64,000 nt of DNA from Candidatus Kaelpia imicola (GTDB lineage: Bacteria; Omnitrophota; Gorgyraeia; Kaelpiales; Kaelpiaceae). The position numbers and the translations under genes were made by a program. The stretch spans positions 1,064-65,063 of the forward strand of contig JAVCCL010000018.1 of the NCBI GenBank assembly GCA_030765505.1. The letters run 5' to 3'. The notes beneath the pieces are model-generated. The model was not told where the DNA came from and did not search any database. It saw only the letters and a program-made list of their open reading frames with translations. Below are positions 1-64,000 of this stretch, piece after piece. How positions within the stretch are numbered: position 1 is the first letter of the stretch; the number at the start of each line of letters is the position of its first letter.

Positions 1-2
1 CA

Positions 3-185
3 ATTGATAAAGCAGAGATTATCGGGCAGCTTTGTCAGATATTTGGGCTTGATGAAAATGTGTTTTTACCAATCTATAAGGATTCTGCAAATGATGAAAA
101 GATAGCCAAGCAGGATGTAGTTGTTTTTTTGGAAAAGTATTTAAGCCAGATTGAAAAATTAACAGGCATAGTAGATAAGTTGTAA
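3..185 (+). CDS. 3' end of an upstream gene (partial, product unknown)
   Basis: Open frame runs from the window edge to a TAA at 183-185, translating to ...IDKAEIIGQLCQIFGLDENVFLPIYKDSANDEKIAKQDVVVFLEKYLSQIEKLTGIVDKL. No recognisable motif. Confidence 0.35.
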   Translation: MDKAEIIGQLCQIFGLDENVFLPIYKDSANDEKIAKQDVVVFLEKYLSQIEKLTGIVDKL

Positions 186-193
186 TAGAAGAT

Positions 194-976
194 ATGGGTA
201 AAATTTCTAAATACGTTTTGGTTCCTATTTTTTTCTACATGTTGTTTTCTTTTATGAGCTTTGCGGGAGATGCGGTGTCTATTCCATCCCGTGGACAGGA
301 TTATGTAAATGATTTTGCGGGACTACTAAATTATTCTGATAAAGTTACTATAGCCAGGTTTGCTGCTGAGTTGGAGAAAAAAACTACAGCACAGATAGCT
401 GTTGTAACTATTAAAACAGCCAAACCAGAAACCATACAAGGTTTTTCTGTAAGACTTTTTGACCAATGGAAAATTGGACAAAAAGGGGAGGATAACGGGA
501 TATTGCTTTTGATGGCGGTTGATGACCGTAAAGCGTGGATTACAACAGGTTATGGCCTCGAGGGAGCAATTCCGGATCTAATTGCCAATAAAATTGTTCG
601 GGATGTAATGATTCCTTATTTTAAGCGCGGGCAATATTCCGAAGGTATTACAAAGGGTGCGGTTGCTATTATTAGTCTTGTTGCCAAAGAATATGATGCT
701 GAAATAACCGGGCAGGAAACACAGGTCTATCAGACGGTACATCGTAAGAAAAGTGGTTTAGAAGTTATCTTCACAATATTGCTTCTTCTTTTCGTTATAA
801 GCATGCGCTCTGGGCTTCTGGGGTATTTTCTGATAGGTTCAATGATAGGGGGACGTAGACGAGGCGGTTATTGGCATGGGGCTGGATTGGGCGGTTCTGG
901 TGGAGGGTTTAGCGGAGGTTTTGGAGGTTTTGGAGGCGGTATGACCGGAGGAGGAGGCGGAGGCGGCGGCTGGTAA
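194..976 (+). CDS. TPM-domain protein (YgcG/TLP18.3-like phosphatase fold) with a TM helix and a Gly-rich C-terminal tail
   Basis: N-terminal signal/TM segment. The TPM-like core is GQDYVNDFAGLL...IAVVTI...GILLLMAVDDRKAWITTGYGLEG. The C-terminal poly-Gly tail is typical of the YgcG family. It is adjacent to a LemA gene, a common pairing. Confidence 0.8.
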   Translation: MGKISKYVLVPIFFYMLFSFMSFAGDAVSIPSRGQDYVNDFAGLLNYSDKVTIARFAAELEKKTTAQIAVVTIKTAKPETIQGFSVRLFDQWKIGQKGEDNGILLLMAVDDRKAWITTGYGLEGAIPDLIANKIVRDVMIPYFKRGQYSEGITKGAVAIISLVAKEYDAEITGQETQVYQTVHRKKSGLEVIFTILLLLFVISMRSGLLGYFLIGSMIGGRRRGGYWHGAGLGGSGGGFSGGFGGFGGGMTGGGGGGGGW

Positions 977-1004
977 CCAATAAATAATTTAAAGGAGTGA
1001 TGAA

Positions 1005-1574
1005 ATGAAAAAGATTTGGATTGTCTTAGGCGTTCTCGCAGTTTTAGCTGTTATGCTTTTTAGCTGGTATAGGAATGGTTATAATCAGGCTATTGCCAAA
1101 GATGAAGAGGTAAAATCAGCTTGGGCACAAATTGAAAACCAGCTGCAAAGAAGAAATGATTTAATCCCCAATCTTATAAATACTGTTAAAGGTTTTGCTT
1201 CCCAGGAAAAAGAAATCTTTACAGAAGTGACCCGCTTAAGAAGTCAATGGGGTAAGTCTGCTTCTATTGAAAGCAAAATAGAAAATGCTAATGCAATGGG
1301 CGGAGCGCTGTCACGCCTTCTATTAGTTGCCGAGAACTATCCTCAATTAAAATCAAACGAGAACTTTTTGGCGCTGCAGGCGCAGTTAGAAGGTACGGAG
1401 AATAGAATTGCTGTTGAGCGCATGCGTTACAATCGTGCGGTCAAAGATTTCAATCGGTTTCAACGTTTATTCTTTGGCCGGTTTTTTTCCGCGCAAGCCG
1501 GCGTTACTGAGCCAGCAGTATACTTTGAAGCTGAGGAATCTGCTTCTGAAGTTCCTGTGGTCAAGTTCGATTAA
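1005..1574 (+). CDS. lemA: LemA family protein
   Basis: N-terminal TM helix, then NQAIAKDEEVKSAWAQIENQLQRRNDLIPNLINTVKGFASQEKEIFTEVTRLR, characteristic of LemA. AGGAG lies upstream of the ATG. Confidence 0.85.
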   Translation: MKKIWIVLGVLAVLAVMLFSWYRNGYNQAIAKDEEVKSAWAQIENQLQRRNDLIPNLINTVKGFASQEKEIFTEVTRLRSQWGKSASIESKIENANAMGGALSRLLLVAENYPQLKSNENFLALQAQLEGTENRIAVERMRYNRAVKDFNRFQRLFFGRFFSAQAGVTEPAVYFEAEESASEVPVVKFD

Positions 1575-1648
1575 ACTGCACTGTATTTGATGAGCTGGTA
1601 TGTTTTGTTAATCGCCTCAACACCATTGACGGAGAAAGGGATAAATAT

Positions 1649-2281
1649 ATGGGATTGCTATCGCTTTTATTTAGAGATCCAATAGCGTTTTTTTTGTTAG
1701 TTCCGCTGCTTCTTTATTCGGTTATTGCTCATGAGGTGGCGCACGGTTGGATTGCTTCGCTGTTTGGCGATAATACGGCAAAGTATTCCGGTAGATTATC
1801 GTTCAACCCAAAGTCTCATATTGATCCAATGGGGATGCTTGCGCTTTTTATTGTAGGGTTTGGCTGGGCAAAGCCGGTGCCTGTTGACTATAGAAACCTG
1901 AATAGTTCCCGCCGGGCTATTATTGCTGTCTCTTTGGCAGGGTGCGTGACGAACATACTTATTGCAACTGTTGCGATATTTTTGCTTCAGTTTCAAATCT
2001 TTCAAGCAAATCATTTCTTTGCGCCGGCGCTTTTAATTACCGCAAGAATAAACATTATATTGGGAGCGTTCAACTTGATTCCTATTCCTCCTTTGGATGG
2101 GTCCCGGGTGCTTATGGAATTTCTTCCCCTTAACGTCAGGTATAAACTTGCCAGGCTTGAACCCTACGGGTTTTTCATAATTATTATTTTGCTTTGGACG
2201 GGAATGTTAAGCCCTGTAATTACATTTATTCAAAGCATTATTCTTGGATTAATCGGGATGCTATTGAGTTTTATCAGATAA
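1649..2281 (+). CDS. Site-2 protease family zinc metallopeptidase (peptidase M50)
   Basis: HExxH motif (AHEVAHGW) within a polytopic membrane protein, plus the LDG motif (IPPLDGSRV) typical of M50/S2P. Confidence 0.75.
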   Translation: MGLLSLLFRDPIAFFLLVPLLLYSVIAHEVAHGWIASLFGDNTAKYSGRLSFNPKSHIDPMGMLALFIVGFGWAKPVPVDYRNLNSSRRAIIAVSLAGCVTNILIATVAIFLLQFQIFQANHFFAPALLITARINIILGAFNLIPIPPLDGSRVLMEFLPLNVRYKLARLEPYGFFIIIILLWTGMLSPVITFIQSIILGLIGMLLSFIR

Positions 2282-2301
2282 TCAAAAATTGGAAAAGAGT
2301 G

Positions 2302-3273
2302 ATGAAGCTTTTTAATAAGGAAAAAACAAAAATTGGTTTAGCATTAGGCAGTGGCGCAGCAAGAGGCTTAGCACATATAGGAGTGTTAAAGGCGCTGATA
2401 GAATAAAATGTATCTATAGATATGATAGCAGGCTCAAGCATAGGAGCGCTTGTCGGAGCCTGTTATGCAGGGAAGGGAGAGATAGCAAGCCTTGAGGAGA
2501 TAATACTAAAGACTGATTGGAAGAAATTAGTTCGATTGGCAGATCCTAATTTAGCATTTATGCTTAAAGGATTTATCCATGGCGAAAAGGTTAAAGAGCT
2601 TCTACTGACCATTATTGGAGATATAGATTTTAAAGATTTAAAAATTCCATTAGCAGTAGTTACTACGGATGTTAATACAGGAGAGGAGGTAGTAATAAAA
2701 AAAGGTTCTGTAATTGAGGCGGTAAGAGCAAGTATTTCCATGCCTGTTGTGTTTATGCCTGTAAAATTTAAAGATAGATTTTTGATAGATGGAGGAGTGG
2801 TAAATCCTATTCCGGTGAATGTGGCTAAGAATATGGGTGCAGAGATTGTCATTGCTTGTAATGTAATCCGTAAGCTTCAAAGAAGCAAAACGCTTGATTC
2901 TGTAAAAAAGCGAAAACTATCTACATCAATTTTCAAACCAGAAACTAAAAATGAGACTTTAGTGATATTTCACGATAAAATCAATAGATTTATTCAGGAG
3001 AATAAAAAATCGGTAGATGTTTTTAAATCTAAAATTCATAAGAGGGTGCAAAAAATAGACCTGAATACTCCCAATGTATTTAAGGTTATAATTCAGGCGA
3101 TTTATGCTATGGAATATGAAATAGCAAAGGCAAAAATAAAAGAAGCGGATATAATAATAACTCCTGACGTACAACAGATTGCCGTATTGGATTTCTATCG
3201 AGGAAGAGAAGCAATAGCAAAAGGATATAAAGCGGCAAGGGATGCTATCTCTGGAAACCGTCTCAAAGTATAG
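2302..3273 (+). pseudogene. Patatin-like phospholipase interrupted by an in-frame TAA at 2404-2406
   Basis: The oxyanion-hole motif GSGAARGLAHIGVLKAL (track ORF 2194-2406) and the GxSxG nucleophile motif IAGSSIGALVGA (track ORF 2422-3273) are in the same reading frame. They are separated only by TAA: ...ALIE*NVSIDMIAG. The Asp-Gly dyad region (FLIDGGVVNPIPV) is present downstream. Confidence 0.7.
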
Positions 3274-3485
3274 TTATAGTCCATCTATGTTGTTTATTGA
3301 GAATAAAACATACTGGATATAGAAATCTTTAATTCTACGCAGGATTTTTAAATTGATGGTTTTTATTCCAAGGAGTATCATTTACCTTTAGACAGTAAAG
3401 TTTTGTAAGGAGAGAAAGAGAGTTCTCATAATTGGGAGTTTTAAGGCAAAGAGGCAAAAGACGGCATTAAGCAAGGAGGTTTTTA

Positions 3486-5627
3486 ATGTCTAAATTGATA
3501 TTTAAAAATTACGGCGGCAGCTACCAGCTTAGAATTCAAAATGCTCAGGATTTGGAGAAGATTCAGGTTCTTGATGATGCGCATTGGGCAGCTACCAGCA
3601 TTCCAATTGACAGTCTCAATTGCGATTGTGCATTTGCCTCTTATGTAGATACAGATAAAAATGGCCGCATAAGGACTAACGAGCTTAGGGCGGCTTTAGT
3701 ATGGTTATTTCGATTTCTTGCCAATCGCAGTCATCTCTCCGAAGGCACTGAGATACTAAACTTAGAGGATATTGATATTAGTCACCTCCAAGGTCAAAAA
3801 TTAAAAGCTTCAGCAGAGTTAATTTTAACCAATCTTAACTCTCTAAACACACAGGAGATTAGCTTAGCTCAGGTACGGGATGTACAAAGCATTATGGCTA
3901 ACATGGCGAATAATGGTGATGGTATTATTCCTCCTGAAGTCACAACTGACTTTGATCTGTCTCAATTCATCACCTCGGTCATGGAGACTGCAGGTTCTAC
4001 TTTAGATATCTGCGGTAAGCCGGGGATTAACCAAGAGCAGCTTGAGATATTCTTCCAGGAGGCTGAAAGTTATCTTGCATGGCAAAAAAGGGGAGAGATT
4101 CCTAAAGGAGATAAAACTACAGAGATTATGTTTTGGGGAACCGAAACGCCGCAAGCTTATGAGTCGATGGTTAACTTAGAATGGAAGCTTGACCAATATT
4201 TTGCACAGTGTGCAATGGTCAAGTTCGATAAACGGGCGATAGTCCAGATGCAGCTTCGCCAGAAGGAGCTTGAGGAAATCGATTTTAGGGATAAGTCAAT
4301 AATGGAATCCCAGCTTAAAGACGCTCCTCTGGCTTTACCGAATCCAGAAGGTATTCTGGATTTAGAGGCGATGATCAATCCCGAATATGTTGAGTGCCTG
4401 TTTGAATTTAGGGAGAAGGTTCTAAAGCACGCCCTTGGAGAGCCGGTTAAGCAGTTTACTGAAAAACAGTGGAATAAGGTAAAAGATATTTTTATTCCAT
4501 ATAGAATATGGTTAAAAAGTAAGCAGGGTGTGAAAGTAGAAAAGCTGGGTCAAGAGAGACTGCGTACCTATCTTAAGGGACCGTACAGGCGAGAGGCGAG
4601 TGAGTTGATTGCAAAGGATCTGGCTGCGGCTGATGATTTAAACCAGCTACATAATTTGGAAAAACTGATTCTTTATCAGAGATGGTTAATGGAACTGGCG
4701 AACAATTTTGTCAGTTTTACAAATTTTTATTCTCCTCAACATCGTTCCCTCCTTGAAATGGGGAGATTAGTAATTGATGGCAGGGAGATGACTTTTACAA
4801 TGAAAGTTCAGGATAGACTCTCCCATAAAAAAATAGCAAAAAACAGCTTTATCTACCTGCTCTATTTGGAGATTACCGGCCGTCAGGAGAAAGATATTAA
4901 ATTTGAGATTGTGATTGCGGTAACTTCTGGGAGCACAGGCCGATTGCGTATCGGTAAACGCGGTATCTTTTTTACCATAGACGGTATAGAGTGGGATGCT
5001 GAGGTAGTAGATGTTGTGGAAAACCCTATCAGTCTCTGGGAATCAGTGAGAGCACCTTTTAAGCAAATTACTAATCTGGTGAAAAAACAGATAGATAAAT
5101 TCAGTAAATCCCGTCAAGATAAATTGGAAACAGCCATCTCTTCTCCTGGAGGGTCAGGTATAGTACGCGATCTCTTATTAGGCGGAGGTGTGGCTATTGC
5201 AGTTCTTGGTTCGGCATTTGCTTATATTACTAATGTACTTTCTCAGGTCAAACTGGTTCATATTTTGGGTATGTTAGCGGGGGTAGGGGGTATTATCTTA
5301 TTGCCGGGTATGATTATAGGTTTCACCAAGATATGCAAACGGGATATGAGTGTTCTTTTGGAAGCATCGGGTTGGGCGGTAAATGTACAGATGCGGTTAA
5401 ATACTACCTTAGGGCGGCTTTTCACCCATACGCCATGTTTGCCGAAAGGTACATCTAGAGAACGAAGAGATGTAGCGGTACAGTTTGTAAAAAAGCTTGG
5501 TTATACTTCCTTCTACCCAAAAAAGTTGTTTATGATAGTTTTAATTATTACTTTTATTATCCTTTGCTTGATATTGTTTCTGGGTACATATTCTGAACCA
5601 AAGTCATTATTTAACATTTTTAAGTAG
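3486..5627 (+). CDS. Large hypothetical membrane protein with a canonical EF-hand Ca-binding loop and three C-terminal TM helices
   Basis: 713-aa ORF with GGAGG upstream. The loop DTDKNGRIRTNE fits the D-x-[DN]-x-[DN]-G-x-[ILV]-x-x-x-E EF-hand pattern. Hydrophobic stretches occur near aa 540-600 and 685-705. No other family was recognised. Confidence 0.6.
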   Translation: MSKLIFKNYGGSYQLRIQNAQDLEKIQVLDDAHWAATSIPIDSLNCDCAFASYVDTDKNGRIRTNELRAALVWLFRFLANRSHLSEGTEILNLEDIDISHLQGQKLKASAELILTNLNSLNTQEISLAQVRDVQSIMANMANNGDGIIPPEVTTDFDLSQFITSVMETAGSTLDICGKPGINQEQLEIFFQEAESYLAWQKRGEIPKGDKTTEIMFWGTETPQAYESMVNLEWKLDQYFAQCAMVKFDKRAIVQMQLRQKELEEIDFRDKSIMESQLKDAPLALPNPEGILDLEAMINPEYVECLFEFREKVLKHALGEPVKQFTEKQWNKVKDIFIPYRIWLKSKQGVKVEKLGQERLRTYLKGPYRREASELIAKDLAAADDLNQLHNLEKLILYQRWLMELANNFVSFTNFYSPQHRSLLEMGRLVIDGREMTFTMKVQDRLSHKKIAKNSFIYLLYLEITGRQEKDIKFEIVIAVTSGSTGRLRIGKRGIFFTIDGIEWDAEVVDVVENPISLWESVRAPFKQITNLVKKQIDKFSKSRQDKLETAISSPGGSGIVRDLLLGGGVAIAVLGSAFAYITNVLSQVKLVHILGMLAGVGGIILLPGMIIGFTKICKRDMSVLLEASGWAVNVQMRLNTTLGRLFTHTPCLPKGTSRERRDVAVQFVKKLGYTSFYPKKLFMIVLIITFIILCLILFLGTYSEPKSLFNIFK

Positions 5628-5834
5628 TGGATTTGTCCCAATAGAAGAGGGTAAGATATACCGCTTCAGTAAAGGTGGGGTTCAATATTTCGTTTGAAAA
5701 TTTTTTAAAATAATATTTGTTGCTTTTATCATCCCTCCCCTTTTTTTCTTAAAATATTAGAATATCTTTTGTATGATTTTAGATTATCGAAAACCATCAG
5801 TTGGTTTTAAATATCTATCTAATGCAGATGTTCT

Positions 5835-8186
5835 GTGTTATTTATGTTACAATATTTAGAAATGAGAAACCTTTATTCGGACTATACCCAGAATATTCTT
5901 TGGTTAATAGAAGAGAGTAAATGGGCAAGAAAGCTGCAAAGTATACGGGAAGCCCAGTTTACTCTGGGGAACGGTTATTTGGGTATCAGGGGGATTTATG
6001 AAGAGATTCCTTATGATTGCCATCCCGGTACTTATATTGCCGGAATTTACGATAAGATGGCTGCCCAGGTTTCGAAAATAGTTAATTTACCCAATCCTAT
6101 TAGTTTTAAACTTACCGTGAAGGGGGAGAAACTCGATGTTATTGCCATGGATGTTCTTAGGCACAAAAGAACTCTTAATATGAAAAAGGGGGTATTACTC
6201 AGACATACTATATATAAAAATAGTAAAGGTAAGAATTTTGACTATCAATCGTTACGTTTTGTTTCCCAGCTGGATAAAAATATCGGTGTTATACAGGTTG
6301 CATTCACCCCTCTTAATGCAGGGTGTGAGGTTGATATCAGTACGAGTATCGATACCGCTGTTACTAATGTAGGTGCGGTAGCTGAGGGGAGACGGAAGCA
6401 TTTCCGGGTTAAAGAACTGGGTCAGCATCGAGGGACTGAGTATCTTGTCGCAGAGGCTTTGGAGAAAAAATATTCGATAGTCTATTGGTCTGGATTGTAC
6501 TATCAAGTTAATGGTAGAAAAATAATTGCCAGAGATAATATATTTCGTTTGAAGGTTAAAAAAAATCAGACTGTTGTATTTACCAAAATTTTTTGCATTA
6601 AACATTTTAATCACAACAATGATTATACTGCCCAGAAGAATGATGCCTTTGAAATTTTTTATACCGCTTTTCGGACTGGATTCAATATCTTGTTGAAAAA
6701 CCATATAACTGCCTGGGAACGGTTATGGAGGAGAGCGGATATTGTTATTGAAGGAAGAGCAAATATTCAGCAAAAACTGCGCTTCAATATTTATCATATG
6801 CTTATCTGCGCTCATTGCAACCAGGGGTTTTCGAGTATTGGAGCGCGGACCTTAAGCGGAGAGGGTTACCGCGGACATATCTTTTGGGATGCGGAAATCT
6901 TTCTTCTCCCTTTCTATCTATTCACTTTTCCTCAAGTAGCGAAAAATATGCTGCTCTACCGCTATCAAAGGCTTGATCAGGCGCGGGCAATTGCCAAAAG
7001 AGGAGGTTTTCAAGGAGCTCAATTTCCCTGGGAATCGGCAGGAACAGGGGAAGAAGAGACTCCCGAATGGGCTAGAGATATCGACAGAACAATTATCAAG
7101 ATTCATACCCATGAAATGGAACATCACATCAACGCCGATATATCCTATGCTGTTTACAGATATTATATTGCAACAGGAGATGTAAAATTTATCGAGAAAT
7201 ATGGCTGTGAAATGCTTGTAGAGACGGCGCGGTTTTGGGCCTCGCGTGTTCAGTGGAATGAGAAAAAACAGAGATATGAAATCAGGCATGTTATCGGTCC
7301 CGATGAGTTTCATATCGACGTTAATAATAATGCTTTTACCAATATGATGGCAAAGTGGAATTTGCTCAGTGCCTATAAAACGTGCAATATGCTTAAGAAA
7401 GATTCTGATTTCTATACCTTATTGAAAGCCAAACTGAATCTTAAAGAGCAGGAAGTAAAGTCATGGAAGAAAATTGCTTCTAAAATATGTGTCCTCAGCA
7501 ACAAAAAAAATGTCATTGAGCAGTTTGGTGGTTTTTTCAAATTAAAAAAGATTATTTTATCCAGGTTTGACGAAAATGGAATTCCTCTGATACCTGCTAA
7601 ATTAAAAGCGAAAGATTTTGGGAAGACTCAGATAATAAAACAGGCTGACGTATTGATGCTTATTACGCTTTTGAACGATATTTTCAGCAAAAAAACAAAA
7701 TTAGCGAATTATAAATTTTATCTTCCCAGGACAGTGCATCGTTCCTCCTTAAGTGTTGCGACACATGTTATAAACGCCTGTGAAGTCAGGGATCTACATA
7801 GGGCCAATGAGCTGTTCAATGTTGCTTTAAATACGGATATAAGCAATCTTTACGGTAATACTTCCGAGGGAATTCATGCTGCTTCTCTGGGAGGAAGCTG
7901 GCAGGCGATAGTGTTTGGTTTTGCCGGAGTTAAGATTAAAAGAGAGAAATTATTTATCAATCCTTACCTGCCGCGTTCATGGCAGAAGTTAAATTTTCAT
8001 CTGGCCTGGAGAGGAAGTTTGATTAATTTAGAAATGACTAATGAGATAATCAAAATAAAAGTTTCTTCTTCCCGGCTCAAAGATATAGAGATAGGTATTT
8101 TTGATAAATTAGGTTCCTTTAGAACTAATAGAGTCTATACTTTCAAACGTTCTATTGAGGGTTATAAAAAAGAGGATTATTACTGA
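5835..8186 (+). CDS. Glycoside hydrolase family 65 phosphorylase (kojibiose/trehalose/maltose phosphorylase-like)
   Basis: FTLGNGYLGIRG near the N-terminus. The GEGYRGHIFWDAEIFLLPFY catalytic-region motif is typical of GH65 (alpha/alpha)6-barrel phosphorylases. The stop TGA overlaps the next ATG (ATGA). Confidence 0.88.
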   Translation: MLFMLQYLEMRNLYSDYTQNILWLIEESKWARKLQSIREAQFTLGNGYLGIRGIYEEIPYDCHPGTYIAGIYDKMAAQVSKIVNLPNPISFKLTVKGEKLDVIAMDVLRHKRTLNMKKGVLLRHTIYKNSKGKNFDYQSLRFVSQLDKNIGVIQVAFTPLNAGCEVDISTSIDTAVTNVGAVAEGRRKHFRVKELGQHRGTEYLVAEALEKKYSIVYWSGLYYQVNGRKIIARDNIFRLKVKKNQTVVFTKIFCIKHFNHNNDYTAQKNDAFEIFYTAFRTGFNILLKNHITAWERLWRRADIVIEGRANIQQKLRFNIYHMLICAHCNQGFSSIGARTLSGEGYRGHIFWDAEIFLLPFYLFTFPQVAKNMLLYRYQRLDQARAIAKRGGFQGAQFPWESAGTGEEETPEWARDIDRTIIKIHTHEMEHHINADISYAVYRYYIATGDVKFIEKYGCEMLVETARFWASRVQWNEKKQRYEIRHVIGPDEFHIDVNNNAFTNMMAKWNLLSAYKTCNMLKKDSDFYTLLKAKLNLKEQEVKSWKKIASKICVLSNKKNVIEQFGGFFKLKKIILSRFDENGIPLIPAKLKAKDFGKTQIIKQADVLMLITLLNDIFSKKTKLANYKFYLPRTVHRSSLSVATHVINACEVRDLHRANELFNVALNTDISNLYGNTSEGIHAASLGGSWQAIVFGFAGVKIKREKLFINPYLPRSWQKLNFHLAWRGSLINLEMTNEIIKIKVSSSRLKDIEIGIFDKLGSFRTNRVYTFKRSIEGYKKEDYY

Positions 8187-9370
8187 TGAAGAAATTGAAT
8201 ATTGCGCAGTTCCATTGGGGGTTTCCTCCTATTATTGGCGGGGTAGAGACTCATCTTACGATTATTTTACCTCAGATGGTAAAATTAGGTCATTGTGTGA
8301 GTCTACTTACGGGTTCGGTCGAAGGGGTTGAAGGAAGATATAAATATCAAGGTGTGGATATTTACCGCGATCCTCTTATGGATTTAAACTGGCTTTATAA
8401 GAGAGGTTTAAGCGGACTGGAGGAGGAAATCAATAAAGCTTTTACTGCTTTTTTCGACGAATCGCAGCCGGATATTATTCATGTGCATAATATGCATTAT
8501 TTCAGTTCGATTCATATAAAGTTAATAGAGCGTTCAAGTAAAGAGAGGGGTATTCCTCTTATTCTCACTGCGCATAACGTTTGGGATGAGCTTCTGTTTT
8601 TAGAGCTTTGCCATAAAATTGACTGGTCGCATATAATTGCAGTGAGCCATTTTATTAAAAAAGAGCTTATCGGAATAGGAGTGGATGATACTAAAATTAC
8701 AGTTGTGCATCATGGGATAGATCAAGATAAGTTCAAATCCGGTGTGGATACGACAAATATATTAGAGAAATATCCGCAATTGAAGGGTAAAAAAATTATA
8801 TTTCATCCGGCCAGAATCGGTCTAGCTAAGGGGTGTGATACCAGTATCAAGGCAGTCAATATTCTTAAAGATATGGTCTCGGATGTGATGTTGGTTTTGG
8901 CTGGTTCAAAGAATATTGTTGACTGGGGAGGAACTCAGCAGAAAGATATTGCTTACCTGGTGAATCTTATCAAGCATTTTAATATTGAAGAGAGTGTTTT
9001 GATAGATATGTATACCTTGGATGAAGTAAAAGAGCTGTATGAGATAAGCGATGTCTGCCTTTACCCTTCTACAGCTTCAGAGCCTTTTGGGTTGACTATG
9101 CTGGAAGCTATGGCAATGGCAAAGCCGATAGTTGTTACCGAAATGGGTGGTATGCCGGAAATTATTGATGATGGAATAAATGGATTTGTTGTTCCTGTGA
9201 GAGATTTTGAGGCTCTGGCTGCAAAAACGTATCAATTGCTGAAAAATGTAAAATTAAAAAAAAGATTTGGCTATACCGGAAGACAGATAGTCGAAGCTCG
9301 GTATACAAAAGAGAAGGTAACACAGGAGACGCTTTCAATCTATAAGAAAGCATTAAACACTGTAAACTAG
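8186..9370 (+). CDS. Glycosyltransferase family 4 (GT-B retaining)
   Basis: C-terminal E-x7-E region EPFGLTMLEAMAMAKPIVVTEMGGMPEIIDDGINGFVV and the FHPARIGLAKG motif. Start is translationally coupled to the GH65 gene. Confidence 0.82.
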   Translation: MKKLNIAQFHWGFPPIIGGVETHLTIILPQMVKLGHCVSLLTGSVEGVEGRYKYQGVDIYRDPLMDLNWLYKRGLSGLEEEINKAFTAFFDESQPDIIHVHNMHYFSSIHIKLIERSSKERGIPLILTAHNVWDELLFLELCHKIDWSHIIAVSHFIKKELIGIGVDDTKITVVHHGIDQDKFKSGVDTTNILEKYPQLKGKKIIFHPARIGLAKGCDTSIKAVNILKDMVSDVMLVLAGSKNIVDWGGTQQKDIAYLVNLIKHFNIEESVLIDMYTLDEVKELYEISDVCLYPSTASEPFGLTMLEAMAMAKPIVVTEMGGMPEIIDDGINGFVVPVRDFEALAAKTYQLLKNVKLKKRFGYTGRQIVEARYTKEKVTQETLSIYKKALNTVN

Positions 9371-9388
9371 AAACAGCTTTAGGATGGT

Positions 9389-10414
9389 ATGGTAAGAACA
9401 AAAATTATTGCTACCTTAGGTCCGGCAAGCAGTTCTGAGACAATATTAAGAAAAATGTTTACCAGCGGTCTTGATGTAGCACGTTTGAATTTTTCCCACG
9501 CTACGCACTCCGATCATTTAGAAAAGGTCAAACTTATTCGTGCCCTCAATAAAAAAATGAAGCGGGCGATAAAAATAATGCAGGATTTAGAGGGGTACCG
9601 CATACGAGTGGGGAAGTTGATTGAGCCGCTTCAGTTAAAGAGGAGAGAACAGTTTTATTTCACCCAGGAAGATATTATGGGTAATGAGAAAGAGGTACCA
9701 TTCGATTATCAAGGTTCATTAAAATTAATTAAGATAGGTACTTTAATTTATGTTGATGACGGTAAAATAACACTGGAAGTTAAATCTATTGAAAAAAGAC
9801 GTCTCAAGGTAAAAGTTCTTCTCTCAGGTATACTTAGGGAGCATAAAGGGGTAAACATTCCTGATGTAAAATTAGATTTTGAGTCACTGACTCAAAAAGA
9901 CAAGAGGGATCTGGAGATTGCAATAATACATAAGTTTGATTATCTTGCCCAGTCGTTTGTAAGGGGAGCTCACGACATAAAATTACTCAAAAGTATTGTT
10001 AAACCAAGGCATGCCCAATGTAAAATATTTGCCAAAGTGGAAAGCAGGGAGGCTCTTGCCAACATAGAAGAGATAATAGCTGAAGCTGACGGTATTATGG
10101 TTGCACGCGGCGATTTAGGAATTTGCATTCCTATCTATCAAGTTCCTGTAGTTCAGAAAAAGATTATAGAGATGTGCTGCCTAAAAGGAAAGCCGGTGAT
10201 TGTAGCTACGCAGATGCTTGAAAGCATGACCGAAGAGCGTCTTCCTACAAGAGCCGAGGTAAGCGATGTTGCAAATGCTATTTTAGATGGAGCGACGCAT
10301 CTGCTTCTTTCAGGCGAGACAGCCGTAGGTAAACACCCCCATAGGGTGATTAATATGATGAATAAAGTTATCAAATATACAGAGAGTTACAAAAATAGAT
10401 TGAAAGATTGTTAG
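9389..10414 (+). CDS. Pyruvate kinase A/B-domain protein lacking the C-terminal domain
   Basis: KIIATLGPAS, NFSHATHSDH and MVARGDLGICIPIYQVPVVQKKIIEMC...PVIVATQMLESM...PTRAEVSDVANAILDG...LLLSGETAVGKHP align along pyruvate kinase domains A and B. The ORF stops roughly 20 aa after the end of domain A, and the next gene starts 35 nt later. Confidence 0.75.
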   Translation: MVRTKIIATLGPASSSETILRKMFTSGLDVARLNFSHATHSDHLEKVKLIRALNKKMKRAIKIMQDLEGYRIRVGKLIEPLQLKRREQFYFTQEDIMGNEKEVPFDYQGSLKLIKIGTLIYVDDGKITLEVKSIEKRRLKVKVLLSGILREHKGVNIPDVKLDFESLTQKDKRDLEIAIIHKFDYLAQSFVRGAHDIKLLKSIVKPRHAQCKIFAKVESREALANIEEIIAEADGIMVARGDLGICIPIYQVPVVQKKIIEMCCLKGKPVIVATQMLESMTEERLPTRAEVSDVANAILDGATHLLLSGETAVGKHPHRVINMMNKVIKYTESYKNRLKDC

Positions 10415-10448
10415 TGAGAAAGGTTTTGGCAGAACTAAGGAATAAAAA

Positions 10449-11243
10449 GTGAAAATCCTTTTAGGGGCGGTTCTTTTTATTATCATTTTCTTAATAGGTA
10501 TCAGATATATTGAAAGACGTGATATATATTTTCCTGTAAGAGAGATTTTTACTTCACCAGAGATAATTGGATTGCCGTATCAAGAGATTTATTTTCAGAC
10601 AGTTGATAATAAACGATTAAATAGCTGGTTCATCCCTAATGATGAGGCAAAATTCACAGTTATTTTTTGCCATGGCAACGCAGGTAATATCAGCCATAGA
10701 ATAGAGAAGATAGGGTTATTACATAAATTAGGCCTCAATATATTTATTTTTGATTATCGGGGTTATGGAAAAAGCCAGGGTTCACCTTGTGAGCCAGGTT
10801 TATATAAAGATGCAGTCGCTGCCTATAGTTACCTGGTTAAGGAACGTAGAATTTCAGAAGATAATATCATTCTTTATGGAGAGTCTCTCGGCGGAGCCAT
10901 TGCTATTAATCTGGCACATAGAGTTAGAGTACGGGCGTTGATTACAGAAGGGACATTTACATCAATCAGAGATATGGCCAAAATAACATATCCATTTCTT
11001 CCTTATTTTATATTTTCAAGCAGCTTTAATTCTATTTCTAAAATAAGGGAAGTTAAGTGTTTGAAATTAATTATTCATAGCATAGATGATGAGATTGTAC
11101 CATTTTATTTAGGAGAGAGATTGTCTGATGCTGCGAAATCGCCAAAGAAATTTCTTAAAATAAGAGGTTTTCACAATACAGCTTTTTTAGACTCGGAGGA
11201 GCAATTTGTCGAAGGCATAAAAGTTTTTTTAGATGATTTGTGA
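10449..11243 (+). CDS. Alpha/beta hydrolase (GxSxG serine hydrolase)
   Basis: HGNAGN oxyanion region and the GESLGG nucleophile elbow. A C-terminal D...H arrangement is consistent with an alpha/beta hydrolase catalytic triad. GTG start. Confidence 0.7.
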   Translation: MKILLGAVLFIIIFLIGIRYIERRDIYFPVREIFTSPEIIGLPYQEIYFQTVDNKRLNSWFIPNDEAKFTVIFCHGNAGNISHRIEKIGLLHKLGLNIFIFDYRGYGKSQGSPCEPGLYKDAVAAYSYLVKERRISEDNIILYGESLGGAIAINLAHRVRVRALITEGTFTSIRDMAKITYPFLPYFIFSSSFNSISKIREVKCLKLIIHSIDDEIVPFYLGERLSDAAKSPKKFLKIRGFHNTAFLDSEEQFVEGIKVFLDDL

Positions 11244-11346
11244 AAGATAATAAATAGAAGAACAAATAACAGTCGATGCCTATTTATAGACCTAGTATTT
11301 GGAGATAATACTATAGCAAATATTTGCGTGGAGAGCTAATTGATTT

Positions 11347-11386
11347 AACCAGTTGTAATTGAGAAGGTTGCAACTGGTTTTTGTTT
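11347..11386 (+). terminator. Rho-independent terminator candidate
   Basis: Perfect 9-bp stem AACCAGTTG/CAACTGGTT with a 15-nt loop, followed by TTTTGTTT. Lies about 100 nt downstream of the hydrolase stop. Confidence 0.5.
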
Positions 11387-11445
11387 GGGATAAAATTAGA
11401 GAGTAAGAGAAAACCCTATAAGATAAGTCAAAAACACCTCTGTTT

Positions 11446-12840
11446 ATGATAGGTAAATTATTTATGATGAAAAAAGTTCAAAGAAAAACAGGGTTCATGC
11501 AAAAAATAGGATTTATTATTTTTGGCGTTATATTGTCTCTATTCTTTCTTGAAATATTATTGTATACAGGAGGATTTTTAATAACATCGATTAAAGAGTA
11601 TAAGAATAAAAAAGCTTTTTTGAAAAAAGCCGATTATTGTGTTCTCTGCTTAGGAGAGTCTACTACGGATAGGCAATGGCCGGTGTTTCTTGGAGAGATT
11701 TTGAATAATCAAAATACTGGCGTAACGTTTAAAATAGTAGATAAAGGAATGACTGCGGTAAACACAAGACTCATTGCAGCTCGTTTAGAAGAATATTTGA
11801 ATATTTATAACCCCGATATAGTAGTTACAATGATGGGAATAAACGATGGAACTGCGATTGTCGAAAATAATAGAGCTGCTTCAAAGCCTCTATTTTTTCT
11901 TAAACAACTTAAAGTATACAAGTTAGTAGATCTGTTATTGAAATATATTAGATATACCTTTAATTTTGATGGGCAGATAAACGAAGAAGAGAGGCTTAAG
12001 GGGAAAATTGCTCAATATCCGCTTAGCTACAACACCTATGCCGAATTAGGTTATTATTATTGGAGAGACGGAAGGTCAGGAGATGCAGAAAGAATGCTGA
12101 AAAAAAGTATCGAACTTGGTCCTAAAAATGATATGGCATATGCTGCGTTAAGCTCTTGCTATCTGCACGAGGGTAGGATGGAAGAAGGGGAAACTGTAGC
12201 TCGAAAAGCAATAGAGATTAATCCTATGAACAAAACAGGCTTTGTGACTTTAGGATGGTGTTTATTAAATCAAGGAAAGCATAAAGAAGCAGAAGAGCTA
12301 TTAAGAGAGTCTGTTGATCTGCCTTCTTGCGGTGCAGAAGCATATTTTGCGTTGGGGATGTGTTATATTAATCAGAAAAAATATGAAGAGGCGTCAAAAT
12401 TGTTTAAACAAGCGATTATTGATTTTCCCAATAATGATAGATTTTACAGCTCTTTAGCCGATTGTTATTATAATTTGGGACAGGAGAGACTCTCAGAAGA
12501 ACATAAAAAACAGTCGTACGTAGTAAGAAGACAGACATATAATCCTGTAACATACTTGAACTATAATAAGTTAAAAATTATTCTTGCCGGGAAAGGTGTG
12601 TATTTTATATGCGTACAATATCCTATGATGAATATAGAATCATTAAAAAAGATGCTTAGGCCTAATGAAGGAATTATTTTTGTTGACAATGAGATGCTTT
12701 TTAAAAATGCAACAGAAGAAGAAGGATATGATGAATATTTTACAGATAGCTTTGCTGGAGATTTTGGTCATTGTACGGTTAAAGGCAATAAGCTGTTGGC
12801 AGAAAATATTGCAAAGGTTATATTAAAGGAATTATTTTAA
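11446..12840 (+). CDS. Membrane-anchored SGNH/GDSL-type hydrolase with an inserted TPR-repeat domain
   Basis: N-terminal TM helix. SGNH block I CLGESTT (Ser nucleophile), block III GINDG and block V DFGHCT (Asp-x-x-His) are present. Roughly 200 aa of TPR-like repeats (YAELGYYYW..., AYAALSSCYL..., GFVTLGWCLL..., AYFALGMCYI..., FYSSLADCYY...) sit between blocks III and V. The exact start is uncertain; ATGs occur at 11446 and 11461. Confidence 0.6.
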   Translation: MIGKLFMMKKVQRKTGFMQKIGFIIFGVILSLFFLEILLYTGGFLITSIKEYKNKKAFLKKADYCVLCLGESTTDRQWPVFLGEILNNQNTGVTFKIVDKGMTAVNTRLIAARLEEYLNIYNPDIVVTMMGINDGTAIVENNRAASKPLFFLKQLKVYKLVDLLLKYIRYTFNFDGQINEEERLKGKIAQYPLSYNTYAELGYYYWRDGRSGDAERMLKKSIELGPKNDMAYAALSSCYLHEGRMEEGETVARKAIEINPMNKTGFVTLGWCLLNQGKHKEAEELLRESVDLPSCGAEAYFALGMCYINQKKYEEASKLFKQAIIDFPNNDRFYSSLADCYYNLGQERLSEEHKKQSYVVRRQTYNPVTYLNYNKLKIILAGKGVYFICVQYPMMNIESLKKMLRPNEGIIFVDNEMLFKNATEEEGYDEYFTDSFAGDFGHCTVKGNKLLAENIAKVILKELF

Positions 12841-13012
12841 AAAAATATAAGTTTTATATAACTCATCAGTTTCTTCAATAGAGAGCCAGTTGCAAAACTT
12901 ATTCAACCTGGGAAGCTATATATCGGTAAGTTTTTTTATTAAACTTCTTCTGCTGATAGCAAATATAAGATATAAACTTGGTTAAATCTTTATAATGTTG
13001 TAATATGTAGAA

Positions 13013-13354
13013 ATGAAAATAATAACAAGAGTATTATCAATAGATGATCTTAAACAGATGGCCGATACCATGTTTGGAAATTTAGTGAAGGCTGTTGTTG
13101 ATGTCGATAAAGAATCTATTGCTGTTGATGCTGAACTTCATTCTGATTTAGAAGCATTGCTCATTAAAGATGGTTCAAAACAGAAGAGTCTTTGGGGGAT
13201 CAATTTTTATCTAGAGATAGAAGGGGATGATTTTATTGAATTTGATTCTATGATTAATATTCGTCCATCTCAGGGCAATGTAATTCGAGGGGTAAAAGAT
13301 GAAATAGTCCGTCAAAAGATAATTGAAATTGTTGGCAGGTGGATTAAAAAATGA
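13013..13354 (+). CDS. Small conserved hypothetical protein (first of an overlapping pair)
   Basis: 113-aa ORF. A possible near-consensus -10 TATAAT lies at 12991-12996, and a TAATAT at 13001-13006 sits immediately before the ATG. The stop overlaps the next ATG (ATGA at 13351-13354). Confidence 0.5.
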   Translation: MKIITRVLSIDDLKQMADTMFGNLVKAVVDVDKESIAVDAELHSDLEALLIKDGSKQKSLWGINFYLEIEGDDFIEFDSMINIRPSQGNVIRGVKDEIVRQKIIEIVGRWIKK

Positions 13355-13683
13355 ATATCCAACATAAAAAACTTGCTTCCGGGGGTTGGAAACAATTGTC
13401 ATTTTTTGAACAGATGGCAAATATCGGAAGTGAGGTAGAACGTGCTCTAAATTGGCAAGTGAAACATAATACCGAATATTGCAGGCAGGCTTTTGAACGA
13501 GCCCTTGAATTAATAGATTTGACTTTAGACAATAGCGCGATTTTTACTCGTCTTAAAGAAGTTGCTCGTTTACGTGAAGCAATTGTGGATTATTTTTATG
13601 GGACGAATCAGTTTATGTCTACTGAAGCATCATGGAGGAAATATTTTTTAGCTTTTACTTATGCTGCACGTAGAGGCCGTTAA
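13351..13683 (+). CDS. Small conserved hypothetical protein (second of the overlapping pair)
   Basis: 110-aa helical-looking ORF, translationally coupled to the preceding gene. No catalytic motif recognised. Confidence 0.5.
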   Translation: MNIQHKKLASGGWKQLSFFEQMANIGSEVERALNWQVKHNTEYCRQAFERALELIDLTLDNSAIFTRLKEVARLREAIVDYFYGTNQFMSTEASWRKYFLAFTYAARRGR

Positions 13684-13900
13684 TATCTCTCTATCCATAA
13701 TTAAGTTAGTAAAGATTTATTCTTAATTAGAGATAGTTCTATACAAAGAGTTATAATTGCAACTTTTAAAATAGTCTCTTTATCAGGAGAGGTTTTTTAT
13801 ATCTATTCAGTGTTAAGATGATTATAATACTGAACTTATAAATATTAGTATTAAAATAAATATTAAAGAAGAGCTGTTACTAAAAGGGAGTATCTTTCAT

Positions 13901-14962
13901 ATGAAAATAGGAATCATCGGCTTACCTCAAGCAGGAAAGAAGACTATATTTAAACTATTAACAGGGTATAAATTTTCTGAGAAAGATTTAACAGTCAATA
14001 AAGTTATAAAAGGTTTTACTCAGATAAGAGATCCCAGATTTGATTTTCTGTCCAATCTGTATAAACCTAAAAAACAAGTAAGGGCAAAGATTGATATTGA
14101 ATTACTATCCAGGGTAGATCCAGACTCTATTAGGCAGGGCGATATATTTGAAAATATTGCTGAGTTTGATGCTGTCTGTCATATAGTTAGAGCATTTAAA
14201 GACGACTCTGTCTATCATATAGATGGTTCGGCGGATCCAAGACGTGATATTGAGAATATCAATTCTGAGTTAGTGCTGCACGATCTTCTCTTTATTGAAA
14301 AAAGAATCGAGCGTATTGATGAAGCTGCAAAGAGAGTTAAAGATGAGAGAGCATTAAAAGAGAGAGAGCTGCTGCTAAAACTTAAAGACCATTTAGAGAG
14401 AGAGCTGCCCTTGCGGTTATTTGATTTAACCGAACAAGAATTAGGTCTAATCTCAAGCTATCCGTTTATTACACTGAAAAAGATGATAGTCGTTCTAAAT
14501 ATCTCTGAAGATAATCTTAGCGATGAGTCTAATATCGAGAAACTGCAGCAAGACTATATTGACATTATGCAGGTATCTGCTAAGGTTGAGTCTGAGATTG
14601 CCGCTCTGGACTCCGAAGCTGAAAGAGAGGAGTTTTTGGGAGCCCTTGGAGTTAAAGAGCTGGCGGTGGACTCTCTCACCAGGTTATGTATAAAGGCATT
14701 AGATTTGATATCATTCTTTACTGTTGGTTCTGATGAGGTCAGGCAGTGGTTATTACGCAAAGGGTATTTAGCGCCTCAAGCAGCAGGTCTGATACATAGC
14801 GACCTAGAGAAAGGTTTTATTCGTGCCGAAGTCATGAAATACGATGATATTTATTCTTTAGGCACCGAAGCAGAGCTTAGGCAAGAAGGCAAGATATATC
14901 TAAAAGGTAAAGATTATATTATCAAAGACGGTGATATAGTAGATATAAGGTTTAATATCTAG
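13901..14962 (+). CDS. ychF: Obg-like ATPase YchF/OLA1 family with a C-terminal TGS domain
   Basis: The C-terminal IHSDLEKGFIRAEVMKYDDI...GKIYLKGKDYIIKDGDIVDIRFNI matches the YchF TGS domain closely. The N-terminal P-loop reads GLPQAGKKT, an atypical Walker A. Confidence 0.75.
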   Translation: MKIGIIGLPQAGKKTIFKLLTGYKFSEKDLTVNKVIKGFTQIRDPRFDFLSNLYKPKKQVRAKIDIELLSRVDPDSIRQGDIFENIAEFDAVCHIVRAFKDDSVYHIDGSADPRRDIENINSELVLHDLLFIEKRIERIDEAAKRVKDERALKERELLLKLKDHLERELPLRLFDLTEQELGLISSYPFITLKKMIVVLNISEDNLSDESNIEKLQQDYIDIMQVSAKVESEIAALDSEAEREEFLGALGVKELAVDSLTRLCIKALDLISFFTVGSDEVRQWLLRKGYLAPQAAGLIHSDLEKGFIRAEVMKYDDIYSLGTEAELRQEGKIYLKGKDYIIKDGDIVDIRFNI

Positions 14963-15007
14963 AGATTACAGGTTCTTCCAGTATATGTTCCTACCCGTTG
15001 TAGAAGA

Positions 15008-15958
15008 CTATTTTTTAGGTTCTGATTTTTTGAGTAGTTGATAATATTCGCTTTCCGTTGTTAAGAGCATTATGGTATTTTCGTCTATAGTATTCTTATA
15101 TGTGTCTAATGTCTTAATGAAGGCGTAGAACTCCGGATCTTCTTCGTAAGCCTGGGCATAGATCTTTGTTGATTCAGCATCAGCCTGACCTTTGATCTTC
15201 TGTGCTTCGCGGTAGGCTTCAGATCCTATCTTCTTAAGTTCTTTTTCCATCAATCCTTCAACCTTTGCGCGTTGGCCTCGTCCTTCAGAGCGGTACTGTT
15301 CGGCGGCACGCTTTCTCTCTGCGATCATCCTGTCATAGACTTTTTTTCTGACTTCGGTTACATAGTTTACGCGTTTGATGCGCAGGTCTATAAGTTCAAT
15401 GCCATACTGAACGACTGTAGGTTTTGCCTTTTGGAATATTATATTTTCTAGGTTTCTACGGCCAAGCTCTATTCTTTCAATAACCTCTTTGCTCTTTGTC
15501 ACATCTTCATCTTTGATGAGGTTATCTATGATGGTATTGGAGTTACGGACCGTCTCTACCAGAAGATGGCCTGTTACAGCATCTCTAGTGGCGGAGTTAA
15601 TAATATCATCAAGTCTTGCATGGGCAAGGCTCTCACTGCCTACCGACTCTAAGAATTTTAAAGGATTATTTATTCTCCAGCGGGCTGTTGTATCTACCCA
15701 GATATATCTTTTATCTTTAGTTGGAATCTGGTTGGCGTCACCATCCCATTCCAGGATTCTCTTTTCGAAGTAGCGTGCCTGTTGAATAAAAGGTTTTTTA
15801 AAATATAGCCCTGCATCTACTATTTCGGCTATAGGTCTGCCAAACTGGGTAATTACAACCTGTTTAGTCTCATCAACAGTATAAACAACTCCGGAGATGA
15901 ACATTATTATTACTAAGACAACAATCGAGATAAGCACCTTTGTCATTATCTTTACCAT
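15008..15958 (-). CDS. hflC: HflC (SPFH/band-7 membrane protease modulator)
   Basis: N-terminal TM helix and an SPFH domain. Immediately downstream of hflK on the same strand with a 1-nt overlap. Confidence 0.82.
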   Translation of the reverse strand: MVKIMTKVLISIVVLVIIMFISGVVYTVDETKQVVITQFGRPIAEIVDAGLYFKKPFIQQARYFEKRILEWDGDANQIPTKDKRYIWVDTTARWRINNPLKFLESVGSESLAHARLDDIINSATRDAVTGHLLVETVRNSNTIIDNLIKDEDVTKSKEVIERIELGRRNLENIIFQKAKPTVVQYGIELIDLRIKRVNYVTEVRKKVYDRMIAERKRAAEQYRSEGRGQRAKVEGLMEKELKKIGSEAYREAQKIKGQADAESTKIYAQAYEEDPEFYAFIKTLDTYKNTIDENTIMLLTTESEYYQLLKKSEPKK

Positions 15959-16953
15959 TACTGGCCTCCTTCCTTTCTTATATTAAACAATGGCAGCAGC
16001 GATGACTGCTCGGAATCAATTATATATTTCTCTTTTACTTTAGGCAGAATATCCGTCATTGCCTCTAGGTACAGCCTCTTTTTAGTAACCAGCGGAGCTT
16101 TTTTGTATTCTTTAAGCAGCGCGGTGAATCGTTCAGCATCACCTTGAGCGCGGTTCACTTTATCTAAAAGATAACCCTCGGATTTGCTGATTGTTTTTTC
16201 TGCTTCACCCTTTGCCCGGGGCACAGCCTTATTATATGCTTCCCAGGCTTGGTTTATAAGACGCTCTTTCTCCTGTTTTGCTTCATTGACTTCATTAAAA
16301 GCCGCTTTTACTTCTTGAGGAGGGTTGACATCCAGCAGTTTTACGGTCACAATCTGTATACCGCTGTTATAATTATCCAATAGCTCCTGCATCTGAAGTT
16401 GCGCCAGGTGGTTTATCTCCTCTCTCTTTATAGTCAGTATCTCATCTACTCTATAGTCTCCGACTAAACGCCTGATAATAATCTCAGAGATATCCTGAAC
16501 ATTTTTTCTTGGGTCTCTGGTTGCGAAAAGAAATTTTACCGGGTCTTTTATCTGGTATTGAACAACCCAGCGTACATCCAGAATATTTAGGTCACCCGTA
16601 AGCATAATAGATTCATCGTTATAATTTCTCTGAGAGTATCTTGTCTTTACGCCTGACTGCATCGTTCTAAATCCAAACTCTTCTTTGTATACTCTCTTTA
16701 CTTTTACTTTCTGGACCCGCTCTATTATAGGAGGAAGTTTGAAATGCAGACCCGGGGAAGTAGTTGTGATATATTTACCAAAACGCTGCACGACTCCCAC
16801 CTCTTCCGGGTTAATAGAGTAGATCATACCTTTAAGCATAATCAGCAAAAATATTCCGGCAGCTATGGGCAGTATCGGCAGAATCGACCTTTTGATATTC
16901 TTGAAATCCTGCTTGGCTTTACCAAAAAGCTCTTCTGGAGTCGTAAAATCCAT
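15958..16953 (-). CDS. hflK: HflK (SPFH/band-7 membrane protease modulator)
   Basis: TM helix, then INPEEVGVVQRFGKY and an SPFH domain with a C-terminal coiled coil, characteristic of HflK. Confidence 0.82.
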   Translation of the reverse strand: MDFTTPEELFGKAKQDFKNIKRSILPILPIAAGIFLLIMLKGMIYSINPEEVGVVQRFGKYITTTSPGLHFKLPPIIERVQKVKVKRVYKEEFGFRTMQSGVKTRYSQRNYNDESIMLTGDLNILDVRWVVQYQIKDPVKFLFATRDPRKNVQDISEIIIRRLVGDYRVDEILTIKREEINHLAQLQMQELLDNYNSGIQIVTVKLLDVNPPQEVKAAFNEVNEAKQEKERLINQAWEAYNKAVPRAKGEAEKTISKSEGYLLDKVNRAQGDAERFTALLKEYKKAPLVTKKRLYLEAMTDILPKVKEKYIIDSEQSSLLPLFNIRKEGGQ

Positions 16954-17169
16954 ATTGACACTCCTTTTAATAAGTTAATCCTAATAAAGTATAACCATTT
17001 TCAAGATACGATACCACCGGGAGATACCATTAGCAAGGCGATTCTTTAGGCGGTCTAAATTGAACTATTATATAAAACCCACACTCTATCTATTTTATGT
17101 GGTAGAATAAGTCAGTCTTAATAGGGGTTTTCGTAATTTTCAATCACAATAAAGAGGGAAGGTGGAGAT

Positions 17170-18750
17170 ATGGAAGAGTTTAAAAAATTAGGGTTATCAG
17201 AGCAGACGATTGAAGTTTTAAAAAGAAAAGGTTTTGAAAAACCTACGCTTATTCAAGAGAAGGTCATTCCTGTTATATTCAACAGCAATAACGATGTAGT
17301 TGGGCAGGCTCAGACTGGCACCGGTAAGACCGCTGCTTTTGGTCTGCCTATTATTGAACTGCTTAAAGAGAGGGCGGGTTTTGTTAGTGTTTTGGTCCTT
17401 ACTCCTACAAGAGAGCTGGCTATTCAGGTTGCTGAAGAATTAAACTCGTTAAAAGGGAAGAGAGATTTAAGCATTGTGCCTATCTATGGAGGTCAATCCA
17501 TAGATTTGCAGCTCAAGCGTCTTAAGAAAGGTGTAGATATAGTTGTCGGTACTCCCGGCAGGGTTATCGACCATATAAAACGCAAGACCTTAAAGATTGA
17601 TAGGGTCTCGTATTTTATCTTAGATGAAGCAGATGAGATGTTGAATATGGGATTTATTGATGATGTTAAAGAGATAATGGATAAGACTAGCTCCAGTAAG
17701 CGGGTTCTGCTTTTTTCAGCGACGATGCCGAATGAGATAATGCAGATTGCCAAAAAATATATGGCAGGATACGAAGTCTTGAAGACAGTAGAGGGCCGGC
17801 TTACAGTTAGTCAGACCGATCAGATCTATTTTGAGGTATCAGCCGGAGATAAGTTTGAGGCGCTATGCAGAATTATAGATGTCGAAGAAGAGTTTTATGC
17901 CCTTGTATTTTGCAGGACAAAGGTCAATGTAGATATGGTTGCCAACAAGTTGATGGAGCGCGGATATGATGCAGATGCTCTGCATGGAGATATGTCTCAA
18001 TCATTGCGGGAGAAGATCCTTAATAAGTTCAAAAGACGCCTGGTAACTATCTTAGTGGCGACTGATGTTGCAGCAAGAGGTATAGATGTGCAGGATTTAA
18101 CCCATGTTATAAACTACTCTATTCCCCAGGACCCCGAATCATATATTCATAGGATTGGCCGTACAGGCAGAGCGGGCAAAGATGGTAATGCTATAACTTT
18201 TATTACTTCTGAAGAGTATAGGAAGCTGAAATTTATCAAAATGAAAGCTCAGACCGATATCCGCAGACAGAGACTACCAAAGGTAAAAGATGTTATAGAG
18301 AGAAAGAAGAACAGGATTAAAACTCAATTAGAGAGTGTTGTAATGTCGGGTATTAAAGATGAATATCTTAATATCTCTAGAGATTTACTTGAAAATAATA
18401 ACCCTGAAGATCTTCTTGCAGCTCTCCTTGAGGTCTCTTTTAAAGATGAGTTGGATGAGAAGAGATATGTTGAAATAGGAGATGTTGCTTTTGTTGATAA
18501 GAAAGGTAAGACGCGCCTCTTTGTAGGTAAAGGCAGACAGGATGGATTTAATGCCAAAAAACTGGCAAAGATAATAAGAGAGAGATGTAATATTTCAGAT
18601 AACAGGATACAGGATATACAGATATTAGACGGATTCTCTTTTATTACCCTGCCTTTCAATGAAGCTGAAAAAGTTTTAGCCTATTTTAAGAGAGGTAAGA
18701 ATAGATCAGAGATATTTATTGAGAAAGCAAAAAAGAGAAAGAAGGAATGA
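17170..18750 (+). CDS. DEAD-box ATP-dependent RNA helicase with a C-terminal RNA-binding extension
   Basis: Q-motif region, AQTGTGKT (motif I), DEAD (ILDEADEML), SAT and HRIGRTGRAG (motif VI). C-terminal DbpA/CsdA-like domain. Confidence 0.9.
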   Translation: MEEFKKLGLSEQTIEVLKRKGFEKPTLIQEKVIPVIFNSNNDVVGQAQTGTGKTAAFGLPIIELLKERAGFVSVLVLTPTRELAIQVAEELNSLKGKRDLSIVPIYGGQSIDLQLKRLKKGVDIVVGTPGRVIDHIKRKTLKIDRVSYFILDEADEMLNMGFIDDVKEIMDKTSSSKRVLLFSATMPNEIMQIAKKYMAGYEVLKTVEGRLTVSQTDQIYFEVSAGDKFEALCRIIDVEEEFYALVFCRTKVNVDMVANKLMERGYDADALHGDMSQSLREKILNKFKRRLVTILVATDVAARGIDVQDLTHVINYSIPQDPESYIHRIGRTGRAGKDGNAITFITSEEYRKLKFIKMKAQTDIRRQRLPKVKDVIERKKNRIKTQLESVVMSGIKDEYLNISRDLLENNNPEDLLAALLEVSFKDELDEKRYVEIGDVAFVDKKGKTRLFVGKGRQDGFNAKKLAKIIRERCNISDNRIQDIQILDGFSFITLPFNEAEKVLAYFKRGKNRSEIFIEKAKKRKKE

Positions 18751-19300
18751 AAGCGCTGGCTTTAATAGCAGGACCCCGTAAGGGCCAGGTCACCGATCAT
18801 ATCGCTGATGCAGTACTTAAAGGTATCAGTGAACAACAGATTGAGACCGAGAAGATATAAATATAAAACCGTGTTTGGGCTGCGGTAATTGCCGTAAGAG
18901 TAAAGAGTGTATTATAAAAGATGACCATCAGACGGTTTTAGATAAGATGGATAAATCAGATATAGTAATCTTTGCTTCTCCTACTTACGTTAGCAATGTA
19001 ACTTCTGTTGCCAAAGCATTCATGGATAGAAGCATCAGGTTCTTTGAGATGACCAAACTTGGGCCTAGACGTCTCTCTGATAGACCAAGTAAGGCAATCT
19101 TAATTACAAGCTGCGGAGCTCCGTTTCCTTTTTCTCATATTCTTGGTTTTGCCAGCGGCTGCATGCGGGCCATGAAATTATTTTTTAAGTTTATGAATCT
19201 AAAGATCAAAACAGTTGCTGCTGCCGGAATGGAAGATTTTGATTCTAAATCTTGTAGTAAAATATTAAAGAAAGCCTATAGGTTAGGCAGAAGTATTTAG
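18747..19300 (+). pseudogene. NADPH-dependent FMN reductase/iron-sulfur flavoprotein-like gene split by a frameshift near 18855-18858
   Basis: Frame A gives MKALALIAGPRKGQVTDHIADAVLKGISEQQIETEKI* (18747-18860). Frame B continues ...DINIKPCLGCGNCRKSKECIIKDDHQTVLDKMDKSDIVIFASPTYVSNVTSVAKAFMDR... to 19300. Together they form a typical flavodoxin-like FMN reductase with the CxGCxxC motif. The break lies in an AT run, AGATATAAATATAAAACC. Confidence 0.6.
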
Positions 19301-19324
19301 TGTAATAAAAAAAAGGAGATAAGT

Positions 19325-19717
19325 ATGAATATTTCAGTATTCATTGCAAAGCTTCTTGGACCCTGTTTTAGTATTATAGCATTAGGTATTATCTTCAATC
19401 CAAAATTTTACCAAAAGATGATGGAGGATTTTACCAAAAGCTCTGCCTCTATATATTTTGGAGGTTTGTTTGCACTTCTCTTCGGTCTTCTCGTTGTACT
19501 ATTTCACAACCTATGGGTTAGAAATTGGACAGTAATAATAACAATCTTTGGTTGGAGCGGCTTGGTTAAAGGTATCTGGTTAATTTTGTTCCCCGGATCG
19601 GTATCTAAATTTATGCAGATTTATAAAAACAATAGTATTTTATTAAAAATTCATTCTGTTTTAATCCTTGCTCTCGGTATAACTCTAACTATATTTGGAT
19701 ATCTCTTAGCTGTTTAA
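19325..19717 (+). CDS. Hypothetical 4-TM membrane protein
   Basis: 130-aa ORF with AGGAG upstream and four hydrophobic helices. Confidence 0.5.
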   Translation: MNISVFIAKLLGPCFSIIALGIIFNPKFYQKMMEDFTKSSASIYFGGLFALLFGLLVVLFHNLWVRNWTVIITIFGWSGLVKGIWLILFPGSVSKFMQIYKNNSILLKIHSVLILALGITLTIFGYLLAV

Positions 19718-19727
19718 ATATTTTTTT

Positions 19728-20693
19728 ATGAATATTCTTATAACAGGTTCAACCGGATTTATTGGCCGGCATTTAGTCGATAGATTGGCTAAGGATAACA
19801 GCAATAATGTATATTGCCTATTGCGCAGCAGGAAGAGAGCTCAGAAGTATCTTCCTTCTAATGTCAATTTGATCTATCAGGATATAAGAGATTATGATCG
19901 ATTGAAGAAGAAGATAGATATACCTATCGATATTATGTTTCATTGTGCAGGTTATGTCTCAAATAGAGATAGCCGGAAACTCTATGAGGTAAATATCTTA
20001 GGAACTGAAAATATTTGCAGGTTATCATTAGAGCTTAAAATAAAAAAACTGGTCTATCTAAGCTCTGTTGCTGTTGTTAGCGCTAATAACGAAGTACCTC
20101 TTAAAGAGGAGCTGGGCTATAAAGCATCAAATCCATATGGAGAGTCCAAGATTGAGGCAGAAAGAATAGTCTTAAATTATAGAGATGGGGGTTTGAGAGT
20201 TGGAATACTTAGGCCTTGCATGGTCTACGGAGAAGATGAGCCGCATCTCTTAAGAAGATTGCTCTTCTTACTTAAATACCGTCTCTATCCTATTATAGGC
20301 AGTGGAGAGAATAAGTTTCATCTTGTCTATGTAGAGAGCGTTGTTGACTCTATGATTTACGCAGCAGTTAATGAATTTTTTACTCAAGAGCCGGTCTTTA
20401 TAGCCGATAAAGAAGTCTTGAGTTATAAAGAGGTTATGAATATTATGGCTGATTCAATAAGCGCGTCTCGTCCTTTTGTTTTGCCTAAGTGTTTGACTCC
20501 TCTATTAGTCAATCTTCCTATCTTGGGTGCTAAGTTTAAGCTGCTCTTGCGGGATAGATGGTTCAGTATCGATAGACTTCTCTCGACAGGTTTTAAATAT
20601 AGATATAACGTAAGAGATAGTCTTATCACCTCATGCAGGAAGCCGTCCTCTAAACCCTCTTTTATGCTGTTTTCCTTTAAACTTGACAACTGA
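19728..20693 (+). CDS. NAD-dependent epimerase/dehydratase (extended SDR)
   Basis: N-terminal Rossmann TGSTGFIGRHLVDRL and an extended-SDR YxxxK-like region. Confidence 0.78.
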   Translation: MNILITGSTGFIGRHLVDRLAKDNSNNVYCLLRSRKRAQKYLPSNVNLIYQDIRDYDRLKKKIDIPIDIMFHCAGYVSNRDSRKLYEVNILGTENICRLSLELKIKKLVYLSSVAVVSANNEVPLKEELGYKASNPYGESKIEAERIVLNYRDGGLRVGILRPCMVYGEDEPHLLRRLLFLLKYRLYPIIGSGENKFHLVYVESVVDSMIYAAVNEFFTQEPVFIADKEVLSYKEVMNIMADSISASRPFVLPKCLTPLLVNLPILGAKFKLLLRDRWFSIDRLLSTGFKYRYNVRDSLITSCRKPSSKPSFMLFSFKLDN

Positions 20694-20745
20694 AGAGAGG
20701 GGTGTATAATTTCAACTAACTCGTTATTAATTTCACGAAGTTATC

Positions 20746-21411
20746 ATGAATAGGTTATCACATAATACAATATCCCGGGTCTTCCTCTATATAAGGATAC
20801 TGGAGGGATTAATTAAAAAAAAGAATTCCAGTATATCCAGTAAGCAGCTTGCAGGTTTTGCAGGCTCAAGCGATGTTCAGGTCAGAAAAGATATATCCAA
20901 TTTCGGAAAAGTAGGGATTCCTGGAATAGGTTATAATACAGTTGAGTTAAGAGATACCCTTGTAGATTTTGTTTTAAAGGATCATGTTGTCTCTGCTGTC
21001 CTTTTTGGTGTCGGCAATCTTGGTACGGCTATTCTTAGGTACCCCTCTTTTTACAAAGAACGGATAAGGATAGTTGCTGCTTTTGATAGGTCCGATAATA
21101 AGATCGGCAAAACCATAAATGGTGTAGAGGTCTTCTCTGCAGCTAGCGCCAAAGGAGTCATAAAAGAGAAGAGTATAGATATTGCTATCATTGCTGTTCC
21201 TGAAGAGTCAGCTCAGGGGGTGGCTGATATTGCAGTTGATTCCGGGCTTAAGGGGATAGTAAATTTCTCGCCCATTATGATAAATATTCCTAGCGGGGTA
21301 TTCGTAAAAGATATGGATTTTACAATAGAGTTCTTGTCTCTCTATTGTGATGCTTATATGGCGGATGGAAGAAGAGCTAAGGATAGAAAAGAGGTAATCT
21401 CCAGGAGGTAG
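20746..21411 (+). CDS. rex: Redox-sensing transcriptional repressor Rex
   Basis: Winged-helix N-terminus (TISRVFLYIRILEGL) and a CoA-binding/Rossmann GVGNLGTAIL motif. Lies directly upstream of the hydrogenase genes. Confidence 0.8.
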   Translation: MNRLSHNTISRVFLYIRILEGLIKKKNSSISSKQLAGFAGSSDVQVRKDISNFGKVGIPGIGYNTVELRDTLVDFVLKDHVVSAVLFGVGNLGTAILRYPSFYKERIRIVAAFDRSDNKIGKTINGVEVFSAASAKGVIKEKSIDIAIIAVPEESAQGVADIAVDSGLKGIVNFSPIMINIPSGVFVKDMDFTIEFLSLYCDAYMADGRRAKDRKEVISRR

Positions 21412-21413
21412 AG

Positions 21414-21782
21414 ATGGCAAAGATATTAATGGTAGATGATGATTTAGAATTTTTGGAAGCAAGCAAGAGGGTTTTAGAGGGAGCAGGCAATAAGGTTAAG
21501 ACTTTAAACAATATTAAAGATGCTGAGAGTTCTGTTAAGGATGAAGAGCCTGACCTTGTGCTGCTTGATATCATGATAGAAGAGGCTGATGATGGAATAG
21601 CTCTTGCTCATAAGTTGAGAAGAGAGGGGTTTCAGGGCTCCATTATTATGCTTAGTGCTGTTGGTAAGGTCACAGGTTTTGAGTATGGCAAATGTGATGA
21701 GGTATTACCTTGTAATGATTTTCTTGAAAAACCGATTACACCCCAGGATTTAATAGAGAAGGTTAATAAATACGTTAAATAG
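21414..21782 (+). CDS. Stand-alone response-regulator receiver (CheY-like) domain protein
   Basis: DDD acidic pocket, phospho-acceptor Asp in VLLDIMI, and a conserved Lys in LEKPI. No output domain. Confidence 0.7.
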   Translation: MAKILMVDDDLEFLEASKRVLEGAGNKVKTLNNIKDAESSVKDEEPDLVLLDIMIEEADDGIALAHKLRREGFQGSIIMLSAVGKVTGFEYGKCDEVLPCNDFLEKPITPQDLIEKVNKYVK

Positions 21783-21796
21783 GAGAGGAGTTTAAA

Positions 21797-22276
21797 ATGG
21801 CAAAATACTGCGCTGTTGGAAAGAGAGCTGATAAAGACAGTAAAGAGTATAATATTTGCGATGAGTCCCGCTCTGAACTTCTCCCTATCTTAGAGAAGAT
21901 TCAGGATAAGCGGGGTTATATATCGGATAAGGATATGCAGCAGATTGCCGATAGGCTGGGAATACACCCTGTTGAGGTCTATTCTGTAGTTACATTCTAC
22001 TCTTTTTTAAATTCTGAGAAGGCAGGCAAGCATACGATACGGGTAAGCAATTGCATCTCTTCTGTTATGAAAGGAAGTAAAAGAATAGTCAGAGAGTTTG
22101 AGAAGGAGCTTGGAATAAATATTGGCGAAACGACAAGAGATAAGAAGATAACTCTTAAGGAGATAAGCTGTATCGGAATGTGCGATCTGGCTCCTGCTGT
22201 TATGGTGGATAGTCAATTAGTGGGAAGAGTAACAACTCAGAAAGTAAAAGATATAGTAAAGGAGCTTAAGAGATGA
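21797..22276 (+). CDS. NuoE-like [2Fe-2S] thioredoxin-fold subunit (HydC-like)
   Basis: SCIGMCDLAPAVMVD cluster-binding region typical of NuoE/HoxE/HydC. Confidence 0.85.
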   Translation: MAKYCAVGKRADKDSKEYNICDESRSELLPILEKIQDKRGYISDKDMQQIADRLGIHPVEVYSVVTFYSFLNSEKAGKHTIRVSNCISSVMKGSKRIVREFEKELGINIGETTRDKKITLKEISCIGMCDLAPAVMVDSQLVGRVTTQKVKDIVKELKR

Positions 22277-23475
22277 AAAGAGAAGGAGTAATAATATTTA
22301 GCGATATAAAGCTAGGTGAGGCTCTAAAGAAGGCTCTTAAGATCGGCCGTCTTGAGGTTTTGGATGTTGTGCGTGACTCCAATTTAAAGGGACGGGGAGG
22401 AGCCGGTTTTCCAACAGGTGTTAAATGGAATCTTGCTGCAACATCATCCGATAACAAAAAATATATTGTTACTAATGCCGATGAAGGTGAACCCGGTACT
22501 TTTAAAGACAGGATTCTTTTAACAGAGTATCCTAAGCTCCTATTTGAAGGCATGATTATAGCAGCCTATGCAATAGGGGCAGAGAAGGGGTTTCTCTATC
22601 TTAGAGGAGAGTATAAGCTGCTCTTGCCTAAGCTTAAGAGAGTCTTAAAAGATATCAGAGCTAAGAACCTGCTTGGAGATAAGATACTTGGAAATAAAGA
22701 TTTCAGCTTTGATATTGAGATAAGGCTTGGTTTTGGAGCCTATGTCTGCGGTGAAGAGACTGCTCTCATTGAGTCACTCGAAGGTCATAGAGGTGAACCG
22801 AGGAATAGGCCTCCCTTCCCTGTCTATACCGGTTATAACGGTCATCCGACAGTCGTAAACAATGTTGAGACGCTCTCAAATATAGCCCCTATAATATTAA
22901 AGGGGCCGGAGTGGTTTAAGAGTATTGGGACTGAGGCCTCAGCAGGATCTAAAATAATAAGCGTCTCTGGTGACTGTAAGAAGCCTGGAGTATATGAGGT
23001 ACCGTTTGGTACTTCAATAAATAAAATATTAAAATTGGTCGATGCCTCTGATATAAAGGCTGTTGTGGTTGGCGGTGCATCAGGTCTTTGCATTGGAAAG
23101 GATCAGTTTAATCGTAGAGTAGGGTTTGAGGACTTACCAACAGGCGGTTCTATCATGGTCTTTAATAATAAGAGGAGTCTCATGGATGTTGTTGAGAACT
23201 TTTTAGAGTTCTTTAAGGATGAGTCCTGCGGGCAATGCACTCCTTGCAGAGAAGGTATTCCTGTTTTAATTGAAGGTGTTAATATGATTAAGAGAGGAGA
23301 GTGTAATGAATCCTATCTTAAGAGTCTTCTGTCGCTCTCCGAGACAATGCAGTTGGCTTCAAAGTGCGGCCTGGGCCAGTCTGCACCTAATATCTTTGTC
23401 TCGGTGATAAATGATTTTAAAAAAGAGTATAGACTGTCCAGTAAAAAAAGAGAGGAGATAGCATTCAATGGATAA
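22273..23475 (+). CDS. NuoF-like NAD(P)H/FMN-binding [4Fe-4S] subunit (HydB-like, short form)
   Basis: GRGGAGFPTGVKW FMN/NADH motif and ESCGQCTPCREG [4Fe-4S] motif. Only 400 aa, so it lacks the extra ferredoxin domains seen in bifurcating HydB proteins. Confidence 0.85.
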   Translation: MKREGVIIFSDIKLGEALKKALKIGRLEVLDVVRDSNLKGRGGAGFPTGVKWNLAATSSDNKKYIVTNADEGEPGTFKDRILLTEYPKLLFEGMIIAAYAIGAEKGFLYLRGEYKLLLPKLKRVLKDIRAKNLLGDKILGNKDFSFDIEIRLGFGAYVCGEETALIESLEGHRGEPRNRPPFPVYTGYNGHPTVVNNVETLSNIAPIILKGPEWFKSIGTEASAGSKIISVSGDCKKPGVYEVPFGTSINKILKLVDASDIKAVVVGGASGLCIGKDQFNRRVGFEDLPTGGSIMVFNNKRSLMDVVENFLEFFKDESCGQCTPCREGIPVLIEGVNMIKRGECNESYLKSLLSLSETMQLASKCGLGQSAPNIFVSVINDFKKEYRLSSKKREEIAFNG

Positions 23476-25390
23476 GAAAAAGAGACCATTTTCGGAGAAG
23501 ACTTCTAGGGCCCCTGTTAGTCAGAGGCCTCAGAGTTTTGAAAAAACTGCTAAAGGTGCACTTGGCGCAACGGTTAAAGTTATAATAGATGATATAGAGC
23601 TGCATGTTCCAATGGGTACTACTATTTTAGAGGCGGCAAAGTCAATAAACGTCAATATTCCTACGCTCTGTCAGCATGACGATCTCTGTCTTGCCGGAGT
23701 ATGCAGGGTCTGCATTGTTGAGGTTGAGGATCAGAAGACTCTTCAGGCGTCCTGTGCTTATCCTATAACCGTACCTATAAAGGTTAAGACTTATTCTCCA
23801 AAAGTACGCCGGGGGAGAAGAAATATTATTCAGCTGTTACTTCGTAACCATTATGGAGAGTGTTACTCTTGCTCTAAAAACAATAACTGTGAACTGCAGT
23901 CTCTGGCTAAAGAGTATGGGGTTAAGTCCTATACTTTTGGTCATATTGAGGAGCCCAGATATGAGCAGGATAATTCAAGCTACTCTGTTGAGCGTGATAT
24001 GAATAAATGTGTCTTATGCCGCAGGTGCGTAAGAACCTGTATAGATTTACAAGAAGTAGGAGTACTTGAAGCAGTAGAGAAGGGGGCTGAAACAAGGATA
24101 GCAACTTATCTTGATAAACCCCTCAATGACGTTATATGTATTAACTGCGGACAGTGTATCAATAGATGCCCCACCGGAGCTTTAAAAGCGAAAGACCCGG
24201 CTGAGGAGGTTTGGGCTGCAATAGATGATCCAGCTAAGCATGTCATTATCCAGACTGCTCCCTCACCGCGTGCTGCAATAGGAGAGGAGTTTGGTCTGGC
24301 TCCCGGAACAAGCGTTACAAAGCAGCTCAATACAGCACTAAGACGCATGGGTTTTGATAAAGTTTTCGATACTAACTTTACAGCTGATCTAACTATCATG
24401 GAGGAAGGTACAGAGTTACTTTTAAAACTTAGAGATGTATTGGTTAATAAAAAGAAAATTGCTCTGCCTCAATTTACATCCTGTTCTCCGGGCTGGGTCA
24501 AATATATTGAACATTTCTATCCTGATAAATTAGGACATGTTTCAACTGCCAAGAGTCCTCAGCAGATGTTCGGAGCTATTGTTAAGACCTGGTATGCTGA
24601 AAGAGAAGGGATAGACCCGGCTGATATTGTAAGTGTATCTCTGATGCCCTGCTCTGCGAAGAAGTTTGAATGTGAGAGGCCTGAGATGGATGATTCCGGG
24701 TTTAAAGATGTTGATTTTGCACTTACTACCCGTGAGCTTGCAGGTATGATAAAGGAATGCGGGATGGACTTACCCAACTTACCTAAATCAGAGTTCGATA
24801 ATCCCCTGGGTACAGGAACAGGCGCGGCTCTTATATTCGGCACAACAGGCGGTGTTATGGAAGCTGCTATAAGGACTGTATATGAGATAGTTACAGGAGA
24901 AGAGGTGCCGTTCAATAAGCTGCGCGTAACCCCTGTAAGAGGTACTGAAGGCATAAGAGAGGCGGCGCTTCCGGTTAAAAAAGCAAAAAAAGAGTGGAAG
25001 TTTTTAGAAGGAGTGACTCTAAAGGTTATGGTCGGCCACGGTACTGCAAATGCCAAAAAGATTATGGATATGCTCTGCCGAGGTGAGTTAAGCGGTTACC
25101 ACTTTATTGAGATTATGGCCTGTCCCGGCGGGTGTCTTGGAGGAGGAGGTCAGCCTATTCCAACAAGCCCTGAAATAAGAGAGGCCCGTGCAAAGGCAAT
25201 ATATAAGGAAGAGGAAGGCCTGCCTTATAGAAAGTCTCACGAGAATCCGTTCATAAAGCTTATCTATAAGGAGTTCTTAAAAGAAGGGCCTTGCGGAGAT
25301 TTAAGTCATAAGCTGCTCCATACTAAATATACCCCCAGGGGCAAGTGGATCGGTAAGAAAAAAGTTGCCAAGCGACTTATAGCGGTTTAA
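23468..25390 (+). CDS. hydA: [FeFe]-hydrogenase catalytic subunit (M3 architecture: 2Fe-2S, His-ligated 4Fe-4S, 2x[4Fe-4S], H-cluster domain)
   Basis: N-terminal plant-type ferredoxin region, then two CxxCxxCxxxCP motifs. H-cluster motif L2 is MPCSAKKFE and L3 is EIMACPGGCLGGGGQP. L1 reads FTSCSPGW rather than the canonical TSCCPxW. Confidence 0.88.
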   Translation: MDKKKRPFSEKTSRAPVSQRPQSFEKTAKGALGATVKVIIDDIELHVPMGTTILEAAKSINVNIPTLCQHDDLCLAGVCRVCIVEVEDQKTLQASCAYPITVPIKVKTYSPKVRRGRRNIIQLLLRNHYGECYSCSKNNNCELQSLAKEYGVKSYTFGHIEEPRYEQDNSSYSVERDMNKCVLCRRCVRTCIDLQEVGVLEAVEKGAETRIATYLDKPLNDVICINCGQCINRCPTGALKAKDPAEEVWAAIDDPAKHVIIQTAPSPRAAIGEEFGLAPGTSVTKQLNTALRRMGFDKVFDTNFTADLTIMEEGTELLLKLRDVLVNKKKIALPQFTSCSPGWVKYIEHFYPDKLGHVSTAKSPQQMFGAIVKTWYAEREGIDPADIVSVSLMPCSAKKFECERPEMDDSGFKDVDFALTTRELAGMIKECGMDLPNLPKSEFDNPLGTGTGAALIFGTTGGVMEAAIRTVYEIVTGEEVPFNKLRVTPVRGTEGIREAALPVKKAKKEWKFLEGVTLKVMVGHGTANAKKIMDMLCRGELSGYHFIEIMACPGGCLGGGGQPIPTSPEIREARAKAIYKEEEGLPYRKSHENPFIKLIYKEFLKEGPCGDLSHKLLHTKYTPRGKWIGKKKVAKRLIAV

Positions 25391-25414
25391 GATAGTCTTT
25401 TAAGGAGGTGTTCT

Positions 25415-25756
25415 ATGCAGTATGATCCTAAAGAGACTCTGAATGAGTTTAACCGTCTGATGACGGATATCAAAAATACAGTACCTAAGGAGTATCAGGC
25501 ATTTATTCAGGAGAAAGATCAGATTACCTCATCCGGAAAATTGCCGGAGAAAGAGAAGCGGCTCTTGCTTCTTGTATCTGCTGTTACAGCAAAATGCCCT
25601 GTCTGTATTCCAAGAGCTGTAAAGCACTGTCTCGATGCAGGATATTCTAAAGAGGAGATGCTTGAAGCCTGCATGGTTGCTGTCTTAGTCGGCGGCTCAA
25701 GCGTTATGACTTATGTCACCTTAGTAGATAAGGCGATAGAAGAGTTTTCAGGATAG
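25415..25756 (+). CDS. Carboxymuconolactone decarboxylase (AhpD-like) family protein
   Basis: About 110 aa with the LLLLVSAVTAKCPVCI...MLEACMVAVLVGGSS pattern typical of the CMD/AhpD-like family. Confidence 0.65.
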   Translation: MQYDPKETLNEFNRLMTDIKNTVPKEYQAFIQEKDQITSSGKLPEKEKRLLLLVSAVTAKCPVCIPRAVKHCLDAGYSKEEMLEACMVAVLVGGSSVMTYVTLVDKAIEEFSG

Positions 25757-25868
25757 AAATTGTTTAAACGGTTTTAATATATAGGAATTGCTTTTTTAAC
25801 ACCTTTGTTAAAATGATTAAATTATCTTGAAGGATGTTTGTCTTTAAATTTCTGAAAAATTTAATGCA

Positions 25869-26978
25869 ATGGATTTAAAGAATACTCCCATTAGTAATAT
25901 TCATAAAGAGTTAGGGGCAAAGATGGCTCCTTTTGGCGGATTCTTAATGCCTATTCAGTATCAGGGTATAATAGCCGAGCATAATTGGACAAGAAGCAGC
26001 TGTTCACTCTTTGATATCTGCCATATGGGTGAGTTTATAATTCAGGGCGACTATCTTAGGAGCGGATTGGATAAGATAGTGACAGTCAATCTCAAAGAGA
26101 TGCCGATTCAATCCTGCAGGTACGGCTTTATGCTAAACCCCAGAGGCGGAGTAATAGATGATTTGATAGTCTATAGAGTTGAACAGGAAGAGTGGATGAT
26201 AGTTATAAATGCTGCAACCGTTGGGAAGGACGAGGAGAATATAAAGAAGAATTTAAGCTGGGACTCTCATTTTAAAAATATATCTTCTAATATTGCAAAG
26301 CTCGACCTTCAGGGCCCTCTATCTTTAGATGTTCTTAAGAGTGCTGCAGGTGAGACCATAACAAAGCTCTGTTACTATACGTTTGATGACTTTATGATTG
26401 AAGGTGAGGAGTACCTTATAAGCAGGACCGGTTATACCGGAGAGCTTGGCTATGAAATCTATGCAGCGGCTTCCCGCGCAGAGAGTCTCTGGAAAGTCTT
26501 TTTAGAAGATAAGAGAGTTAAGCCTGCCGGTCTTGGCTCAAGGGATATATTAAGACTTGAGATGGGATACCCTTTATACGGACATGAGTTAAATGAAGAG
26601 ATAACACCCCTTGAGGCTTCTCTTATGAGATTCGTTGAGATGGATAAAGATTTCATAGGAAAAGATGCGCTCATTAAGCAGAAAAAGAGAGTCTTGAGTA
26701 AGAGATTAGTTGCTTTAATTGCTGACGGAAGGCGTTCACCCAGAGAGGGTTATAAAATATTCTCTTCAGATAGAGAAGTGGGTTATGTAACCAGCGGTTC
26801 TTTCTCTCCATCTCTGGGCTCCGGCATAGCTCTTGGGTATATCAACCCTGAATATAGCAGGGTAGGTTTAGAGGTCATTATAAAGTCTAATAATATTCAG
26901 ATAGAGGCTAAAATAGTTAAGAGGCCGATCTATGCTGAGGGTACATTTAATAAGGAGGTCTCTCGTGAATATAGCTGA
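25869..26978 (+). CDS. gcvT: Glycine cleavage system T protein (aminomethyltransferase)
   Basis: Typical GcvT N-terminus (TPISNIHKELGAKMAPFGGFLMPIQY) and length. First gene of the gcv block. Confidence 0.88.
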   Translation: MDLKNTPISNIHKELGAKMAPFGGFLMPIQYQGIIAEHNWTRSSCSLFDICHMGEFIIQGDYLRSGLDKIVTVNLKEMPIQSCRYGFMLNPRGGVIDDLIVYRVEQEEWMIVINAATVGKDEENIKKNLSWDSHFKNISSNIAKLDLQGPLSLDVLKSAAGETITKLCYYTFDDFMIEGEEYLISRTGYTGELGYEIYAAASRAESLWKVFLEDKRVKPAGLGSRDILRLEMGYPLYGHELNEEITPLEASLMRFVEMDKDFIGKDALIKQKKRVLSKRLVALIADGRRSPREGYKIFSSDREVGYVTSGSFSPSLGSGIALGYINPEYSRVGLEVIIKSNNIQIEAKIVKRPIYAEGTFNKEVSREYS

Positions 26979-27354
26979 AGATTTGCTCTATACAAAAAAG
27001 CATGAGTGGGTAAAGATTGAAGGTAGTAGAGCACGGATAGGGATAACAGATTATGCTCAAGAGTTATTGGGCGATATTACTTTTATTGAGCTTCCTAAAG
27101 CAGGAGATACTCTGGAGCAGTTTAAGCCTTTCTCTTCCGTTGAATCTGTTAAAGCGGCAACTGATATCTTCTGTCCTTTAAGCGGAGAGGTTCTCTTGGT
27201 AAATGAGGTTTTAAGCTCTTCTCCTGAGCTTTTGAACTCATCTCCCTATATAGACGGCTGGGTCGTAGTAGTTGAGATCAAAAATCAAAGCGAGAAAGAT
27301 AATCTTATGGATACTGCAGCTTACAAAAGTTATTTAGAGGAGGTCTCTGGTTGA
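26966..27354 (+). CDS. gcvH: Glycine cleavage system H protein
   Basis: GTG start preceded by AAGGAGG. (M)NIAEDLLYTKKHEWV start and a lipoyl-lysine motif ESVKAATD. Confidence 0.88.
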
Positions 27355-28688
27355 GTTTTGTTCCTCACTCCCCTCTTGAGGTAAAGAGCATGCTGGATAC
27401 TATCGGCGTCAGTTCTATCGACGAGTTATTCAGCGATATACCTGAGGATTTAAAGCCTAAATCTTTTAATATTCCGGAAGGCAAGTCGGAGTTTGAGGTC
27501 ATAGAATATCTAAAAGGATTATCTTTCAAAAATGCGACCTCTCTGATTAACTTTTTAGGGGCCGGATTCTATGACCATTATATTCCGGCTGCAGTGGATG
27601 AGATCTCCTCCCGCAGTGAGTTCTATACCGCCTATACCCCTTATCAGCCGGAGTGTTCCCAGGGCTGGCTGCAGTCTATATACGAGTATCAGACTGCAGT
27701 ATGTCAATTGACCGGGATGGATGTTAGTAATGCTTCGCTCTATGATGGCGGGACAGCGCTCTATGAGGCCTGCATGATGGCGATACGGATAACCGGAAGA
27801 AACAAAATTGTTATGGACAGCGGTGTCAATATGACCTATCGCGCTATACTCTATACCTATACCTCTAATTTAAATATTGAGTTTATTGAGACCTCTGTTG
27901 TCCACGGACAGAGCTCGCGTAGAGAGATATATAAACACTTAGATGATAAGACCGCTGCTGTCATAGTCCAGAACCCTAATTTCTTCGGTGCGATAGATGA
28001 CCATTCAGATATCGTTAAAGAGGCGCATGCCCGCGGTGCTCTACTAATTCAATCGGTCTATCCTTTAGCGCTTGGGATATTAAAAACACCTTCTGAGATG
28101 GATTGTGATATTGCAACCGGAGAGGGTCAGAGCTTGGGTCTTCCCTTATCATTCGGCGGGCCATACCTTGGTTTTATGGCGACAAAGAGAGAGTATCTGC
28201 GTAAGATGCCGGGTAGAATTGTAGGTAAGACAGTCGATAAAAAAAATAGGGCTGGTTACGTATTAACCCTTCAGACAAGAGAGCAGCATATCAGACGCGA
28301 GAGAGCGACGTCTAATATCTGTTCCAATGAGGCGCTCTGCGCTTTGCGAGCGGTAGTATACCTCTCTCTGATAGGCAAAGTCGGTTTTAAAGAGCTTGCG
28401 GAGTTAAACTATCAGAAATCAGAGTTTGCAAAGTCAGTGATTGATAAGATTCCGGGGGTAGAAGTAAAGAGAAGCTCTCCTACTTTTAATGAGTTTACAG
28501 TCTTACTGCCTAAGAATGCTGATGAGGTTGTGAGTAAGATGGTTGCCAAAGGTTATGCCTCCGGTTTTCCCTTGGGCAGGTTCTATAAAGGTATGGATGA
28601 TTACCTTTTAATTGCGGTGACTGAGAAGAGGAGTAAAGAAGAGATTGTTAAGTTGGCAGAGTCTCTGGAGGCTGTATTATGCGATTGA
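27351..28688 (+). CDS. gcvPA: Glycine dehydrogenase (decarboxylating) subunit 1
   Basis: Typical GcvPA N-terminus and length (445 aa). Overlaps gcvH by 4 nt. Confidence 0.88.
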   Translation: MSFVPHSPLEVKSMLDTIGVSSIDELFSDIPEDLKPKSFNIPEGKSEFEVIEYLKGLSFKNATSLINFLGAGFYDHYIPAAVDEISSRSEFYTAYTPYQPECSQGWLQSIYEYQTAVCQLTGMDVSNASLYDGGTALYEACMMAIRITGRNKIVMDSGVNMTYRAILYTYTSNLNIEFIETSVVHGQSSRREIYKHLDDKTAAVIVQNPNFFGAIDDHSDIVKEAHARGALLIQSVYPLALGILKTPSEMDCDIATGEGQSLGLPLSFGGPYLGFMATKREYLRKMPGRIVGKTVDKKNRAGYVLTLQTREQHIRRERATSNICSNEALCALRAVVYLSLIGKVGFKELAELNYQKSEFAKSVIDKIPGVEVKRSSPTFNEFTVLLPKNADEVVSKMVAKGYASGFPLGRFYKGMDDYLLIAVTEKRSKEEIVKLAESLEAVLCD

Positions 28689-30130
28689 TATTTCAGAAGA
28701 GCATAGAAGGAAGACGCGGTTTTAAGATACCTAAAAAAGATTCTCCCTTAGATACTCCTTTTCCTAAAGAGTACAGAAGAGAAGAAGATGCAGAGCTGCC
28801 TCAGGTATCAGAGCTTGATGTTGTGAGGCACTACTCTAATCTCTCCAGAATGAACTTTTCTGTCGATACTAATTTCTATCCCCTGGGGTCATGCACCATG
28901 AAGTATAATCCTAAATTTACAGAAAAAATAGCAAGGCTTCCCGGTTTTGCAGAGCTGCACCCTTTAATACCTCAGCTGTTGGGCGGGGGGCTGCTTGCTC
29001 AGGGTTCACTTGAGGTGATATACAGGACTGAAGAGCTGCTCTCTGAGATAACAGGTATGAGTGCATTTACCACCCAGCCTATGGCAGGTGCTCATGGAGA
29101 GTTAACAGGTGTTATGATTACGGCTGCCTATCATAAATTCTGCGGCAATAGGCGTAAGTATATAGTTATTCCTGACTCATCTCATGGTACGAATCCAGCC
29201 TCTGCTGCGATAGCAGGTTATGAGGTTGTTGTTGTCCCGACAGATGAACAAGGCTGTATGGATATAGATAAGTTTAAAGAATATTTAAACGAAGATCTTG
29301 CAGGTGTTATGCTGACCTGCCCCAACACACTTGGACTTTTTAATCCTAAGATAAAAGAGATAACGGATCTGGCTCATAAAGTTGGTGCTTTAATGTATTA
29401 TGACGGAGCTAATCTTAACGCTATAATTGGTAAGGCAAGACCCGGAGACTTAGGTTTTGATATCCTGCATTTAAATCTCCACAAGTCATTCTCTACTCCT
29501 CACGGCGGAGGCGGTCCCGGTTCAGGTCCGGTTGGAGTTAGAGAGGAGCTGGTTAAGTTCTTACCTATTCCAAGGGTTGCTAAGAGAAAAGATGGAAGCT
29601 TTGCTCTAGATTATGAACATTCTGATTCAATTGGTTATATTGCGCCTTTTTACGGCAACTTCTCTGTCTTACTTAAAGCCTATGCTTATATGGTCTATCT
29701 TGGTAAGTCCGGATTGATAGATGTATCTGAGAAAGCTGTCTTAAATGCAAACTATATTAGGGTAAAACTTAAAGATTATTTTAATATTCCCTATGATAGA
29801 GTCTGCATGCATGAGTTTGTCTTATCCGCTCAAGAGCAGGCCGAGTGCGGAGTCAGGGCGATAGATATTGCAAAGTATTTGATAGATAATGGGATACACC
29901 CTCCAACAGTATATTTTCCGTTAATTGTCAAAGAGGCGATGATGATTGAGCCTACTGAAACAGAGTCCATGGAGACACTGGATAACTTTATTGATGTTAT
30001 GATAGAAGCAGCAAGGTTAAGTAAAGAAGATCCCCAGAGGCTCCATAGAGCACCGGAGAATATGCCTGTCGGCAGGCTTGATGAGACAAAAGCAGCGAGA
30101 GATTTAAATTTAAGATGGCAAAAAGCTTAA
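28679..30130 (+). CDS. gcvPB: Glycine dehydrogenase (decarboxylating) subunit 2
   Basis: PLP-lysine region HLNLHKSFSTPHGGGGPG typical of GcvPB. Confidence 0.88.
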   Translation: MRLIFQKSIEGRRGFKIPKKDSPLDTPFPKEYRREEDAELPQVSELDVVRHYSNLSRMNFSVDTNFYPLGSCTMKYNPKFTEKIARLPGFAELHPLIPQLLGGGLLAQGSLEVIYRTEELLSEITGMSAFTTQPMAGAHGELTGVMITAAYHKFCGNRRKYIVIPDSSHGTNPASAAIAGYEVVVVPTDEQGCMDIDKFKEYLNEDLAGVMLTCPNTLGLFNPKIKEITDLAHKVGALMYYDGANLNAIIGKARPGDLGFDILHLNLHKSFSTPHGGGGPGSGPVGVREELVKFLPIPRVAKRKDGSFALDYEHSDSIGYIAPFYGNFSVLLKAYAYMVYLGKSGLIDVSEKAVLNANYIRVKLKDYFNIPYDRVCMHEFVLSAQEQAECGVRAIDIAKYLIDNGIHPPTVYFPLIVKEAMMIEPTETESMETLDNFIDVMIEAARLSKEDPQRLHRAPENMPVGRLDETKAARDLNLRWQKA

Positions 30131-30948
30131 GAAGATTCCGCCTTATTCTCTCCGGCTGCTCTCACCCTTATTGCAACATGGCGTTTGACCAGGCGCTTAT
30201 AAGTTCAGTATCTAATTTAGACAGCCCTCCTATATTTAGAGTCTATGGCTGGAGACCGTATGGGGTCTCGTTCGGTTTCACTCAGAAGATTGAGACTGTT
30301 CTTGATCTAGAGAGATGCGATGCCAAGAATGTTCCTTATGTCCGCAGGATGACAGGGGGTAGTGTTATCTTACATAGAGATGATATCTCATATAGCGTTA
30401 TATCAAAGAGAGAGGATCTATGTATTAGAGGCGGGGTGCTGGACTCTTATAAAACTATAAACTCTTTTCTAATCCGGTTCTACGAGAGCCTGGGTTTAAA
30501 AGTAGAGTATGCCGAAAATAAAGATAGCGGTATTGATTCAGGAGTCTGCTCTTTTTTTAAGGAGAGATATGATGTAATATATAAAGGTCTTAAGATAGGG
30601 GGCAATGCACAGAGAAGGAGAGGAGATGTTCTTTTTCAGCATGGTTCAATATCTTTAAAGGACAGCAGCTCTGAATTGCTGATGCTTTTAAAAGAGAGCA
30701 GCAGGAGGAGTGAAGCGAAGAGCATCTCTTTAAATAGAGCATTAAATAGGGAGATAGGTTTTAGAGAGGCTGAAGCTCTTTTAGCGGGAGCTTTTAAAGA
30801 TACCTTTGAGGTAGAGTTTAAAGAGTCCAGCCTTCTAGATGAAGAGCTGTTAAAGATTGAGTTTTTAGATAAGAATAAGTATTCAACCAAGGATTGGAAT
30901 TTAGAAAGGAGAGATTATGCTAAAGAGACATCCAGTTTGGTTAAATAA
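30115..30948 (+). CDS. Lipoate-protein ligase/octanoyltransferase family (BPL/LPL catalytic domain)
   Basis: BPL_LPL catalytic-domain architecture. Sits between gcvPB and lipA, with overlapping starts. Confidence 0.7.
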   Translation: MAKSLRRFRLILSGCSHPYCNMAFDQALISSVSNLDSPPIFRVYGWRPYGVSFGFTQKIETVLDLERCDAKNVPYVRRMTGGSVILHRDDISYSVISKREDLCIRGGVLDSYKTINSFLIRFYESLGLKVEYAENKDSGIDSGVCSFFKERYDVIYKGLKIGGNAQRRRGDVLFQHGSISLKDSSSELLMLLKESSRRSEAKSISLNRALNREIGFREAEALLAGAFKDTFEVEFKESSLLDEELLKIEFLDKNKYSTKDWNLERRDYAKETSSLVK

Positions 30949-31777
30949 GAAGATCAGTTTCAATAAGATGACCCAGATGCAGGCTCTGCTTAATAAGTTC
31001 AAGTTAAATACTGTATGTCAGTCTGCAGCCTGTCCCAATATAGGAGAGTGCTTTGCAGAAGGTGAGGCAGCATTTATAATTTTGGGCAAGTATTGCAGCA
31101 GGAACTGCAGCTTCTGTAATATAGACAACTTAGAGCCTGAGAGTGTTGACCATGATGAACCGCGCAGGATAGCAGAGGCGGTCAGAGAGCTTAACCTTAA
31201 ACATGTTGTTATAACTTCAGTTACAAGAGATGACTTGTCTGATGGCGGAGCAGGGGTATTTGCCAGTACAGTGAGAAATATAAAAGAGAATACACAGGAT
31301 CTAATAATTGAAGTATTGATACCGGACTTTCAGCTTAATAGAGAGTCTTTAAATATTGTTATAGATTCAAAGCCTGATATTATAGCCCATAATCTTGAGA
31401 CTGTCGGCAGGTTATATTCAGAGGTGAGGCCTCAGGCAGATTACGAGAGGTCTTTAGAGGTGCTTGATATAATAAAGAGGACAGATAGAGATATATTTAC
31501 AAAGTCCGGGCTAATGCTGGGATTAGGGGAGAGAGAGGAGGAGATCTTAGAAGTCTTTGATGACCTGAGAGCTGTAGCCTGTGATTTCCTGAGCATCGGT
31601 CAGTATCTGGCTCCAACGCTTAAACACTATCCAATATCTGATTATGTCGAACCTAAGAAGTTCAGAGAGTATAAAGAGCAGGCTATCAAGAGAGGGTTCT
31701 CCTATGTTATGAGCGCCCCTTATGTACGGAGTTCCTACCGGGCTGGAGAGTATTTAAGAAACAGGGTTAAATTTTAG
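30917..31777 (+). CDS. lipA: Lipoyl synthase (radical SAM)
   Basis: N-terminal auxiliary cluster Cys motif (CQSAACPNIGEC) and radical-SAM CSRNCSFC. Confidence 0.88.
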   Translation: MLKRHPVWLNKKISFNKMTQMQALLNKFKLNTVCQSAACPNIGECFAEGEAAFIILGKYCSRNCSFCNIDNLEPESVDHDEPRRIAEAVRELNLKHVVITSVTRDDLSDGGAGVFASTVRNIKENTQDLIIEVLIPDFQLNRESLNIVIDSKPDIIAHNLETVGRLYSEVRPQADYERSLEVLDIIKRTDRDIFTKSGLMLGLGEREEEILEVFDDLRAVACDFLSIGQYLAPTLKHYPISDYVEPKKFREYKEQAIKRGFSYVMSAPYVRSSYRAGEYLRNRVKF

Positions 31778-31847
31778 TTGTAGCTAATTTATCTTTAGGA
31801 GTATAATTTTCTAAACTTCTTTAATATTGAATTGATAAGGTATTTTT

Positions 31848-33536
31848 ATGTTAGAACAGTTAGAAGATATACTTTCAAAGATATCAGTTGCTCATCTTAA
31901 TGTGCTTCTGCTCTTGGGTCTGGCACTATTTGGCGGTACAGTTGGCGGAAGAGTGTTTGAGCGTCTCAAGATTCCCAAAGTCGTAGGCTATATTATAATC
32001 GGCGTTCTTATAGGCAGGACCGGATTTAAGCTTGTTAATCTGGAGGTAATTCACTCTCTTCAGCCATTCAGTTATTTTGCACTTGGATTGATAGGCTTTA
32101 TGGTTGGAGGAGAACTAAAACGTGAGATCTTTCAGAAGTATGGAAAGCAGCTAATCTATATTCTTCTCTGTGAGGGTATAGCTCCTTTTGTACTTGTTAC
32201 TCTCTTTATGGGTTTCACCTGTACGGTTATATTCGGTAATGCTCAGTCTGCTTGGGCATTGGCTATATTGGTCGGGGCTATTGCATCAGCAACTGACCCT
32301 GCTACGACTACGAATGTTTTAAAAGAGTATCGAGCCAGAGGACCGTTAAGTTCAACAGTACTTGGAATAGTTGCTTTAGATGACGGTCTTGCGCTTATGC
32401 TCTTTGTCTTAGCCTCTTCTGTTGCAGGAAGACTGATAGGCCAGGGCAGTTCCTCCCTTCTAAATACTTTTATCTATCCCTTATATGAGATTGGAGGTGC
32501 TATAGTACTCGGCCTGACATCAGGATTTATACTCAATAAGATTATTCGTCACTACTCTGAAGCTGCAAGAATATTGGCATTTGCAATAGGCATGGTTCTT
32601 TTAGTTAGCGGTATAGCCCTTGCTGCCCGTATCGATATGCTTCTTGCGACGATGACGCTTGGAATCATAGTGGTTAACTCTACACCCCGTAAGAGCAAAG
32701 AGGTTTTTAAGCTTGTAGAAGGGTTTACTCCTCCTATATACGTGCTCTTCTTCGTGCTGGTTGGAGCAAGACTGGATCTAAGGAATCTAACTCTGCCTAT
32801 AATAGTGCTTGTAATCATATATCTATTTGGAACTATGGGAGGTAAAATCTTAGGTGCCAGGTTCGGAGCAAAGATATCGCATGCAACAGATAGTGTCAGA
32901 AGATATCTGCCTTTAGCACTATTTCCTCAGGCAGGGGTTGCAATAGGTCTATCTATTCTTGCATCAAACTATTTTCCCGGCGAGATCGGTAATACACTTA
33001 TTATAATAATAACAACGACAACTTTTATAACTCAAATAATAGGTCCTCCTCTTACAAAGTTAGCCTTAAAGAGAGCAGGCGAGGTAGGTTTAAATATAAC
33101 AGAAGAGGATATCATGCTCCAGAGCCATGCCGATGATATCATGGATAAAAACCCTCCTCTTATATATGAGAATATGAGTCTGGTGGATATTCTGGATGTA
33201 TTTAGTAAGAGCAACAATCTTTACTATCCGGTAGTAGATGGAGAGAGAAAACTGAAGGGTATAATTACAATAGATAATATTAAAAGAAGCATGGCAAGTG
33301 TTGATTTAGGTCCACTTGTCTTAGCTTATGATCTCATGGATACAGAAGTTATTCTTACCCATCCTGAGATGGAGATGATAGAGATAAAAGAGACTATCGA
33401 TATGTATAATCTGGACTTCCTTCCGGTTGTAGATGAAAAGAGATATTTGCTTGGTTTTATTGAGAGAAGTGGATTTGAGAGGTTCATATCTACTCGTATG
33501 ATTGAGCTTCAAAAGCAGACTGAGTCTTTGGGTTGA
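31848..33536 (+). CDS. Cation:proton antiporter (CPA/Kef/NhaP-type) with a C-terminal CBS-domain pair
   Basis: About 12 TM helices of a Na_H exchanger fold, plus about 150 aa of C-terminal CBS-like repeats. Confidence 0.78.
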   Translation: MLEQLEDILSKISVAHLNVLLLLGLALFGGTVGGRVFERLKIPKVVGYIIIGVLIGRTGFKLVNLEVIHSLQPFSYFALGLIGFMVGGELKREIFQKYGKQLIYILLCEGIAPFVLVTLFMGFTCTVIFGNAQSAWALAILVGAIASATDPATTTNVLKEYRARGPLSSTVLGIVALDDGLALMLFVLASSVAGRLIGQGSSSLLNTFIYPLYEIGGAIVLGLTSGFILNKIIRHYSEAARILAFAIGMVLLVSGIALAARIDMLLATMTLGIIVVNSTPRKSKEVFKLVEGFTPPIYVLFFVLVGARLDLRNLTLPIIVLVIIYLFGTMGGKILGARFGAKISHATDSVRRYLPLALFPQAGVAIGLSILASNYFPGEIGNTLIIIITTTTFITQIIGPPLTKLALKRAGEVGLNITEEDIMLQSHADDIMDKNPPLIYENMSLVDILDVFSKSNNLYYPVVDGERKLKGIITIDNIKRSMASVDLGPLVLAYDLMDTEVILTHPEMEMIEIKETIDMYNLDFLPVVDEKRYLLGFIERSGFERFISTRMIELQKQTESLG

Positions 33537-33652
33537 TCTTAGATTTTAATTTACATAGATACAGAATAAGAGCAATTTAGTTGGTCAAGCTATTATTGAA
33601 AGAGAAATAATCTCGTTTTGTCTTATAATCAGAGTGGTTTTTATTGAAAGTT

Positions 33653-33698
33653 ATACCATGAAATAAGAAGTTGACAATTTAGTATTTCATGGTATATT
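33653..33698 (+). promoter_or_regulatory. Palindromic operator overlapping a near-consensus sigma70-type promoter; transcript likely leaderless
   Basis: Perfect 13-bp inverted repeat ATACCATGAAATA (33653-33665) / TATTTCATGGTAT (33683-33695) flanks TTGACA (33671-33676). A 16-bp spacer separates it from TATATT (33693-33698). The ATG of the downstream gene is at 33705, so there is no room for an SD sequence. Confidence 0.5.
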
Positions 33699-33704
33699 TA
33701 AAAT

Positions 33705-34856
33705 ATGATAGAGCGAAAAAGATATATTGATTCCATTAAAAAGGTACTTAAGAGAAGTCGGGCGGCTGCTCTTTTAGGTCCTCGTCAATGCGGTAAAACT
33801 ACACTAGCACAGAATCTCATTGACGTCCGTTCCCCTAATTATTTTGATCTTGAAGATCAAAGCAGTCTTATTGCTTTGGTTAACCCCAAAGGTGTACTTG
33901 AGCCGCTGAAAGGTCTGGTTGTTATTGATGAAGTTCAGCAGCGGCCTGAACTTTTCTCCGTTTTACGTGTTCTCTTAGATCGAAAACCTTTGCCTGCAAA
34001 TTTCCTTATTCTCGGAAGCGCATCTCCTGATTTTTTACGGCAATCATCAGAGTCTCTTGCAGGACGTTTGGAATTGATTGAAATGGGCGGGTTTAATCTT
34101 GCTGAGATTGGTGAAAAAAAAGTCTTACGGTTATGGTTAAGAGGGGGGTTTCCGTTATCGTTTTTAGCTAAAAGTGACGCAGATAGTTTTGCTTGGCGAA
34201 AAAGTTTTATTAAAACATTTTTAGAACGTGATTTGCGTGAACAGGGAATTGAACTGCCGTCTGTGACATTATATCGTTTTTGGGCTATGCTTGCCAACAG
34301 TCATGGGCAGATATGGAATGCAGCTCCAATTGCTTCTTCATTAGGTATTTCAGAGCCGACAGTCAGAAAATATTTGGATATTCTTACAGGTGTGTTTATG
34401 GTGCGTCAACTTCAGCCATGGCATGTAAATATTAAAAAGCGTCAAGTTAAATCACCAAAATTATATTTTCGTGATACGGGAATATTGAATTCTTTTTTGG
34501 AATTAAAAACGGAAGCAGAAGTTTTGCGTCACCAAATATGCGGAGCATCTTGGGAAGGTTTTGTAATCGAACAATTGATTTATATTCTTGAGATTGACCA
34601 TCCGTATTTCTGGGCAACACATCAAGGAGCAGAGATTGATCTGGTATTTAACAAAGGCGGGGCTATGTATGGCATTGAGATTAAACGAGCGGATGCTCCG
34701 ACGATAACTCTATCTATGAAGAATGCACTAAAGGATTTAAAACTCAGACGCATTGCTGTTATCTATCCTGGTAAAAAACGATATTCGATTCATAAACAGA
34801 TTGAGGTCGTGCCATTTGATGAAATTTTAGGCGGAATGAAGGGGTTATTGGGATAA
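33705..34856 (+). CDS. AAA+ ATPase of the DUF4143 (AAA_14 + DUF4143) family, copy 1
   Basis: Walker A LLGPRQCGKTTLA and Walker B VVIDEVQ. The characteristic C-terminal DUF4143 region is present. Confidence 0.85.
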   Translation: MIERKRYIDSIKKVLKRSRAAALLGPRQCGKTTLAQNLIDVRSPNYFDLEDQSSLIALVNPKGVLEPLKGLVVIDEVQQRPELFSVLRVLLDRKPLPANFLILGSASPDFLRQSSESLAGRLELIEMGGFNLAEIGEKKVLRLWLRGGFPLSFLAKSDADSFAWRKSFIKTFLERDLREQGIELPSVTLYRFWAMLANSHGQIWNAAPIASSLGISEPTVRKYLDILTGVFMVRQLQPWHVNIKKRQVKSPKLYFRDTGILNSFLELKTEAEVLRHQICGASWEGFVIEQLIYILEIDHPYFWATHQGAEIDLVFNKGGAMYGIEIKRADAPTITLSMKNALKDLKLRRIAVIYPGKKRYSIHKQIEVVPFDEILGGMKGLLG

Positions 34857-35138
34857 TTGTACGGAGTTTAAATTAACAGTGCTATTTTTAAGTGATATTT
34901 GGGTTAAACTCTTTACTATTATACCAATTTGTTGATTATCTTATGGTAAGAGATTGGTATTATACGATATTCTTGCCCCAAGAAAATGGCTCTAGGCTTA
35001 AAGTGTAAATCTCAAAGATAACAGCAATATGACAATATATTCTTTCGTGATTATTGAATAGAGAGATATTAGGGGATTTGATAATATAGAGCATTAGGTA
35101 AAGGTTGAAGCGGCGGTTAAACCTTAAAAGGAGGAGAG

Positions 35139-35384
35139 ATGCTTAGTATCCATACATTGTCTATAGCGGCAGAGGTTATCATTGTTTTGATCGGGTTGGC
35201 AATACTGTTATTCAAGAAGAGGATTATAGGTTTGGGTGTTGCTCTTACTTATGGGATATACGTATTTTATGATATTGCAAAGTTTACTCATTATAGTATC
35301 AATCAGTCTCTTCTCTATGGCCTATTCTTTATAGCAACTCTCTCTATGCTTTTAGTTGTTATAAGAATATATAGAACAGGTTGA
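35139..35384 (+). CDS. Small hypothetical membrane protein (81 aa)
   Basis: Strong RBS AAAGGAGGAGAG upstream and two or three hydrophobic helices. Confidence 0.5.
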   Translation: MLSIHTLSIAAEVIIVLIGLAILLFKKRIIGLGVALTYGIYVFYDIAKFTHYSINQSLLYGLFFIATLSMLLVVIRIYRTG

Positions 35385-35605
35385 AAGTAATTTATCTAAC
35401 ATAGATGAGAATATTAGTTGTTTTATTAGTTTTTTTTATTCTATCAGGTTCTATTTTCATTCTTAATCAAAGAGAGAATTACAATATAGTTGAGTTGACC
35501 GACTATACCTTAAGTTATGATCTTTTATCTGAAGAGAACCTTAAACCTTAGTATAGTTTTCCCAATCTTTACAGGGAGTATTCCCGGATTATATCAGAGG
35601 ATGAA

Positions 35606-36394
35606 TTGAAGAGTATAATTACCCAATCAGAAGTATTCCTAGAGCAGGAATATTTTGACGATAAGAGTACCTCTTTAAAAGATATTATAATAGATGGTTT
35701 AAACATAAGATTCCTTCTTAAGGACGTAGACTCTAGAGAGTTAAGAGTAACTACGATATCAGATAAAGAGAGGGATGGTTATCATGAAAGAGAGCTGCTA
35801 TTTGAAGATCAGAATGTAGGTACTTTTTTTGTTACATTGCTTATTCCTCATGAAGAGAGAGATAGTTATTTTGCTATTTTAGGCCTTCCCGGCCATGGTA
35901 CATGGAATCAAGATTTTATAGAAAACTACCATGCTGGTGATCTAGCAAGAGCCGGCTTTATAGTTATAATACCATTTATGCGGGCTATGATGGATTGGGA
36001 GTCCGATCATGCAGTAAGTAAACATCTGTTATGTAATGGGTTTACCCTGATGGGTCTTAGAGTCTATGAATCCCTGCTTACCCTTAAATATCTTAAGTAT
36101 CTTGAAGAGGTTGATAGTAATAAGATTGGTATTTTAGCTCATTCAGGAGGTGCTGCTATTGCAAACCTTCTTATCTATGTAACTGATGATTTTAAAGCCC
36201 TCTTAAGAGATTATAATAGCAACTATCTCGATATTATCCTTGAAAAGCTTCACTGTGAGACTATACCCAGCATCTTTCCTTTCTATATGCTTATCAACTC
36301 TAAAGAATCTACCCCTATAGCTATTCTAGAAACACCATATGGATTTAAAGTTAATAGAGAGGATATAATAGTATTTTTTAATCAACATCTTTGA
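35606..36394 (+). CDS. Alpha/beta hydrolase (dienelactone hydrolase/esterase-like)
   Basis: GxSxG elbow AHSGGA. TTG start at 35606 preceded by AGAGGA, with no in-frame ATG upstream. Confidence 0.55.
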   Translation: MKSIITQSEVFLEQEYFDDKSTSLKDIIIDGLNIRFLLKDVDSRELRVTTISDKERDGYHERELLFEDQNVGTFFVTLLIPHEERDSYFAILGLPGHGTWNQDFIENYHAGDLARAGFIVIIPFMRAMMDWESDHAVSKHLLCNGFTLMGLRVYESLLTLKYLKYLEEVDSNKIGILAHSGGAAIANLLIYVTDDFKALLRDYNSNYLDIILEKLHCETIPSIFPFYMLINSKESTPIAILETPYGFKVNREDIIVFFNQHL

Positions 36395-36481
36395 TTTTAG
36401 AAAGCTTTAGCCTTTTTGACTAAAATCATTTCTTAATATATAATATAACCTCATTGACAACATAATTTTTTAGGAGGAATA

Positions 36482-38101
36482 ATGAGTGAGCCTAATTTTG
36501 ATGCTGTAATATTTGATCTTGACGGGGTTATTACCGATACTGCCGTCCTGCATGTTGAATCCTGGAAGGATATTTTTGACGACTATCTTAAGAAACTGGA
36601 AGCCCGAGGGGGTGAAAAGTTCCGCGAGTTTACCCATAAAGGCGACTACCTTCCCTATGTAGACGGTAAGCCGCGCTATGAAGGGGTTAAGAGTTTTCTT
36701 GCTTCACGCGGTATTGAGCTTCCATTTGGGGACTCAGGTGATGAAGCAGAGAGAGAGACTATATGCGGGTTGGGTAATAAGAAGAACGAACAGTTCGTCA
36801 AGCATCTTAAAGCTGAGGGTGCAGAGGTCTTTCAGTCAACGATTGAGTTTATTAAGGAGCTGCAGAGAAGAGGTATCAAGACAGGAGTTGCTTCATCATC
36901 TAAAAACTGTAAGACTATTCTTGAGTCTGTTGGTATCGAAAATGTGTTCCAAACCCGCGTTGACGGAGTAGTATCTGTAGAGTTAGATTTAAAAGGTAAA
37001 CCCGAAGCCGATATATTCCTGAAAGCAGCCTCTGATATAGGTGCAGAGCCGTCGCGTTCAGTTGTTGTTGAAGATGCAACGAGCGGTGTTATGGCGGGAC
37101 GTAACGGCGGATTTGGTCTGGTCCTTGGTATTGCGCGTGAGGGCCGTATTGAAGACTTGCTTGATAACGGTGCTGATATTGTTGTTTCCGACATGGCTGA
37201 TATATCTGTTGACTGGGTCGATAATTGGTTTAAGAAGAGACCCAGAGAACTCTTCAATAATTGGGATAAGAGCGATAGTGCTATAGATATTGATGGAGAG
37301 CTTATAGATAGTAGTTCTAATGTAAAGATAAACCCTCTCTATCTCTCTTCTGGTTTAGATCTATTCAAGGATAGGAGGCCTGTCATATTTCTTGATTATG
37401 ACGGTACTCTTACTCCGATAGTGGATAGACCTGAGCTTGCTCTGCTCTCAAGTGATATGCGGGAGGTAATCAAAGAGCTGATTGGGAAGTATACCGTAGC
37501 TATTGTAAGCGGGAGAGGGAGAGAGGATGTTGAGAACCTTGTAGATATTAAAGGTATATTCTATGCCGGTAACCATGGTTTTGATATCAAAGGCCCTTCC
37601 CTCTCCATGGTTCAGCCTGACGCAGAACGCGTAATTCCCGCAGTTAAAGAAGCAGTAGATTATTTAAAAAATAGGCTCTCATCTATTGATGGTCTATTGG
37701 TAGAGGAGAAGAAGTTTTCGGTTGCTGTCCATTATAGGCTTGTAGCTGAGGATAGATATCTGAGAGTTATTGAAGATGAGGTTAAGAAGGTAGTAGATAG
37801 AGAGGACTCTTTACGTCTTATGCATGGTAAGAAGGTCTTTGAGATCTTGCCCAATATTTACTGGAACAAGGGCTGCGTGATAAGATGGATAGTCGATATA
37901 CTCAGTCTCTCTTTTAAAGACAATTCAATTGTATATATAGGTGATGATACAACAGATGAAGATGCTTTTAGGGTTATCCGTTCTAGAGGCTGCGGTATTC
38001 TGGTAGCGGAAGAGCTGCGTTCTTCAGCTGCTGATTTTTGGGTCAGGAATCCTGATAGTGTTAAAAAGCTATTTAAGAGACTGATTGAATTGAAAGATTA
38101 A
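36482..38101 (+). CDS. Fused beta-phosphoglucomutase-like HAD domain (N) and trehalose-6-phosphate phosphatase-like HAD domain (C)
   Basis: N-terminal HAD motif I FDLDGVITDT with a beta-PGM-like cap region. A second HAD motif I FLDYDGTLTP and a C-terminal GDDTTDEDAF are typical of OtsB/T6PP. Confidence 0.78.
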   Translation: MSEPNFDAVIFDLDGVITDTAVLHVESWKDIFDDYLKKLEARGGEKFREFTHKGDYLPYVDGKPRYEGVKSFLASRGIELPFGDSGDEAERETICGLGNKKNEQFVKHLKAEGAEVFQSTIEFIKELQRRGIKTGVASSSKNCKTILESVGIENVFQTRVDGVVSVELDLKGKPEADIFLKAASDIGAEPSRSVVVEDATSGVMAGRNGGFGLVLGIAREGRIEDLLDNGADIVVSDMADISVDWVDNWFKKRPRELFNNWDKSDSAIDIDGELIDSSSNVKINPLYLSSGLDLFKDRRPVIFLDYDGTLTPIVDRPELALLSSDMREVIKELIGKYTVAIVSGRGREDVENLVDIKGIFYAGNHGFDIKGPSLSMVQPDAERVIPAVKEAVDYLKNRLSSIDGLLVEEKKFSVAVHYRLVAEDRYLRVIEDEVKKVVDREDSLRLMHGKKVFEILPNIYWNKGCVIRWIVDILSLSFKDNSIVYIGDDTTDEDAFRVIRSRGCGILVAEELRSSAADFWVRNPDSVKKLFKRLIELKD

Positions 38102-38102
38102 T

Positions 38103-40517
38103 ATGGTAGATTCCAGCTGGAAAGTAGTCTATAACGGATTTGATCCTGAAGAAGAGTCTCTTCGGGAATCGATCTGCACTCTTGCAAACGGCTATATCGG
38201 GGTAAGAGGAGCTGCTTATGAGTCCGGTGCTTCGCGTATCCATTATCCCGGGTCTTATCTCGGGGGAGGTTATAATAAGCTCCCTACCAATATTGCGGGA
38301 AGGACTGTATACAATGAAGACCTTGTCAATATTCCAAACTGCCTGCCTATAACGTTTAAGATTGCAGGTAGTGACTGGTTCTCTCCTTCAAGAGCCAAGA
38401 TAAGATTTTATCGTCAGGAGCTTGATATCAGGCGCGGGGTCTTAAAGAGGGATATAAGGTTCCAGAACCGGCTGGGACATAAGACACATATAGAGAGTCT
38501 TAGAGTTGTAAGTATGGCCAATCCCCATCTAATAAGCTATAAATATATTATAACCCCGGAAAATTACAGCGGCTGGATTACTGTCAGGACTATGCTTGAC
38601 GGTGCGGTTATAAATGCAGGTGTTGAGCGCTATAGACAGCTTAACTCAAAACATCTGATTCCTGTATCTTTAGGAAAGTTCAGCTCTAATGGTGTCTATC
38701 TTGTAATGAAGACCTCTCAATCTAAGATTACAATTGCTCAAGCCTCAAAAGTCCGTGTCTTTACTTCTAGTGCTGAGAAGAGAGTCAATATAAAACATAT
38801 CAGCAGAGGTAAGGAGAGGATAGATCAGGTATTCAGGTTATATCTAAAGCAGGGCAGGTGTTATGAGATAGAGAAGGTAGTAGCGGTCTATACATCTAAA
38901 GATCAGGGAATAGAGGAGCCTCTGGATTCTGCAATTCACTTGGTTAGGAGAGTATCAAAGTTTGAGAGCGTTCTAAAACCCCACGAGAGTCTCTGGGATG
39001 ATCTGTGGAGGAAGTTTGATATTCAGATTGATAGCGATATCTTCTCTCAGAAAGTATTAAGGCTCCACATCTTCCACCTTCTTCAGTCGGCCTCAGCTCA
39101 TATCACAAAGATAGATGCCGGCCTTCCTGCTAGAGGTTTACATGGCGAGGCATATAGGGGTCATATCTTCTGGGACGGGATATTTGCGATGGCGCTGTAT
39201 GACCTTCATCTGCCTGAGATATCTGAGTCTCTCCTGCTCTATCGCTACAGGAGATTGGATTGGGCTAGAAAGTATGCCAGAAGAGAGAAGGCCAAAGGAG
39301 CAATGTTTCCCTGGCAGAGCGGCTCAACGGGAGAAGAGGAGACCCAGATTGTCCACCTCAATCCCTTATCGGGTGAGTGGGGCCCGGACTACAGCCGTAA
39401 CCAGCGCCATGTCTCACTTGCAATTGCCTATAACGTTTGGCGTCATTATATGAAGACAAAGGATGCCGGCTTTCTTGCAGATTACGGAGCTGAGCTGATA
39501 CTCTCTATTGCCAGGTTCTTTGCCTCGATATCTAAGTTTGATCAGGAAGACGGCAGGTACCATATTGAGGGTGTTATGGGCCCGGATGAATTCCATGAGA
39601 AGTATTCAGATTCAGAAGAAGCGGGTTTAAAAGATAATGCCTATACGAATCTTATGACTGTCTGGCTGCTTATAAGAGCAAAGGAGACATTAAGTATCCT
39701 CTCATCTCAAGATAGACGCCGAATATCACGCAAGATAGGTTTTAAGAAAGAAGAGCTTGCGCTTTGGGAAGATATTACCCAGAAGATGAATGTTATCATA
39801 AATGAAGATGGTATTATTGCGCAGTTCGATGGCTACTTCGGGCTTAAGGAGCTTGATTGGGATAAGTATCGTGAAAGCTATGAGAGCATAGAGCGTCTGG
39901 ACAGGATTCTTAAAGCCGAAGGTAAGTCTCCTGATGATTATAAAGTAACTAAACAGGCTGATCTTCTGATGTTTTTCTATCTATTGAATTTGGCAGAGGT
40001 AAAAGAGATATTTAATAATCTGGGTTATGAATTCAGTAAAGATACTCTGAATAAAAACTATAAATATTATGTTAAGCGTACTTCTCATGGTTCTACCTTA
40101 AGCAAAGTAGTACACTGTTATATTGCTCACCTTTTGAATAAACCTAAAGAGACCTGGAGATGGTTCAATGAGGTGCTGGAGTCCGATATCTTTGATATTC
40201 AGAGCGGTACAACCTCTGAGGGAATACATATCGGTGTTATGGGCGGCTCTATAGATATTGTATTGCGCGGTTTTATAGGTTTAAGTGTTTTGAAGGATAG
40301 AATTAAACTCAACCCCCGTATTCCAAGGCGATGGCAGAGGATAAAATTTAGGATTAACTACAGAGGCAGCTGGATAACTTTCTCTGTAACAAATAGGCAG
40401 GTTATTGTCTTTGTTCAGGGGCCTAAGAATAAGATCTTTCCTACAGCTATTGAGATTGGTTCTAAGACTTACAGTGTTATCTATGGAAAACGCTCTAGAT
40501 TTACTATTAAGAATTAA
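38103..40517 (+). CDS. Glycoside hydrolase family 65 phosphorylase (second copy; trehalose/trehalose-6-P/kojibiose phosphorylase-like)
   Basis: GEAYRGHIFWDGIFAMALYDLHLPE catalytic motif and the same domain order as the 5835-8186 copy. Starts 2 nt after the upstream fusion gene. Confidence 0.88.
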   Translation: MVDSSWKVVYNGFDPEEESLRESICTLANGYIGVRGAAYESGASRIHYPGSYLGGGYNKLPTNIAGRTVYNEDLVNIPNCLPITFKIAGSDWFSPSRAKIRFYRQELDIRRGVLKRDIRFQNRLGHKTHIESLRVVSMANPHLISYKYIITPENYSGWITVRTMLDGAVINAGVERYRQLNSKHLIPVSLGKFSSNGVYLVMKTSQSKITIAQASKVRVFTSSAEKRVNIKHISRGKERIDQVFRLYLKQGRCYEIEKVVAVYTSKDQGIEEPLDSAIHLVRRVSKFESVLKPHESLWDDLWRKFDIQIDSDIFSQKVLRLHIFHLLQSASAHITKIDAGLPARGLHGEAYRGHIFWDGIFAMALYDLHLPEISESLLLYRYRRLDWARKYARREKAKGAMFPWQSGSTGEEETQIVHLNPLSGEWGPDYSRNQRHVSLAIAYNVWRHYMKTKDAGFLADYGAELILSIARFFASISKFDQEDGRYHIEGVMGPDEFHEKYSDSEEAGLKDNAYTNLMTVWLLIRAKETLSILSSQDRRRISRKIGFKKEELALWEDITQKMNVIINEDGIIAQFDGYFGLKELDWDKYRESYESIERLDRILKAEGKSPDDYKVTKQADLLMFFYLLNLAEVKEIFNNLGYEFSKDTLNKNYKYYVKRTSHGSTLSKVVHCYIAHLLNKPKETWRWFNEVLESDIFDIQSGTTSEGIHIGVMGGSIDIVLRGFIGLSVLKDRIKLNPRIPRRWQRIKFRINYRGSWITFSVTNRQVIVFVQGPKNKIFPTAIEIGSKTYSVIYGKRSRFTIKN

Positions 40518-40590
40518 TCTTAGCTAAAATAGCTGTATAAAAAACGAAATAGTCATATAATGTAGCATATATAATATAAAGGAATAAGGG

Positions 40591-41511
40591 ATGGCTGTAT
40601 TCAACAATATTTCAGAGACTGTTGGAGGAACACCGCTTTTGAGATTGTCTAATATCTCAAACGGTTTAGATCTGGAGATAGTTGCCAAACTTGAATACCG
40701 TAATCCTACTCTGAGCATTAAAGATAGAGCTGCTCTCTCTATGATAGATAGAGCCCGGGAAGAAGGACTTATAGATAGAGATACGACTATTGTTGAGGCT
40801 AGCAGCGGAAATACCGGTATCGCCCTGGCTTCTATAGCTGCCTGGTGTGGTTATAAGCTGATTCTTGTTATGCCTGAAAATATGTCGGATGAGCGCAAAT
40901 ATCTTTTAGAGCTTTTGGGGGCGGAATTAGTGCTTACGCTATCCGAGGAAGGTATCCGGGGCGCGATTAGAAAGGCGGAGGATATCTCTTCTGAGATTGA
41001 GAACTCTTTTTTCATAAACCAGTTTAAAAATGCTGCCAATCCGGAAGCCCATTACAAAAATACTGCAGAGGAGATATTAAAAGATTTGGATTCTAAGCTG
41101 GATATTCTGGTTGCCGGTGTTGGGACAGGCGGTACCATTACAGGGATTGGTGAGTGCTTGAAAGAGAGAGTCAAAGATATTAAGATTATAGCTGTTGAGC
41201 CGGAGAGTTCTGCTGTATTATCAGGTACTAGCCCTGGAGCTCACAGCATAGAAGGAATAGGAGCAGGTTTTATTCCTGATATTTTAAAAAGAGAGTTGAT
41301 AGATGAGATAATTAAAGTCAGTGATGGAGATGCATTTTTGATGGTTGCCGAACTTGCAAAGCGTGAAGGAGTATTAGCCGGGCCCTCTTCCGGAGCGGCC
41401 TTAGCAGCTGCTCTTGAAGTTGCGAAGAGAGAGAGCAGTAAGGGTAAAAGAATAGTTGTTATTTTTCCTGATAGTATTGAGAGATATATTTCAGAATTTA
41501 AGAGAGAGTAA
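40591..41511 (+). CDS. Cysteine synthase family PLP enzyme (CysK/CysM-like)
   Basis: PLP-lysine motif PTLSIKDRAALSMI and Gly-rich loop GVGTGGTITG. Confidence 0.85.
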   Translation: MAVFNNISETVGGTPLLRLSNISNGLDLEIVAKLEYRNPTLSIKDRAALSMIDRAREEGLIDRDTTIVEASSGNTGIALASIAAWCGYKLILVMPENMSDERKYLLELLGAELVLTLSEEGIRGAIRKAEDISSEIENSFFINQFKNAANPEAHYKNTAEEILKDLDSKLDILVAGVGTGGTITGIGECLKERVKDIKIIAVEPESSAVLSGTSPGAHSIEGIGAGFIPDILKRELIDEIIKVSDGDAFLMVAELAKREGVLAGPSSGAALAAALEVAKRESSKGKRIVVIFPDSIERYISEFKRE

Positions 41512-41523
41512 AAGGAGAGCTAG

Positions 41524-42726
41524 ATGGTTAAGACGATAACGGATATCAATAAGAGGATAAAGAAGGGCAAGGCTGTTGTTGTAACGGCTGATGAGATGAT
41601 ATCTATTGTTAAGGAGAGAGGCCTTAGAAAGGCTGCAGCTGATATAGATGTTGTGACAACAGGAACATTTGCTCCGATGTGTTCATCCAGCATCTATCTT
41701 AATCTGCCTCAGCCGGCGCCGAAGATAAAACTTGGCGGGGGAAAGGTCTATCTAAACGGAGTAGAGGCTTATGCGGCTTTAGCGGCGGCCGATATATCTC
41801 TTGGAGCCAATGCGTTACCCAGCGATGATCCCAGGAATAAAGTCTATCCTGGTGAGTTTAAATACGGCGGCGGCCATCTTATTGAAGATCTAGTGAGGAG
41901 AGAGGAGATAAAACTAGAGGCATCTGCCTATGGGACTGACTGTTATCCAAGGAGAGAGCTGGCAATAAAGATAAGATTGAAGGATCTAAACGAAGCTGTA
42001 CTCTTTAACCCCCGCAACTGTTATCAGAACTATAACGTTGCTGTAAATCTCTCCAAAGATATTATCTATACATATATGGGTGTTCTAAAGCCTTCTCTGG
42101 GCAATGCAAATTACTGCAGTGCCGGAGAGCTCTCACCTCTGTTGAACGACCCTTACTATAAGACCATAGGGATAGGTACCAGAATATTCTTAGGCGGCGG
42201 AGAGGGTTATATATCTTTCTGGGGTACTCAGCATAACCCGACAGTTAAGAGAAGTAAAAAAGGAATACCGGTATCTCCTGCTGCTACTATTGCCGTTATA
42301 GGGGACCTGAAGAAGATGAGTCCAAAATGGATTAAAGGTATTAGTATGCTCGGTTACGGCGCATCTCTTGCGGTAGGCATTGGTATACCGATACCTGTTT
42401 TAAATACAGATATCGCGCGTTATACATCAATCTCAGATAAAGATATCTGGACTAAGGTTATAGATTACAGTAAGGCCTATCCTAAAGGAATCAGCGGTTT
42501 CCTTGAGAGAGTAAACTATGCTCAGCTAAGGTCCGGTAAGATAAAGATAAACAATAAAGATGTTCCTACAGCTTCGCTCTCAAGTTATAGTAAGGCTAAA
42601 GAGATTGCCCTGACTTTAAAAGATAGAATAGAGAAGAAGAGATTTTTGCTCACAGAGAGAGTTCAGGCTTTTCCGGATGAGAACTCCGGTTATAGTTATA
42701 AGAGTCTTAAGATTAAGAGGTTCTGA
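41524..42726 (+). CDS. COG1900/DUF39-like protein (homocysteine-biosynthesis sulfur-incorporation enzyme family), without CBS domains
   Basis: N-terminus ...INKRIKKGKAVVVTADEM... and IDVVTTGTFAPMCSS resemble the DUF39 (MA1821/MJ0100-type) family from memory. It sits between a CysK-like gene and mnmA. The assignment is tentative. Confidence 0.45.
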   Translation: MVKTITDINKRIKKGKAVVVTADEMISIVKERGLRKAAADIDVVTTGTFAPMCSSSIYLNLPQPAPKIKLGGGKVYLNGVEAYAALAAADISLGANALPSDDPRNKVYPGEFKYGGGHLIEDLVRREEIKLEASAYGTDCYPRRELAIKIRLKDLNEAVLFNPRNCYQNYNVAVNLSKDIIYTYMGVLKPSLGNANYCSAGELSPLLNDPYYKTIGIGTRIFLGGGEGYISFWGTQHNPTVKRSKKGIPVSPAATIAVIGDLKKMSPKWIKGISMLGYGASLAVGIGIPIPVLNTDIARYTSISDKDIWTKVIDYSKAYPKGISGFLERVNYAQLRSGKIKINNKDVPTASLSSYSKAKEIALTLKDRIEKKRFLLTERVQAFPDENSGYSYKSLKIKRF

Positions 42727-42750
42727 TACTCTTCTATTTTAATTTAAGTT

Positions 42751-43806
42751 ATGAAAACTCCTTCTGTGTTAGTTGCAATGAGCGGCGGTCTTGATTCATC
42801 TTTAGCAGCATTCCTACTAAAGAGAGACGGCTATAGAGTAGAAGGGGTAACCATGCTTTTAAATAGTGACCCCTCTCTTGATTCTAAGCCCGGAGGCAGT
42901 GAGTCGCTTAAAGATGCTAAACAGGTTGCAGACTATCTGGGCATAGAGCATAGAGTATTAGAGCTGTCAAAAGAGTTTAAAGAGAAGATTGTAGCTTACT
43001 TTATATCTGAATATCTTAGTGCCAAAACCCCCAATCCCTGCATCTACTGCAATAGTATATTTAAGTTCGGTTATCTGTTCGATTGGGCAATGGGAGAGGG
43101 TTTTGATTATCTTGCTACGGGCCACTTTGCAGCTATTAAAGAAGCAAAAGGCAGACTCTTCTTAAGAAAAGCGAAGGATAGATCCAGGGACCAGAGTTAT
43201 TTTCTCTATGCCGTAGATAGAGAGTCTCTCTCTAAGATATTATTTCCTCTCTCTGATTATAGCAAGGAAGAGCTTTTGAGTATTGCAGAGAGAGAGAGTA
43301 TCCCTCTCTGTAGGAAGAGGTCCAGTCAGGATATCTGCTTTATTCCGGATAATAATTATCGTAACTTCATAAAAGGTTATCTAAGTCAGGAAGAGGGTGA
43401 TATTGCGGATTTAGATGGTAATATTTTAGGCAGACATAAAGGGTTAGCCCTTTATACGGTGGGCCAGCGTGAAGGTTTAGGTATTAGTAAAGGTACCCCG
43501 CTCTATGTCTATAGCATTGATCCGGCCAATAATAGGATTACTGTTGGAGAGAGAGAAGATTTAGAAGCAGAAGGTCTCATTGCCCGCTCTTTAAATATGT
43601 TTGATTCTGATTTAGAGGCTGAAGTTTTTGCTAAGATTCGCTACAATCATCGGCCTGTAAGGTGTACAATATGCAAAATTGAATCCGGGAGAGTTAAGGT
43701 TTTATTCTCCCAAAGGCAGTTTGCGGTCACTCCCGGACAGGCTGTTGTCTTTTATAGAGATGACTATCTCTTAGGCGGAGGAGTTATAGAGGAGGCTGTA
43801 AGGTGA
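42751..43806 (+). CDS. mnmA: tRNA-specific 2-thiouridylase MnmA
   Basis: PP-loop SGGLDSS, conserved Cys residues and a C-terminal beta-barrel region. Confidence 0.88.
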   Translation: MKTPSVLVAMSGGLDSSLAAFLLKRDGYRVEGVTMLLNSDPSLDSKPGGSESLKDAKQVADYLGIEHRVLELSKEFKEKIVAYFISEYLSAKTPNPCIYCNSIFKFGYLFDWAMGEGFDYLATGHFAAIKEAKGRLFLRKAKDRSRDQSYFLYAVDRESLSKILFPLSDYSKEELLSIAERESIPLCRKRSSQDICFIPDNNYRNFIKGYLSQEEGDIADLDGNILGRHKGLALYTVGQREGLGISKGTPLYVYSIDPANNRITVGEREDLEAEGLIARSLNMFDSDLEAEVFAKIRYNHRPVRCTICKIESGRVKVLFSQRQFAVTPGQAVVFYRDDYLLGGGVIEEAVR

Positions 43807-44708
43807 ATTTAGTAGAGAGAATAAGAGAGTTAAAAAAGCAGAAGAGAGCGGTAATACTTGCCCATAACTACCAGCTGCCTGAGATTCAGGATGCTGCAGA
43901 CTATCTGGGCGACTCTTTAGGTTTAAGCATCAAGGCCTCTGAAACAGATGCTGATATTATAGTCTTCTGCGGGGTTAAGTTCATGGCTCAGACAGCCAAG
44001 ATGTTATCTCCCGATAAATTAGTTCTCTTACCCGATATCGATGCCGGCTGCCCTATGGCTGATATGATAACAGCTTCTGAGTTAGAAACTCTTAAGTTTA
44101 CTCACCCGGATGCTAAAGTACTCTGTTACGTAAATACCTCTGCGGAGGTAAAAGCCTACTCCGATATCTGCTGTACATCCGCAAACTCTGTTAAGATAGT
44201 CAGGAAGGCTTTTCTAAAAGAGGATGAGGTGATATTTGTCCCGGATAAGAATCTTGCTTTATATACTAAAAGAGAGACCGGGCGTGACTTTATCATTTGG
44301 GATGGATATTGTCCTATCCACGCAGATATAACTGAAGAGAATGTAGAGAGAGCCAGGAGAGAACATCCGGATGCTGATTTAATTGTTCACCCTGAATGCA
44401 GCCCCGAAGTGATAGATTTAGCAGACGGAGTCTACTCTACGTCCGGCATGTCAAGATATGTGAAAGAATCAGATAAAGAAAGCTTTATTATCGGTACTGA
44501 AGTAGGAATGCTGTATAGATTAAAAGAGGATAATCCTCAGAAGGAGTTCTATCCTTTATCGGAGAAGGCGGTATGTCTGGATATGAAAAAGATTACCTTA
44601 GAGAGACTGCTCAGCTCTTTAGAAGATGAGTCGGGGAGTATAGAATTGGAAGTAGAGATAGTAGAGAGAGCAAAAGGCAGTATCGACAGGATGTTAAAAT
44701 ATAGATAG
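43803..44708 (+). CDS. nadA: Quinolinate synthase
   Basis: ILAHNYQLPEIQDAADYLGDSLGLS N-terminus and conserved Cys ligands. 301 aa. Confidence 0.88.
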   Translation: MNLVERIRELKKQKRAVILAHNYQLPEIQDAADYLGDSLGLSIKASETDADIIVFCGVKFMAQTAKMLSPDKLVLLPDIDAGCPMADMITASELETLKFTHPDAKVLCYVNTSAEVKAYSDICCTSANSVKIVRKAFLKEDEVIFVPDKNLALYTKRETGRDFIIWDGYCPIHADITEENVERARREHPDADLIVHPECSPEVIDLADGVYSTSGMSRYVKESDKESFIIGTEVGMLYRLKEDNPQKEFYPLSEKAVCLDMKKITLERLLSSLEDESGSIELEVEIVERAKGSIDRMLKYR

Positions 44709-44737
44709 TATGTTTTAATAGGGTGTTTTGTAGTTAT

Positions 44738-44785
44738 ATACCATGAAATATTAACTTGCAATAGTTAAATTTCATGGTGTATTAA
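44738..44785 (+). promoter_or_regulatory. Second copy of the palindromic operator/promoter (ACCATGAAAT ... ATTTCATGGT around TTGCAA)
   Basis: ATACCATGAAATA (44738-44750) and ATTTCATGGT (44769-44778) flank a TTGCAA -35-like hexamer. It has the same architecture as 33653-33698 and lies directly upstream of the paralogous ATPase gene. Confidence 0.45.
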
Positions 44786-44789
44786 TAAT

Positions 44790-45941
44790 ATGATTGAACG
44801 GAAGAAGGTTATAGATCGTATTACCGGAGCTTTAAACAGGGGGCGGATAGTCTCATTGCTGGGACCTCGCCAGTGTGGAAAAACAACTCTAGCTTGATAT
44901 TTTGCACAACCAGGATCATCTCTGTACTTTGATCTTGAGGATCCTGTTGACAGTGCAAAGATGATAGAGCCTAAAAATGTTTTAGAGAACCTTAAAGGAA
45001 CGGTTGTTATAGACGAGATTCAGCATCAGCCGGAGTTGTTTCCTCTTTTGCGGGTTTTGGCGGATAGAGCTCCATTGCCTGCTAAGTTTCTTATTCTCGG
45101 CAGTGCATCGCCCGATCTGGTCAAAGGCTCTTCTGAATCATTAGCCGGGAGAGTAGAGCGCATTCAGATAGGAGGGTTCTCTTTAGATGAGATTGGTGAG
45201 GAAAACTTTGAATCTCTTTGGCTGCGCGGAAGGCTGCCCCGGCCGTTTCTTGCTGATACAGATGATGAAAGTTTTATTTGGCTGAAAGAGTATACGCAGA
45301 GTTTTGTAGAGAGAGACCTTCCATTGCATGGGCTCTCTTTACCGCCTATGACGCTGTTGCGGTTTTGGACTATGCTGGCGCATTATCATGGGCAAGTTTT
45401 CAATGCCAGCGAAATAGCTCGTTCTTTAGGGATAAGCGTGATGACAGTTAAACGTTATCTGGATGTATTGACAGGTGTTTTTATGATTAGGCAGGTACAG
45501 CCATGGTTTGGAAATATTAAAAAGCGCCAAGTAAAATCTCCAAAGATTTATTTTTATGATACGGGTATTTTGCATTCTCTTCTAGGAATAGGGACGAAGA
45601 ATGATCTATCGGCTCACCCAAAGTACGGTGCTTCTTGGGAGGGTTTTGTCATGGAAGAGATTATTAATTCAGTTAAGCTTCATGAGGTTTATTTTTGGAG
45701 GACACATCAAGGGGCGGAGATTGATTTAATATTTAACAAGGGCGGGCGAATGTATGGTGTTGAGATCAAACGTGCTGATGCACCGGTTATGACACCATCA
45801 ATGCGTATTGCTCTAGAAGATTTAAAACTCAAGCGCATTGCCGTCATCTATCCCGGGAATCGGCACTATTCTATTCACAGGCAGATTGATGTTGTGCCGT
45901 TTAATGAGATTTTAGGCGGGATGGAGGGGCTGTTTAGGTAA
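44790..45941 (+). pseudogene. AAA+ ATPase DUF4143 family, copy 2, with an in-frame TGA at 44895-44897
   Basis: MIERKKVIDRITGALNRGRIVSLLGPRQCGKTTLA*YFAQPGSSLYFDLED...: the Walker A segment and the rest of the protein (track ORF 44961-45941) share one frame. They are broken only by TGA where family members usually carry Arg (CGA). Confidence 0.7.
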
Positions 45942-46050
45942 CGGAGGCCTCTTCTCACTTGCTATGAGAGGCAGCCTTTTTGATAAGGATGCCTCTTTTA
46001 TAGTGAGCTGATTCTTAATAAAAACAATTATTTTTTAATAATTATTATTG

Positions 46051-46078
46051 TTGACAAAAAATGTTCTTATGGTAGTAT
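46051..46078 (+). promoter_or_regulatory. Candidate sigma70-type promoter for fur (TTGACA-16-TAGTAT), giving a leaderless or very short-leader transcript
   Basis: TTGACA at 46051-46056 and TAGTAT at 46073-46078. The likely Fur ATG is at 46087. Confidence 0.4.
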
Positions 46079-46086
46079 TCTTGCCT

Positions 46087-46500
46087 ATGGGAGAGAGCCT
46101 TAAGTCTTTAAATGGAGCCGGGATCAGGATAACCCCTCAGAGGCTTGCGGTATATAAGGTCTTAAATGAAGGCAGCCATTCCAGAGCCGACTTTATATAC
46201 AAGAGAGTAAAAAAGCGGTCTCCTTCGATATCCTTTGCTACGGTCTATACGATACTGCAGTTCTTCAAGAGCAAGGGGCTGATATCAGAGAGCAGGATAG
46301 ATTTTGAAAGGTCTACCTTTGAGATCAGGACTGATTCTCACCACCATTTTATGTGTAAAGAGTGCAGAAATATTTTTGATATCGATATACCGCCATGCAG
46401 TGCTCTTAAGAAGATGAAAGCAGCCGGCCTTTATATCGAGAGTTTTCAGGGTTATTTCTATGGGCTATGTAAAGAGTGCAGGAGTAAGAGAGATGCTTGA
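46087..46500 (+). CDS. fur: Fur family transcriptional regulator
   Basis: N-terminal RITPQRLAVYKVL DNA-binding helix and C-terminal HHHF...CKEC...CKEC metal sites. The track start at 46048 is a TTG inside the promoter, so the ATG at 46087 is preferred. Confidence 0.75.
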   Translation: MGESLKSLNGAGIRITPQRLAVYKVLNEGSHSRADFIYKRVKKRSPSISFATVYTILQFFKSKGLISESRIDFERSTFEIRTDSHHHFMCKECRNIFDIDIPPCSALKKMKAAGLYIESFQGYFYGLCKECRSKRDA

Positions 46501-47209
46501 GATCAAAAACCTTAAAGTTAGCATTGAAGATAAAGATATCATTAAAAACGTATCCCTCTTTTTAGAGCAGGATGACGTGATGATCCTCTTTGGCCCAAAC
46601 GGCAGCGGTAAGAGTACACTTATTAAGACAATAATGGGTTTTAGCGGCTATAAGCTTAAAGGCGGAGAGATAATATTTGATTCTAAAGACCTTAAGTCTC
46701 TTTCAATAGATAAAAGAGTGAAGCTTGGAATAGGGATAATGTATCAGCATCCTCCTCAGATACGGGGAGTAAGATTAGGCCGGTTAGCAGAGTATCTATC
46801 TTCTGATAAGGATAGAATAGCTGAGCTCTCTAGAGAGCTGTCATTAGATCAGCATCTTGAACGTGAGATAAATATGGGCTTCTCAGGCGGTGAGATGAAG
46901 AGGGCTGAGCTTTTTCAGATTCTGCTTCAGCGCCCATCTCTTCTTCTTCTGGATGAGCCTGAGTCCGGGGTGGATATAGAGAATATCTCTATAATGGGTA
47001 AGGCTATTAACAGCTATCTTAAGGAGAGCCATGCTCAGGCTTTGATTATAACCCATACCGGATATATCTTGGATTATATAGATGTTGTTAAGTCATCTGT
47101 TATGGTCGATGGTCAGATATCATGTTCAGGAAAGCCTCGGGATATATTTAAATTTATACAGGAACATGGTTATGAGAGATGCAGGGAGTGTAAATGTCCG
47201 AGTCAATAG
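46493..47209 (+). CDS. sufC: Fe-S cluster assembly ATPase SufC
   Basis: Walker A GPNGSGKSTL, ABC signature-like FSGGEMKR and Walker B LLLLDEPESG. Confidence 0.85.
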   Translation: MLEIKNLKVSIEDKDIIKNVSLFLEQDDVMILFGPNGSGKSTLIKTIMGFSGYKLKGGEIIFDSKDLKSLSIDKRVKLGIGIMYQHPPQIRGVRLGRLAEYLSSDKDRIAELSRELSLDQHLEREINMGFSGGEMKRAELFQILLQRPSLLLLDEPESGVDIENISIMGKAINSYLKESHAQALIITHTGYILDYIDVVKSSVMVDGQISCSGKPRDIFKFIQEHGYERCRECKCPSQ

Positions 47210-48294
47210 ATAGAAAGATAGCTAAGGAAGATCTGGATAATATGTCTCTCTCGGGGCTGGATAAGAACGAAGAGAACCGTGGAGGCAGTTTTATCCAGCA
47301 GGATAATGAACTGCTTATATCTCATAGTCTCTTTAAAGGTGTTGAGATATTGAGCATAGAAGAGGCTTTAGATAAGTACCCGGAGGTTAGAGAGCTTCAT
47401 GGTTCAGCTTTCGGTTATCTTGACAAGGAGTTTCCCAAGGATACAGAGGGCGGCTATTTTATAAGAGTAGAGAGAGGCAAGAGAGTAGAGCTGCCTATTC
47501 AGGCATGTCTATATCTAAAGAAGAAGAATTTCAAACAGAGAGTACATAACATAATAATCATTGAAGAGGGAGCCAGTGCTCACCTTATAACAGGCTGCGC
47601 GGCATCAAAAGCAACCAGCGAGGCAGAACATCTGGGGGTATCAGAGTTCTATGTTAAGAAGAACGGCTACCTTAATTTCAGCATGATACATTCCTGGCAT
47701 AAAGATATCAGCGTAAAACCTATCAGCGCAGCTATAGTAGAAGAGAGCGGCAGCTTTATATCCAATTATGTCTCTCTGCGGCCTGTTAAGGATATCTCCA
47801 TGTATCCAACGGCTATCCTTAAAGGTTCCGGCAGCAGAGCCTCTTTTAACTCTCTTATTCTCTCGCACCCCGGAACTATTCAGGATATAGGCAGCCGTGT
47901 TGTACTTAAATCTTCTAATACGTCAGCTGAGATAACGTCCCGGGTTGTGAGTTTAGGCGGAAAGGTTATTGTAAGAGGCAATCTTAAAGCCGAGGCTAAA
48001 GATGTAAAGGCTCATCTTGAATGCCGTGGATTGATAATAAATGAGTGCGGCATTATTCGTGCGGTACCGGAGATAGAGACAGAGTTTAGAGATGTAGAGA
48101 TCTCTCATGAAGCTGCAATTGGGAAGATAAGCAGAGAGGAGATAGAGTATCTCTGTTCCCGCGGCTTTAGCCATGAAGAGGCTCAATCTATTATTGTAAG
48201 AGGTTTTATGGATATTGAGATACTGGCTTTGCCGGATATTTTAAAGAGAGAGATAAGAGAGCTTGAAGATAAGACCCTCCAGGGGAGTCTCTAG
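47194..48294 (+). CDS. SufB/SufD family Fe-S assembly protein
   Basis: SufBD beta-helix core. At 366 aa it is more SufD-like in length. Overlaps the sufC stop. Confidence 0.78.
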   Translation: MSESIDRKIAKEDLDNMSLSGLDKNEENRGGSFIQQDNELLISHSLFKGVEILSIEEALDKYPEVRELHGSAFGYLDKEFPKDTEGGYFIRVERGKRVELPIQACLYLKKKNFKQRVHNIIIIEEGASAHLITGCAASKATSEAEHLGVSEFYVKKNGYLNFSMIHSWHKDISVKPISAAIVEESGSFISNYVSLRPVKDISMYPTAILKGSGSRASFNSLILSHPGTIQDIGSRVVLKSSNTSAEITSRVVSLGGKVIVRGNLKAEAKDVKAHLECRGLIINECGIIRAVPEIETEFRDVEISHEAAIGKISREEIEYLCSRGFSHEEAQSIIVRGFMDIEILALPDILKREIRELEDKTLQGSL

Positions 48295-48337
48295 GCGGAT
48301 TTTATAAAAGAACAAGAGGTTAAAAAAGGAGAGAGGG

Positions 48338-48559
48338 ATGAAAGAGAGAGTCGAAGAGGCACTTAATAATATCAGGCCTATGCTTCAGGCTGACGGCGGT
48401 GATGTTGAGCTTGTTGATGTAACTGATGACGGAGTTGTAAAAGTAAGACTTAAAGGTGCCTGCGGGTCCTGCCCTATGAGCAGCTATACTTTAAAGCTTG
48501 GAATAGAGCAGAGACTGAAAGAAGAGGTTCCCGAGATAAGAAAGGTAGTATCTGTTTAA
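48338..48559 (+). CDS. NifU-like (Nfu) domain protein
   Basis: GACGSCPMS CxxC motif in a 73-aa protein. Confidence 0.75.
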
Positions 48560-49000
48560 AAGGGGTGAAGCATAAGTATAGAGAGTCTGAGATACAGCAG
48601 CTTTGAAGCATTGTTAAGCTCCAAGAGAGTGTCCGGATTCTCTTATTGCGGCATCCTATTGTAATATCCATGGCAGTGTTGATATAAAACTTTAAATTTT
48701 TAGAGGTTAACTATGATTCCTATTGAAGCATTAGAGATTGCGCTTAAGAGAGATAAGAAGATGATAGAGAAGAAGATTGTCGAATTAAAGTCTTCTTAAA
48801 TAGCTGGATATCTATTGCGGCTGTTATAAGAAAAGTTTTTGGTGTCAAAGTTTAATCTTTGGTTTTTATTCTAAAGTTATTAGTTAACCATTCTTTTTTC
48901 TCTATTAACATAATTTATTTTTTATTTTTTTGTTGCAAAGTTTTCTTAAATGGGTTATAAATTTCCTAGGATAAAAAAATCCTGAAAAAGGAGGTGAATC

Positions 49001-49135
49001 ATGGCAGTAAAGAAGAAAGCAGCAAAGAAGCCGGCTAAGAAGAAAGCTGCACCAAAGAAGAAAGCTGCACCAAAGAAGAAAGTAGCTAAGAAGAAAGCTG
49101 CACCAAAGAAGAAAGTTGCTAAGAAGAAAAAATAG
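49001..49135 (+). CDS. Small Lys/Ala-rich basic protein (histone H1-tail-like KKAAPKK repeats)
   Basis: ATG preceded by AAAGGAGGTG. 44 codons, MAVKKKAAKKPAKKKAAPKKKAAPKKKVAKKKAAPKKKVAKKK. Not in the ORF track (under 60 aa). The track's minus-strand ORF 48955-49149 is its antisense. Confidence 0.55.
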   Translation: MAVKKKAAKKPAKKKAAPKKKAAPKKKVAKKKAAPKKKVAKKKK

Positions 49136-49163
49136 GATTTTAGTATCAAGATAGAATAGGGTT

Positions 49164-49196
49164 AAAGGAGGCTTTAAAGCCTCCTTTGCTCTTTTA
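49164..49196 (+). terminator. Rho-independent terminator candidate (perfect 24-nt palindrome, then T-run)
   Basis: AAAGGAGGCTTTAAAGCCTCCTTT is self-complementary and is followed by GCTCTTTT. Lies immediately 3' of the small basic protein gene. Confidence 0.5.
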
Positions 49197-49203
49197 GGGT
49201 CAT

Positions 49204-49686
49204 ATGGATATAAAACACTCTCTTAAAACAGGGATAAGTTTCGGTCTTACCTCTGGAGTCATAACGACTCTAGGCGTTATGGTAGGATTAAACTCTACAA
49301 CCCATTCCAAGATTGCAGTAGCAGGAGGGGTAATGATAATTGCAGTTGCGGATGCATTCTCAGATGCCTTAGGGATACATATGTCTGAGGAGTCTGAGGT
49401 AAAACATAGTCCTCTTGAAGTATGGCTGGCTACTATATCAACATTCTTCGCTAAAGCTCTCTTCGCTTCTATCTTTATAATTCCGGTTATCTTCTTTTCG
49501 ATTCAGACTGCCGTCTATGTAAGTATCGGATTAGGTTTTTTGATACTTACACTCTTTAGTCATTATCTGGCGCTTAAGCAGAAGATATCACCCTTAAGGA
49601 CAATAACTGAACATTTATCTGTTGCAGCTGTTGTTCTCATTTTGAGTCACTATCTGGGCATTATGGCATCGCAGCTGTTTAAATAG
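49204..49686 (+). CDS. VIT1/CCC1-like membrane protein (tentative)
   Basis: GISFGLTSGVITTLGVMVG resembles the Gly-rich helix of the VIT family. About four TM helices. Weak assignment. Confidence 0.4.
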   Translation: MDIKHSLKTGISFGLTSGVITTLGVMVGLNSTTHSKIAVAGGVMIIAVADAFSDALGIHMSEESEVKHSPLEVWLATISTFFAKALFASIFIIPVIFFSIQTAVYVSIGLGFLILTLFSHYLALKQKISPLRTITEHLSVAAVVLILSHYLGIMASQLFK

Positions 49687-49764
49687 CACAGTTTTTGCTT
49701 GACTTCTATACTCTTTAGAATAATAATTATTATAAAATAATCGTTATTAATTAGGAGATAGTAG

Positions 49765-50727
49765 ATGATGAATAGCTTAAATCCGAAGATATCTATTATA
49801 GGTGCTGGTAATGTAGGCATGCGCTATGCCTATGCTCTTACAATAAAAGGTTTAGCCAGAGAGATCGTTATAGTTGACCTTGATAAGGAGAGGCTCAGCG
49901 GTGAAGTCATGGACCTATCTCATACAGCACCATACGTATCTCCTGTTGAGATTATTGGAGGAGACTACTCAGATACTGCCGGTTCTGATCTGGTTGTTAT
50001 TACTGCCGGAGCGAAGCAGAGAGCTGGACAGAGCCGGCTTGAGCTCATTAAAGCCAATGTGGGATTATTTAAAAAAATAATACCGCTTCTTATGAAGTAT
50101 ACTCCGGAAGCAGTGTTTTTAAATGTTACAAATCCGGTTGACTTGCTAAGCTATGTAAGTTATAAACTTTCATCTAAACTATCAAATGAGGTTATAGGTT
50201 CAGGTACTGTCTTAGATACCGCAAGGTTCAGAAATTTACTTGCTCATCATGTTGGAGTCGATACTAGAAATGTACATGCCTATATCTTAGGTGAACATGG
50301 CGATAGCGAATTTCCTGTCTGGAGTAAGGCTATGGTTGGGGGAGTTCTGTTTAAAGATTATTGCCTTAAGTGCTGCAGGAGAGGTGAATACTGCAACCAT
50401 AAAGAAGAGCTGGGTAAGATATCTAAAGAGGTAAAGAACTCTGCTTATAAGATAATAGAGAAAAAAGGTGAGACCTCCTACGGTATCGGCCTTGCTTTGG
50501 TCAGAATAACAGAAGCGATTCTGAATAATGAGAATGCGATACTTCCTGTATCATCTCTTATTCAGGGCTATCTTGGACTTAAGGATCTCTATCTAAGCTT
50601 GCCCGCCGTCGTTAACGGAGAAGGTTTAGACTTTATACTTAATATAGAACTTGATCAGGAAGAGCAGAAGTTATTAAAGAACTCTGCAAAGGTTATAAAA
50701 GAGAATTTAGTTAAAGTAGGATTTTAA
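49765..50727 (+). CDS. ldh: L-lactate/malate dehydrogenase family (L-LDH-like)
   Basis: KISIIGAGNVGMRYAYAL Rossmann motif, catalytic-loop region GEHGDSEFPVWS and length. Confidence 0.85.
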   Translation: MMNSLNPKISIIGAGNVGMRYAYALTIKGLAREIVIVDLDKERLSGEVMDLSHTAPYVSPVEIIGGDYSDTAGSDLVVITAGAKQRAGQSRLELIKANVGLFKKIIPLLMKYTPEAVFLNVTNPVDLLSYVSYKLSSKLSNEVIGSGTVLDTARFRNLLAHHVGVDTRNVHAYILGEHGDSEFPVWSKAMVGGVLFKDYCLKCCRRGEYCNHKEELGKISKEVKNSAYKIIEKKGETSYGIGLALVRITEAILNNENAILPVSSLIQGYLGLKDLYLSLPAVVNGEGLDFILNIELDQEEQKLLKNSAKVIKENLVKVGF

Positions 50728-50739
50728 AAAGAGAGTTTT

Positions 50740-51195
50740 ATGTATTTAGATCTTGATCTTAAATTGAAGGAAGAGGAGTTTGATGTTAAGTCAAAGAGCA
50801 GCGGAGTAAGTTTTAAAATCGGTTTTAGAAAAGAGAATTAGAGTAAACCTAATCCACTGGAACTATTTCTATCTTCACTTGCATCCTGCCTGGGAGTATT
50901 TGCGGTTAAATATTTTAAAGGAGCAAAGATTAATTTTAATAGATTGAATATTAATGTTAAGCCTAGCCTAATACAGGAAGGAAGTACGAAGCTGGATAAT
51001 ATAGTTGTATCTTTAGATACCGACGCGGAATTAGCAGACCGCAGAGAAGCTCTCTTAAGGTTCATGCACAGATGCCCGATAGATAATACTATTTTAAATA
51101 CAGATAAAATAGATATTGTCTTAAAAGAGCAGCAGACTCTCTGGTTTTTGATTAGACTATCTTATTTATTGAAATCAATTGTAAACTTATTGTAA
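50740..51195 (+). pseudogene. OsmC/Ohr-family protein with an in-frame TAG at 50839-50841
   Basis: MYLDLDLK...GFRKEN*SKPNPLELFLSSLASCLGVF... The OsmC hallmark NP.EL...ALASC lies downstream of the TAG in the same frame. The track reports only the 3' part (50944-51195). Confidence 0.65.
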
Positions 51196-51221
51196 ACATT
51201 CGGTCTAATATTATTGTCAAC
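51178..51221 (+). repeat. 44-bp composite direct repeat, copy A (ATTGTAAAC-TTATTGTAAAC-13 nt-TTATTGTCAAC)
   Basis: Matches copy B at 52254-52297 in architecture, differing at one A/C and in the spacer. Overlaps the stop codons of the convergent OsmC-like and HTH-GHKL genes. Confidence 0.7.
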
Positions 51222-52236
51222 CAATATGTTTTATCATTGCATCAATAGCTTTATTGGTATTTATGGTCTCTATTTCAATACTTGGATAGTTATTTTTAAA
51301 AACTCTAAATATCTCATCTGCAAAACCTTGTCCTATGCCTCTAACTCCTTTAAAGTTAAGTCTTATCTCTTTAAACTTTTTTAAATTGAATAATAATCTT
51401 TTAGCCTCAGAGCGGGAGAGATAGGAGTCTTTCTCCTTAGTGAAAAGATTTATAGTTACAGCGGTTTTAGAAAATTTATAATCGTATTTTTCGTTACTAT
51501 ACTCATCAAAAATAGTTTTTAATCTCTTTTTGGAGTTTTTGCTGATTGTGAAATTGACTGAAGTTCCTCTTTTGTATTTTATCTTTTGTGTAAATAGATC
51601 ATTTTTTATGTTATCAAAGGTAACCTCTATGTTATGGCTCTTTATGAGAAGCTTATTAGATGCTTTTGATGTAAAAAACAATCCTTCTCCGGAATGGTAT
51701 TTTTTTGCCGTAGTAGTTTTGCCTTTGATCAATTCTTGTAAAGCTTCGTACTCATCCTCTAAGCCGAATTTTTTTTTAATGTTTTCAAATATTCCTATCC
51801 CTTGGTCGTTTATTACAAAGTTTATATTATAGTTATCAACTTTTAATTTAACTTTGGATCTTTTTGATTTAGAATGGTCGATTGCATTATTAAGTATTTC
51901 TGTAAAGGCATAGGATAGGATATCAAATATATTTTTTCTCAGTAGATGTTTTAAATCATATTGAACATTGATTTTATTAAAAACTCTATCTTCTTTTAAA
52001 TTATGAAGTAAACAATCTCTACTTAGCTCTATCGTTAAGTTGTCTGTTTTTTTATCTTTTAGTGCATACTTTACGCCCCTAGTGGTGCCGATTTTTTTTA
52101 TTACCCCTTCAGCGATTAGTCGTTTGATATGTTTATGTATTCCTTGTCTAGTTAACCCCGTAGCTTTAGCTATCTCTTCTATTGTAATATATTCTTGTTG
52201 TCCCAACCTGCTTAAAATTCTATTTTTAATATTCAC
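51217..52236 (-). CDS. HTH - GHKL (histidine-kinase-like) ATPase - DUF4325 (STAS-like) protein
   Basis: Winged HTH EEIAKATGLTRQGIHKHIKRL. GHKL N-box NNAIDHS, G1 DQGIGI and G2 GEGLF. C-terminal ...LNFKGVRGIGQGFADEIFRVF resembles DUF4325. Preferred start is GTG at 52236 (MNIKNRILSRL...). The track's TTG at 52296 would translate the repeat array. The gene is very AT-rich. Confidence 0.65.
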   Translation of the reverse strand: MNIKNRILSRLGQQEYITIEEIAKATGLTRQGIHKHIKRLIAEGVIKKIGTTRGVKYALKDKKTDNLTIELSRDCLLHNLKEDRVFNKINVQYDLKHLLRKNIFDILSYAFTEILNNAIDHSKSKRSKVKLKVDNYNINFVINDQGIGIFENIKKKFGLEDEYEALQELIKGKTTTAKKYHSGEGLFFTSKASNKLLIKSHNIEVTFDNIKNDLFTQKIKYKRGTSVNFTISKNSKKRLKTIFDEYSNEKYDYKFSKTAVTINLFTKEKDSYLSRSEAKRLLFNLKKFKEIRLNFKGVRGIGQGFADEIFRVFKNNYPSIEIETINTNKAIDAMIKHIG

Positions 52237-52243
52237 GGTAATA

Positions 52244-52272
52244 ATTTTAACATATTGTAAACTTATTGTCAA
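52244..52272 (-). promoter_or_regulatory. Near-consensus promoter inside direct-repeat copy B (TTGACA-17-TAAAAT on the minus strand)
   Basis: Minus-strand TTGACA is the reverse complement of TGTCAA at 52267-52272. TAAAAT is the reverse complement of 52244-52249, 7 nt before the GTG start at 52236. Confidence 0.45.
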
Positions 52273-52297
52273 CCTTGCATTAAATATTATTGTCAAC
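52254..52297 (+). repeat. 44-bp composite direct repeat, copy B (ATTGTAAAC-TTATTGTCAAC-13 nt-TTATTGTCAAC)
   Basis: See copy A. Lies in the 5' region of the minus-strand HTH-GHKL gene. Confidence 0.7.
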
Positions 52298-52428
52298 TCC
52301 TTGATGTATATACAGATTCTATAAGATGAGATTTTACTTGTTTTGATGGTTGCTTAGGAGTATTTTACATATGAGAGTATTGGATAGTAGAGATAGGATT
52401 TGATTTAAAGAGAGGAGAGAGAAGTATT

Positions 52429-52788
52429 ATGAGAAATGGCAAGGTTTTTATCTCTTTGTTTTTAATCTTTTGCTGCCTATCGTTTATTTTTAATGAAGTA
52501 TCTTCTGCACATTCCCCCGAACGGGTAGAGATTAAATTCGTAGGCAGCCTGCTTAAAATTAAGGTATACCATAGCGTGGGAAATACAAATATGCATTATG
52601 TAAAATATATTAACGTATATGTAAATGGGAAGTGGGTTGCTAAGCAGCGTTTCTTCTCCCAGCAGTATGACAGTTATCAAGAGGCGGTCTTTAATATCCC
52701 GGACTTAAAAGCCAAAGATGTACTTCTGGTAATAGCCCATTGCAGTAGAAAGGGAAGAATAGATAAATCAATAATAGCTCCGAATTGA
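52429..52788 (+). CDS. Secreted small protein, paralog 1, with superoxide-reductase-like (desulfoferrodoxin Fe-domain-like) motifs
   Basis: Signal peptide, then AHSPE...VYHSVGNTNMHYVKYINVYV...AHCSRKG. AGGAGAG upstream. Confidence 0.5.
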   Translation: MRNGKVFISLFLIFCCLSFIFNEVSSAHSPERVEIKFVGSLLKIKVYHSVGNTNMHYVKYINVYVNGKWVAKQRFFSQQYDSYQEAVFNIPDLKAKDVLLVIAHCSRKGRIDKSIIAPN

Positions 52789-53132
52789 TGATTAGAATAA
52801 GAAAGATTACGGTTTTGGTCTTCTGCTTATCCTCCTTGCTCTTAACTGTTAGTTTTGCCCATCCTCCCTGGAAGATAACAATAGAGACCCGGGGTAAAGA
52901 TATAGAGGTAACTGTATATCATGAGGTGGCTGACCCTGAAGAGCATTATATAGAGAGAATAGATGTATACTTAAATGGCATCAGACATGCGGACATGGAG
53001 TTTTCTACTCAAACAGACGATCTCCAGATTGTAAGGCTTAGTCTTCCCCCTTTGAAAAAAGGAGATTTTATAGATGTTATGGCCTTTTGTAATAGAGGGG
53101 GAGAGCTAATTGAAAATTTGACTGTAGAATAA
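52785..53132 (+). CDS. Secreted small protein, paralog 2, with superoxide-reductase-like motifs
   Basis: Signal peptide, then AHPPW...VYHEVADPEEHYIERIDVYL...AFCNRGGEL. Compare SOR KHVPVIE...AHPMEEKHYIQWIEL...YCNIHGHW. Overlaps paralog 1 by 4 nt. Confidence 0.5.
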   Translation: MMIRIRKITVLVFCLSSLLLTVSFAHPPWKITIETRGKDIEVTVYHEVADPEEHYIERIDVYLNGIRHADMEFSTQTDDLQIVRLSLPPLKKGDFIDVMAFCNRGGELIENLTVE

Positions 53133-53178
53133 TCTTTAAATAGGTTAGATTTGAATAGGTTAAAAAGGAGGTATAGAG

Positions 53179-53367
53179 ATGAAAAAGCTGGCTCAGTTTT
53201 TAGTAGTAGTCGGAGGTTTAAACTGGGGGCTGGTTGGTTTTTTCAATCTAGACCTTGTTGCCAGAATCTTCGGCGGGTTCTCAACGGTATCGAGGGTTAT
53301 CTATGCCCTTATAGGCCTCTCAGCACTTCACCTGGTTATTATTTCACTTAAGAGAAAGGTAAATTAA
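53179..53367 (+). CDS. DUF378 family small membrane protein
   Basis: GGLNWGLVGFFNLDLVARIFGG...YALIGLSALHLV matches the DUF378 signature. AAAGGAGG RBS. The overlapping track ORF 53151-53351 is in another frame and is rejected. Confidence 0.7.
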   Translation: MKKLAQFLVVVGGLNWGLVGFFNLDLVARIFGGFSTVSRVIYALIGLSALHLVIISLKRKVN

Positions 53368-53566
53368 TTTAAGTGATTTTTGTTCTTCAGAGAGTTTCCT
53401 TCCTTTATATATACAGTATAAGAGACGAGTTTAGTTTTGAGTCAGATTTTAAGCGGTCAAAAGAATGAAAAAAAGTTTTAGAAGATGATTTTTTTTCTTG
53501 ACGTAGTAGCATAATTTAAATTATTATCTTAACAGTTATATATAAACATATTAGTAATCTTAATAT

Positions 53567-56008
53567 ATGAGAAAAAAAACAAGCTTACAATATAGACCAG
53601 AAGCAAAGAGACTTCTGGTTTTTCTTTTAGCAGCTCTCTTACTAACTTCCTTAAGCCCTGCATTATATGCTGCCGGTAGAGACTCTTCCATTGAAGAGGA
53701 GAGAGCAAAGGCTCAGAAGTTAATCCAGCAGGAAGAGAAGGAAGATAGGCGTGAGAAGCAGGCCAGAATAAACAGCCTTTATAAAGAAGCACTCTCTTTC
53801 TATTACGAAGATAATCTAAGAGCAGCTCAGGAGACATTTGAATTGATTCTCCTTATAGCTCCGGATGAGAAAAAAGCAAATAGTTTTATAGAGAGTAAGA
53901 TTCCTGCAAGATCTGAAAAGTTAGTAGAGTTAAAACAGAGAGAGGCAGAGAGAGAAGCAAAGAAGAGGGAAGAGGAGCTTAAGCGTTTAAGAGCCAGGGC
54001 AGAGAGAGAGGCTAAGAGACAGATAGAAGAGCAGGAGCGTGACCAGAAAAAGGCAGAGCTTGAGAGAGAACGTGCCCAGCGTGAAGCAGAGCGTATAAGA
54101 GAGAGACAGAGCATAGAGGAAGAGAAGCAGGCTAAGACAGCAGAGAGAGAGAGGAAGCGTGCTGATAAGGAAGCAGAATTAGAGAGAAAACGCGCAGAGA
54201 AAGAAGCTAAAAGAGCAAGGCAGGATAGAGTAGGTGAGATTTGTGAAGAAGCACTATCTTATTACAAAGAAGGTAATATAGACCAGTCTATAAATTCATT
54301 CCAGCAGGTTCTTAAATTAGATCCGGATAATAAGAGAGCAGAGAGCTACTTAAATAATAAGATTCCTGCTAAGAGAGAGCGCCTTAATGAGATTGCAGAG
54401 CGCGAAAGAGAGAGTCAGAGAGTAGAGAAAGAGAAAGAACTATCTAAATTAAAAGAGAGAGCCCAAAAAGAGGCTCAAGCTCAAGAGAGAGAGCTGGCCA
54501 AAGAGAAGAAGCTTGCTGAAGCTATAGCCGGGAAGCAGGCCAAGAGAATAGAGAGAGAGAAGAAGCTTGCTGAGGCTGAAGCCGAGAAGCATGCCAAGAG
54601 AATAGAAAAAGAGAAGAGGTTGGCTGGAAAAGAGGCTAAGAAGCAGGCTGAGATAGCAGAGAAAAAGGCTCAAAAAGAAACAGCGAAGTTAGAGAGAGAG
54701 AAGAAGCGCGCTGAAAAAGAGGCTCAAAAACAGGCTAAGAAATTAGAGAGAGAGAAGAGGTTGGCTGGAAAAGAGGCTAAGAAGCAGGCTGAGATAGCAG
54801 AGAGAGAGGCTCAAAAGGAATCTAAAAAGTTAGAGATAGAGCAAAAAAGCGCCAGTATAGATACTAAGAGAGAGACAGCAAGGTTAGAAAAAGAGAAGAG
54901 GTTGGCTGAAAAAGAAGCTAAGAAGCAGGCTAAGATAGCAGAGAAAGAAGCCAGAAAACAGGCAAAAATAGCTAAGAAAGAAGCTAAGAAACTTGCAAAA
55001 GCAGAAGGAGTAGAGGAGGAAGTTAAAGAGGTAAGAGAGAAAAAAGAGAAGGCTCCTCGAGTAATCAGTGAAGATAAGCTTAAGAGAAAAGCAGAGGTAG
55101 AAGAGAAGCTTAGAAAGAAAAGAGAGGCCAGGGAAGCAAAGCTTGCCAAGAAAAAAGGGAAGCTGGAAGATAAGAAAGCTGAGAAAATTAAGACAAGAGA
55201 AGATAAAATAAGAGTTGAAGAAGAAGCCCGTATTGCAGCTACGCAGAGCGATTTCATTACTATAAACAGAGTTGTTACTACGCCTGGCTTGGTTCAGGAT
55301 GCAGATGCTTTTGTTGAGGCTAAAAGAGAAGAAGAGTCTATCGCTCTATATAACTACGCGTTAGATGTAACAAAAGATAAATCAATCAGGAAAGAGATTG
55401 CGCTTAAGAAGAGAGCTGCTTTAAAGGCGATAAAGAAGAAAGATAAGCAGAAGGCAAGAGACGAGTATAAGCAGGAAGTGAAGAAAAAGCATGAGACTCA
55501 TCGTGCCAAGATAGAGGCTAAGAGAGAGCAGCGTACTCAAAAGAAAGAGAATAGTAGAAAGATAAACGACCTCTATAGAGAAGCGCTTTCATTATATTAT
55601 GATAATAAGTTTGATGAAGCAGAGGCTAAGTTTAATGAGATCTTAGGATTCTCACCTGATGAAAAAAGAGCCAGGAAGTTTATAGACGTTAAGATTCCTG
55701 CAAGAAAAGAGCAGCTTGAGAATTTAGAAAATAAAACTAAATTACGTAAAGATAAAATAGAAGAGAAGAGCCGTGCTGATAGAGAGGCTAAGAAGCAGGC
55801 TGAGATAGCAGAGAGAGAGGCTCAAAAAGAAACAGCGAAGTTAGAGAGAGAGAAGAAGCGTGCTGAAAAAGAGGCTCAAAAACAGGCTAAGAAATTAGAG
55901 AAAGAAAAGAGGTTAGCTGATAAAGAAGCTGAGAAGGCTCGCATTAAAGCTGAAAGAGAAGAGAAGAAGCAGGAAAAAGAAGAGGAAATTCAGGGAGATA
56001 TAAAATAG
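53567..56008 (+). CDS. Secreted Lys/Glu-rich coiled-coil protein with three conserved TPR-like modules
   Basis: Signal peptide MRKKTSLQYRPEAKRLLVFLLAALLLTSLSPALYA. Three copies of an approximately 55-aa module, each ending in KIPA[RK]xExL (aa ~60-120, ~225-285, ~635-695). Long charged low-complexity helical runs (AKKQAEIAE..., EKKRAEKEAQKQAKKLE...) lie between them. Stop TAG at 56006-56008 directly abuts the tpsB ATG at 56009. Confidence 0.7.
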   Translation: MRKKTSLQYRPEAKRLLVFLLAALLLTSLSPALYAAGRDSSIEEERAKAQKLIQQEEKEDRREKQARINSLYKEALSFYYEDNLRAAQETFELILLIAPDEKKANSFIESKIPARSEKLVELKQREAEREAKKREEELKRLRARAEREAKRQIEEQERDQKKAELERERAQREAERIRERQSIEEEKQAKTAERERKRADKEAELERKRAEKEAKRARQDRVGEICEEALSYYKEGNIDQSINSFQQVLKLDPDNKRAESYLNNKIPAKRERLNEIAERERESQRVEKEKELSKLKERAQKEAQAQERELAKEKKLAEAIAGKQAKRIEREKKLAEAEAEKHAKRIEKEKRLAGKEAKKQAEIAEKKAQKETAKLEREKKRAEKEAQKQAKKLEREKRLAGKEAKKQAEIAEREAQKESKKLEIEQKSASIDTKRETARLEKEKRLAEKEAKKQAKIAEKEARKQAKIAKKEAKKLAKAEGVEEEVKEVREKKEKAPRVISEDKLKRKAEVEEKLRKKREAREAKLAKKKGKLEDKKAEKIKTREDKIRVEEEARIAATQSDFITINRVVTTPGLVQDADAFVEAKREEESIALYNYALDVTKDKSIRKEIALKKRAALKAIKKKDKQKARDEYKQEVKKKHETHRAKIEAKREQRTQKKENSRKINDLYREALSLYYDNKFDEAEAKFNEILGFSPDEKRARKFIDVKIPARKEQLENLENKTKLRKDKIEEKSRADREAKKQAEIAEREAQKETAKLEREKKRAEKEAQKQAKKLEKEKRLADKEAEKARIKAEREEKKQEKEEEIQGDIK
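54632..54767 (+). repeat. Intragenic near-identical DNA repeat, copy 1 (~136 bp)
   Basis: GAGGCTAAGAAGCAGGCTGAGATAGCAGAG...GAAATTAGAG...GAGGTTGGCTG recurs at 55784-55919 with a handful of mismatches. Partial further copies lie at about 54526-54610 and 54775-54815. Confidence 0.7.
55784..55919 (+). repeat. Intragenic near-identical DNA repeat, copy 2 (~136 bp)
   Basis: See 54632-54767. Confidence 0.7.
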
Positions 56009-57778
56009 ATGAAGTTTATTAACTTGCTTATTGCCTATGCTCTTATATTGAGTGTCCCGGTCTATGCGGATGAAGCAGCTAGTGCGGGGGATATGCAGCA
56101 GATTCTTGATAGATTGGACCAGCTTCAGGGTAAGGTAACTCAACTTGAGAGTAAGGTCAAAGAGCAGGATGAAGTGATTAAGAGGCAGAATCAGGCTCTG
56201 GATAAATTAGGTGAGATGGTACCGGAGGTTAAGAAAGCTATGGCACCGCCTGAGCCTAAGGTTGTTGTCAGTAATTTTGTCTTAAGCGGTGTAAATCTCT
56301 TTGATCCGATAGACTTTGAGCCTGTACTTAAGAAGTACAGGAGTAAAGAGTTAGGAATAAGCGACTTAAAGACTATATCCGATGAGTTAACAGCGTTCTA
56401 CCGTTCTAAAGGTTATATTACATCTCTTGCCTATGCTCCGACTCAGGAGATTGAGAATGAGACTGTTGAGTTTAGGGTAATAGAGGGTAGAGTAGGTAAT
56501 ATTGAATTGGAAGGCGGAGAGTACTTTAAGAAAGAGACAATGGCCAAGAGAATTACGATTGAAGAGGGTCAGGTCCTTAATTATGAAAGACTTCAGCGTG
56601 ATGTAAGAAAATTAAATAAGCAGCCTGACAGAACTATGAAGGCAATCCTTCTTCCGGGTCAAGATAAAGGAACAACAGATATACTCATCAAGATGGAAGA
56701 AGAGAGCGATCCAAAACATTTCTATTTCGACTGTAGTAATACTGGAACTGAAGAGACAAAGACAGCCCGTTTTGGTCTAGGTTTTGCTCATAATAATCTT
56801 CTTGGTTATGATGATATCTTATCCATTAAAGCTAGAGTCGGTGACTGGGATATCTACTCAATAAGCGCGGACTACAATGTTCCAATTAATAAGTATAATA
56901 CCCGTATCGGTGCCTATGGAATATTTTCTCATACGGATATAGGCGGTCAGTTTACAGTTATCGAGCCTGAGGGTTCAGCCACAGCATTAGGTGCATATAT
57001 TACTCACCCTCTATTTGATAAAGATTATTTTGATCCAGTGGCTATCAATCTATCAAGTGATGTTATAGCAGGACTTGATTTAATAGATGTTAAAAACATG
57101 CTGTTAGGTGAAGAGACTTCTCACGATGTCTTACGCGTTGCTAAATTAGGTATTAGCTTTGATGAGAGAGATGCATTGGGAAGAACGTTCTTTAATAATG
57201 AGTTTAGAGTTGGAATCGATGGGCTTGGTTCGATGGATAGCAATGATGAATCCTCATCCATTATAGATGCAGGAAGTGAGTTCATGAAATATACCGGTAC
57301 TCTAACTCGTATAACACGTCTTCCATTCAGCATGATGTTTATAAATAACTTAAAGTTCCAGCATACAAATAATCCGCTTGTTACAAGCGAACAGCTGAGT
57401 CTGGGCGGAGCTGATACAATAAGAGGTTATCCTCAGAATGATTACTTAGCAGACTTTGGTTATGTATGTACGTTGGAGCTGCGTACACCCGCATTTATAT
57501 TCCCACGTGAAATTAAAGTTCCTTACGATGATAAAAAGACTCCAATTATGGATGCAGTTCAGTTTGTATACTTTGTTGACTTTGGTAAAGGACATCGTAA
57601 GAATCCGCGTGTAGGTGAAACAAAAGATCAGTTTATGATTGGAACCGGTTTCGGTTTCAGGTTTGATCTATATGAACATCTGCGTGCCAGACTGGACTTT
57701 GGATTCCCTGCGGGTAATGAAGAACCTTCAGACGGATCCTCCGGTACAGTCCACGTAGGCGTACAATACGAATTCTAA
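56009..57778 (+). CDS. Two-partner-secretion outer-membrane transporter (TpsB; ShlB/FhaC/HecB family)
   Basis: Signal peptide, an approximately 60-aa coiled-coil N-region, a POTRA-like segment (ITSLAYAPTQEIENETVEFRVIEGRVGNIELEGGEYFKKETMAKRI), and a C-terminal beta-barrel ending in an aromatic residue (...VGVQYEF). Confidence 0.82.
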   Translation: MKFINLLIAYALILSVPVYADEAASAGDMQQILDRLDQLQGKVTQLESKVKEQDEVIKRQNQALDKLGEMVPEVKKAMAPPEPKVVVSNFVLSGVNLFDPIDFEPVLKKYRSKELGISDLKTISDELTAFYRSKGYITSLAYAPTQEIENETVEFRVIEGRVGNIELEGGEYFKKETMAKRITIEEGQVLNYERLQRDVRKLNKQPDRTMKAILLPGQDKGTTDILIKMEEESDPKHFYFDCSNTGTEETKTARFGLGFAHNNLLGYDDILSIKARVGDWDIYSISADYNVPINKYNTRIGAYGIFSHTDIGGQFTVIEPEGSATALGAYITHPLFDKDYFDPVAINLSSDVIAGLDLIDVKNMLLGEETSHDVLRVAKLGISFDERDALGRTFFNNEFRVGIDGLGSMDSNDESSSIIDAGSEFMKYTGTLTRITRLPFSMMFINNLKFQHTNNPLVTSEQLSLGGADTIRGYPQNDYLADFGYVCTLELRTPAFIFPREIKVPYDDKKTPIMDAVQFVYFVDFGKGHRKNPRVGETKDQFMIGTGFGFRFDLYEHLRARLDFGFPAGNEEPSDGSSGTVHVGVQYEF

Positions 57779-57963
57779 AGAAGTATTTGTTCTTTATATA
57801 TAAGCCTTTCCTTTATATATAGGAAGGTAGATGGAAAAAGCCGAATATGGACCTGACCAATAGGTTAGGATACTATAGAGAAGAAGAACTAGAAGTACAC
57901 AGGCGAAGAGAAGGAAGAAAGAAATAAAAAGATTAATAAACTTTTTAAAAAGGAGTAACTAAA

Positions 57964-60900
57964 ATGAATACCAAAAAAATGGGTATTTGTAATCGTTTTT
58001 TTAGAATACTGTTTGCAGCACTATTTTTGCAGTATATGGCACTGCCGCCTACCCCCGTCTATGCCGAGGGTTTGCCTACTGGTATATCTGACCAGATAGG
58101 CTCATCCACGGTTACTGTTGAAGGGGATGCAATGACCCATACAACAGGCGATATGAAGTATTGGGGTGATGCTGAGTCTTTTGATATCGGTGTCAATAAT
58201 ACTTTAAATAGTATTGGTCCTAATGCTGGTGCGGTTATGCTCTATAATGTTACAGGTGATGCTGGTTCTAGCTTAGCGGGTGTTTGGAACAGTAACTGTA
58301 ACCAATTCCTGCTTAACCCTAACGGTATACTATTTACTGAGACTGCTCAGTTAAACCTTGGAGGTCTTGTAGCATCAACTCTGTCTATGACAAAAGAGGA
58401 TTTCTTATCTGGTAGTTATGTGCTATCAGGAGCTGATGTAGTTACTCTTGGCAATAATATAATAAATGAAGGTGCTATTGAGACTACCAATCCTTTTGGT
58501 GTTACCTTTGCATCAGGTGCAATAAGAAATACAGGCTCTATTAAAGCTAATCTTGGTGTCGTTAATATGATATCAGGTAAAGGCGTTACCCTTAATGTTG
58601 CAGGAGATGGTTCTATTCAGGCAGCAGTATCTCAGGATTTACTTAATAATGTCTATGATTCTGATGGGAGAAGAGTAGCTGTTGGTGTTGATAATGTCGG
58701 AACTATTCAAGCTGATGGTGGTGAAATAAGAATAGAAGTAGGAGCAGTTCAGGATGTCTTTGATACTCTTATAAATCAAGAAGGTGTAGTAAGAGCTGGT
58801 TCATTGGTTGAGAAAAATGGAAAGATTGTACTTATTTCAGATGATGAAGGAATAATACAGAATACAGGTACTATAACAGCATCTGCCATTGAAGATGGAG
58901 CAGATGGTGGAACAATTGAGATGCGTGGTTCAAAAGTTGGTCAGTTTGGTGAAGTAAGAGTTGATGCACTTGGTGAAGGTGATGGTGGAAGTATAACTTT
59001 ATATGCTAATGATGTAGTTGCTTTATCAAGTGGAAGTATTACAACTGCTAATGCAAATGTGGATGGAAGTGGTGGTGAAATAATAGTTTATTCACCTGAG
59101 ACAGCTTTATTCTGGCAGAATGCAAGAATCGAAGCTAAAGGTGGTTCTGCTTCTGGAGATGGTGGATTTGTTGAGGTGTCAGGTAAAGAACACATTGAGA
59201 TATATGGTATAGTTGATGCTAGCGCAGCTAATGGCTCTAGCGGTTTGTTCTATATGGATCCTACCGATGTTACTCTTTCCGATGCGACAGTTGGTATGGA
59301 TAACTCTCCTACTTGGGATCCGATTGCTGTTGATCCTAATACTGGCACTATTAACGTAGCCACTATTGTAACATCTCTTGAAGCTGGTACATCTGTGTCA
59401 GTTGATACTTTTGATGATAATGCCGGTGGTGGTACTGGAAGAATTATCGTGGCTAACGCAATTAGTGTAGATTTATCAGCTGCTGGAGGATTGACTGTTG
59501 AGGCTCCTACGTTAACCCTGAATGCGCAGGATGATATTGATATTAACGCTTCAATTGGTGTAAGCGCTACTGATGCTGGTGGCGATTTGCTCAACTTAAC
59601 TTTGAACGCAACTAATGGTGTCGATGTTGGCGCTAATATCACCGATCTATCTGGCGGTACGTTTACATCCATTGGAACAACATTTAATAATACCGGTGGT
59701 GCAATTACCACTGGCGGTGGCGCAGTAGATCTTAGCGGGCACACAGGCGCAATAACTATCGGCGCAGCAATAAATGCTGGTGCTGGTACCTTTCATTCTC
59801 ATGGAACTAATTTTAATAACACTGATGGCATAATTACTACAACAGATACTAGCGCAACAGCTGTACAAATAAACAATACTGGGATAGTAACCATTGGTGC
59901 TAATATTCTATCTTCAGGCGAAATAACCATTGATAGTGCTTCAAGCGTTTCAGTAGCAGCCGCAGCAACTGGTAATACTTGTACTAATTTAGATATTGAT
60001 ACAACAGGTGCGTTTGCTGCAACTGGGGGTTCAAAAATTACCGGTGGCGGAGATGGAACAGACCTCAACATTAACGCGGCAGGCATAGCCTTAGATGGAA
60101 CAGCAGGCGGGCAGTTAATAAATACGGCAGGTGGAAAAATAACCCTTGTTTCAACTGGCGCTAATAGTGTATTTTTAGAAAATGATTCCATAAATAATGC
60201 AACAGGGCTTGTGAGTTTGACTTCAGCAGGCCAAATTAGAGGTTCTACCTTTGGCGGTAACGATGGTATTGCAGAAATTGATGCTGATGGTAATGTTACC
60301 TTTTCTGCCAATGGCACTGGTAATCCAGCCCAGCTTGAGATTACTGGCGATGGAAGTGGAGATAGCACTCTAACTATTACCAACACCGGAGCAAATAACG
60401 TAGATATCCAGGAATTAACCAATCAGTTCAACCAGGTTACTATTACCCAACAGAATGCTTCATCTTGGATTGACATAGATTTTAGCGATGCGGATCTTGT
60501 TGACATCGACGGCGCTATTATAGAGAACCTTGTCTTGAGCAATGGCGACGTAGGCTTTACCTATTCACTTACACCTGTCGCAGCTTTAAATGTCTGCGGA
60601 ACTGCCTTTACCACCGGAGCGACCTCTGCAGTAAGCATAACAGCAAATGGCGTAATTACTCAAACCAGTGCCGTAACAGTTAACGGAGGAGGCGTTACTT
60701 TTGCAGCCGGTGCAGCAAATGACATAACTTTAAGTAATGCCAATAATGATTTTATTGGTGCTGTAGCTGTTACTACGGGTGATGATGTAACTTTAAGAGA
60801 TGTAAATGCCATAATTTTAGGTGCATCCACTATTTCCGGAAACTTAGCCGTAACCTCTTCCGGTAATATAACCGATAATGGTAGCGCATTATCTGTAACG

Positions 60901-63900
60901 GGAACGACCACGCTGATCCCGGGAGCGGGAAACAGCATCATCTTGGATACTGCCGGAAACAATTTTACCGGCGCTGTATCAGTAACCAATGGAACAGATG
61001 CAACATTTGTAGATACCAATGCTTTGGCTATGGGGACAACGTCTATTACAGGAGTATTAACCCTTACAGCTGGCGGCAACATAACAGATAGTGGAGTAAT
61101 AACTGCAGGAACCCTTACCACAACCAATGCTACCGGATCTACGATATTGGATCAGAACAATATCATTTCTAACCTTGGTGCAACAATCACCTCCATCGGT
61201 GGCAACTTTGAGTTAACCAACACCACACCCCTTGCTTTAACCGATATAACAGCCACAGGCCATGATATAACCATAGACAACACTGGTAATGCTGTGACAT
61301 TTAATACAGGAAGCAATATAGCCGCGAATAACTTTACAGTAACAGCTTCAGCAATTACTACTTTGAATAATTCAGATTTAAGTGCTGTAGCTACTTCAAC
61401 AACACTTCAGCCTAATGCAGCAGGAACTGCTATAGGGCTAGCTGGCGGTGCAGGAGCATTCAGTCTTGATGCAAGTGAAATAACAGTTCTTAAGGCATCC
61501 GGCGGTTCGGTAGTAATAGGAAGAGTTGCGGGAGCAACAGGCGCGCTTACACTCGGAGCAGATGTAGACCTTGCAGGTAAAACTGCAACTATCTACAGCG
61601 GCCGAATTAATGATGCTAGTAATACAATTTCAGCAGACACTCTTACCTTAATTTTAAGTTCTACTGCAGCAGGCGGCAATACAGTAAAGACCAATGTAGC
61701 AACACTGGCAGCTGATACTACAGGCGGCACAGCCACAGCAGACAGAGCCTTGATTGTCACCGAAACAGATGGAGTAGCTCTGAGTACCATTACACTTAAT
61801 GACGGTGCATTAAATGTTACTACCAGCGGTGCAGTTACAACTTCAGGGGTAATTACTACTACCGGCATTACTACCATTGCAGCCGGCGCGGGGAATAATA
61901 TAACCCTTAACAATGCAGATAATGATTTCAGCACCGTAGCCATAACCACAGGTAACGATGTAACTTTAAGAGATACCAATGCTATAGTCTTAGGAGCATC
62001 TACTATTTCCGGAGCATTAGATGTAACATCCTCTGGCTCTATAACAGATAATGGCGGTGCATTAGTTGTAACCGGGACAACTACTCTTGCACCAGGTGCA
62101 GGAAGCAGTATTGTTTTAAATACCGCAACAAATGACTTCACCGGTGTTGTATCAATAACTAATGGCATAAATGCAACATTGGTAGATGTCGATGATATAA
62201 CCCTTGGAGCAATGGCAATTACCGGGACATTGAATATAACAGCTGGCGCTGCAATTGCAGATGATTTGATCCAGGCTACATTAGTAAATGCCTCCAGTTT
62301 GATTATGACTGCTGCAACGTCAATAGGTGCTGCAGGTGACGGAGATATTGATACGACGAGTGTTACTTCTTTGACAGTAGATGCCAATGATGATATATAC
62401 GTTGACGGTGATAGTCAGCTGGCATCATTGACAATCACATTAGATCCTAACGGAGCTGCAACATATGATTTGACAAACTTTACAAACCTTACAGAAAATA
62501 TTACTACAGATGGGACAAACCTGACAATAGCCCAATTAGACACAAGTACTGCTACGGCAATGTCCTTAACTGCAGATACAGGAAACATCGCAGTCACAAG
62601 TTTTGATTCTGTTACTACAGGTACACTTAATTTAACTGCCAGTAGCGGAAATATAGCTGTGGGAGAGATTGGGATAGCTACTGGAAGCGGAGATGTCACC
62701 TTAAGTGCATCCGGCACAATCACTGATTCTAATGCTAATGTAAATACCAATATTACTACTACAGGAGCTGTTAGCTTAACAGGTCTTACTGGCATTGGTA
62801 TAAGCGGTGGAGATGCTGTTGATATTGCAAGCGCCACAGCTTTGACGATTGACACCAATGGTTATTTTAGCGTTATCGGTACTGGCGGGGGATTAACCTT
62901 AACCGACCTGACAATAACTCTTGATACGGCTGGTGCTGGAGTATATTCGCTGACCGGTATCAACAACAACACCCTGACGCTGGTCGATGATGTTGGTAAT
63001 TTAACCCTGACAGCTTTTAATAACATAGGTACAACAAATCTTTCACTCACAAATGATACAGGAAATATTACAGTTGCAAGTTTTGATACAACCGGTGCAG
63101 GTACGCTTAGTTTGACTGCCAGTAGCGGAAATATAATTTTGACTAACGCTGCTGATACAATGGTTACCGGGAGCGGTGCCGTATCGGTTACAGCCAGCGG
63201 TACGATAAATGATACTGCTGATGCTGCAGGAAATGCAGTCACTACTACAGGAACTCTGACACTGGATTCAAATAGTACTATCGGAGCAAGTGGCAACTAT
63301 TTGGATGTAGAAGTTGATGGTCTAACTGTTGATAGTCAAGGTATAGCATATATACGTAATAATGTAGCCGCAGATACTACATTATATATTGATACCAATA
63401 ACACGGATTATCATTATATTCAGCCTACTAATAACATTCTTATTAATAGGGTAGATGCCGGGACTGCTGATGTTTATATAACAGCAACAGCAGGATCTGT
63501 ATTGGATCATGCTTCAGATTCTACAGTTGATATAATAGGCGATGATCTGACTATAATAATATCTAGTGGTGTTTATGATATTGGTGCCTCAGGTAATGCA
63601 CTTGATACTCAAGTTACTAATATCTATACTCTGTCTACAGCGAATGGTGACATCTACATTAATGAGACAGATAGCGGTGTTACACAGACTGGCGGAGCAG
63701 GAATTTCAGCTGTTGGGTCTGATGTAAATATTACAGTTGCAGGTCCTTATACAGCCAGCACTGCTATTTCTGCAGGTACAACTGGTACTATCACAATAGA
63801 TGTTAATGATAATGTTGCTGATGATGGAGTCTTTACTACCAATGCTGCTGGTACTCTAACTGCAGGTTCAGGTAGTGGTGGGATTACTATTACAGCAGAC

Positions 63901-64000
63901 GGCGGTGTCACTTTAGGTCTTGCTGCAGTAACAACAGACGGTGCTATCTCAATTGATGCTGATAATGATTCAAATAATATCGGTACATTTACAAGCAATG
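57964..64000 (+). CDS. Giant TpsA exoprotein (filamentous-hemagglutinin-like beta-helical adhesin/toxin), 5' end with TPS domain; 3' end beyond the window
   Basis: ATG at 57964 preceded by AAAAAGGAG. Extended signal peptide MNTKKMGICNRFFRILFAALFLQYMALPPTPVYA. TPS secretion domain with the hallmark ...NQFLLNPNGILFTETAQ... (NPNGI). The remainder is Gly/Thr/Asn/Ala/Val-rich beta-helix repeats. Frame 1 was checked open at roughly 15 spot points through to 64000. It is absent from the ORF track because there is no in-window stop. All minus-strand track ORFs in 59250-63998 are antisense artefacts. Confidence 0.85.
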   Translation, partial: MNTKKMGICNRFFRILFAALFLQYMALPPTPVYAEGLPTGISDQIGSSTVTVEGDAMTHTTGDMKYWGDAESFDIGVNNTLNSIGPNAGAVMLYNVTGDAGSSLAGVWNSNCNQFLLNPNGILFTETAQLNLGGLVASTLSMTKEDFLSGSYVLSGADVVTLGNNIINEGAIETTNPFGVTFASGAIRNTGSIKANLGVVNMISGKGVTLNVAGDGSIQAAVSQDLLNNVYDSDGRRVAVGVDNVGTIQADGGEIRIEVGAVQDVFDTLINQEGVVRAGSLVEKNGKIVLISDDEGIIQNTGTITASAIEDGADGGTIEMRGSKVGQFGEVRVDALGEGDGGSITLYANDVVALSSGSITTANANVDGSGGEIIVYSPETALFWQNARIEAKGGSASGDGGFVEVSGKEHIEIYGIVDASAANGSSGLFYMDPTDVTLSDATVGMDNSPTWDPIAVDPNTGTINVATIVTSLEAGTSVSVDTFDDNAGGGTGRIIVANAISVDLSAAGGLTVEAPTLTLNAQDDIDINASIGVSATDAGGDLLNLTLNATNGVDVGANITDLSGGTFTSIGTTFNNTGGAITTGGGAVDLSGHTGAITIGAAINAGAGTFHSHGTNFNNTDGIITTTDTSATAVQINNTGIVTIGANILSSGEITIDSASSVSVAAAATGNTCTNLDIDTTGAFAATGGSKITGGGDGTDLNINAAGIALDGTAGGQLINTAGGKITLVSTGANSVFLENDSINNATGLVSLTSAGQIRGSTFGGNDGIAEIDADGNVTFSANGTGNPAQLEITGDGSGDSTLTITNTGANNVDIQELTNQFNQVTITQQNASSWIDIDFSDADLVDIDGAIIENLVLSNGDVGFTYSLTPVAALNVCGTAFTTGATSAVSITANGVITQTSAVTVNGGGVTFAAGAANDITLSNANNDFIGAVAVTTGDDVTLRDVNAIILGASTISGNLAVTSSGNITDNGSALSVTGTTTLIPGAGNSIILDTAGNNFTGAVSVTNGTDATFVDTNALAMGTTSITGVLTLTAGGNITDSGVITAGTLTTTNATGSTILDQNNIISNLGATITSIGGNFELTNTTPLALTDITATGHDITIDNTGNAVTFNTGSNIAANNFTVTASAITTLNNSDLSAVATSTTLQPNAAGTAIGLAGGAGAFSLDASEITVLKASGGSVVIGRVAGATGALTLGADVDLAGKTATIYSGRINDASNTISADTLTLILSSTAAGGNTVKTNVATLAADTTGGTATADRALIVTETDGVALSTITLNDGALNVTTSGAVTTSGVITTTGITTIAAGAGNNITLNNADNDFSTVAITTGNDVTLRDTNAIVLGASTISGALDVTSSGSITDNGGALVVTGTTTLAPGAGSSIVLNTATNDFTGVVSITNGINATLVDVDDITLGAMAITGTLNITAGAAIADDLIQATLVNASSLIMTAATSIGAAGDGDIDTTSVTSLTVDANDDIYVDGDSQLASLTITLDPNGAATYDLTNFTNLTENITTDGTNLTIAQLDTSTATAMSLTADTGNIAVTSFDSVTTGTLNLTASSGNIAVGEIGIATGSGDVTLSASGTITDSNANVNTNITTTGAVSLTGLTGIGISGGDAVDIASATALTIDTNGYFSVIGTGGGLTLTDLTITLDTAGAGVYSLTGINNNTLTLVDDVGNLTLTAFNNIGTTNLSLTNDTGNITVASFDTTGAGTLSLTASSGNIILTNAADTMVTGSGAVSVTASGTINDTADAAGNAVTTTGTLTLDSNSTIGASGNYLDVEVDGLTVDSQGIAYIRNNVAADTTLYIDTNNTDYHYIQPTNNILINRVDAGTADVYITATAGSVLDHASDSTVDIIGDDLTIIISSGVYDIGASGNALDTQVTNIYTLSTANGDIYINETDSGVTQTGGAGISAVGSDVNITVAGPYTASTAISAGTTGTITIDVNDNVADDGVFTTNAAGTLTAGSGSGGITITADGGVTLGLAAVTTDGAISIDADNDSNNIGTFTSN
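60704..61110 (+). repeat. Intragenic ~400-bp repeat in tpsA, copy 1
   Basis: Protein-level AAGAANDITLSNANNDFIGAVAVTTGDDVTLRDVNAIILGASTISGNLAVTSSGNITDNGSALSVTGTTTLIPGAG... parallels copy 2 at 61880-62290. Confidence 0.6.
61880..62290 (+). repeat. Intragenic ~400-bp repeat in tpsA, copy 2
   Basis: AAGAGNNITLNNADNDFSTVAITTGNDVTLRDTNAIVLGASTISGALDVTSSGSITDNGGALVVTGTTTLAPGAG... A further shorter repeat pair lies at 62578-62660 and 63058-63140 (TGNIxVxSFD...GTLxLTASSGNI). Confidence 0.6.

What the first reader, a model, noticed from the sequence alone, without database searches (positions are those of the whole stretch)
53567..56008. Secreted Lys/Glu-rich coiled-coil protein with three conserved ~55-aa TPR-like modules, translationally abutted to tpsB
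Three modules recur at aa ~60-120, ~225-285 and ~635-695. Each has the pattern ...LY(K/R)EALS(F/Y/L)YY..N.......F..(I/V)L...PD(E/N)K(K/R)A..(F/Y)(I/L)..KIPA(R/K)xE(K/R/Q)L. They are separated by hundreds of residues of AKKQAEIAE/EKKRAEKEA charged helix. The DNA contains near-identical ~136-bp repeats (54632-54767 and 55784-55919) plus partial copies, so the length is likely hypervariable. The stop codon touches the tpsB start codon (TAGATG). This places a periplasmic, spacer-like, TolA-reminiscent protein in the same operon as a two-partner secretion transporter. I do not know this as a described TPS component.
Basis: seen in the sequence. Interest (0 to 1): 0.7.

Follow-up and report, generated by a model that had tools for sequence, protein, structure and literature searches.

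The report
Third partner of two-partner secretion
The gene is real and encodes an exported, rod-like helical protein that sits directly in front of the outer-membrane transporter and giant adhesin genes of a secretion system in many uncultured Omnitrophota, which suggests this "two-partner" system has an undescribed third partner there.

Summary
ORF 53567-56008 (813 aa) has one N-terminal signal-like segment, three about 64-aa single-TPR "KIPA(R/K)" modules, charged helices built from 11/18/29/47-aa repeats, and a TAG stop touching the tpsB ATG. The window matches Candidatus Kaelpia imicola (Omnitrophota).

This is a single-copy about 65-aa module (aa 561-625, "SDFITIN...YNYALDVTKDK").

I fetched 33 related TpsB loci that have upstream DNA:
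- 17 carry a charged secreted protein with exactly one such module directly upstream.
- 7 more carry a charged ORF cut by the contig end.
- 6 lack it, but their TpsB carries N-terminal SH3b repeats on Pro/Lys linkers.
- 3 have neither.

A giant TpsA follows wherever downstream DNA exists. The KIPAR modules are optional (0 to 16 copies).

The helices have 3.6-residue periodicity, not heptad, and there is no TolA homology.

Most likely this is a periplasmic scaffold or holdase that docks at TpsB and handles the unfolded giant TpsA. A cell-wall tether role is the main rival. Its function is inferred, not shown. I found no description in the literature. It is a new variant of a known kind.

The parts
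53498..53527 (+). Sigma-70-like promoter candidate (TTGACG-18-TATTAT), 40 nt upstream of the start codon
   Evidence: Best-scoring site in the region, 10 of 12 matches. This is a consensus match only; the number of sites in the region does not exceed shuffles.
53567..56008 (+). Accessory gene of the TPS operon: 813-aa exported all-alpha protein (signal peptide, 3 KIPAR single-TPR modules, 1 signature module, long charged helices)
   Evidence: ORF. Orthologs P0019 (Ca. Kaelpia aquatica), L006 and L009. Family-wide synteny with TpsB and TpsA.
53567..53671 (+). Signal-peptide-like N-terminus (aa 1-35: K/R-rich n-region, LLVFLLAALLLTSL, ALYA/AG); no lipobox
   Evidence: The only hydrophobic segment in the protein; the single Cys is at 226. 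Equivalent N-termini occur in the homologs. The cleavage site is inferred.
53750..53941 (+). KIPAR module 1 (aa 62-125): one TPR hairpin plus a KIPAR-containing helix
54212..54403 (+). KIPAR module 2 (aa 216-279); present in Ca. K. aquatica, absent from the L009 ortholog
   Evidence: Pfam TPR_2 32.9 bits at aa 227-255..
54404..55231 (+). Long charged helix (aa 280-555) built from 11/18/29/47-aa repeats; contains the 54632-54767 copy of the 136-bp repeat
   Evidence: Apolar periodicity 3.60-3.62 with power 1.9-2.7, against shuffles 0.74+-0.26.
55247..55441 (+). Signature module (aa 561-625: SDFITINRVV...ALYNYALDVTKDKSIRKEIALKK). It is single-copy and is the element conserved in all TpsB-linked homologs.
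   Evidence: HMM 77.5 bits here and 65-95 bits in 17 further loci, once per protein. The AF2 model shows a TPR-like hairpin after an unstructured beta-prone stretch.
55544..55735 (+). KIPAR module 3 (aa 660-723). It is joined to the signature module by one continuous 74-residue helix, forming a 'supermodule'.
   Evidence: AF2 pLDDT 93.3. The signature-to-first-KIPAR spacing is 80-84 aa in most of the 16 family proteins and 70-111 in three, with 105 in the window.
55784..55919 (+). Second copy of the 136-bp repeat, inside the C-terminal charged helix (aa 724-813)
   Evidence: 130 of 136 bases identical to 54632-54767.
55993..56011 (+). Coupling junction: GGGAGA Shine-Dalgarno-like element inside the last codons (..QGDIK), TAG, then the ATG of tpsB
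   Evidence: The same cagggagatat(a/t)aaata(g/a) sequence occurs in L009, L005 and L006, with TAGATG in L009 and L005.
56009..57778 (+). TpsB transporter (589 aa); 100% identical to a protein NCBI names from Ca. Kaelpia imicola
   Evidence: Pfam ShlB and POTRA_2. P0157. AF2 pLDDT 87.7, with Foldseek best matches CdiB 6wim (E 2.8e-33) and FhaC.
56084..56218 (+). 45-residue N-terminal helix of TpsB (aa 26-70), conserved across the clade whether or not the partner gene is present
   Evidence: Alignments. AF2 helix H26-70 with low placement confidence, pLDDT 41-66.
57964..64000 (+). Giant TpsA cargo (more than 2012 aa; runs off the window)
   Evidence: TIGR01901 at aa 71-141 and DUF5649 repeats. 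Homologous TpsA lies downstream of TpsB in the related loci, with ORFs of up to more than 3300 aa.

Best explanation
Shown: the gene encodes a Sec-exported, non-lipidated, all-alpha protein. It is the conserved first gene of a three-gene operon (accessory, TpsB, giant TpsA) that is typical of Omnitrophota.

Shown: the protein is modular. It has one invariant ~65-aa signature module, consisting of a short beta-prone stretch 'DYITIK' and a TPR-like hairpin 'YNYAYD(I/V)xKDK'. It has zero to sixteen solitary TPR units of the 'KIP' type. It has long, highly charged helices of variable length that act as spacers.

Inferred: the protein stays in the periplasm. The signature module docks it to the TpsB periplasmic part (POTRA domains or the long N-terminal helix). 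The TPR units, spread along rigid helices, bind and hold the unfolded 2000-4000-aa TpsA chain between the Sec translocon and the TpsB pore. This would make it a dedicated scaffold or holdase. The role is analogous to BamD for BamA, or to the periplasmic TPR domains of polymer exporters (AlgK/AlgE, BcsC, PgaA).

Inferred from sequence: translation is coupled to tpsB through a Shine-Dalgarno-like element embedded in its last codons.
For: Linkage, starting from TpsB. Of 33 related TpsB loci with upstream DNA:
- 17 have the signature-module protein directly upstream on the same strand.
- 7 more have a truncated K/E/R/A/Q-rich ORF there.

Linkage, starting from the module protein:
- P0015, P0002, P0007, P0014 and P0005 lie directly upstream of TpsB.
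- P0006 lies next to a TpsB locus.
- Only P0003 does not.

Cargo. A homologous giant TpsA follows TpsB wherever downstream DNA exists.

Vertical inheritance. The linkage persists down to 37-42% TpsB identity (L003, L008, L046) and is lost at 32% (L045).

Coupling. The TAGATG junction and embedded GGGAGA are conserved in L009 and L005.

Export signal. One N-terminal hydrophobic segment and no lipobox.

TPR nature. Pfam TPR_2. Consensus-TPR structures are the top PDB sequence matches to the KIP module.

Structure. The AF2 model (pLDDT 93.3) shows two TPR-like hairpins on one 74-residue helix, and the 'DFITIN' stretch is unstructured in the monomer.

Periplasmic setting. KIP modules are fused to a Wza-like Poly_export/SLBB periplasmic domain in P0022. 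P0003 is next to a SurA-like chaperone gene.

Prior knowledge. In the 2017 TPS review, the term search for accessory components surfaced only bcpO.
Against: - No interaction, localisation or secretion data exist. Everything about function is inferred from gene order and domain type.
- The KIP/TPR units, which are the supposed client-binding parts, are absent from about half of the TpsB-linked homologs (L024, L026, L030-L034, L036, L038, L039). A TPR-based holdase cannot be the universal function.
- In six loci the gene is replaced by SH3b repeats fused to TpsB. This points more to anchoring than to chaperoning.
- Two loci at 53-54% TpsB identity (L007, L011) lack the partner, as does L045 at 32%.
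- If fully extended, the helices (about 280 residues, roughly 40 nm by my own estimate) would exceed a typical periplasm width.
- The AF2 placement of the TpsB N-terminal helix is low-confidence, so nothing supports a specific docking site.
Confidence: 0.5

Rival explanations
1. Envelope tether or ruler. The protein is a rigid periplasmic rod that fixes TpsB relative to the cell wall or inner membrane, or sets envelope spacing around the secretion site. It does not handle the cargo.
For: In L013, L015, L016, L017, L019 and L021 the partner gene is missing. TpsB instead carries 2-3 bacterial SH3 domains on Pro/Lys/Ala-rich linkers at its N-terminus (SH3_3 91.8 and 75.2 bits). It has the same 'beads on a rod' layout and is attached to the same conserved N-terminal helix. 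SH3b domains commonly bind peptidoglycan (established knowledge). Half of the homologs have no KIP/TPR units and are essentially one signature module on long charged helices. The helices have an apolar stripe with 3.6 periodicity, as expected for straight helices.
Against: No peptidoglycan-binding or membrane-anchor domain is detectable in the window protein. Length varies from about 310 to 1100 aa between relatives, which is odd for a ruler. The SH3b domains could equally be surface-exposed, because the N-terminus of the FhaC H1 helix is at the cell surface.
Confidence: 0.25
2. Surface or extracellular fibre. The protein leaves the periplasm and forms part of a surface layer or stalk together with the TpsA adhesin.
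For: It is a long, variable, repeat-rich helical protein of the kind often found on cell surfaces. It is encoded with a giant adhesin-like TpsA.
Against: It lacks a TPS domain, which is the recognition element for TpsB (no hit). It is all-alpha. No other export signal was found. KIP modules are fused to a periplasmic Poly_export/SLBB domain in P0022.
Confidence: 0.08
3. Incidental neighbour. It is a generic TPR or low-complexity protein that happens to lie upstream of tpsB, which has its own promoter.
For: The promoter scan lists weak sigma-70-like sites inside the gene's 3' part (55576, 55716). P0003 is not next to a TpsB.
Against: The gene order is conserved across TpsB identities of 37-85% and across many independent metagenomes, with gaps of -141 to +45 nt (stop-to-stop ORF distances). 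The SD-containing junction is conserved. The number of promoter-like sites does not exceed shuffles (12 found vs 11.2+-3.9).
Confidence: 0.05
4. The ORF is an artefact of purine-rich, low-complexity DNA.
For: The composition is extreme: AT skew 0.49 and GC skew 0.40 in 54001-56000.
Against: Orthologs have conserved modules and variable spacers. There are profile hits at E 1e-158. The structure model is confident.
Confidence: 0.01

Closest known systems
Two-partner (type Vb) secretion systems such as FhaB/FhaC and CdiA/CdiB
   Same: The TpsB has a ShlB barrel and two POTRA domains, and its model matches CdiB and FhaC. The TpsA has a TPS/NPXG domain. The genes are adjacent.
   Different: There is a conserved third gene upstream that encodes a periplasmic-type helical/TPR protein. 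The TpsB N-terminal helix is about 45 residues, against about 20 for H1 in FhaC (my recollection of the FhaC structure). In the 2017 TPS review, the term search for accessory components surfaced only bcpO.
BamD-BamA and TamB-TamA (partners of other Omp85 proteins)
   Same: In each case a periplasmic partner works with the POTRA-bearing Omp85 protein. BamD is built of TPRs.
   Different: The window protein has no lipobox. Its TPRs are solitary rather than a compact five-TPR domain. No homology was detected. The similarity is functional analogy only.
Periplasmic TPR scaffolds of polymer exporters (AlgK/AlgE, BcsC, PgaA, PelB)
   Same: TPR units are combined with an outer-membrane beta-barrel that exports a long linear polymer. 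P0022 shows KIP modules fused to a Wza-like export domain.
   Different: Those scaffolds have contiguous TPR superhelices, often fused to the barrel, and their cargo is polysaccharide. Here the TPRs are spaced by charged helices and the cargo is a protein. This comparison rests on my own knowledge and was not tested.
TolA domain II and CpoB (YbgF)
   Same: All are Lys/Ala/Glu-rich long periplasmic helices. CpoB combines a coiled coil with TPRs, and there is a weak PDB hit to YbgF 2xev (E 1e-3).
   Different: There is no TolA or YbgF family hit. There is no N-terminal membrane anchor beyond a signal-peptide-like segment and no TolA C-terminal domain. The periodicity is 3.6, not heptad.
Tandem 'KIP' TPR-repeat proteins annotated only as 'tetratricopeptide repeat protein' or hypothetical protein (e.g. 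MCF7893606.1 Omnitrophota; ABB23257.1 Chlorobium luteolum)
   Same: They have the same module: LYxEAxxxFxxxxYxxAxxxFxEILxLDPxxxxAxxYLxxKIP.
   Different: In those proteins the module is tandem, with a 53-55-aa period in the Omnitrophota arrays (about 110 aa in the Chlorobium protein) and up to about 16-17 copies at domain E<=0.01 (one search lists up to about 30 matched stretches). The window protein has three copies separated by 90-380 aa of charged helix.

Membership tests
Two-partner secretion operon (type Vb) | TpsB with a 16-strand ShlB-type barrel and two POTRA domains | tested here: met
   Pfam ShlB 85.6 bits and POTRA_2 71.5 bits. The AF2 model matches CdiB 6wim with E 2.8e-33 and TM 0.68-0.74.
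Two-partner secretion operon (type Vb) | Cargo with an N-terminal TPS domain encoded next to TpsB | tested here: met
   TIGR01901 43 bits (cut-off 29.1) at aa 71-141 of the ORF starting at 57964. The L002 homolog hits Pfam TPS with 77.6 bits.
TpsA-type substrate (would apply if the 813-aa protein were itself secreted by TpsB) | TPS domain in the protein | tested here: not met
   No TPS or NPXG hit in Pfam or NCBIfam. The model is all-alpha.
TPR repeat proteins | 34-residue helix-turn-helix matching the TPR consensus | tested here: met
   TPR_2 32.9 bits (cut-off 27) on module 2. The family profile matches consensus-TPR structures at profile positions 101-137. AF2 shows helix hairpins.
TPR repeat proteins | Three or more adjacent repeats forming a superhelical domain | tested here: not met
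   In the window protein each TPR is solitary, at aa 62-125, 216-279 and 660-723. In tandem relatives the period is 53-55 aa, not 34.
TolA | Homology to TolA and its C-terminal domain III, with an N-terminal membrane anchor | tested here: not met
   No TolA family hit in Pfam or NCBIfam at E<=0.1 and E<=0.01 respectively. The N-terminus looks like a cleavable signal peptide.
Canonical left-handed coiled coil | Heptad (3.5-residue) apolar periodicity | tested here: not met
   For aa 280-555 the power at 3.5 is 0.02-0.06, against 0.94-1.93 at 3.60; the 1.93 value (apolar set including Ala) compares with shuffles 0.74+-0.26.
ER/K single alpha-helix (SAH) domains | Excess of opposite charges at i to i+3 or i+4 | tested here: inconclusive
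   z = 2.8 for aa 120-215, but z = 0.5 for aa 280-555 and aa 720-813.
BamD/AlgK-type TPR lipoproteins | Lipobox cysteine after the signal peptide | tested here: not met
   The only Cys is at position 226.
New TpsB-linked family defined here (signature-module proteins) | Exactly one ~65-aa 'DYITIK...YNYAYDxxKDK' module, a signal peptide, a K/E/R/A/Q-rich helical body, and a gene directly upstream of a TpsB of the Omnitrophota clade | tested here: met
   77.5 bits at aa 561-625, one copy. Composition. Gene order.

The most novel reading that the evidence does not exclude
Omnitrophota use a 'three-partner' type Vb secretion system. A dedicated periplasmic rod-like protein docks through its single signature module onto TpsB, an Omp85 protein for which no partner protein is known to me. 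It is required to pass adhesins of several thousand residues across the envelope. In some lineages the same job is done by SH3b repeats fused to TpsB. This would be the first dedicated accessory subunit of a TpsB transporter.
Probability: 0.4. Interest if true: 0.75.

Novelty: new variant of a known kind. Interest (0 to 1): 0.6.

Why it matters
Two-partner secretion is the textbook minimal secretion system: one transporter and one cargo. Other Omp85 machines (BAM, TAM) need partners.

A conserved third gene in a whole phylum would show that TpsB transporters can also recruit a periplasmic subunit. It would also give a handle on how very long unfolded proteins cross the periplasm.

Omnitrophota are ultra-small, probably host-dependent bacteria (my background knowledge), and their giant surface proteins are thought to be central to that lifestyle. 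This operon is therefore a candidate for their attachment machinery.

Practically, the signature module gives a specific marker. It is absent from Pfam and NCBIfam, and it could be used to annotate proteins that are now labelled only 'TPR repeat' or 'hypothetical'.

Tried and rejected
1. The search for homologous proteins with short module alignments (A1 and A6) returned nothing. The word index is not sensitive to 65-aa profiles. The exhaustive representative search was used instead.
2. The search for related loci with the single TpsB found nothing in genome contigs. TpsB alignments A2 and A4 worked.
3. Exact look-up of the 813-aa protein found no record.
The MSA was rebuilt from permitted proteins.
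5. Foldseek of the partner model against the PDB gave no global match (best E 0.06, local TPR similarity only). The afdb50 library was unavailable.
6. I looked for fusions of the signature or KIP modules to TpsB. None was found in 85 TpsB homologs, and no TpsB domain was found in the 150 module proteins.
7. The idea that the conserved TpsB N-terminal helix is the partner's docking site is not supported by distribution. The helix is also present in partner-less and SH3b-fused TpsBs.
8. SAH (ER/K helix) character is only weakly supported.
9. 'TpsC' in the literature refers to Neisseria tpsA cassettes and is unrelated.
10. A complex model of partner plus TpsB could not be run with the tools.
Full report
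**1. What is in the window**

The ORF 53567..56008 (+) encodes 813 aa. Its stop codon TAG (56006-56008) is followed at once by the ATG of the next gene.

The protein is 18.9% K, 18.9% E, 13.7% A and 10.5% R. It has one hydrophobic segment (aa ~16-30) after a K/R-rich start, and its only cysteine is at position 226. I therefore read it as Sec-exported and not lipidated. This is an inference; no signal-peptide predictor was available.

- KIPA[RK] occurs at aa 111, 265 and 709, and EALS at aa 74, 228 and 672.
- The modules are aa 62-125, 216-279 and 660-723.
- They are 40-46% identical to each other.
- Module 2 passes the Pfam TPR_2 cut-off.

The DNA repeats are also real. 54632-54767 and 55784-55919 share 130 of 136 bases. 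The charged region is built from tandem units of 33, 54 and 141 nt, plus an 87-nt spacing between repeat copies, which correspond to 11, 18, 47 and 29 aa.

The next gene (56009..57778) is a TpsB.
- It hits Pfam ShlB and POTRA_2.
- Its AF2 model has pLDDT 87.7.
- The model best matches CdiB and FhaC.

The following ORF (57964 to beyond 64000) is a TpsA, with a TIGR01901 hit and DUF5649 repeats.

**2. Origin**

The TpsB is 100% identical to a protein that NCBI names from a Candidatus Kaelpia imicola MAG. This is an Omnitrophota genus described from Ace Lake, Antarctica (PMC8542988).

P0019 from Ca. Kaelpia aquatica is a syntenic ortholog of the 813-aa protein. Its contig ends inside the gene.

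**3. The KIPAR module belongs to a large family**

I built a profile of the three modules and searched 1.84 billion representative proteins. It found 4918 proteins at E<=1e-3 and 74 at E<=1e-30.

The best hits are signal-peptide proteins with up to about 30 copies of the same unit. The unit often repeats in tandem with a 53-55-aa period, with the pattern LYxEAxxxFxxxxYxxAxxxFxEILxLDPxxxxAxxYLxxKIP.

Against PDB sequences, the core of the unit aligns with consensus 34-residue TPRs.

One member, P0022, is fused to a Wza-like Poly_export/SLBB domain. Another, P0001, is a 1901-aa protein of Chlorobium luteolum.

**4. Test of the link to TpsB**

*From the module side.* Five module proteins lie directly upstream of a TpsB that is followed by a TpsA-like giant ORF:
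- P0015 (L002)
- P0002 (L003)
- P0007 (L008)
- P0014 (L041)
- P0005 (L042 and L043)

P0006 lies beside a TpsB that has its own KIP protein upstream. P0003 is not next to a TpsB and instead sits by a SurA-like gene.

*From the TpsB side.* TpsB alignments retrieved 35 loci, and two more came from protein hits. Four of these have no usable upstream DNA. The remaining 33 break down as follows:

| Class | Number | Loci |
|---|---|---|
| K/E/R/A/Q-rich secreted protein directly upstream, same strand | 17 | L006, L008, L009, L014, L020, L022, L024, L026, L030-L034, L036, L038, L039, L046 |
| Such an ORF, cut by the contig end | 7 | L005, L010, L023, L025, L027, L028, L035 |
| No partner, but TpsB has an N-terminal extension | 6 | L013, L015, L016, L017, L019, L021 |
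| Neither | 3 | L007, L011, L045 |

For the 17 complete cases, the distance from the partner's end to the start of the TpsB reading frame is -141 to +45 nt. L038 is an exception because its partner is split into two ORFs.

Some loci are near-duplicates of each other: L026 and L036, L034 and L039, and L016, L017 and L019.

A homolog of the window TpsA follows TpsB wherever downstream DNA exists, with ORFs of up to more than 3300 aa.

All named TpsB homologs come from Omnitrophota.

**5.

Reading the upstream proteins showed that many have no KIPAR module at all. All of them share one ~65-aa module: SDYITIKxRPxxEVLxxAxxLxxxGKYxEALxxYNYAYDIxKDKxxKKxIL.

An HMM of this module scores 65-95 bits, exactly once per protein, in all 17 complete upstream proteins. 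It scores 77.5 bits at aa 561-625 of the window protein.

The KIPAR copy number ranges from 0 to 16. The signature module, not the KIPAR module, defines the TpsB-linked family.

In most family proteins the signature module is followed, at a near-constant 80-84 aa, by the first KIPAR unit. In the window the distance is 105 aa, to module 3.

**6. Structure**

I ran AF2 on aa 555-725 with a 16-sequence alignment. The result has pLDDT 93.3 and pTM 0.63.
- The 'SDFITINRVV' stretch is unstructured with low confidence.
- It is followed by a TPR-like hairpin.
- One 74-residue helix then runs into the KIPAR TPR hairpin.
- A final helix carries KIPAR.

Foldseek finds no global PDB analogue.

The charged regions have apolar periodicity at 3.60-3.62 and essentially none at 3.5. 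They are therefore not a canonical heptad coiled coil.

Evidence for an ER/K single alpha-helix is weak.

There is no TolA similarity.

**7. The TpsB side**

The clade's TpsBs share a 45-residue N-terminal helix.

In the six partner-less loci, this helix is preceded by 2-3 SH3_3 domains on Pro/Lys/Ala-rich linkers.

The helix is also present in partner-less L007, so it is not specific to partner binding.

**8. Coupling and variability**

In the window, L009 and L005, the last codons (..QGDIK) contain GGGAGA followed by TAGATG. L006 has the same element with a 5-nt spacer.

Orthologs differ in length and module content.
- L009, whose TpsB is 85% identical, has a 724-aa partner and lacks module 2.
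- L006 has at least 556 aa and only two KIPAR modules, with a run of N inside the repeats.

L001 and L044 end in or beside the repeat array. This shows assembly fragility, not population polymorphism.

**9. Interpretation**

Shown: the gene is real. The protein is exported and all-alpha. It is the conserved first gene of an accessory-TpsB-TpsA operon in Omnitrophota.

Inferred: it acts in the periplasm as a TpsB-associated scaffold or holdase for the giant unfolded TpsA. The signature module would be the docking element and the TPR units the peptide-binding beads.

The SH3b-fused variants, and the many homologs without TPR units, keep an anchoring or tether role as a serious rival.

**10. Novelty**

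I found no paper linking Omnitrophota with two-partner secretion, and none describing a TPR or helical TPS accessory. In the TPS review PMC5422565, the term search for accessory components surfaced only bcpO.

Public annotations say only 'tetratricopeptide repeat protein' or 'hypothetical protein'.

I rate this a new variant of a known kind of system.

Noticed in passing
L013, L015, L016, L017, L019, L021 (e.g. L017:4152-7226); also P0177, P0178, P0181, P0185: TpsB homologs (52-55% identity) carry a 200-430-aa N-terminal extension of 2-3 bacterial SH3 domains separated by Pro/Lys/Ala/Val-rich linkers. These loci lack the upstream partner gene.
   Followed up: partly
window 56084-56218 (TpsB aa 26-70): A conserved 45-residue N-terminal helix precedes POTRA1 in all TpsBs of this clade. 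This is much longer than the H1 plug helix of FhaC. AF2 does not place it confidently (pLDDT 41-66).
   Followed up: partly
window 53567-57778: The partner gene and tpsB are in the same reading frame, separated by a single TAG. TAGATG recurs in L009 and L005. Readthrough was not examined, and TpsB has its own signal peptide.
   Followed up: no
window 52429-52788 and 52785-53132: Two overlapping tandem paralogs (119 and 115 aa) with signal-peptide-like N-termini and weak similarity to the desulfoferrodoxin ferrous-iron-binding domain (TIGR00332, E 2e-3 to 5e-3, below cut-off). Two small ORFs occupy the same position in L001, and a homolog is seen in L006.
   Followed up: no
window 53179-53367: Small DUF378 membrane protein gene between the paralog pair and the partner gene, also present in L001.
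   Followed up: no
window 51217-52296 (-): The only minus-strand gene nearby encodes a winged-helix HTH, an HATPase_c-like domain and a STAS-like DUF4325 domain. It is conserved in L001.
   Followed up: no
P0022 (751 aa, JGI metagenome): Five KIP-type TPR modules separated by charged helices are fused to a C-terminal Poly_export plus SLBB (Wza-like) domain.
   Followed up: partly
P0001 = ABB23257.1 / WP_011357132.1, Chlorobium (Pelodictyon) luteolum DSM 273: A 1901-aa 'hypothetical / TPR repeat' protein of a cultivated green sulfur bacterium is the top hit of the KIPAR profile (17 modules, E 1.7e-158). Its gene context could not be checked.
   Followed up: no
L038:6915-9844; L006:3436-5106; L001 end; L044 start: The partner gene is repeatedly damaged in assemblies. 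It is split into two frames in L038, has a run of N in L006, and contigs end in or beside the repeat array in L001 and L044.
   Followed up: partly
L004:3443-4297: The one signature-module protein not next to a TpsB (P0003) is followed by a SurA_N-type chaperone gene, a HAMP protein and murB.
   Followed up: no
window 57964-64000: The window TpsA does not reach the Pfam TPS model and is recognised only by TIGR01901. Most of the visible 2012 aa consists of DUF5649 repeats.
   Followed up: no
C-termini of tandem-type family proteins (e.g. P0002 aa ~1037-1098, P0003 aa ~899-954): A distinct terminal module 'YPKDGxxGYLYExAFxxYxxGDxxxAxxYFxKILxxxPxE' closes the tandem arrays. It is absent from the window protein.
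   Followed up: no
window 36482-40517: A trehalose-phosphatase/HAD fusion gene and a GH65 glycoside hydrolase (trehalose/maltose phosphorylase type) lie adjacent. Nearly all genes of the window are on the + strand, with positive GC skew throughout.
   Followed up: no

Follow-up and report, generated by a model that had tools for sequence, protein, structure and literature searches.

A recurrent accessory gene adjoins the transporter gene of a two-partner secretion locus in Omnitrophota

Type Vb secretion is regarded as the minimal route, made up of two proteins, by which very large polypeptides cross the outer membrane. The locus described here, from Candidatus Kaelpia imicola (Omnitrophota), raises the question whether this route can take on a third component and what such a component would do. 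In the 64,000-nt stretch of DNA that was analysed (the window) it comprises three ORFs, all on the forward strand: an accessory gene, tpsB and tpsA (Table 1). An initial annotation had recognised a three-gene two-partner secretion (TPS) locus that includes a secreted coiled-coil protein, and had called giant surface proteins of this kind a hallmark of some uncultivated lineages. The ORFs and family profiles agree with a TPS locus in which the additional partner is helical and has a signal peptide, and the source organism does belong to an uncultivated lineage. The best explanation, which we consider probable, is a type Vb operon extended by a lineage-specific third component.

Table 1. Features of the accessory-tpsB-tpsA locus (positions within the window).
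Feature	Position	Strand	Remarks
TTCCTTTATATATA copy 1 (14-mer)	53400..53413	+	intergenic, upstream of accessory gene
Promoter-like site TTGACG-18-TATTAT (candidate)	53498..53527	+	~40 nt upstream of accessory gene
ORF1, accessory gene	53567-56008	+	813 aa
TPR-like 'KIPxR' module 1	53747..53941	+	aa 61-125; module HMM 108.5 bits
TPR-like module 2	54209..54403	+	aa 215-279; module HMM 104.6 bits
Longest charged helical spacer	54413..55231	+	aa 283-555
Family-defining core 'SDFITIN...YNYALDVTKDK'	55241..55471	+	aa 559-635; core HMM 93 bits
TPR-like module 3	55541..55735	+	aa 659-723; module HMM 103.2 bits
ORF2, tpsB	56009-57778	+	589 aa; Omp85-family transporter
TpsB pre-POTRA helix	56087..56260	+	aa ~27-84; heptad a/d pattern, PPEPK at end
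TTCCTTTATATATA copy 2	57808..57821	+	tpsB-tpsA gap
ORF3, tpsA, partial	57964-64000	+	at least 2,012 aa, open at window end; acidic FHA-like beta-helical exoprotein
TPS secretion domain	58177..58875	+	aa 72-304; NPNGI aa 118-122
tpsA repeat region	60763..62235	+	300-nt direct repeat, 60763-61062 and 61936-62235, 70% identical

ORF2 encodes a bona fide TpsB, an Omp85 transporter of the FhaC/CdiB type. As the initial annotation anticipated, its product matches the ShlB (PF03865, 85.6 bits against a cut-off of 22.7) and POTRA_2 models (PF08479, 71.5 bits against 24), together with a POTRA model (32.4 bits). In the AF2 model (pLDDT 82.7) DSSP delineates two beta-alpha-alpha-beta-beta units (POTRA) and a 16-strand barrel, an architecture shared with FhaC of Bordetella. 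Foldseek ranks CdiB first (6wim, E 2e-31, TM 0.68/0.74) and FhaC next (4ql0, 4qky), both ahead of BamA and TamA, and CdiB 6wim is the best match by sequence as well (E 8e-15). The Omp85 motifs read IRGY (~aa 471-474) and FVDFGKG (~aa 521-527), of which R472, G473, D524 and G526 are invariant across 30 relatives. The region in front of the POTRA segment had been described as an extra coiled-coil stretch of ~60 aa. Its coiled-coil (heptad) character is borne out by the a/d residues (I32, L36, L39, V43, L46, V50, Q53, I57, Q60, L64 and L67), and AF2 predicts helices at aa 29-42 and 52-78, at low confidence (pLDDT 34-51). The length, on the other hand, is not exceptional: query position 91 aligns with FhaC 69 and query 57 with CdiB 24, and given these comparable offsets the N-region is of normal length. 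The heptad helix is conserved in the clade alignment, with Pro-rich linkers in its place in outgroup TpsBs, and thus appears to be lineage-specific; in FhaC this region comprises a helix H1 that plugs the barrel and a Pro-rich linker, and in Kaelpia the heptad helix seems to take their place.

ORF3 is a bona fide TpsA, in which a TPS domain is followed by DUF5649 stalk repeats. The first 400 aa, scanned alone, match PF05860 with 47.7 bits (cut-off 33.5), and the N-terminus matches TIGR01901 with 43 bits (cut-off 29.1), as had been expected. The reported NPNGI motif is present, and so is the 185-nt gap between tpsB and tpsA, with AAGGAG 8 nt before the tpsA ATG. Frame 1 from 57964 to 63999 contains 2,012 codons and zero stops, in line with the claim of an uninterrupted frame up to the window end. 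The 'classic extended signal peptide' did not hold up, however: the signal peptide measures ~34 aa, and ESPR PF13018, carried by many other TpsA matches, has no match at E<=1 in the first 400 aa. The NPNL motif is absent from the TpsAs of Kaelpia (where the corresponding position reads LYNV) and of the orthologous locus L002; since this motif is variable among TpsA subfamilies, its absence does not exclude TPS membership.

Downstream of the TPS domain we find at least 1,700 aa of acidic stalk repeats of the beta-helix type. Of the TpsA residues, 81% are G, T, N, A, V, S, D or I and only 1.7% K or R; the net charge is -160. DUF5649 (PF18886) reaches 158 bits over five stretches (the best at aa 1330-1399, nt 61951-62160), and no Fil_haemagg repeats were detected in the Pfam scan. 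TpsA thus resembles FhaB in its N-terminal TPS domain with NPNGI and its long beta-helical shaft, but differs in having neither ESPR nor NPNL and in a shaft built of DUF5649 without detected Fil_haemagg. The second copy of the 300-nt direct repeat overlaps a DUF5649 stalk repeat; as the DNA repeats within tpsA are merely 70-80% identical, collapse during assembly is unlikely. Export of TpsA at this locus is predicted to depend on TpsB, that is, to be of type Vb.

The accessory protein has a net charge of +55 and is almost wholly helical (K, E, R, A and Q account for 67% of its residues). Its hydrophobic, signal-like N-terminus lacks a lipobox, and no membrane anchor is present; further on, the protein has a single 'SDYITIK...YNYAYDI' core, TPR-like hairpins in three places and helices of very high charge that span ~440 aa. 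Module 2 exceeds the threshold of Pfam TPR_2 (32.9 bits, cut-off 27, aa 227-255), module 3 remains below it (18.1 bits) and module 1 yields no match. The AF2 model (pLDDT 92) consists of helical hairpins joined by a 74-residue helix, with module 3 as a hairpin flanked by long helices on either side; in the core, a disordered strand-like motif precedes a helical hairpin. Foldseek of this model against the PDB returned nothing significant, the nearest entries being TPR co-chaperone domains (E >= 0.08). A Pfam match of the core to Psb31 (25.7 bits, cut-off 25) was dismissed as a generic helical-bundle likeness.

The initial annotation had called this protein coiled-coil, of which the helical part stands and the coiled coil does not. 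The spacers are 59-68% charged with 8-13% LIVMFYW, their best a/d occupancy is 0.32-0.39 counting Ala, and none of the charged spacers has a heptad hydrophobic core. For the longest one the values are 59% charged, 13% LIVMFYW, a net charge of +33 and a best a/d occupancy of 0.35; as one helix it would measure ~41 nm, and all charged helices extended ~66 nm. The spacers look like ER/K single helices with TPR-like hairpins between them rather than a heptad coiled coil. They share their K/E/A/R-rich composition (~60-68% charged, no heptad core) with TolA domain II and ER/K SAH spacers, a compositional likeness that is no evidence of homology; a TolA-type membrane anchor and C-terminal domain are absent from the accessory protein.

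Homologues of the accessory gene were found by exhaustive HMMER (154 matches among 1.84 billion cluster representatives), whereas a word-indexed search with the core gave none; likewise, relatives on genome contigs were found by an alignment-based scan and not by a single-sequence TpsB scan. In 25 of the 33 assessable non-redundant Omnitrophota loci (clusters), tpsB is immediately preceded by a core-bearing gene; core HMM matches in these upstream ORFs reach E 1e-20 to 1e-34, and the core HMM has no match in ~45 outgroup TPS loci. Each core-bearing locus has exactly one copy, and that copy invariably falls in the ORF next to tpsB on its upstream side. The association is reciprocal: accessory homologues that were found without a TpsB query sit directly upstream of POTRA_2/ShlB genes, and TPS/DUF5649 genes come next where the contig is long enough (the TpsAs of most relatives are broken off at contig ends). 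Spacing between accessory gene and tpsB ranges from 0 or -4 up to ~33 nt in the family; in Kaelpia the TAG stop of ORF1 abuts the ATG of ORF2 with zero spacing. Nearly all family members have signal-like N-termini. Consequently, the upstream gene represents a small, previously undescribed family whose linkage to tpsB is tight and reciprocal, and its position beside tpsB is recurrent across Omnitrophota.

The 13-sequence core alignment holds no conserved stretch of 7-10 columns. In some family members 12 TPR-like modules, with few spacers between them, form a compact solenoid. Related modules extend to Chlorobium luteolum, where a 17-module protein is encoded between TolC-like and HlyD-like genes, beside a 6,678-aa protein, and where the OEP protein itself carries such modules. 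A 'core' in the Chlorobium protein P0210 was rejected, as it was lost at a stricter threshold and the modules alone are shared. One module-only relative shows a faint TPR_Slam match. The adjacent accessory gene is missing in eight of the 33 assessable clusters. An accessory-less subclade has the N-terminus of TpsB fused to SH3b domains and basic Pro/Ala/Lys linkers, placed before the same helix, which points to a periplasmic role via the TpsB N-terminus. Two of the eight (L008 and L054) keep the heptad helix with neither an adjacent accessory gene nor a fusion, so that there is no strict need for the accessory in cis.

What the accessory protein does can be proposed only tentatively. The reading that we favour, to which we give somewhat less than an even chance, is that of a periplasmic scaffold or chaperone that docks on TpsB and/or holds TpsA. 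Once exported by Sec, the elongated, basic protein would remain in the periplasm, where its TPR-like hairpins and the conserved, intrinsically unstructured 'SDYITIK' strand might dock on TpsB, either through the lineage-specific heptad helix at its N-terminus or along an edge strand of a POTRA domain. In addition to this, or in its stead, the hairpins and the strand might keep hold of the strongly acidic TpsA throughout its long passage in the unfolded state. Charges are opposed in every locus (+2 to +19 per 100 aa for accessories, -3 to -11 for TpsAs), but acidic passenger proteins are common and this complementarity is therefore weak evidence. A bolder version, which seems rather doubtful to us, is a 'three-partner' system in which an obligatory basic rod with TPR-like claws would bind the TpsB coiled-coil helix, fasten the transporter to the cell wall or across the periplasm and thread the acidic TpsA of ~2,500-3,400 aa; the KIPxR module would then mark a broader and so far unrecognised class of periplasmic proteins that aid the export of giant surface proteins, including the 17-module protein of Chlorobium luteolum.

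Counting against a periplasmic scaffold is the helical length of the accessory, which exceeds the width of a typical periplasm; a location at the surface fits at least as well. The accessory might accordingly be a long basic rod at the surface or outside the cell, coating, spacing or anchoring the TpsA fibre, and be co-expressed with the machinery rather than part of it. A signal peptide without lipobox or membrane anchor would suit such a rod, and so would a positive charge complementing the acidic TpsA. Nonetheless, profile scans reveal neither a TPS domain nor another recognisable outer-membrane export signal in the accessory, the compact 12-module members are typical of periplasmic binding scaffolds and not of a fibre, and the SH3b-fused TpsBs put analogous modules on the periplasmic N-terminus of the transporter. 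We regard the surface rod as unlikely.

Alternatively, the accessory could be a general envelope protein (a TolA-like spacer, a peptidoglycan-associated protein or an Omp85 biogenesis factor) that aids the insertion or stability of TpsB and does not handle TpsA. TPR partners of Omp85 proteins are known (BamD), BamA complexes are among the structural neighbours of TpsB, the composition of the accessory resembles TolA domain II, and related TPR-like modules occur in the TolC/HlyD exporter cluster of Chlorobium luteolum, there also on the OEP protein. Against a general role, linkage is exclusive and reciprocal to tpsB, not to bamA or tol, in every core-bearing locus examined, with one core-bearing gene per locus, and we consider such a role improbable.

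The periplasmic scaffold reading finds its closest parallels in BamA-BamD and Slam (type XI), where a barrel transporter is likewise combined with a periplasmic TPR scaffold for unfolded substrates. The likeness goes no further than analogy, as neither gives a significant match to the accessory in sequence or fold. BamD, a lipoprotein, has five canonical TPRs, and Slam carries its TPR domain fused to the barrel, whereas the accessory is encoded separately, is not lipidated and contains long helices of the ER/K type. Among TPS systems, FhaC/FhaB has no counterpart of the third gene that precedes tpsB here and encodes a conserved exported protein. A 2017 review gives cdiI, bcpO, cdiC, hmw1C and hxuC as additions to the TPS core (PMC5422565); the accessory is not among them, which supports the earlier view of the arrangement as unusual in comparison to known TPS loci. 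Extra operon genes have been recruited by the TPS core in hmw1ABC and etpBAC (glycosyltransferase), hxuCBA (TonB-dependent receptor), bcpAIOB (the lipoprotein BcpO) and cdiBCAI (acyltransferase) (PMC5422565), as in Kaelpia, but none of these partners is an exported TPR-like charged-helix protein and most are cytoplasmic enzymes or outer-membrane receptors. Profile scans detected no homology between them and the accessory.

Regarding the cargo, the initial annotation had expected a giant TpsA, possibly with a toxin domain and immunity gene beyond the window. The ORF is indeed open at the window end. A word-indexed search for the Kaelpia C-terminus yielded proteins of at most ~870 aa only, and the last 61 nt of the window have no exact match in JGI metagenomes. 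All four orthologous TpsAs that are complete or nearly so (2,547 to ~3,330 aa) end in one conserved ~180-aa domain (TERVEI...PPGLVILNN...GSILSRGYG, 43-53% identity), for which neither a Pfam toxin nor another family is detectable. Judging from these orthologues, the full Kaelpia TpsA probably measures ~2,500-3,400 aa, an ordinary size for TpsAs of the FHA/CdiA class, so that 'giant' is not warranted. It would end in the same ~180-aa domain; since the orthologues share this non-VENN end, a polymorphic toxin tip is unlikely. FhaB has a conserved C-terminal prodomain, and the Kaelpia-type TpsAs resemble it in having a conserved non-toxin C-terminal domain, but theirs lacks a detectable family. 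Given such an end, a fibrillar adhesin for attachment to cells or surfaces is the most likely function of TpsA.

A CDI-like system, delivering a toxin tip and protected by an immunity gene beyond the window, would be compatible with a C-terminus outside the window, with the tpsB-then-tpsA order shared with CdiBAI and with CdiB as the best match of TpsB in sequence and structure. Against it, the orthologous TpsAs contain no VENN, VDNN or ELYN motif and no other sign of a pretoxin or polymorphic C-terminus, and the genes downstream of tpsA in the orthologous locus L083 have no immunity signature; we therefore judge toxin delivery very improbable. CdiBAI also differs in lacking the extra upstream gene.

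ORF1 is a real, conserved gene: its reading as a chance open frame in purine-rich low-complexity DNA, suggested by the skew of the region (AT skew 0.49, GC skew 0.40) and by antisense ORFs throughout, is effectively refuted already by conservation (orthologues with 17-40% core identity in dozens of loci, position and coupling being conserved), besides the signal peptide, the conserved non-repetitive core, the TPR-like modules and the confident fold prediction. At the DNA level, no site of the region resembles a sigma-70 promoter more closely than the promoter-like one ahead of the accessory gene (10/12 positions), and L002 has both hexamers conserved in the equivalent position. Sigma-70-like promoters and terminators across the region occur at chance level in number, and the site is hence a candidate only. 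The purine-rich leader and AAGGAG before tpsA are conserved in L002 as well. The 14-mer TTCCTTTATATATA has two matches in the whole window, both intergenic within the TPS locus (0.12 expected by chance), a number reached in 1 of 100 shuffles. An Rfam scan of the intergenic regions of the locus gave no match. The one indexed copy of the locus lies on a 4.2-kb ENA contig.

A third component that is exported, translationally coupled and present across the phylum would extend the TPS core by an addition of a new kind. It would bear on how passengers of several thousand residues stay competent in the periplasm without ATP, and the SH3b-TpsB fusion in the sister subclade offers a natural experiment on the role of the accessory. 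Omnitrophota are ultra-small bacteria for which a symbiotic or predatory lifestyle has been proposed (PMC10066038). For this phylum, the large surface proteins of which are mostly unannotated, the Kaelpia locus provides a concrete candidate for a surface-attachment apparatus.

The locus comprises three co-directional genes, in the order accessory gene, tpsB (the transporter) and tpsA (the exoprotein), as the initial annotation had proposed and as the ORF list and translations confirm. The TAG stop of the accessory gene directly abuts the ATG start of tpsB, and tpsA is preceded by a 185-nt gap carrying a strong AAGGAG site. The sequence TTGACG-18-TATTAT at 53498-53527 is a candidate promoter that a related locus, L002, retains. 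The tpsA frame indeed stays open to the window end with zero stops, and since DNA repeats within it are only 70-80% identical, it is unlikely to be an artefact of collapsed-repeat assembly.

Features of the window and of related loci (L-numbers: loci collected around TpsB relatives). Positions are window nucleotides unless a locus or amino acids (aa) are named.
Feature	Position	Strand	Remarks
Two GH65 family phosphorylase/hydrolase genes and a fused HAD/trehalose-phosphatase gene	5835-8186, 36482-38101, 38103-40517	+	
[FeFe]-hydrogenase gene	23468-25390		
Winged-helix HTH, histidine-kinase-like ATPase and STAS-like DUF4325 gene	51217-52296	-	sole minus-strand gene nearby
Tandem small proteins	52429-52788, 52785-53132	+	about 115-119 aa, signal-like N-termini; just upstream of TPS locus
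62-aa hydrophobic protein, MKKLAQFLVVVGGLNWGLVGFFNLDLVA...	53179-53367	+	between small secreted proteins and accessory gene
14-mer TTCCTTTATATATA	53400-53413, 57808-57821	+	two copies only in 64 kb
ORF1, accessory gene	53567-56008	+	813 aa
ORF2, tpsB	56009-57778	+	589 aa
ORF3, tpsA	57964 to window end	+	2,012 codons, stop-free
TPR-like modules ending in KIPxR, three copies	ORF1 aa 61-125, 215-279, 659-723		
Non-repetitive core SDFITIN...YNYALDVTKDK, single copy	ORF1 aa 559-635		
TpsA C-terminal domain, ~180 aa	L002 13237-13836; L016 21179-21730; L076 12413-12994; L083 13272-13901		
SH3b-fused subclade of Omnitrophota TpsBs, without accessory gene	L056, L058-L062, L064		JGI metagenome contigs

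ORF2 is a TpsB: it passes the Pfam thresholds for both ShlB (85.6 bits) and POTRA_2 (71.5 bits), bearing out the proposed POTRA and barrel architecture, and its AlphaFold model (30 relatives; pLDDT 82.7) has two POTRA units and 16 barrel strands. CdiB and FhaC are the best solved relatives in sequence and fold alike, with BamA and TamA ranking below, and the Omp85 motifs IRGY and FxDxG are found and invariant among relatives. The protein is 100% identical to one recorded at NCBI for Candidatus Kaelpia imicola (phylum Omnitrophota), on a contig of 74,432 bp. ORF3 is a TpsA, with an N-terminus matching TIGR01901 (43 bits against a cut-off of 29.1) and, when scanned alone, Pfam TPS (47.7 against 33.5 bits); the NPNGI motif of the predicted TPS domain lies at aa 118-122, and an NPNL motif was not found in the protein. 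Neither a stop in the tpsA frame nor a failure to match the TPS model, the two observations that would count against the initial annotation, was thus encountered. The classic extended signal peptide it described was not recovered (no ESPR-type match). Homologues of the TPS domain in many phyla are annotated as filamentous-haemagglutinin N-terminal domains. In the rest of TpsA, G/T/N/A/V/S/D/I make up 81% of residues, and the shaft contains five repeats (158 bits) of DUF5649, which is classed among fibrillar-adhesin stalk domains (PMC8286594).

The N-terminus of the accessory protein is signal-like, and about 440 aa of the protein are rich in K/E/R/A, which accounts for the extreme purine skew of the window at 54001-56000 (AT skew 0.49, GC skew 0.40); the same stretch also yields spurious antisense ORFs (for instance 54811-55257). 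It had been called a coiled coil, a label that proves wrong: charged residues make up 59-68% of the spacers and hydrophobic ones 8-13%, and a heptad core is lacking. The spacers resemble ER/K single alpha-helices or TolA domain II. With 19 relatives, AlphaFold models aa 555-730 confidently (pLDDT 92.4): the conserved SDFITIN segment is left unstructured, and after it come a helical hairpin, one helix of 74 residues, another hairpin (module 3) and a further long helix. Foldseek returned only TPR co-chaperone domains for this model, at non-significant E-values, and no Pfam or NCBIfam family covers the core. Layouts in the family range from few-hairpin rods, as in the window, to compact arrays in which 12 modules follow in tandem (L021 and the accessory-search match P0213). 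Net charge is positive in every accessory protein, from +2 to +19 per 100 aa, and strongly negative in every cognate TpsA, from -3 to -11 per 100 aa; K+R account for about 2% of residues in the long TpsAs.

An extra coiled-coil region of ~60 aa had also been described ahead of the TpsB POTRA segment. The extra length does not stand: by alignment offsets the region is no longer than in FhaC or CdiB. Conserved across the clade, it is a helix showing a perfect heptad pattern at a/d (in the window TpsB I32, L36, L39, V43, L46, V50, Q53, I57, Q60, L64 and L67) and PPEPK at its end; outgroup TpsBs have Pro-rich linkers in its place. AF2 gives this helix no confident placement. Three clusters of TpsBs without an accessory gene are long (786-1,025 aa) and carry one to three N-terminally fused SH3b domains (PF08239, 91.5 bits), together with basic Pro/Ala/Lys/Val linkers, upstream of the conserved heptad helix. 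Such fusions may be another way to equip TpsB, at its periplasmic N-terminus, with basic, extended material that bears binding domains, and would therefore favour a periplasmic role for the accessory protein. Our preferred reading is that it acts there as a scaffold or chaperone, and it would dock to TpsB and/or hold the acidic, unfolded TpsA passenger. At full extension the spacers would measure about 66 nm, and a surface rod associated with the TpsA fibre is conceivable, though we consider it rather unlikely; that the protein serves TpsB biogenesis or is an envelope factor seems more doubtful still.

A toxin domain beyond the window had been envisaged for TpsA. Orthologous TpsAs are complete in L002 (3,241 aa), L076 (3,331 aa) and L083 (2,547 aa) and nearly complete in L016 (about 3,327 aa), and all four share one terminal domain (43-53% identity; motif TERVEIxEPxPPGLVILNNxLMGGxNYGSGSxxGSILSRGYG in Omnitrophota TpsAs), which gave no match in Pfam. 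Contig ends of four more loci fall at the start of this domain. No VENN-type motif was found in the orthologues, nor a toxin or immunity signature in the ORFs 3' of L083 tpsA. Conservation of the terminus speaks against a polymorphic toxin of the CDI type, which we regard as very improbable, and would favour an adhesin with a C-terminal domain of set role, such as anchoring or maturation. Judging from the orthologues, the window TpsA is probably some 2,500-3,400 aa long, large yet within the normal span of FHA/CdiA-class passengers. In L009 (CALGDN010000135.1) the TpsA frame stops near 10132 in ...DRKSTRLNSSHTDISRMPSSA, a peptide we take to be typical of chimeric or contaminant assembly junctions, so that this 'complete' TpsA of 1,165 aa is probably artificially cut; masked N runs break up the L011 TpsA.

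Loci around TpsB relatives were drawn from a gene-position index, species-representative genomes and JGI metagenomes. Collapsing TpsBs at >=95% identity left 49 Omnitrophota-clade clusters: the core-bearing gene is present in 25 and absent in 8, the other 16 being cut by contig ends. Six-frame HMM scans found exactly one core per core-bearing locus, always in the same-strand ORF directly upstream of tpsB (spacing typically -4 to about 33 nt), and neither core nor module in any of about 45 outgroup TPS loci (Competibacteraceae, cyanobacteria, Syntrophorhabdaceae, Verrucomicrobia and others; TpsB identity 22-31%). Searched exhaustively with HMMER for the core plus module 3, 1.84 billion cluster representatives yielded only 154 matches. 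Two core-bearing matches looked up independently, P0213 and P0251, each lie directly upstream of a POTRA_2/ShlB gene, followed for P0213 by a TPS/DUF5649 gene. By this conservation the accessory ORF is a real gene, a spurious ORF being hardly credible, and the three-gene arrangement is a phylum-level feature rather than a one-off; the non-classical secreted helical partner originally noted thus extends to loci across the Omnitrophota clade. None of the extra TPS partners catalogued in a review resembles it (PMC5422565), and our literature search found no paper linking Omnitrophota to two-partner secretion. Several MAGs with an Omnitrophota-type locus (L006, L007, L011, L016, L020, L021) are recorded as 'uncultured Planctomycetia/Planctomycetales', reflecting either automated-pipeline mislabels or a locus reaching a neighbouring PVC lineage.

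The strongest accessory-module match comes from Chlorobium/Pelodictyon luteolum DSM 273 (L048; CP000096.1 396583-414288): a protein of 1,901 aa that carries 17 modules and lacks a true core. Its gene lies between a TolC-like OEP gene, whose product bears one module at its own C-terminus, and three HlyD-type adaptor genes with a Peptidase_M50-like gene, and the gene immediately downstream encodes an adhesin-like protein of 6,678 aa. The tandem small proteins of the window have invariant His, His and Cys in common and a weak Desulfoferrodoxin-type match; a homologue on an unrelated contig (L050, 11410-11790) lies directly 3' of P0243 (2,301 aa, about 16 modules). The 62-aa protein presumably belongs to DUF378, a family of small membrane proteins, and the minus-strand gene product may be a regulator. 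The two 14-mers lie upstream of the accessory gene and in the tpsB-tpsA gap, both following a similar TTGTTCTT motif, and may form a shared regulatory element. Elsewhere the window encodes ordinary chromosomal functions (glycine cleavage, Suf, malate/lactate dehydrogenase, GH65, hydrogenase), the GH65 and trehalose-phosphatase genes suggesting disaccharide (trehalose/maltose-type) metabolism.

The locus unites a TPS pair and a conserved, exported, helical partner in one operon-like unit. It represents a known TPS system in an altered three-gene form, whose interest would rise should the accessory protein prove to be an indispensable third subunit.
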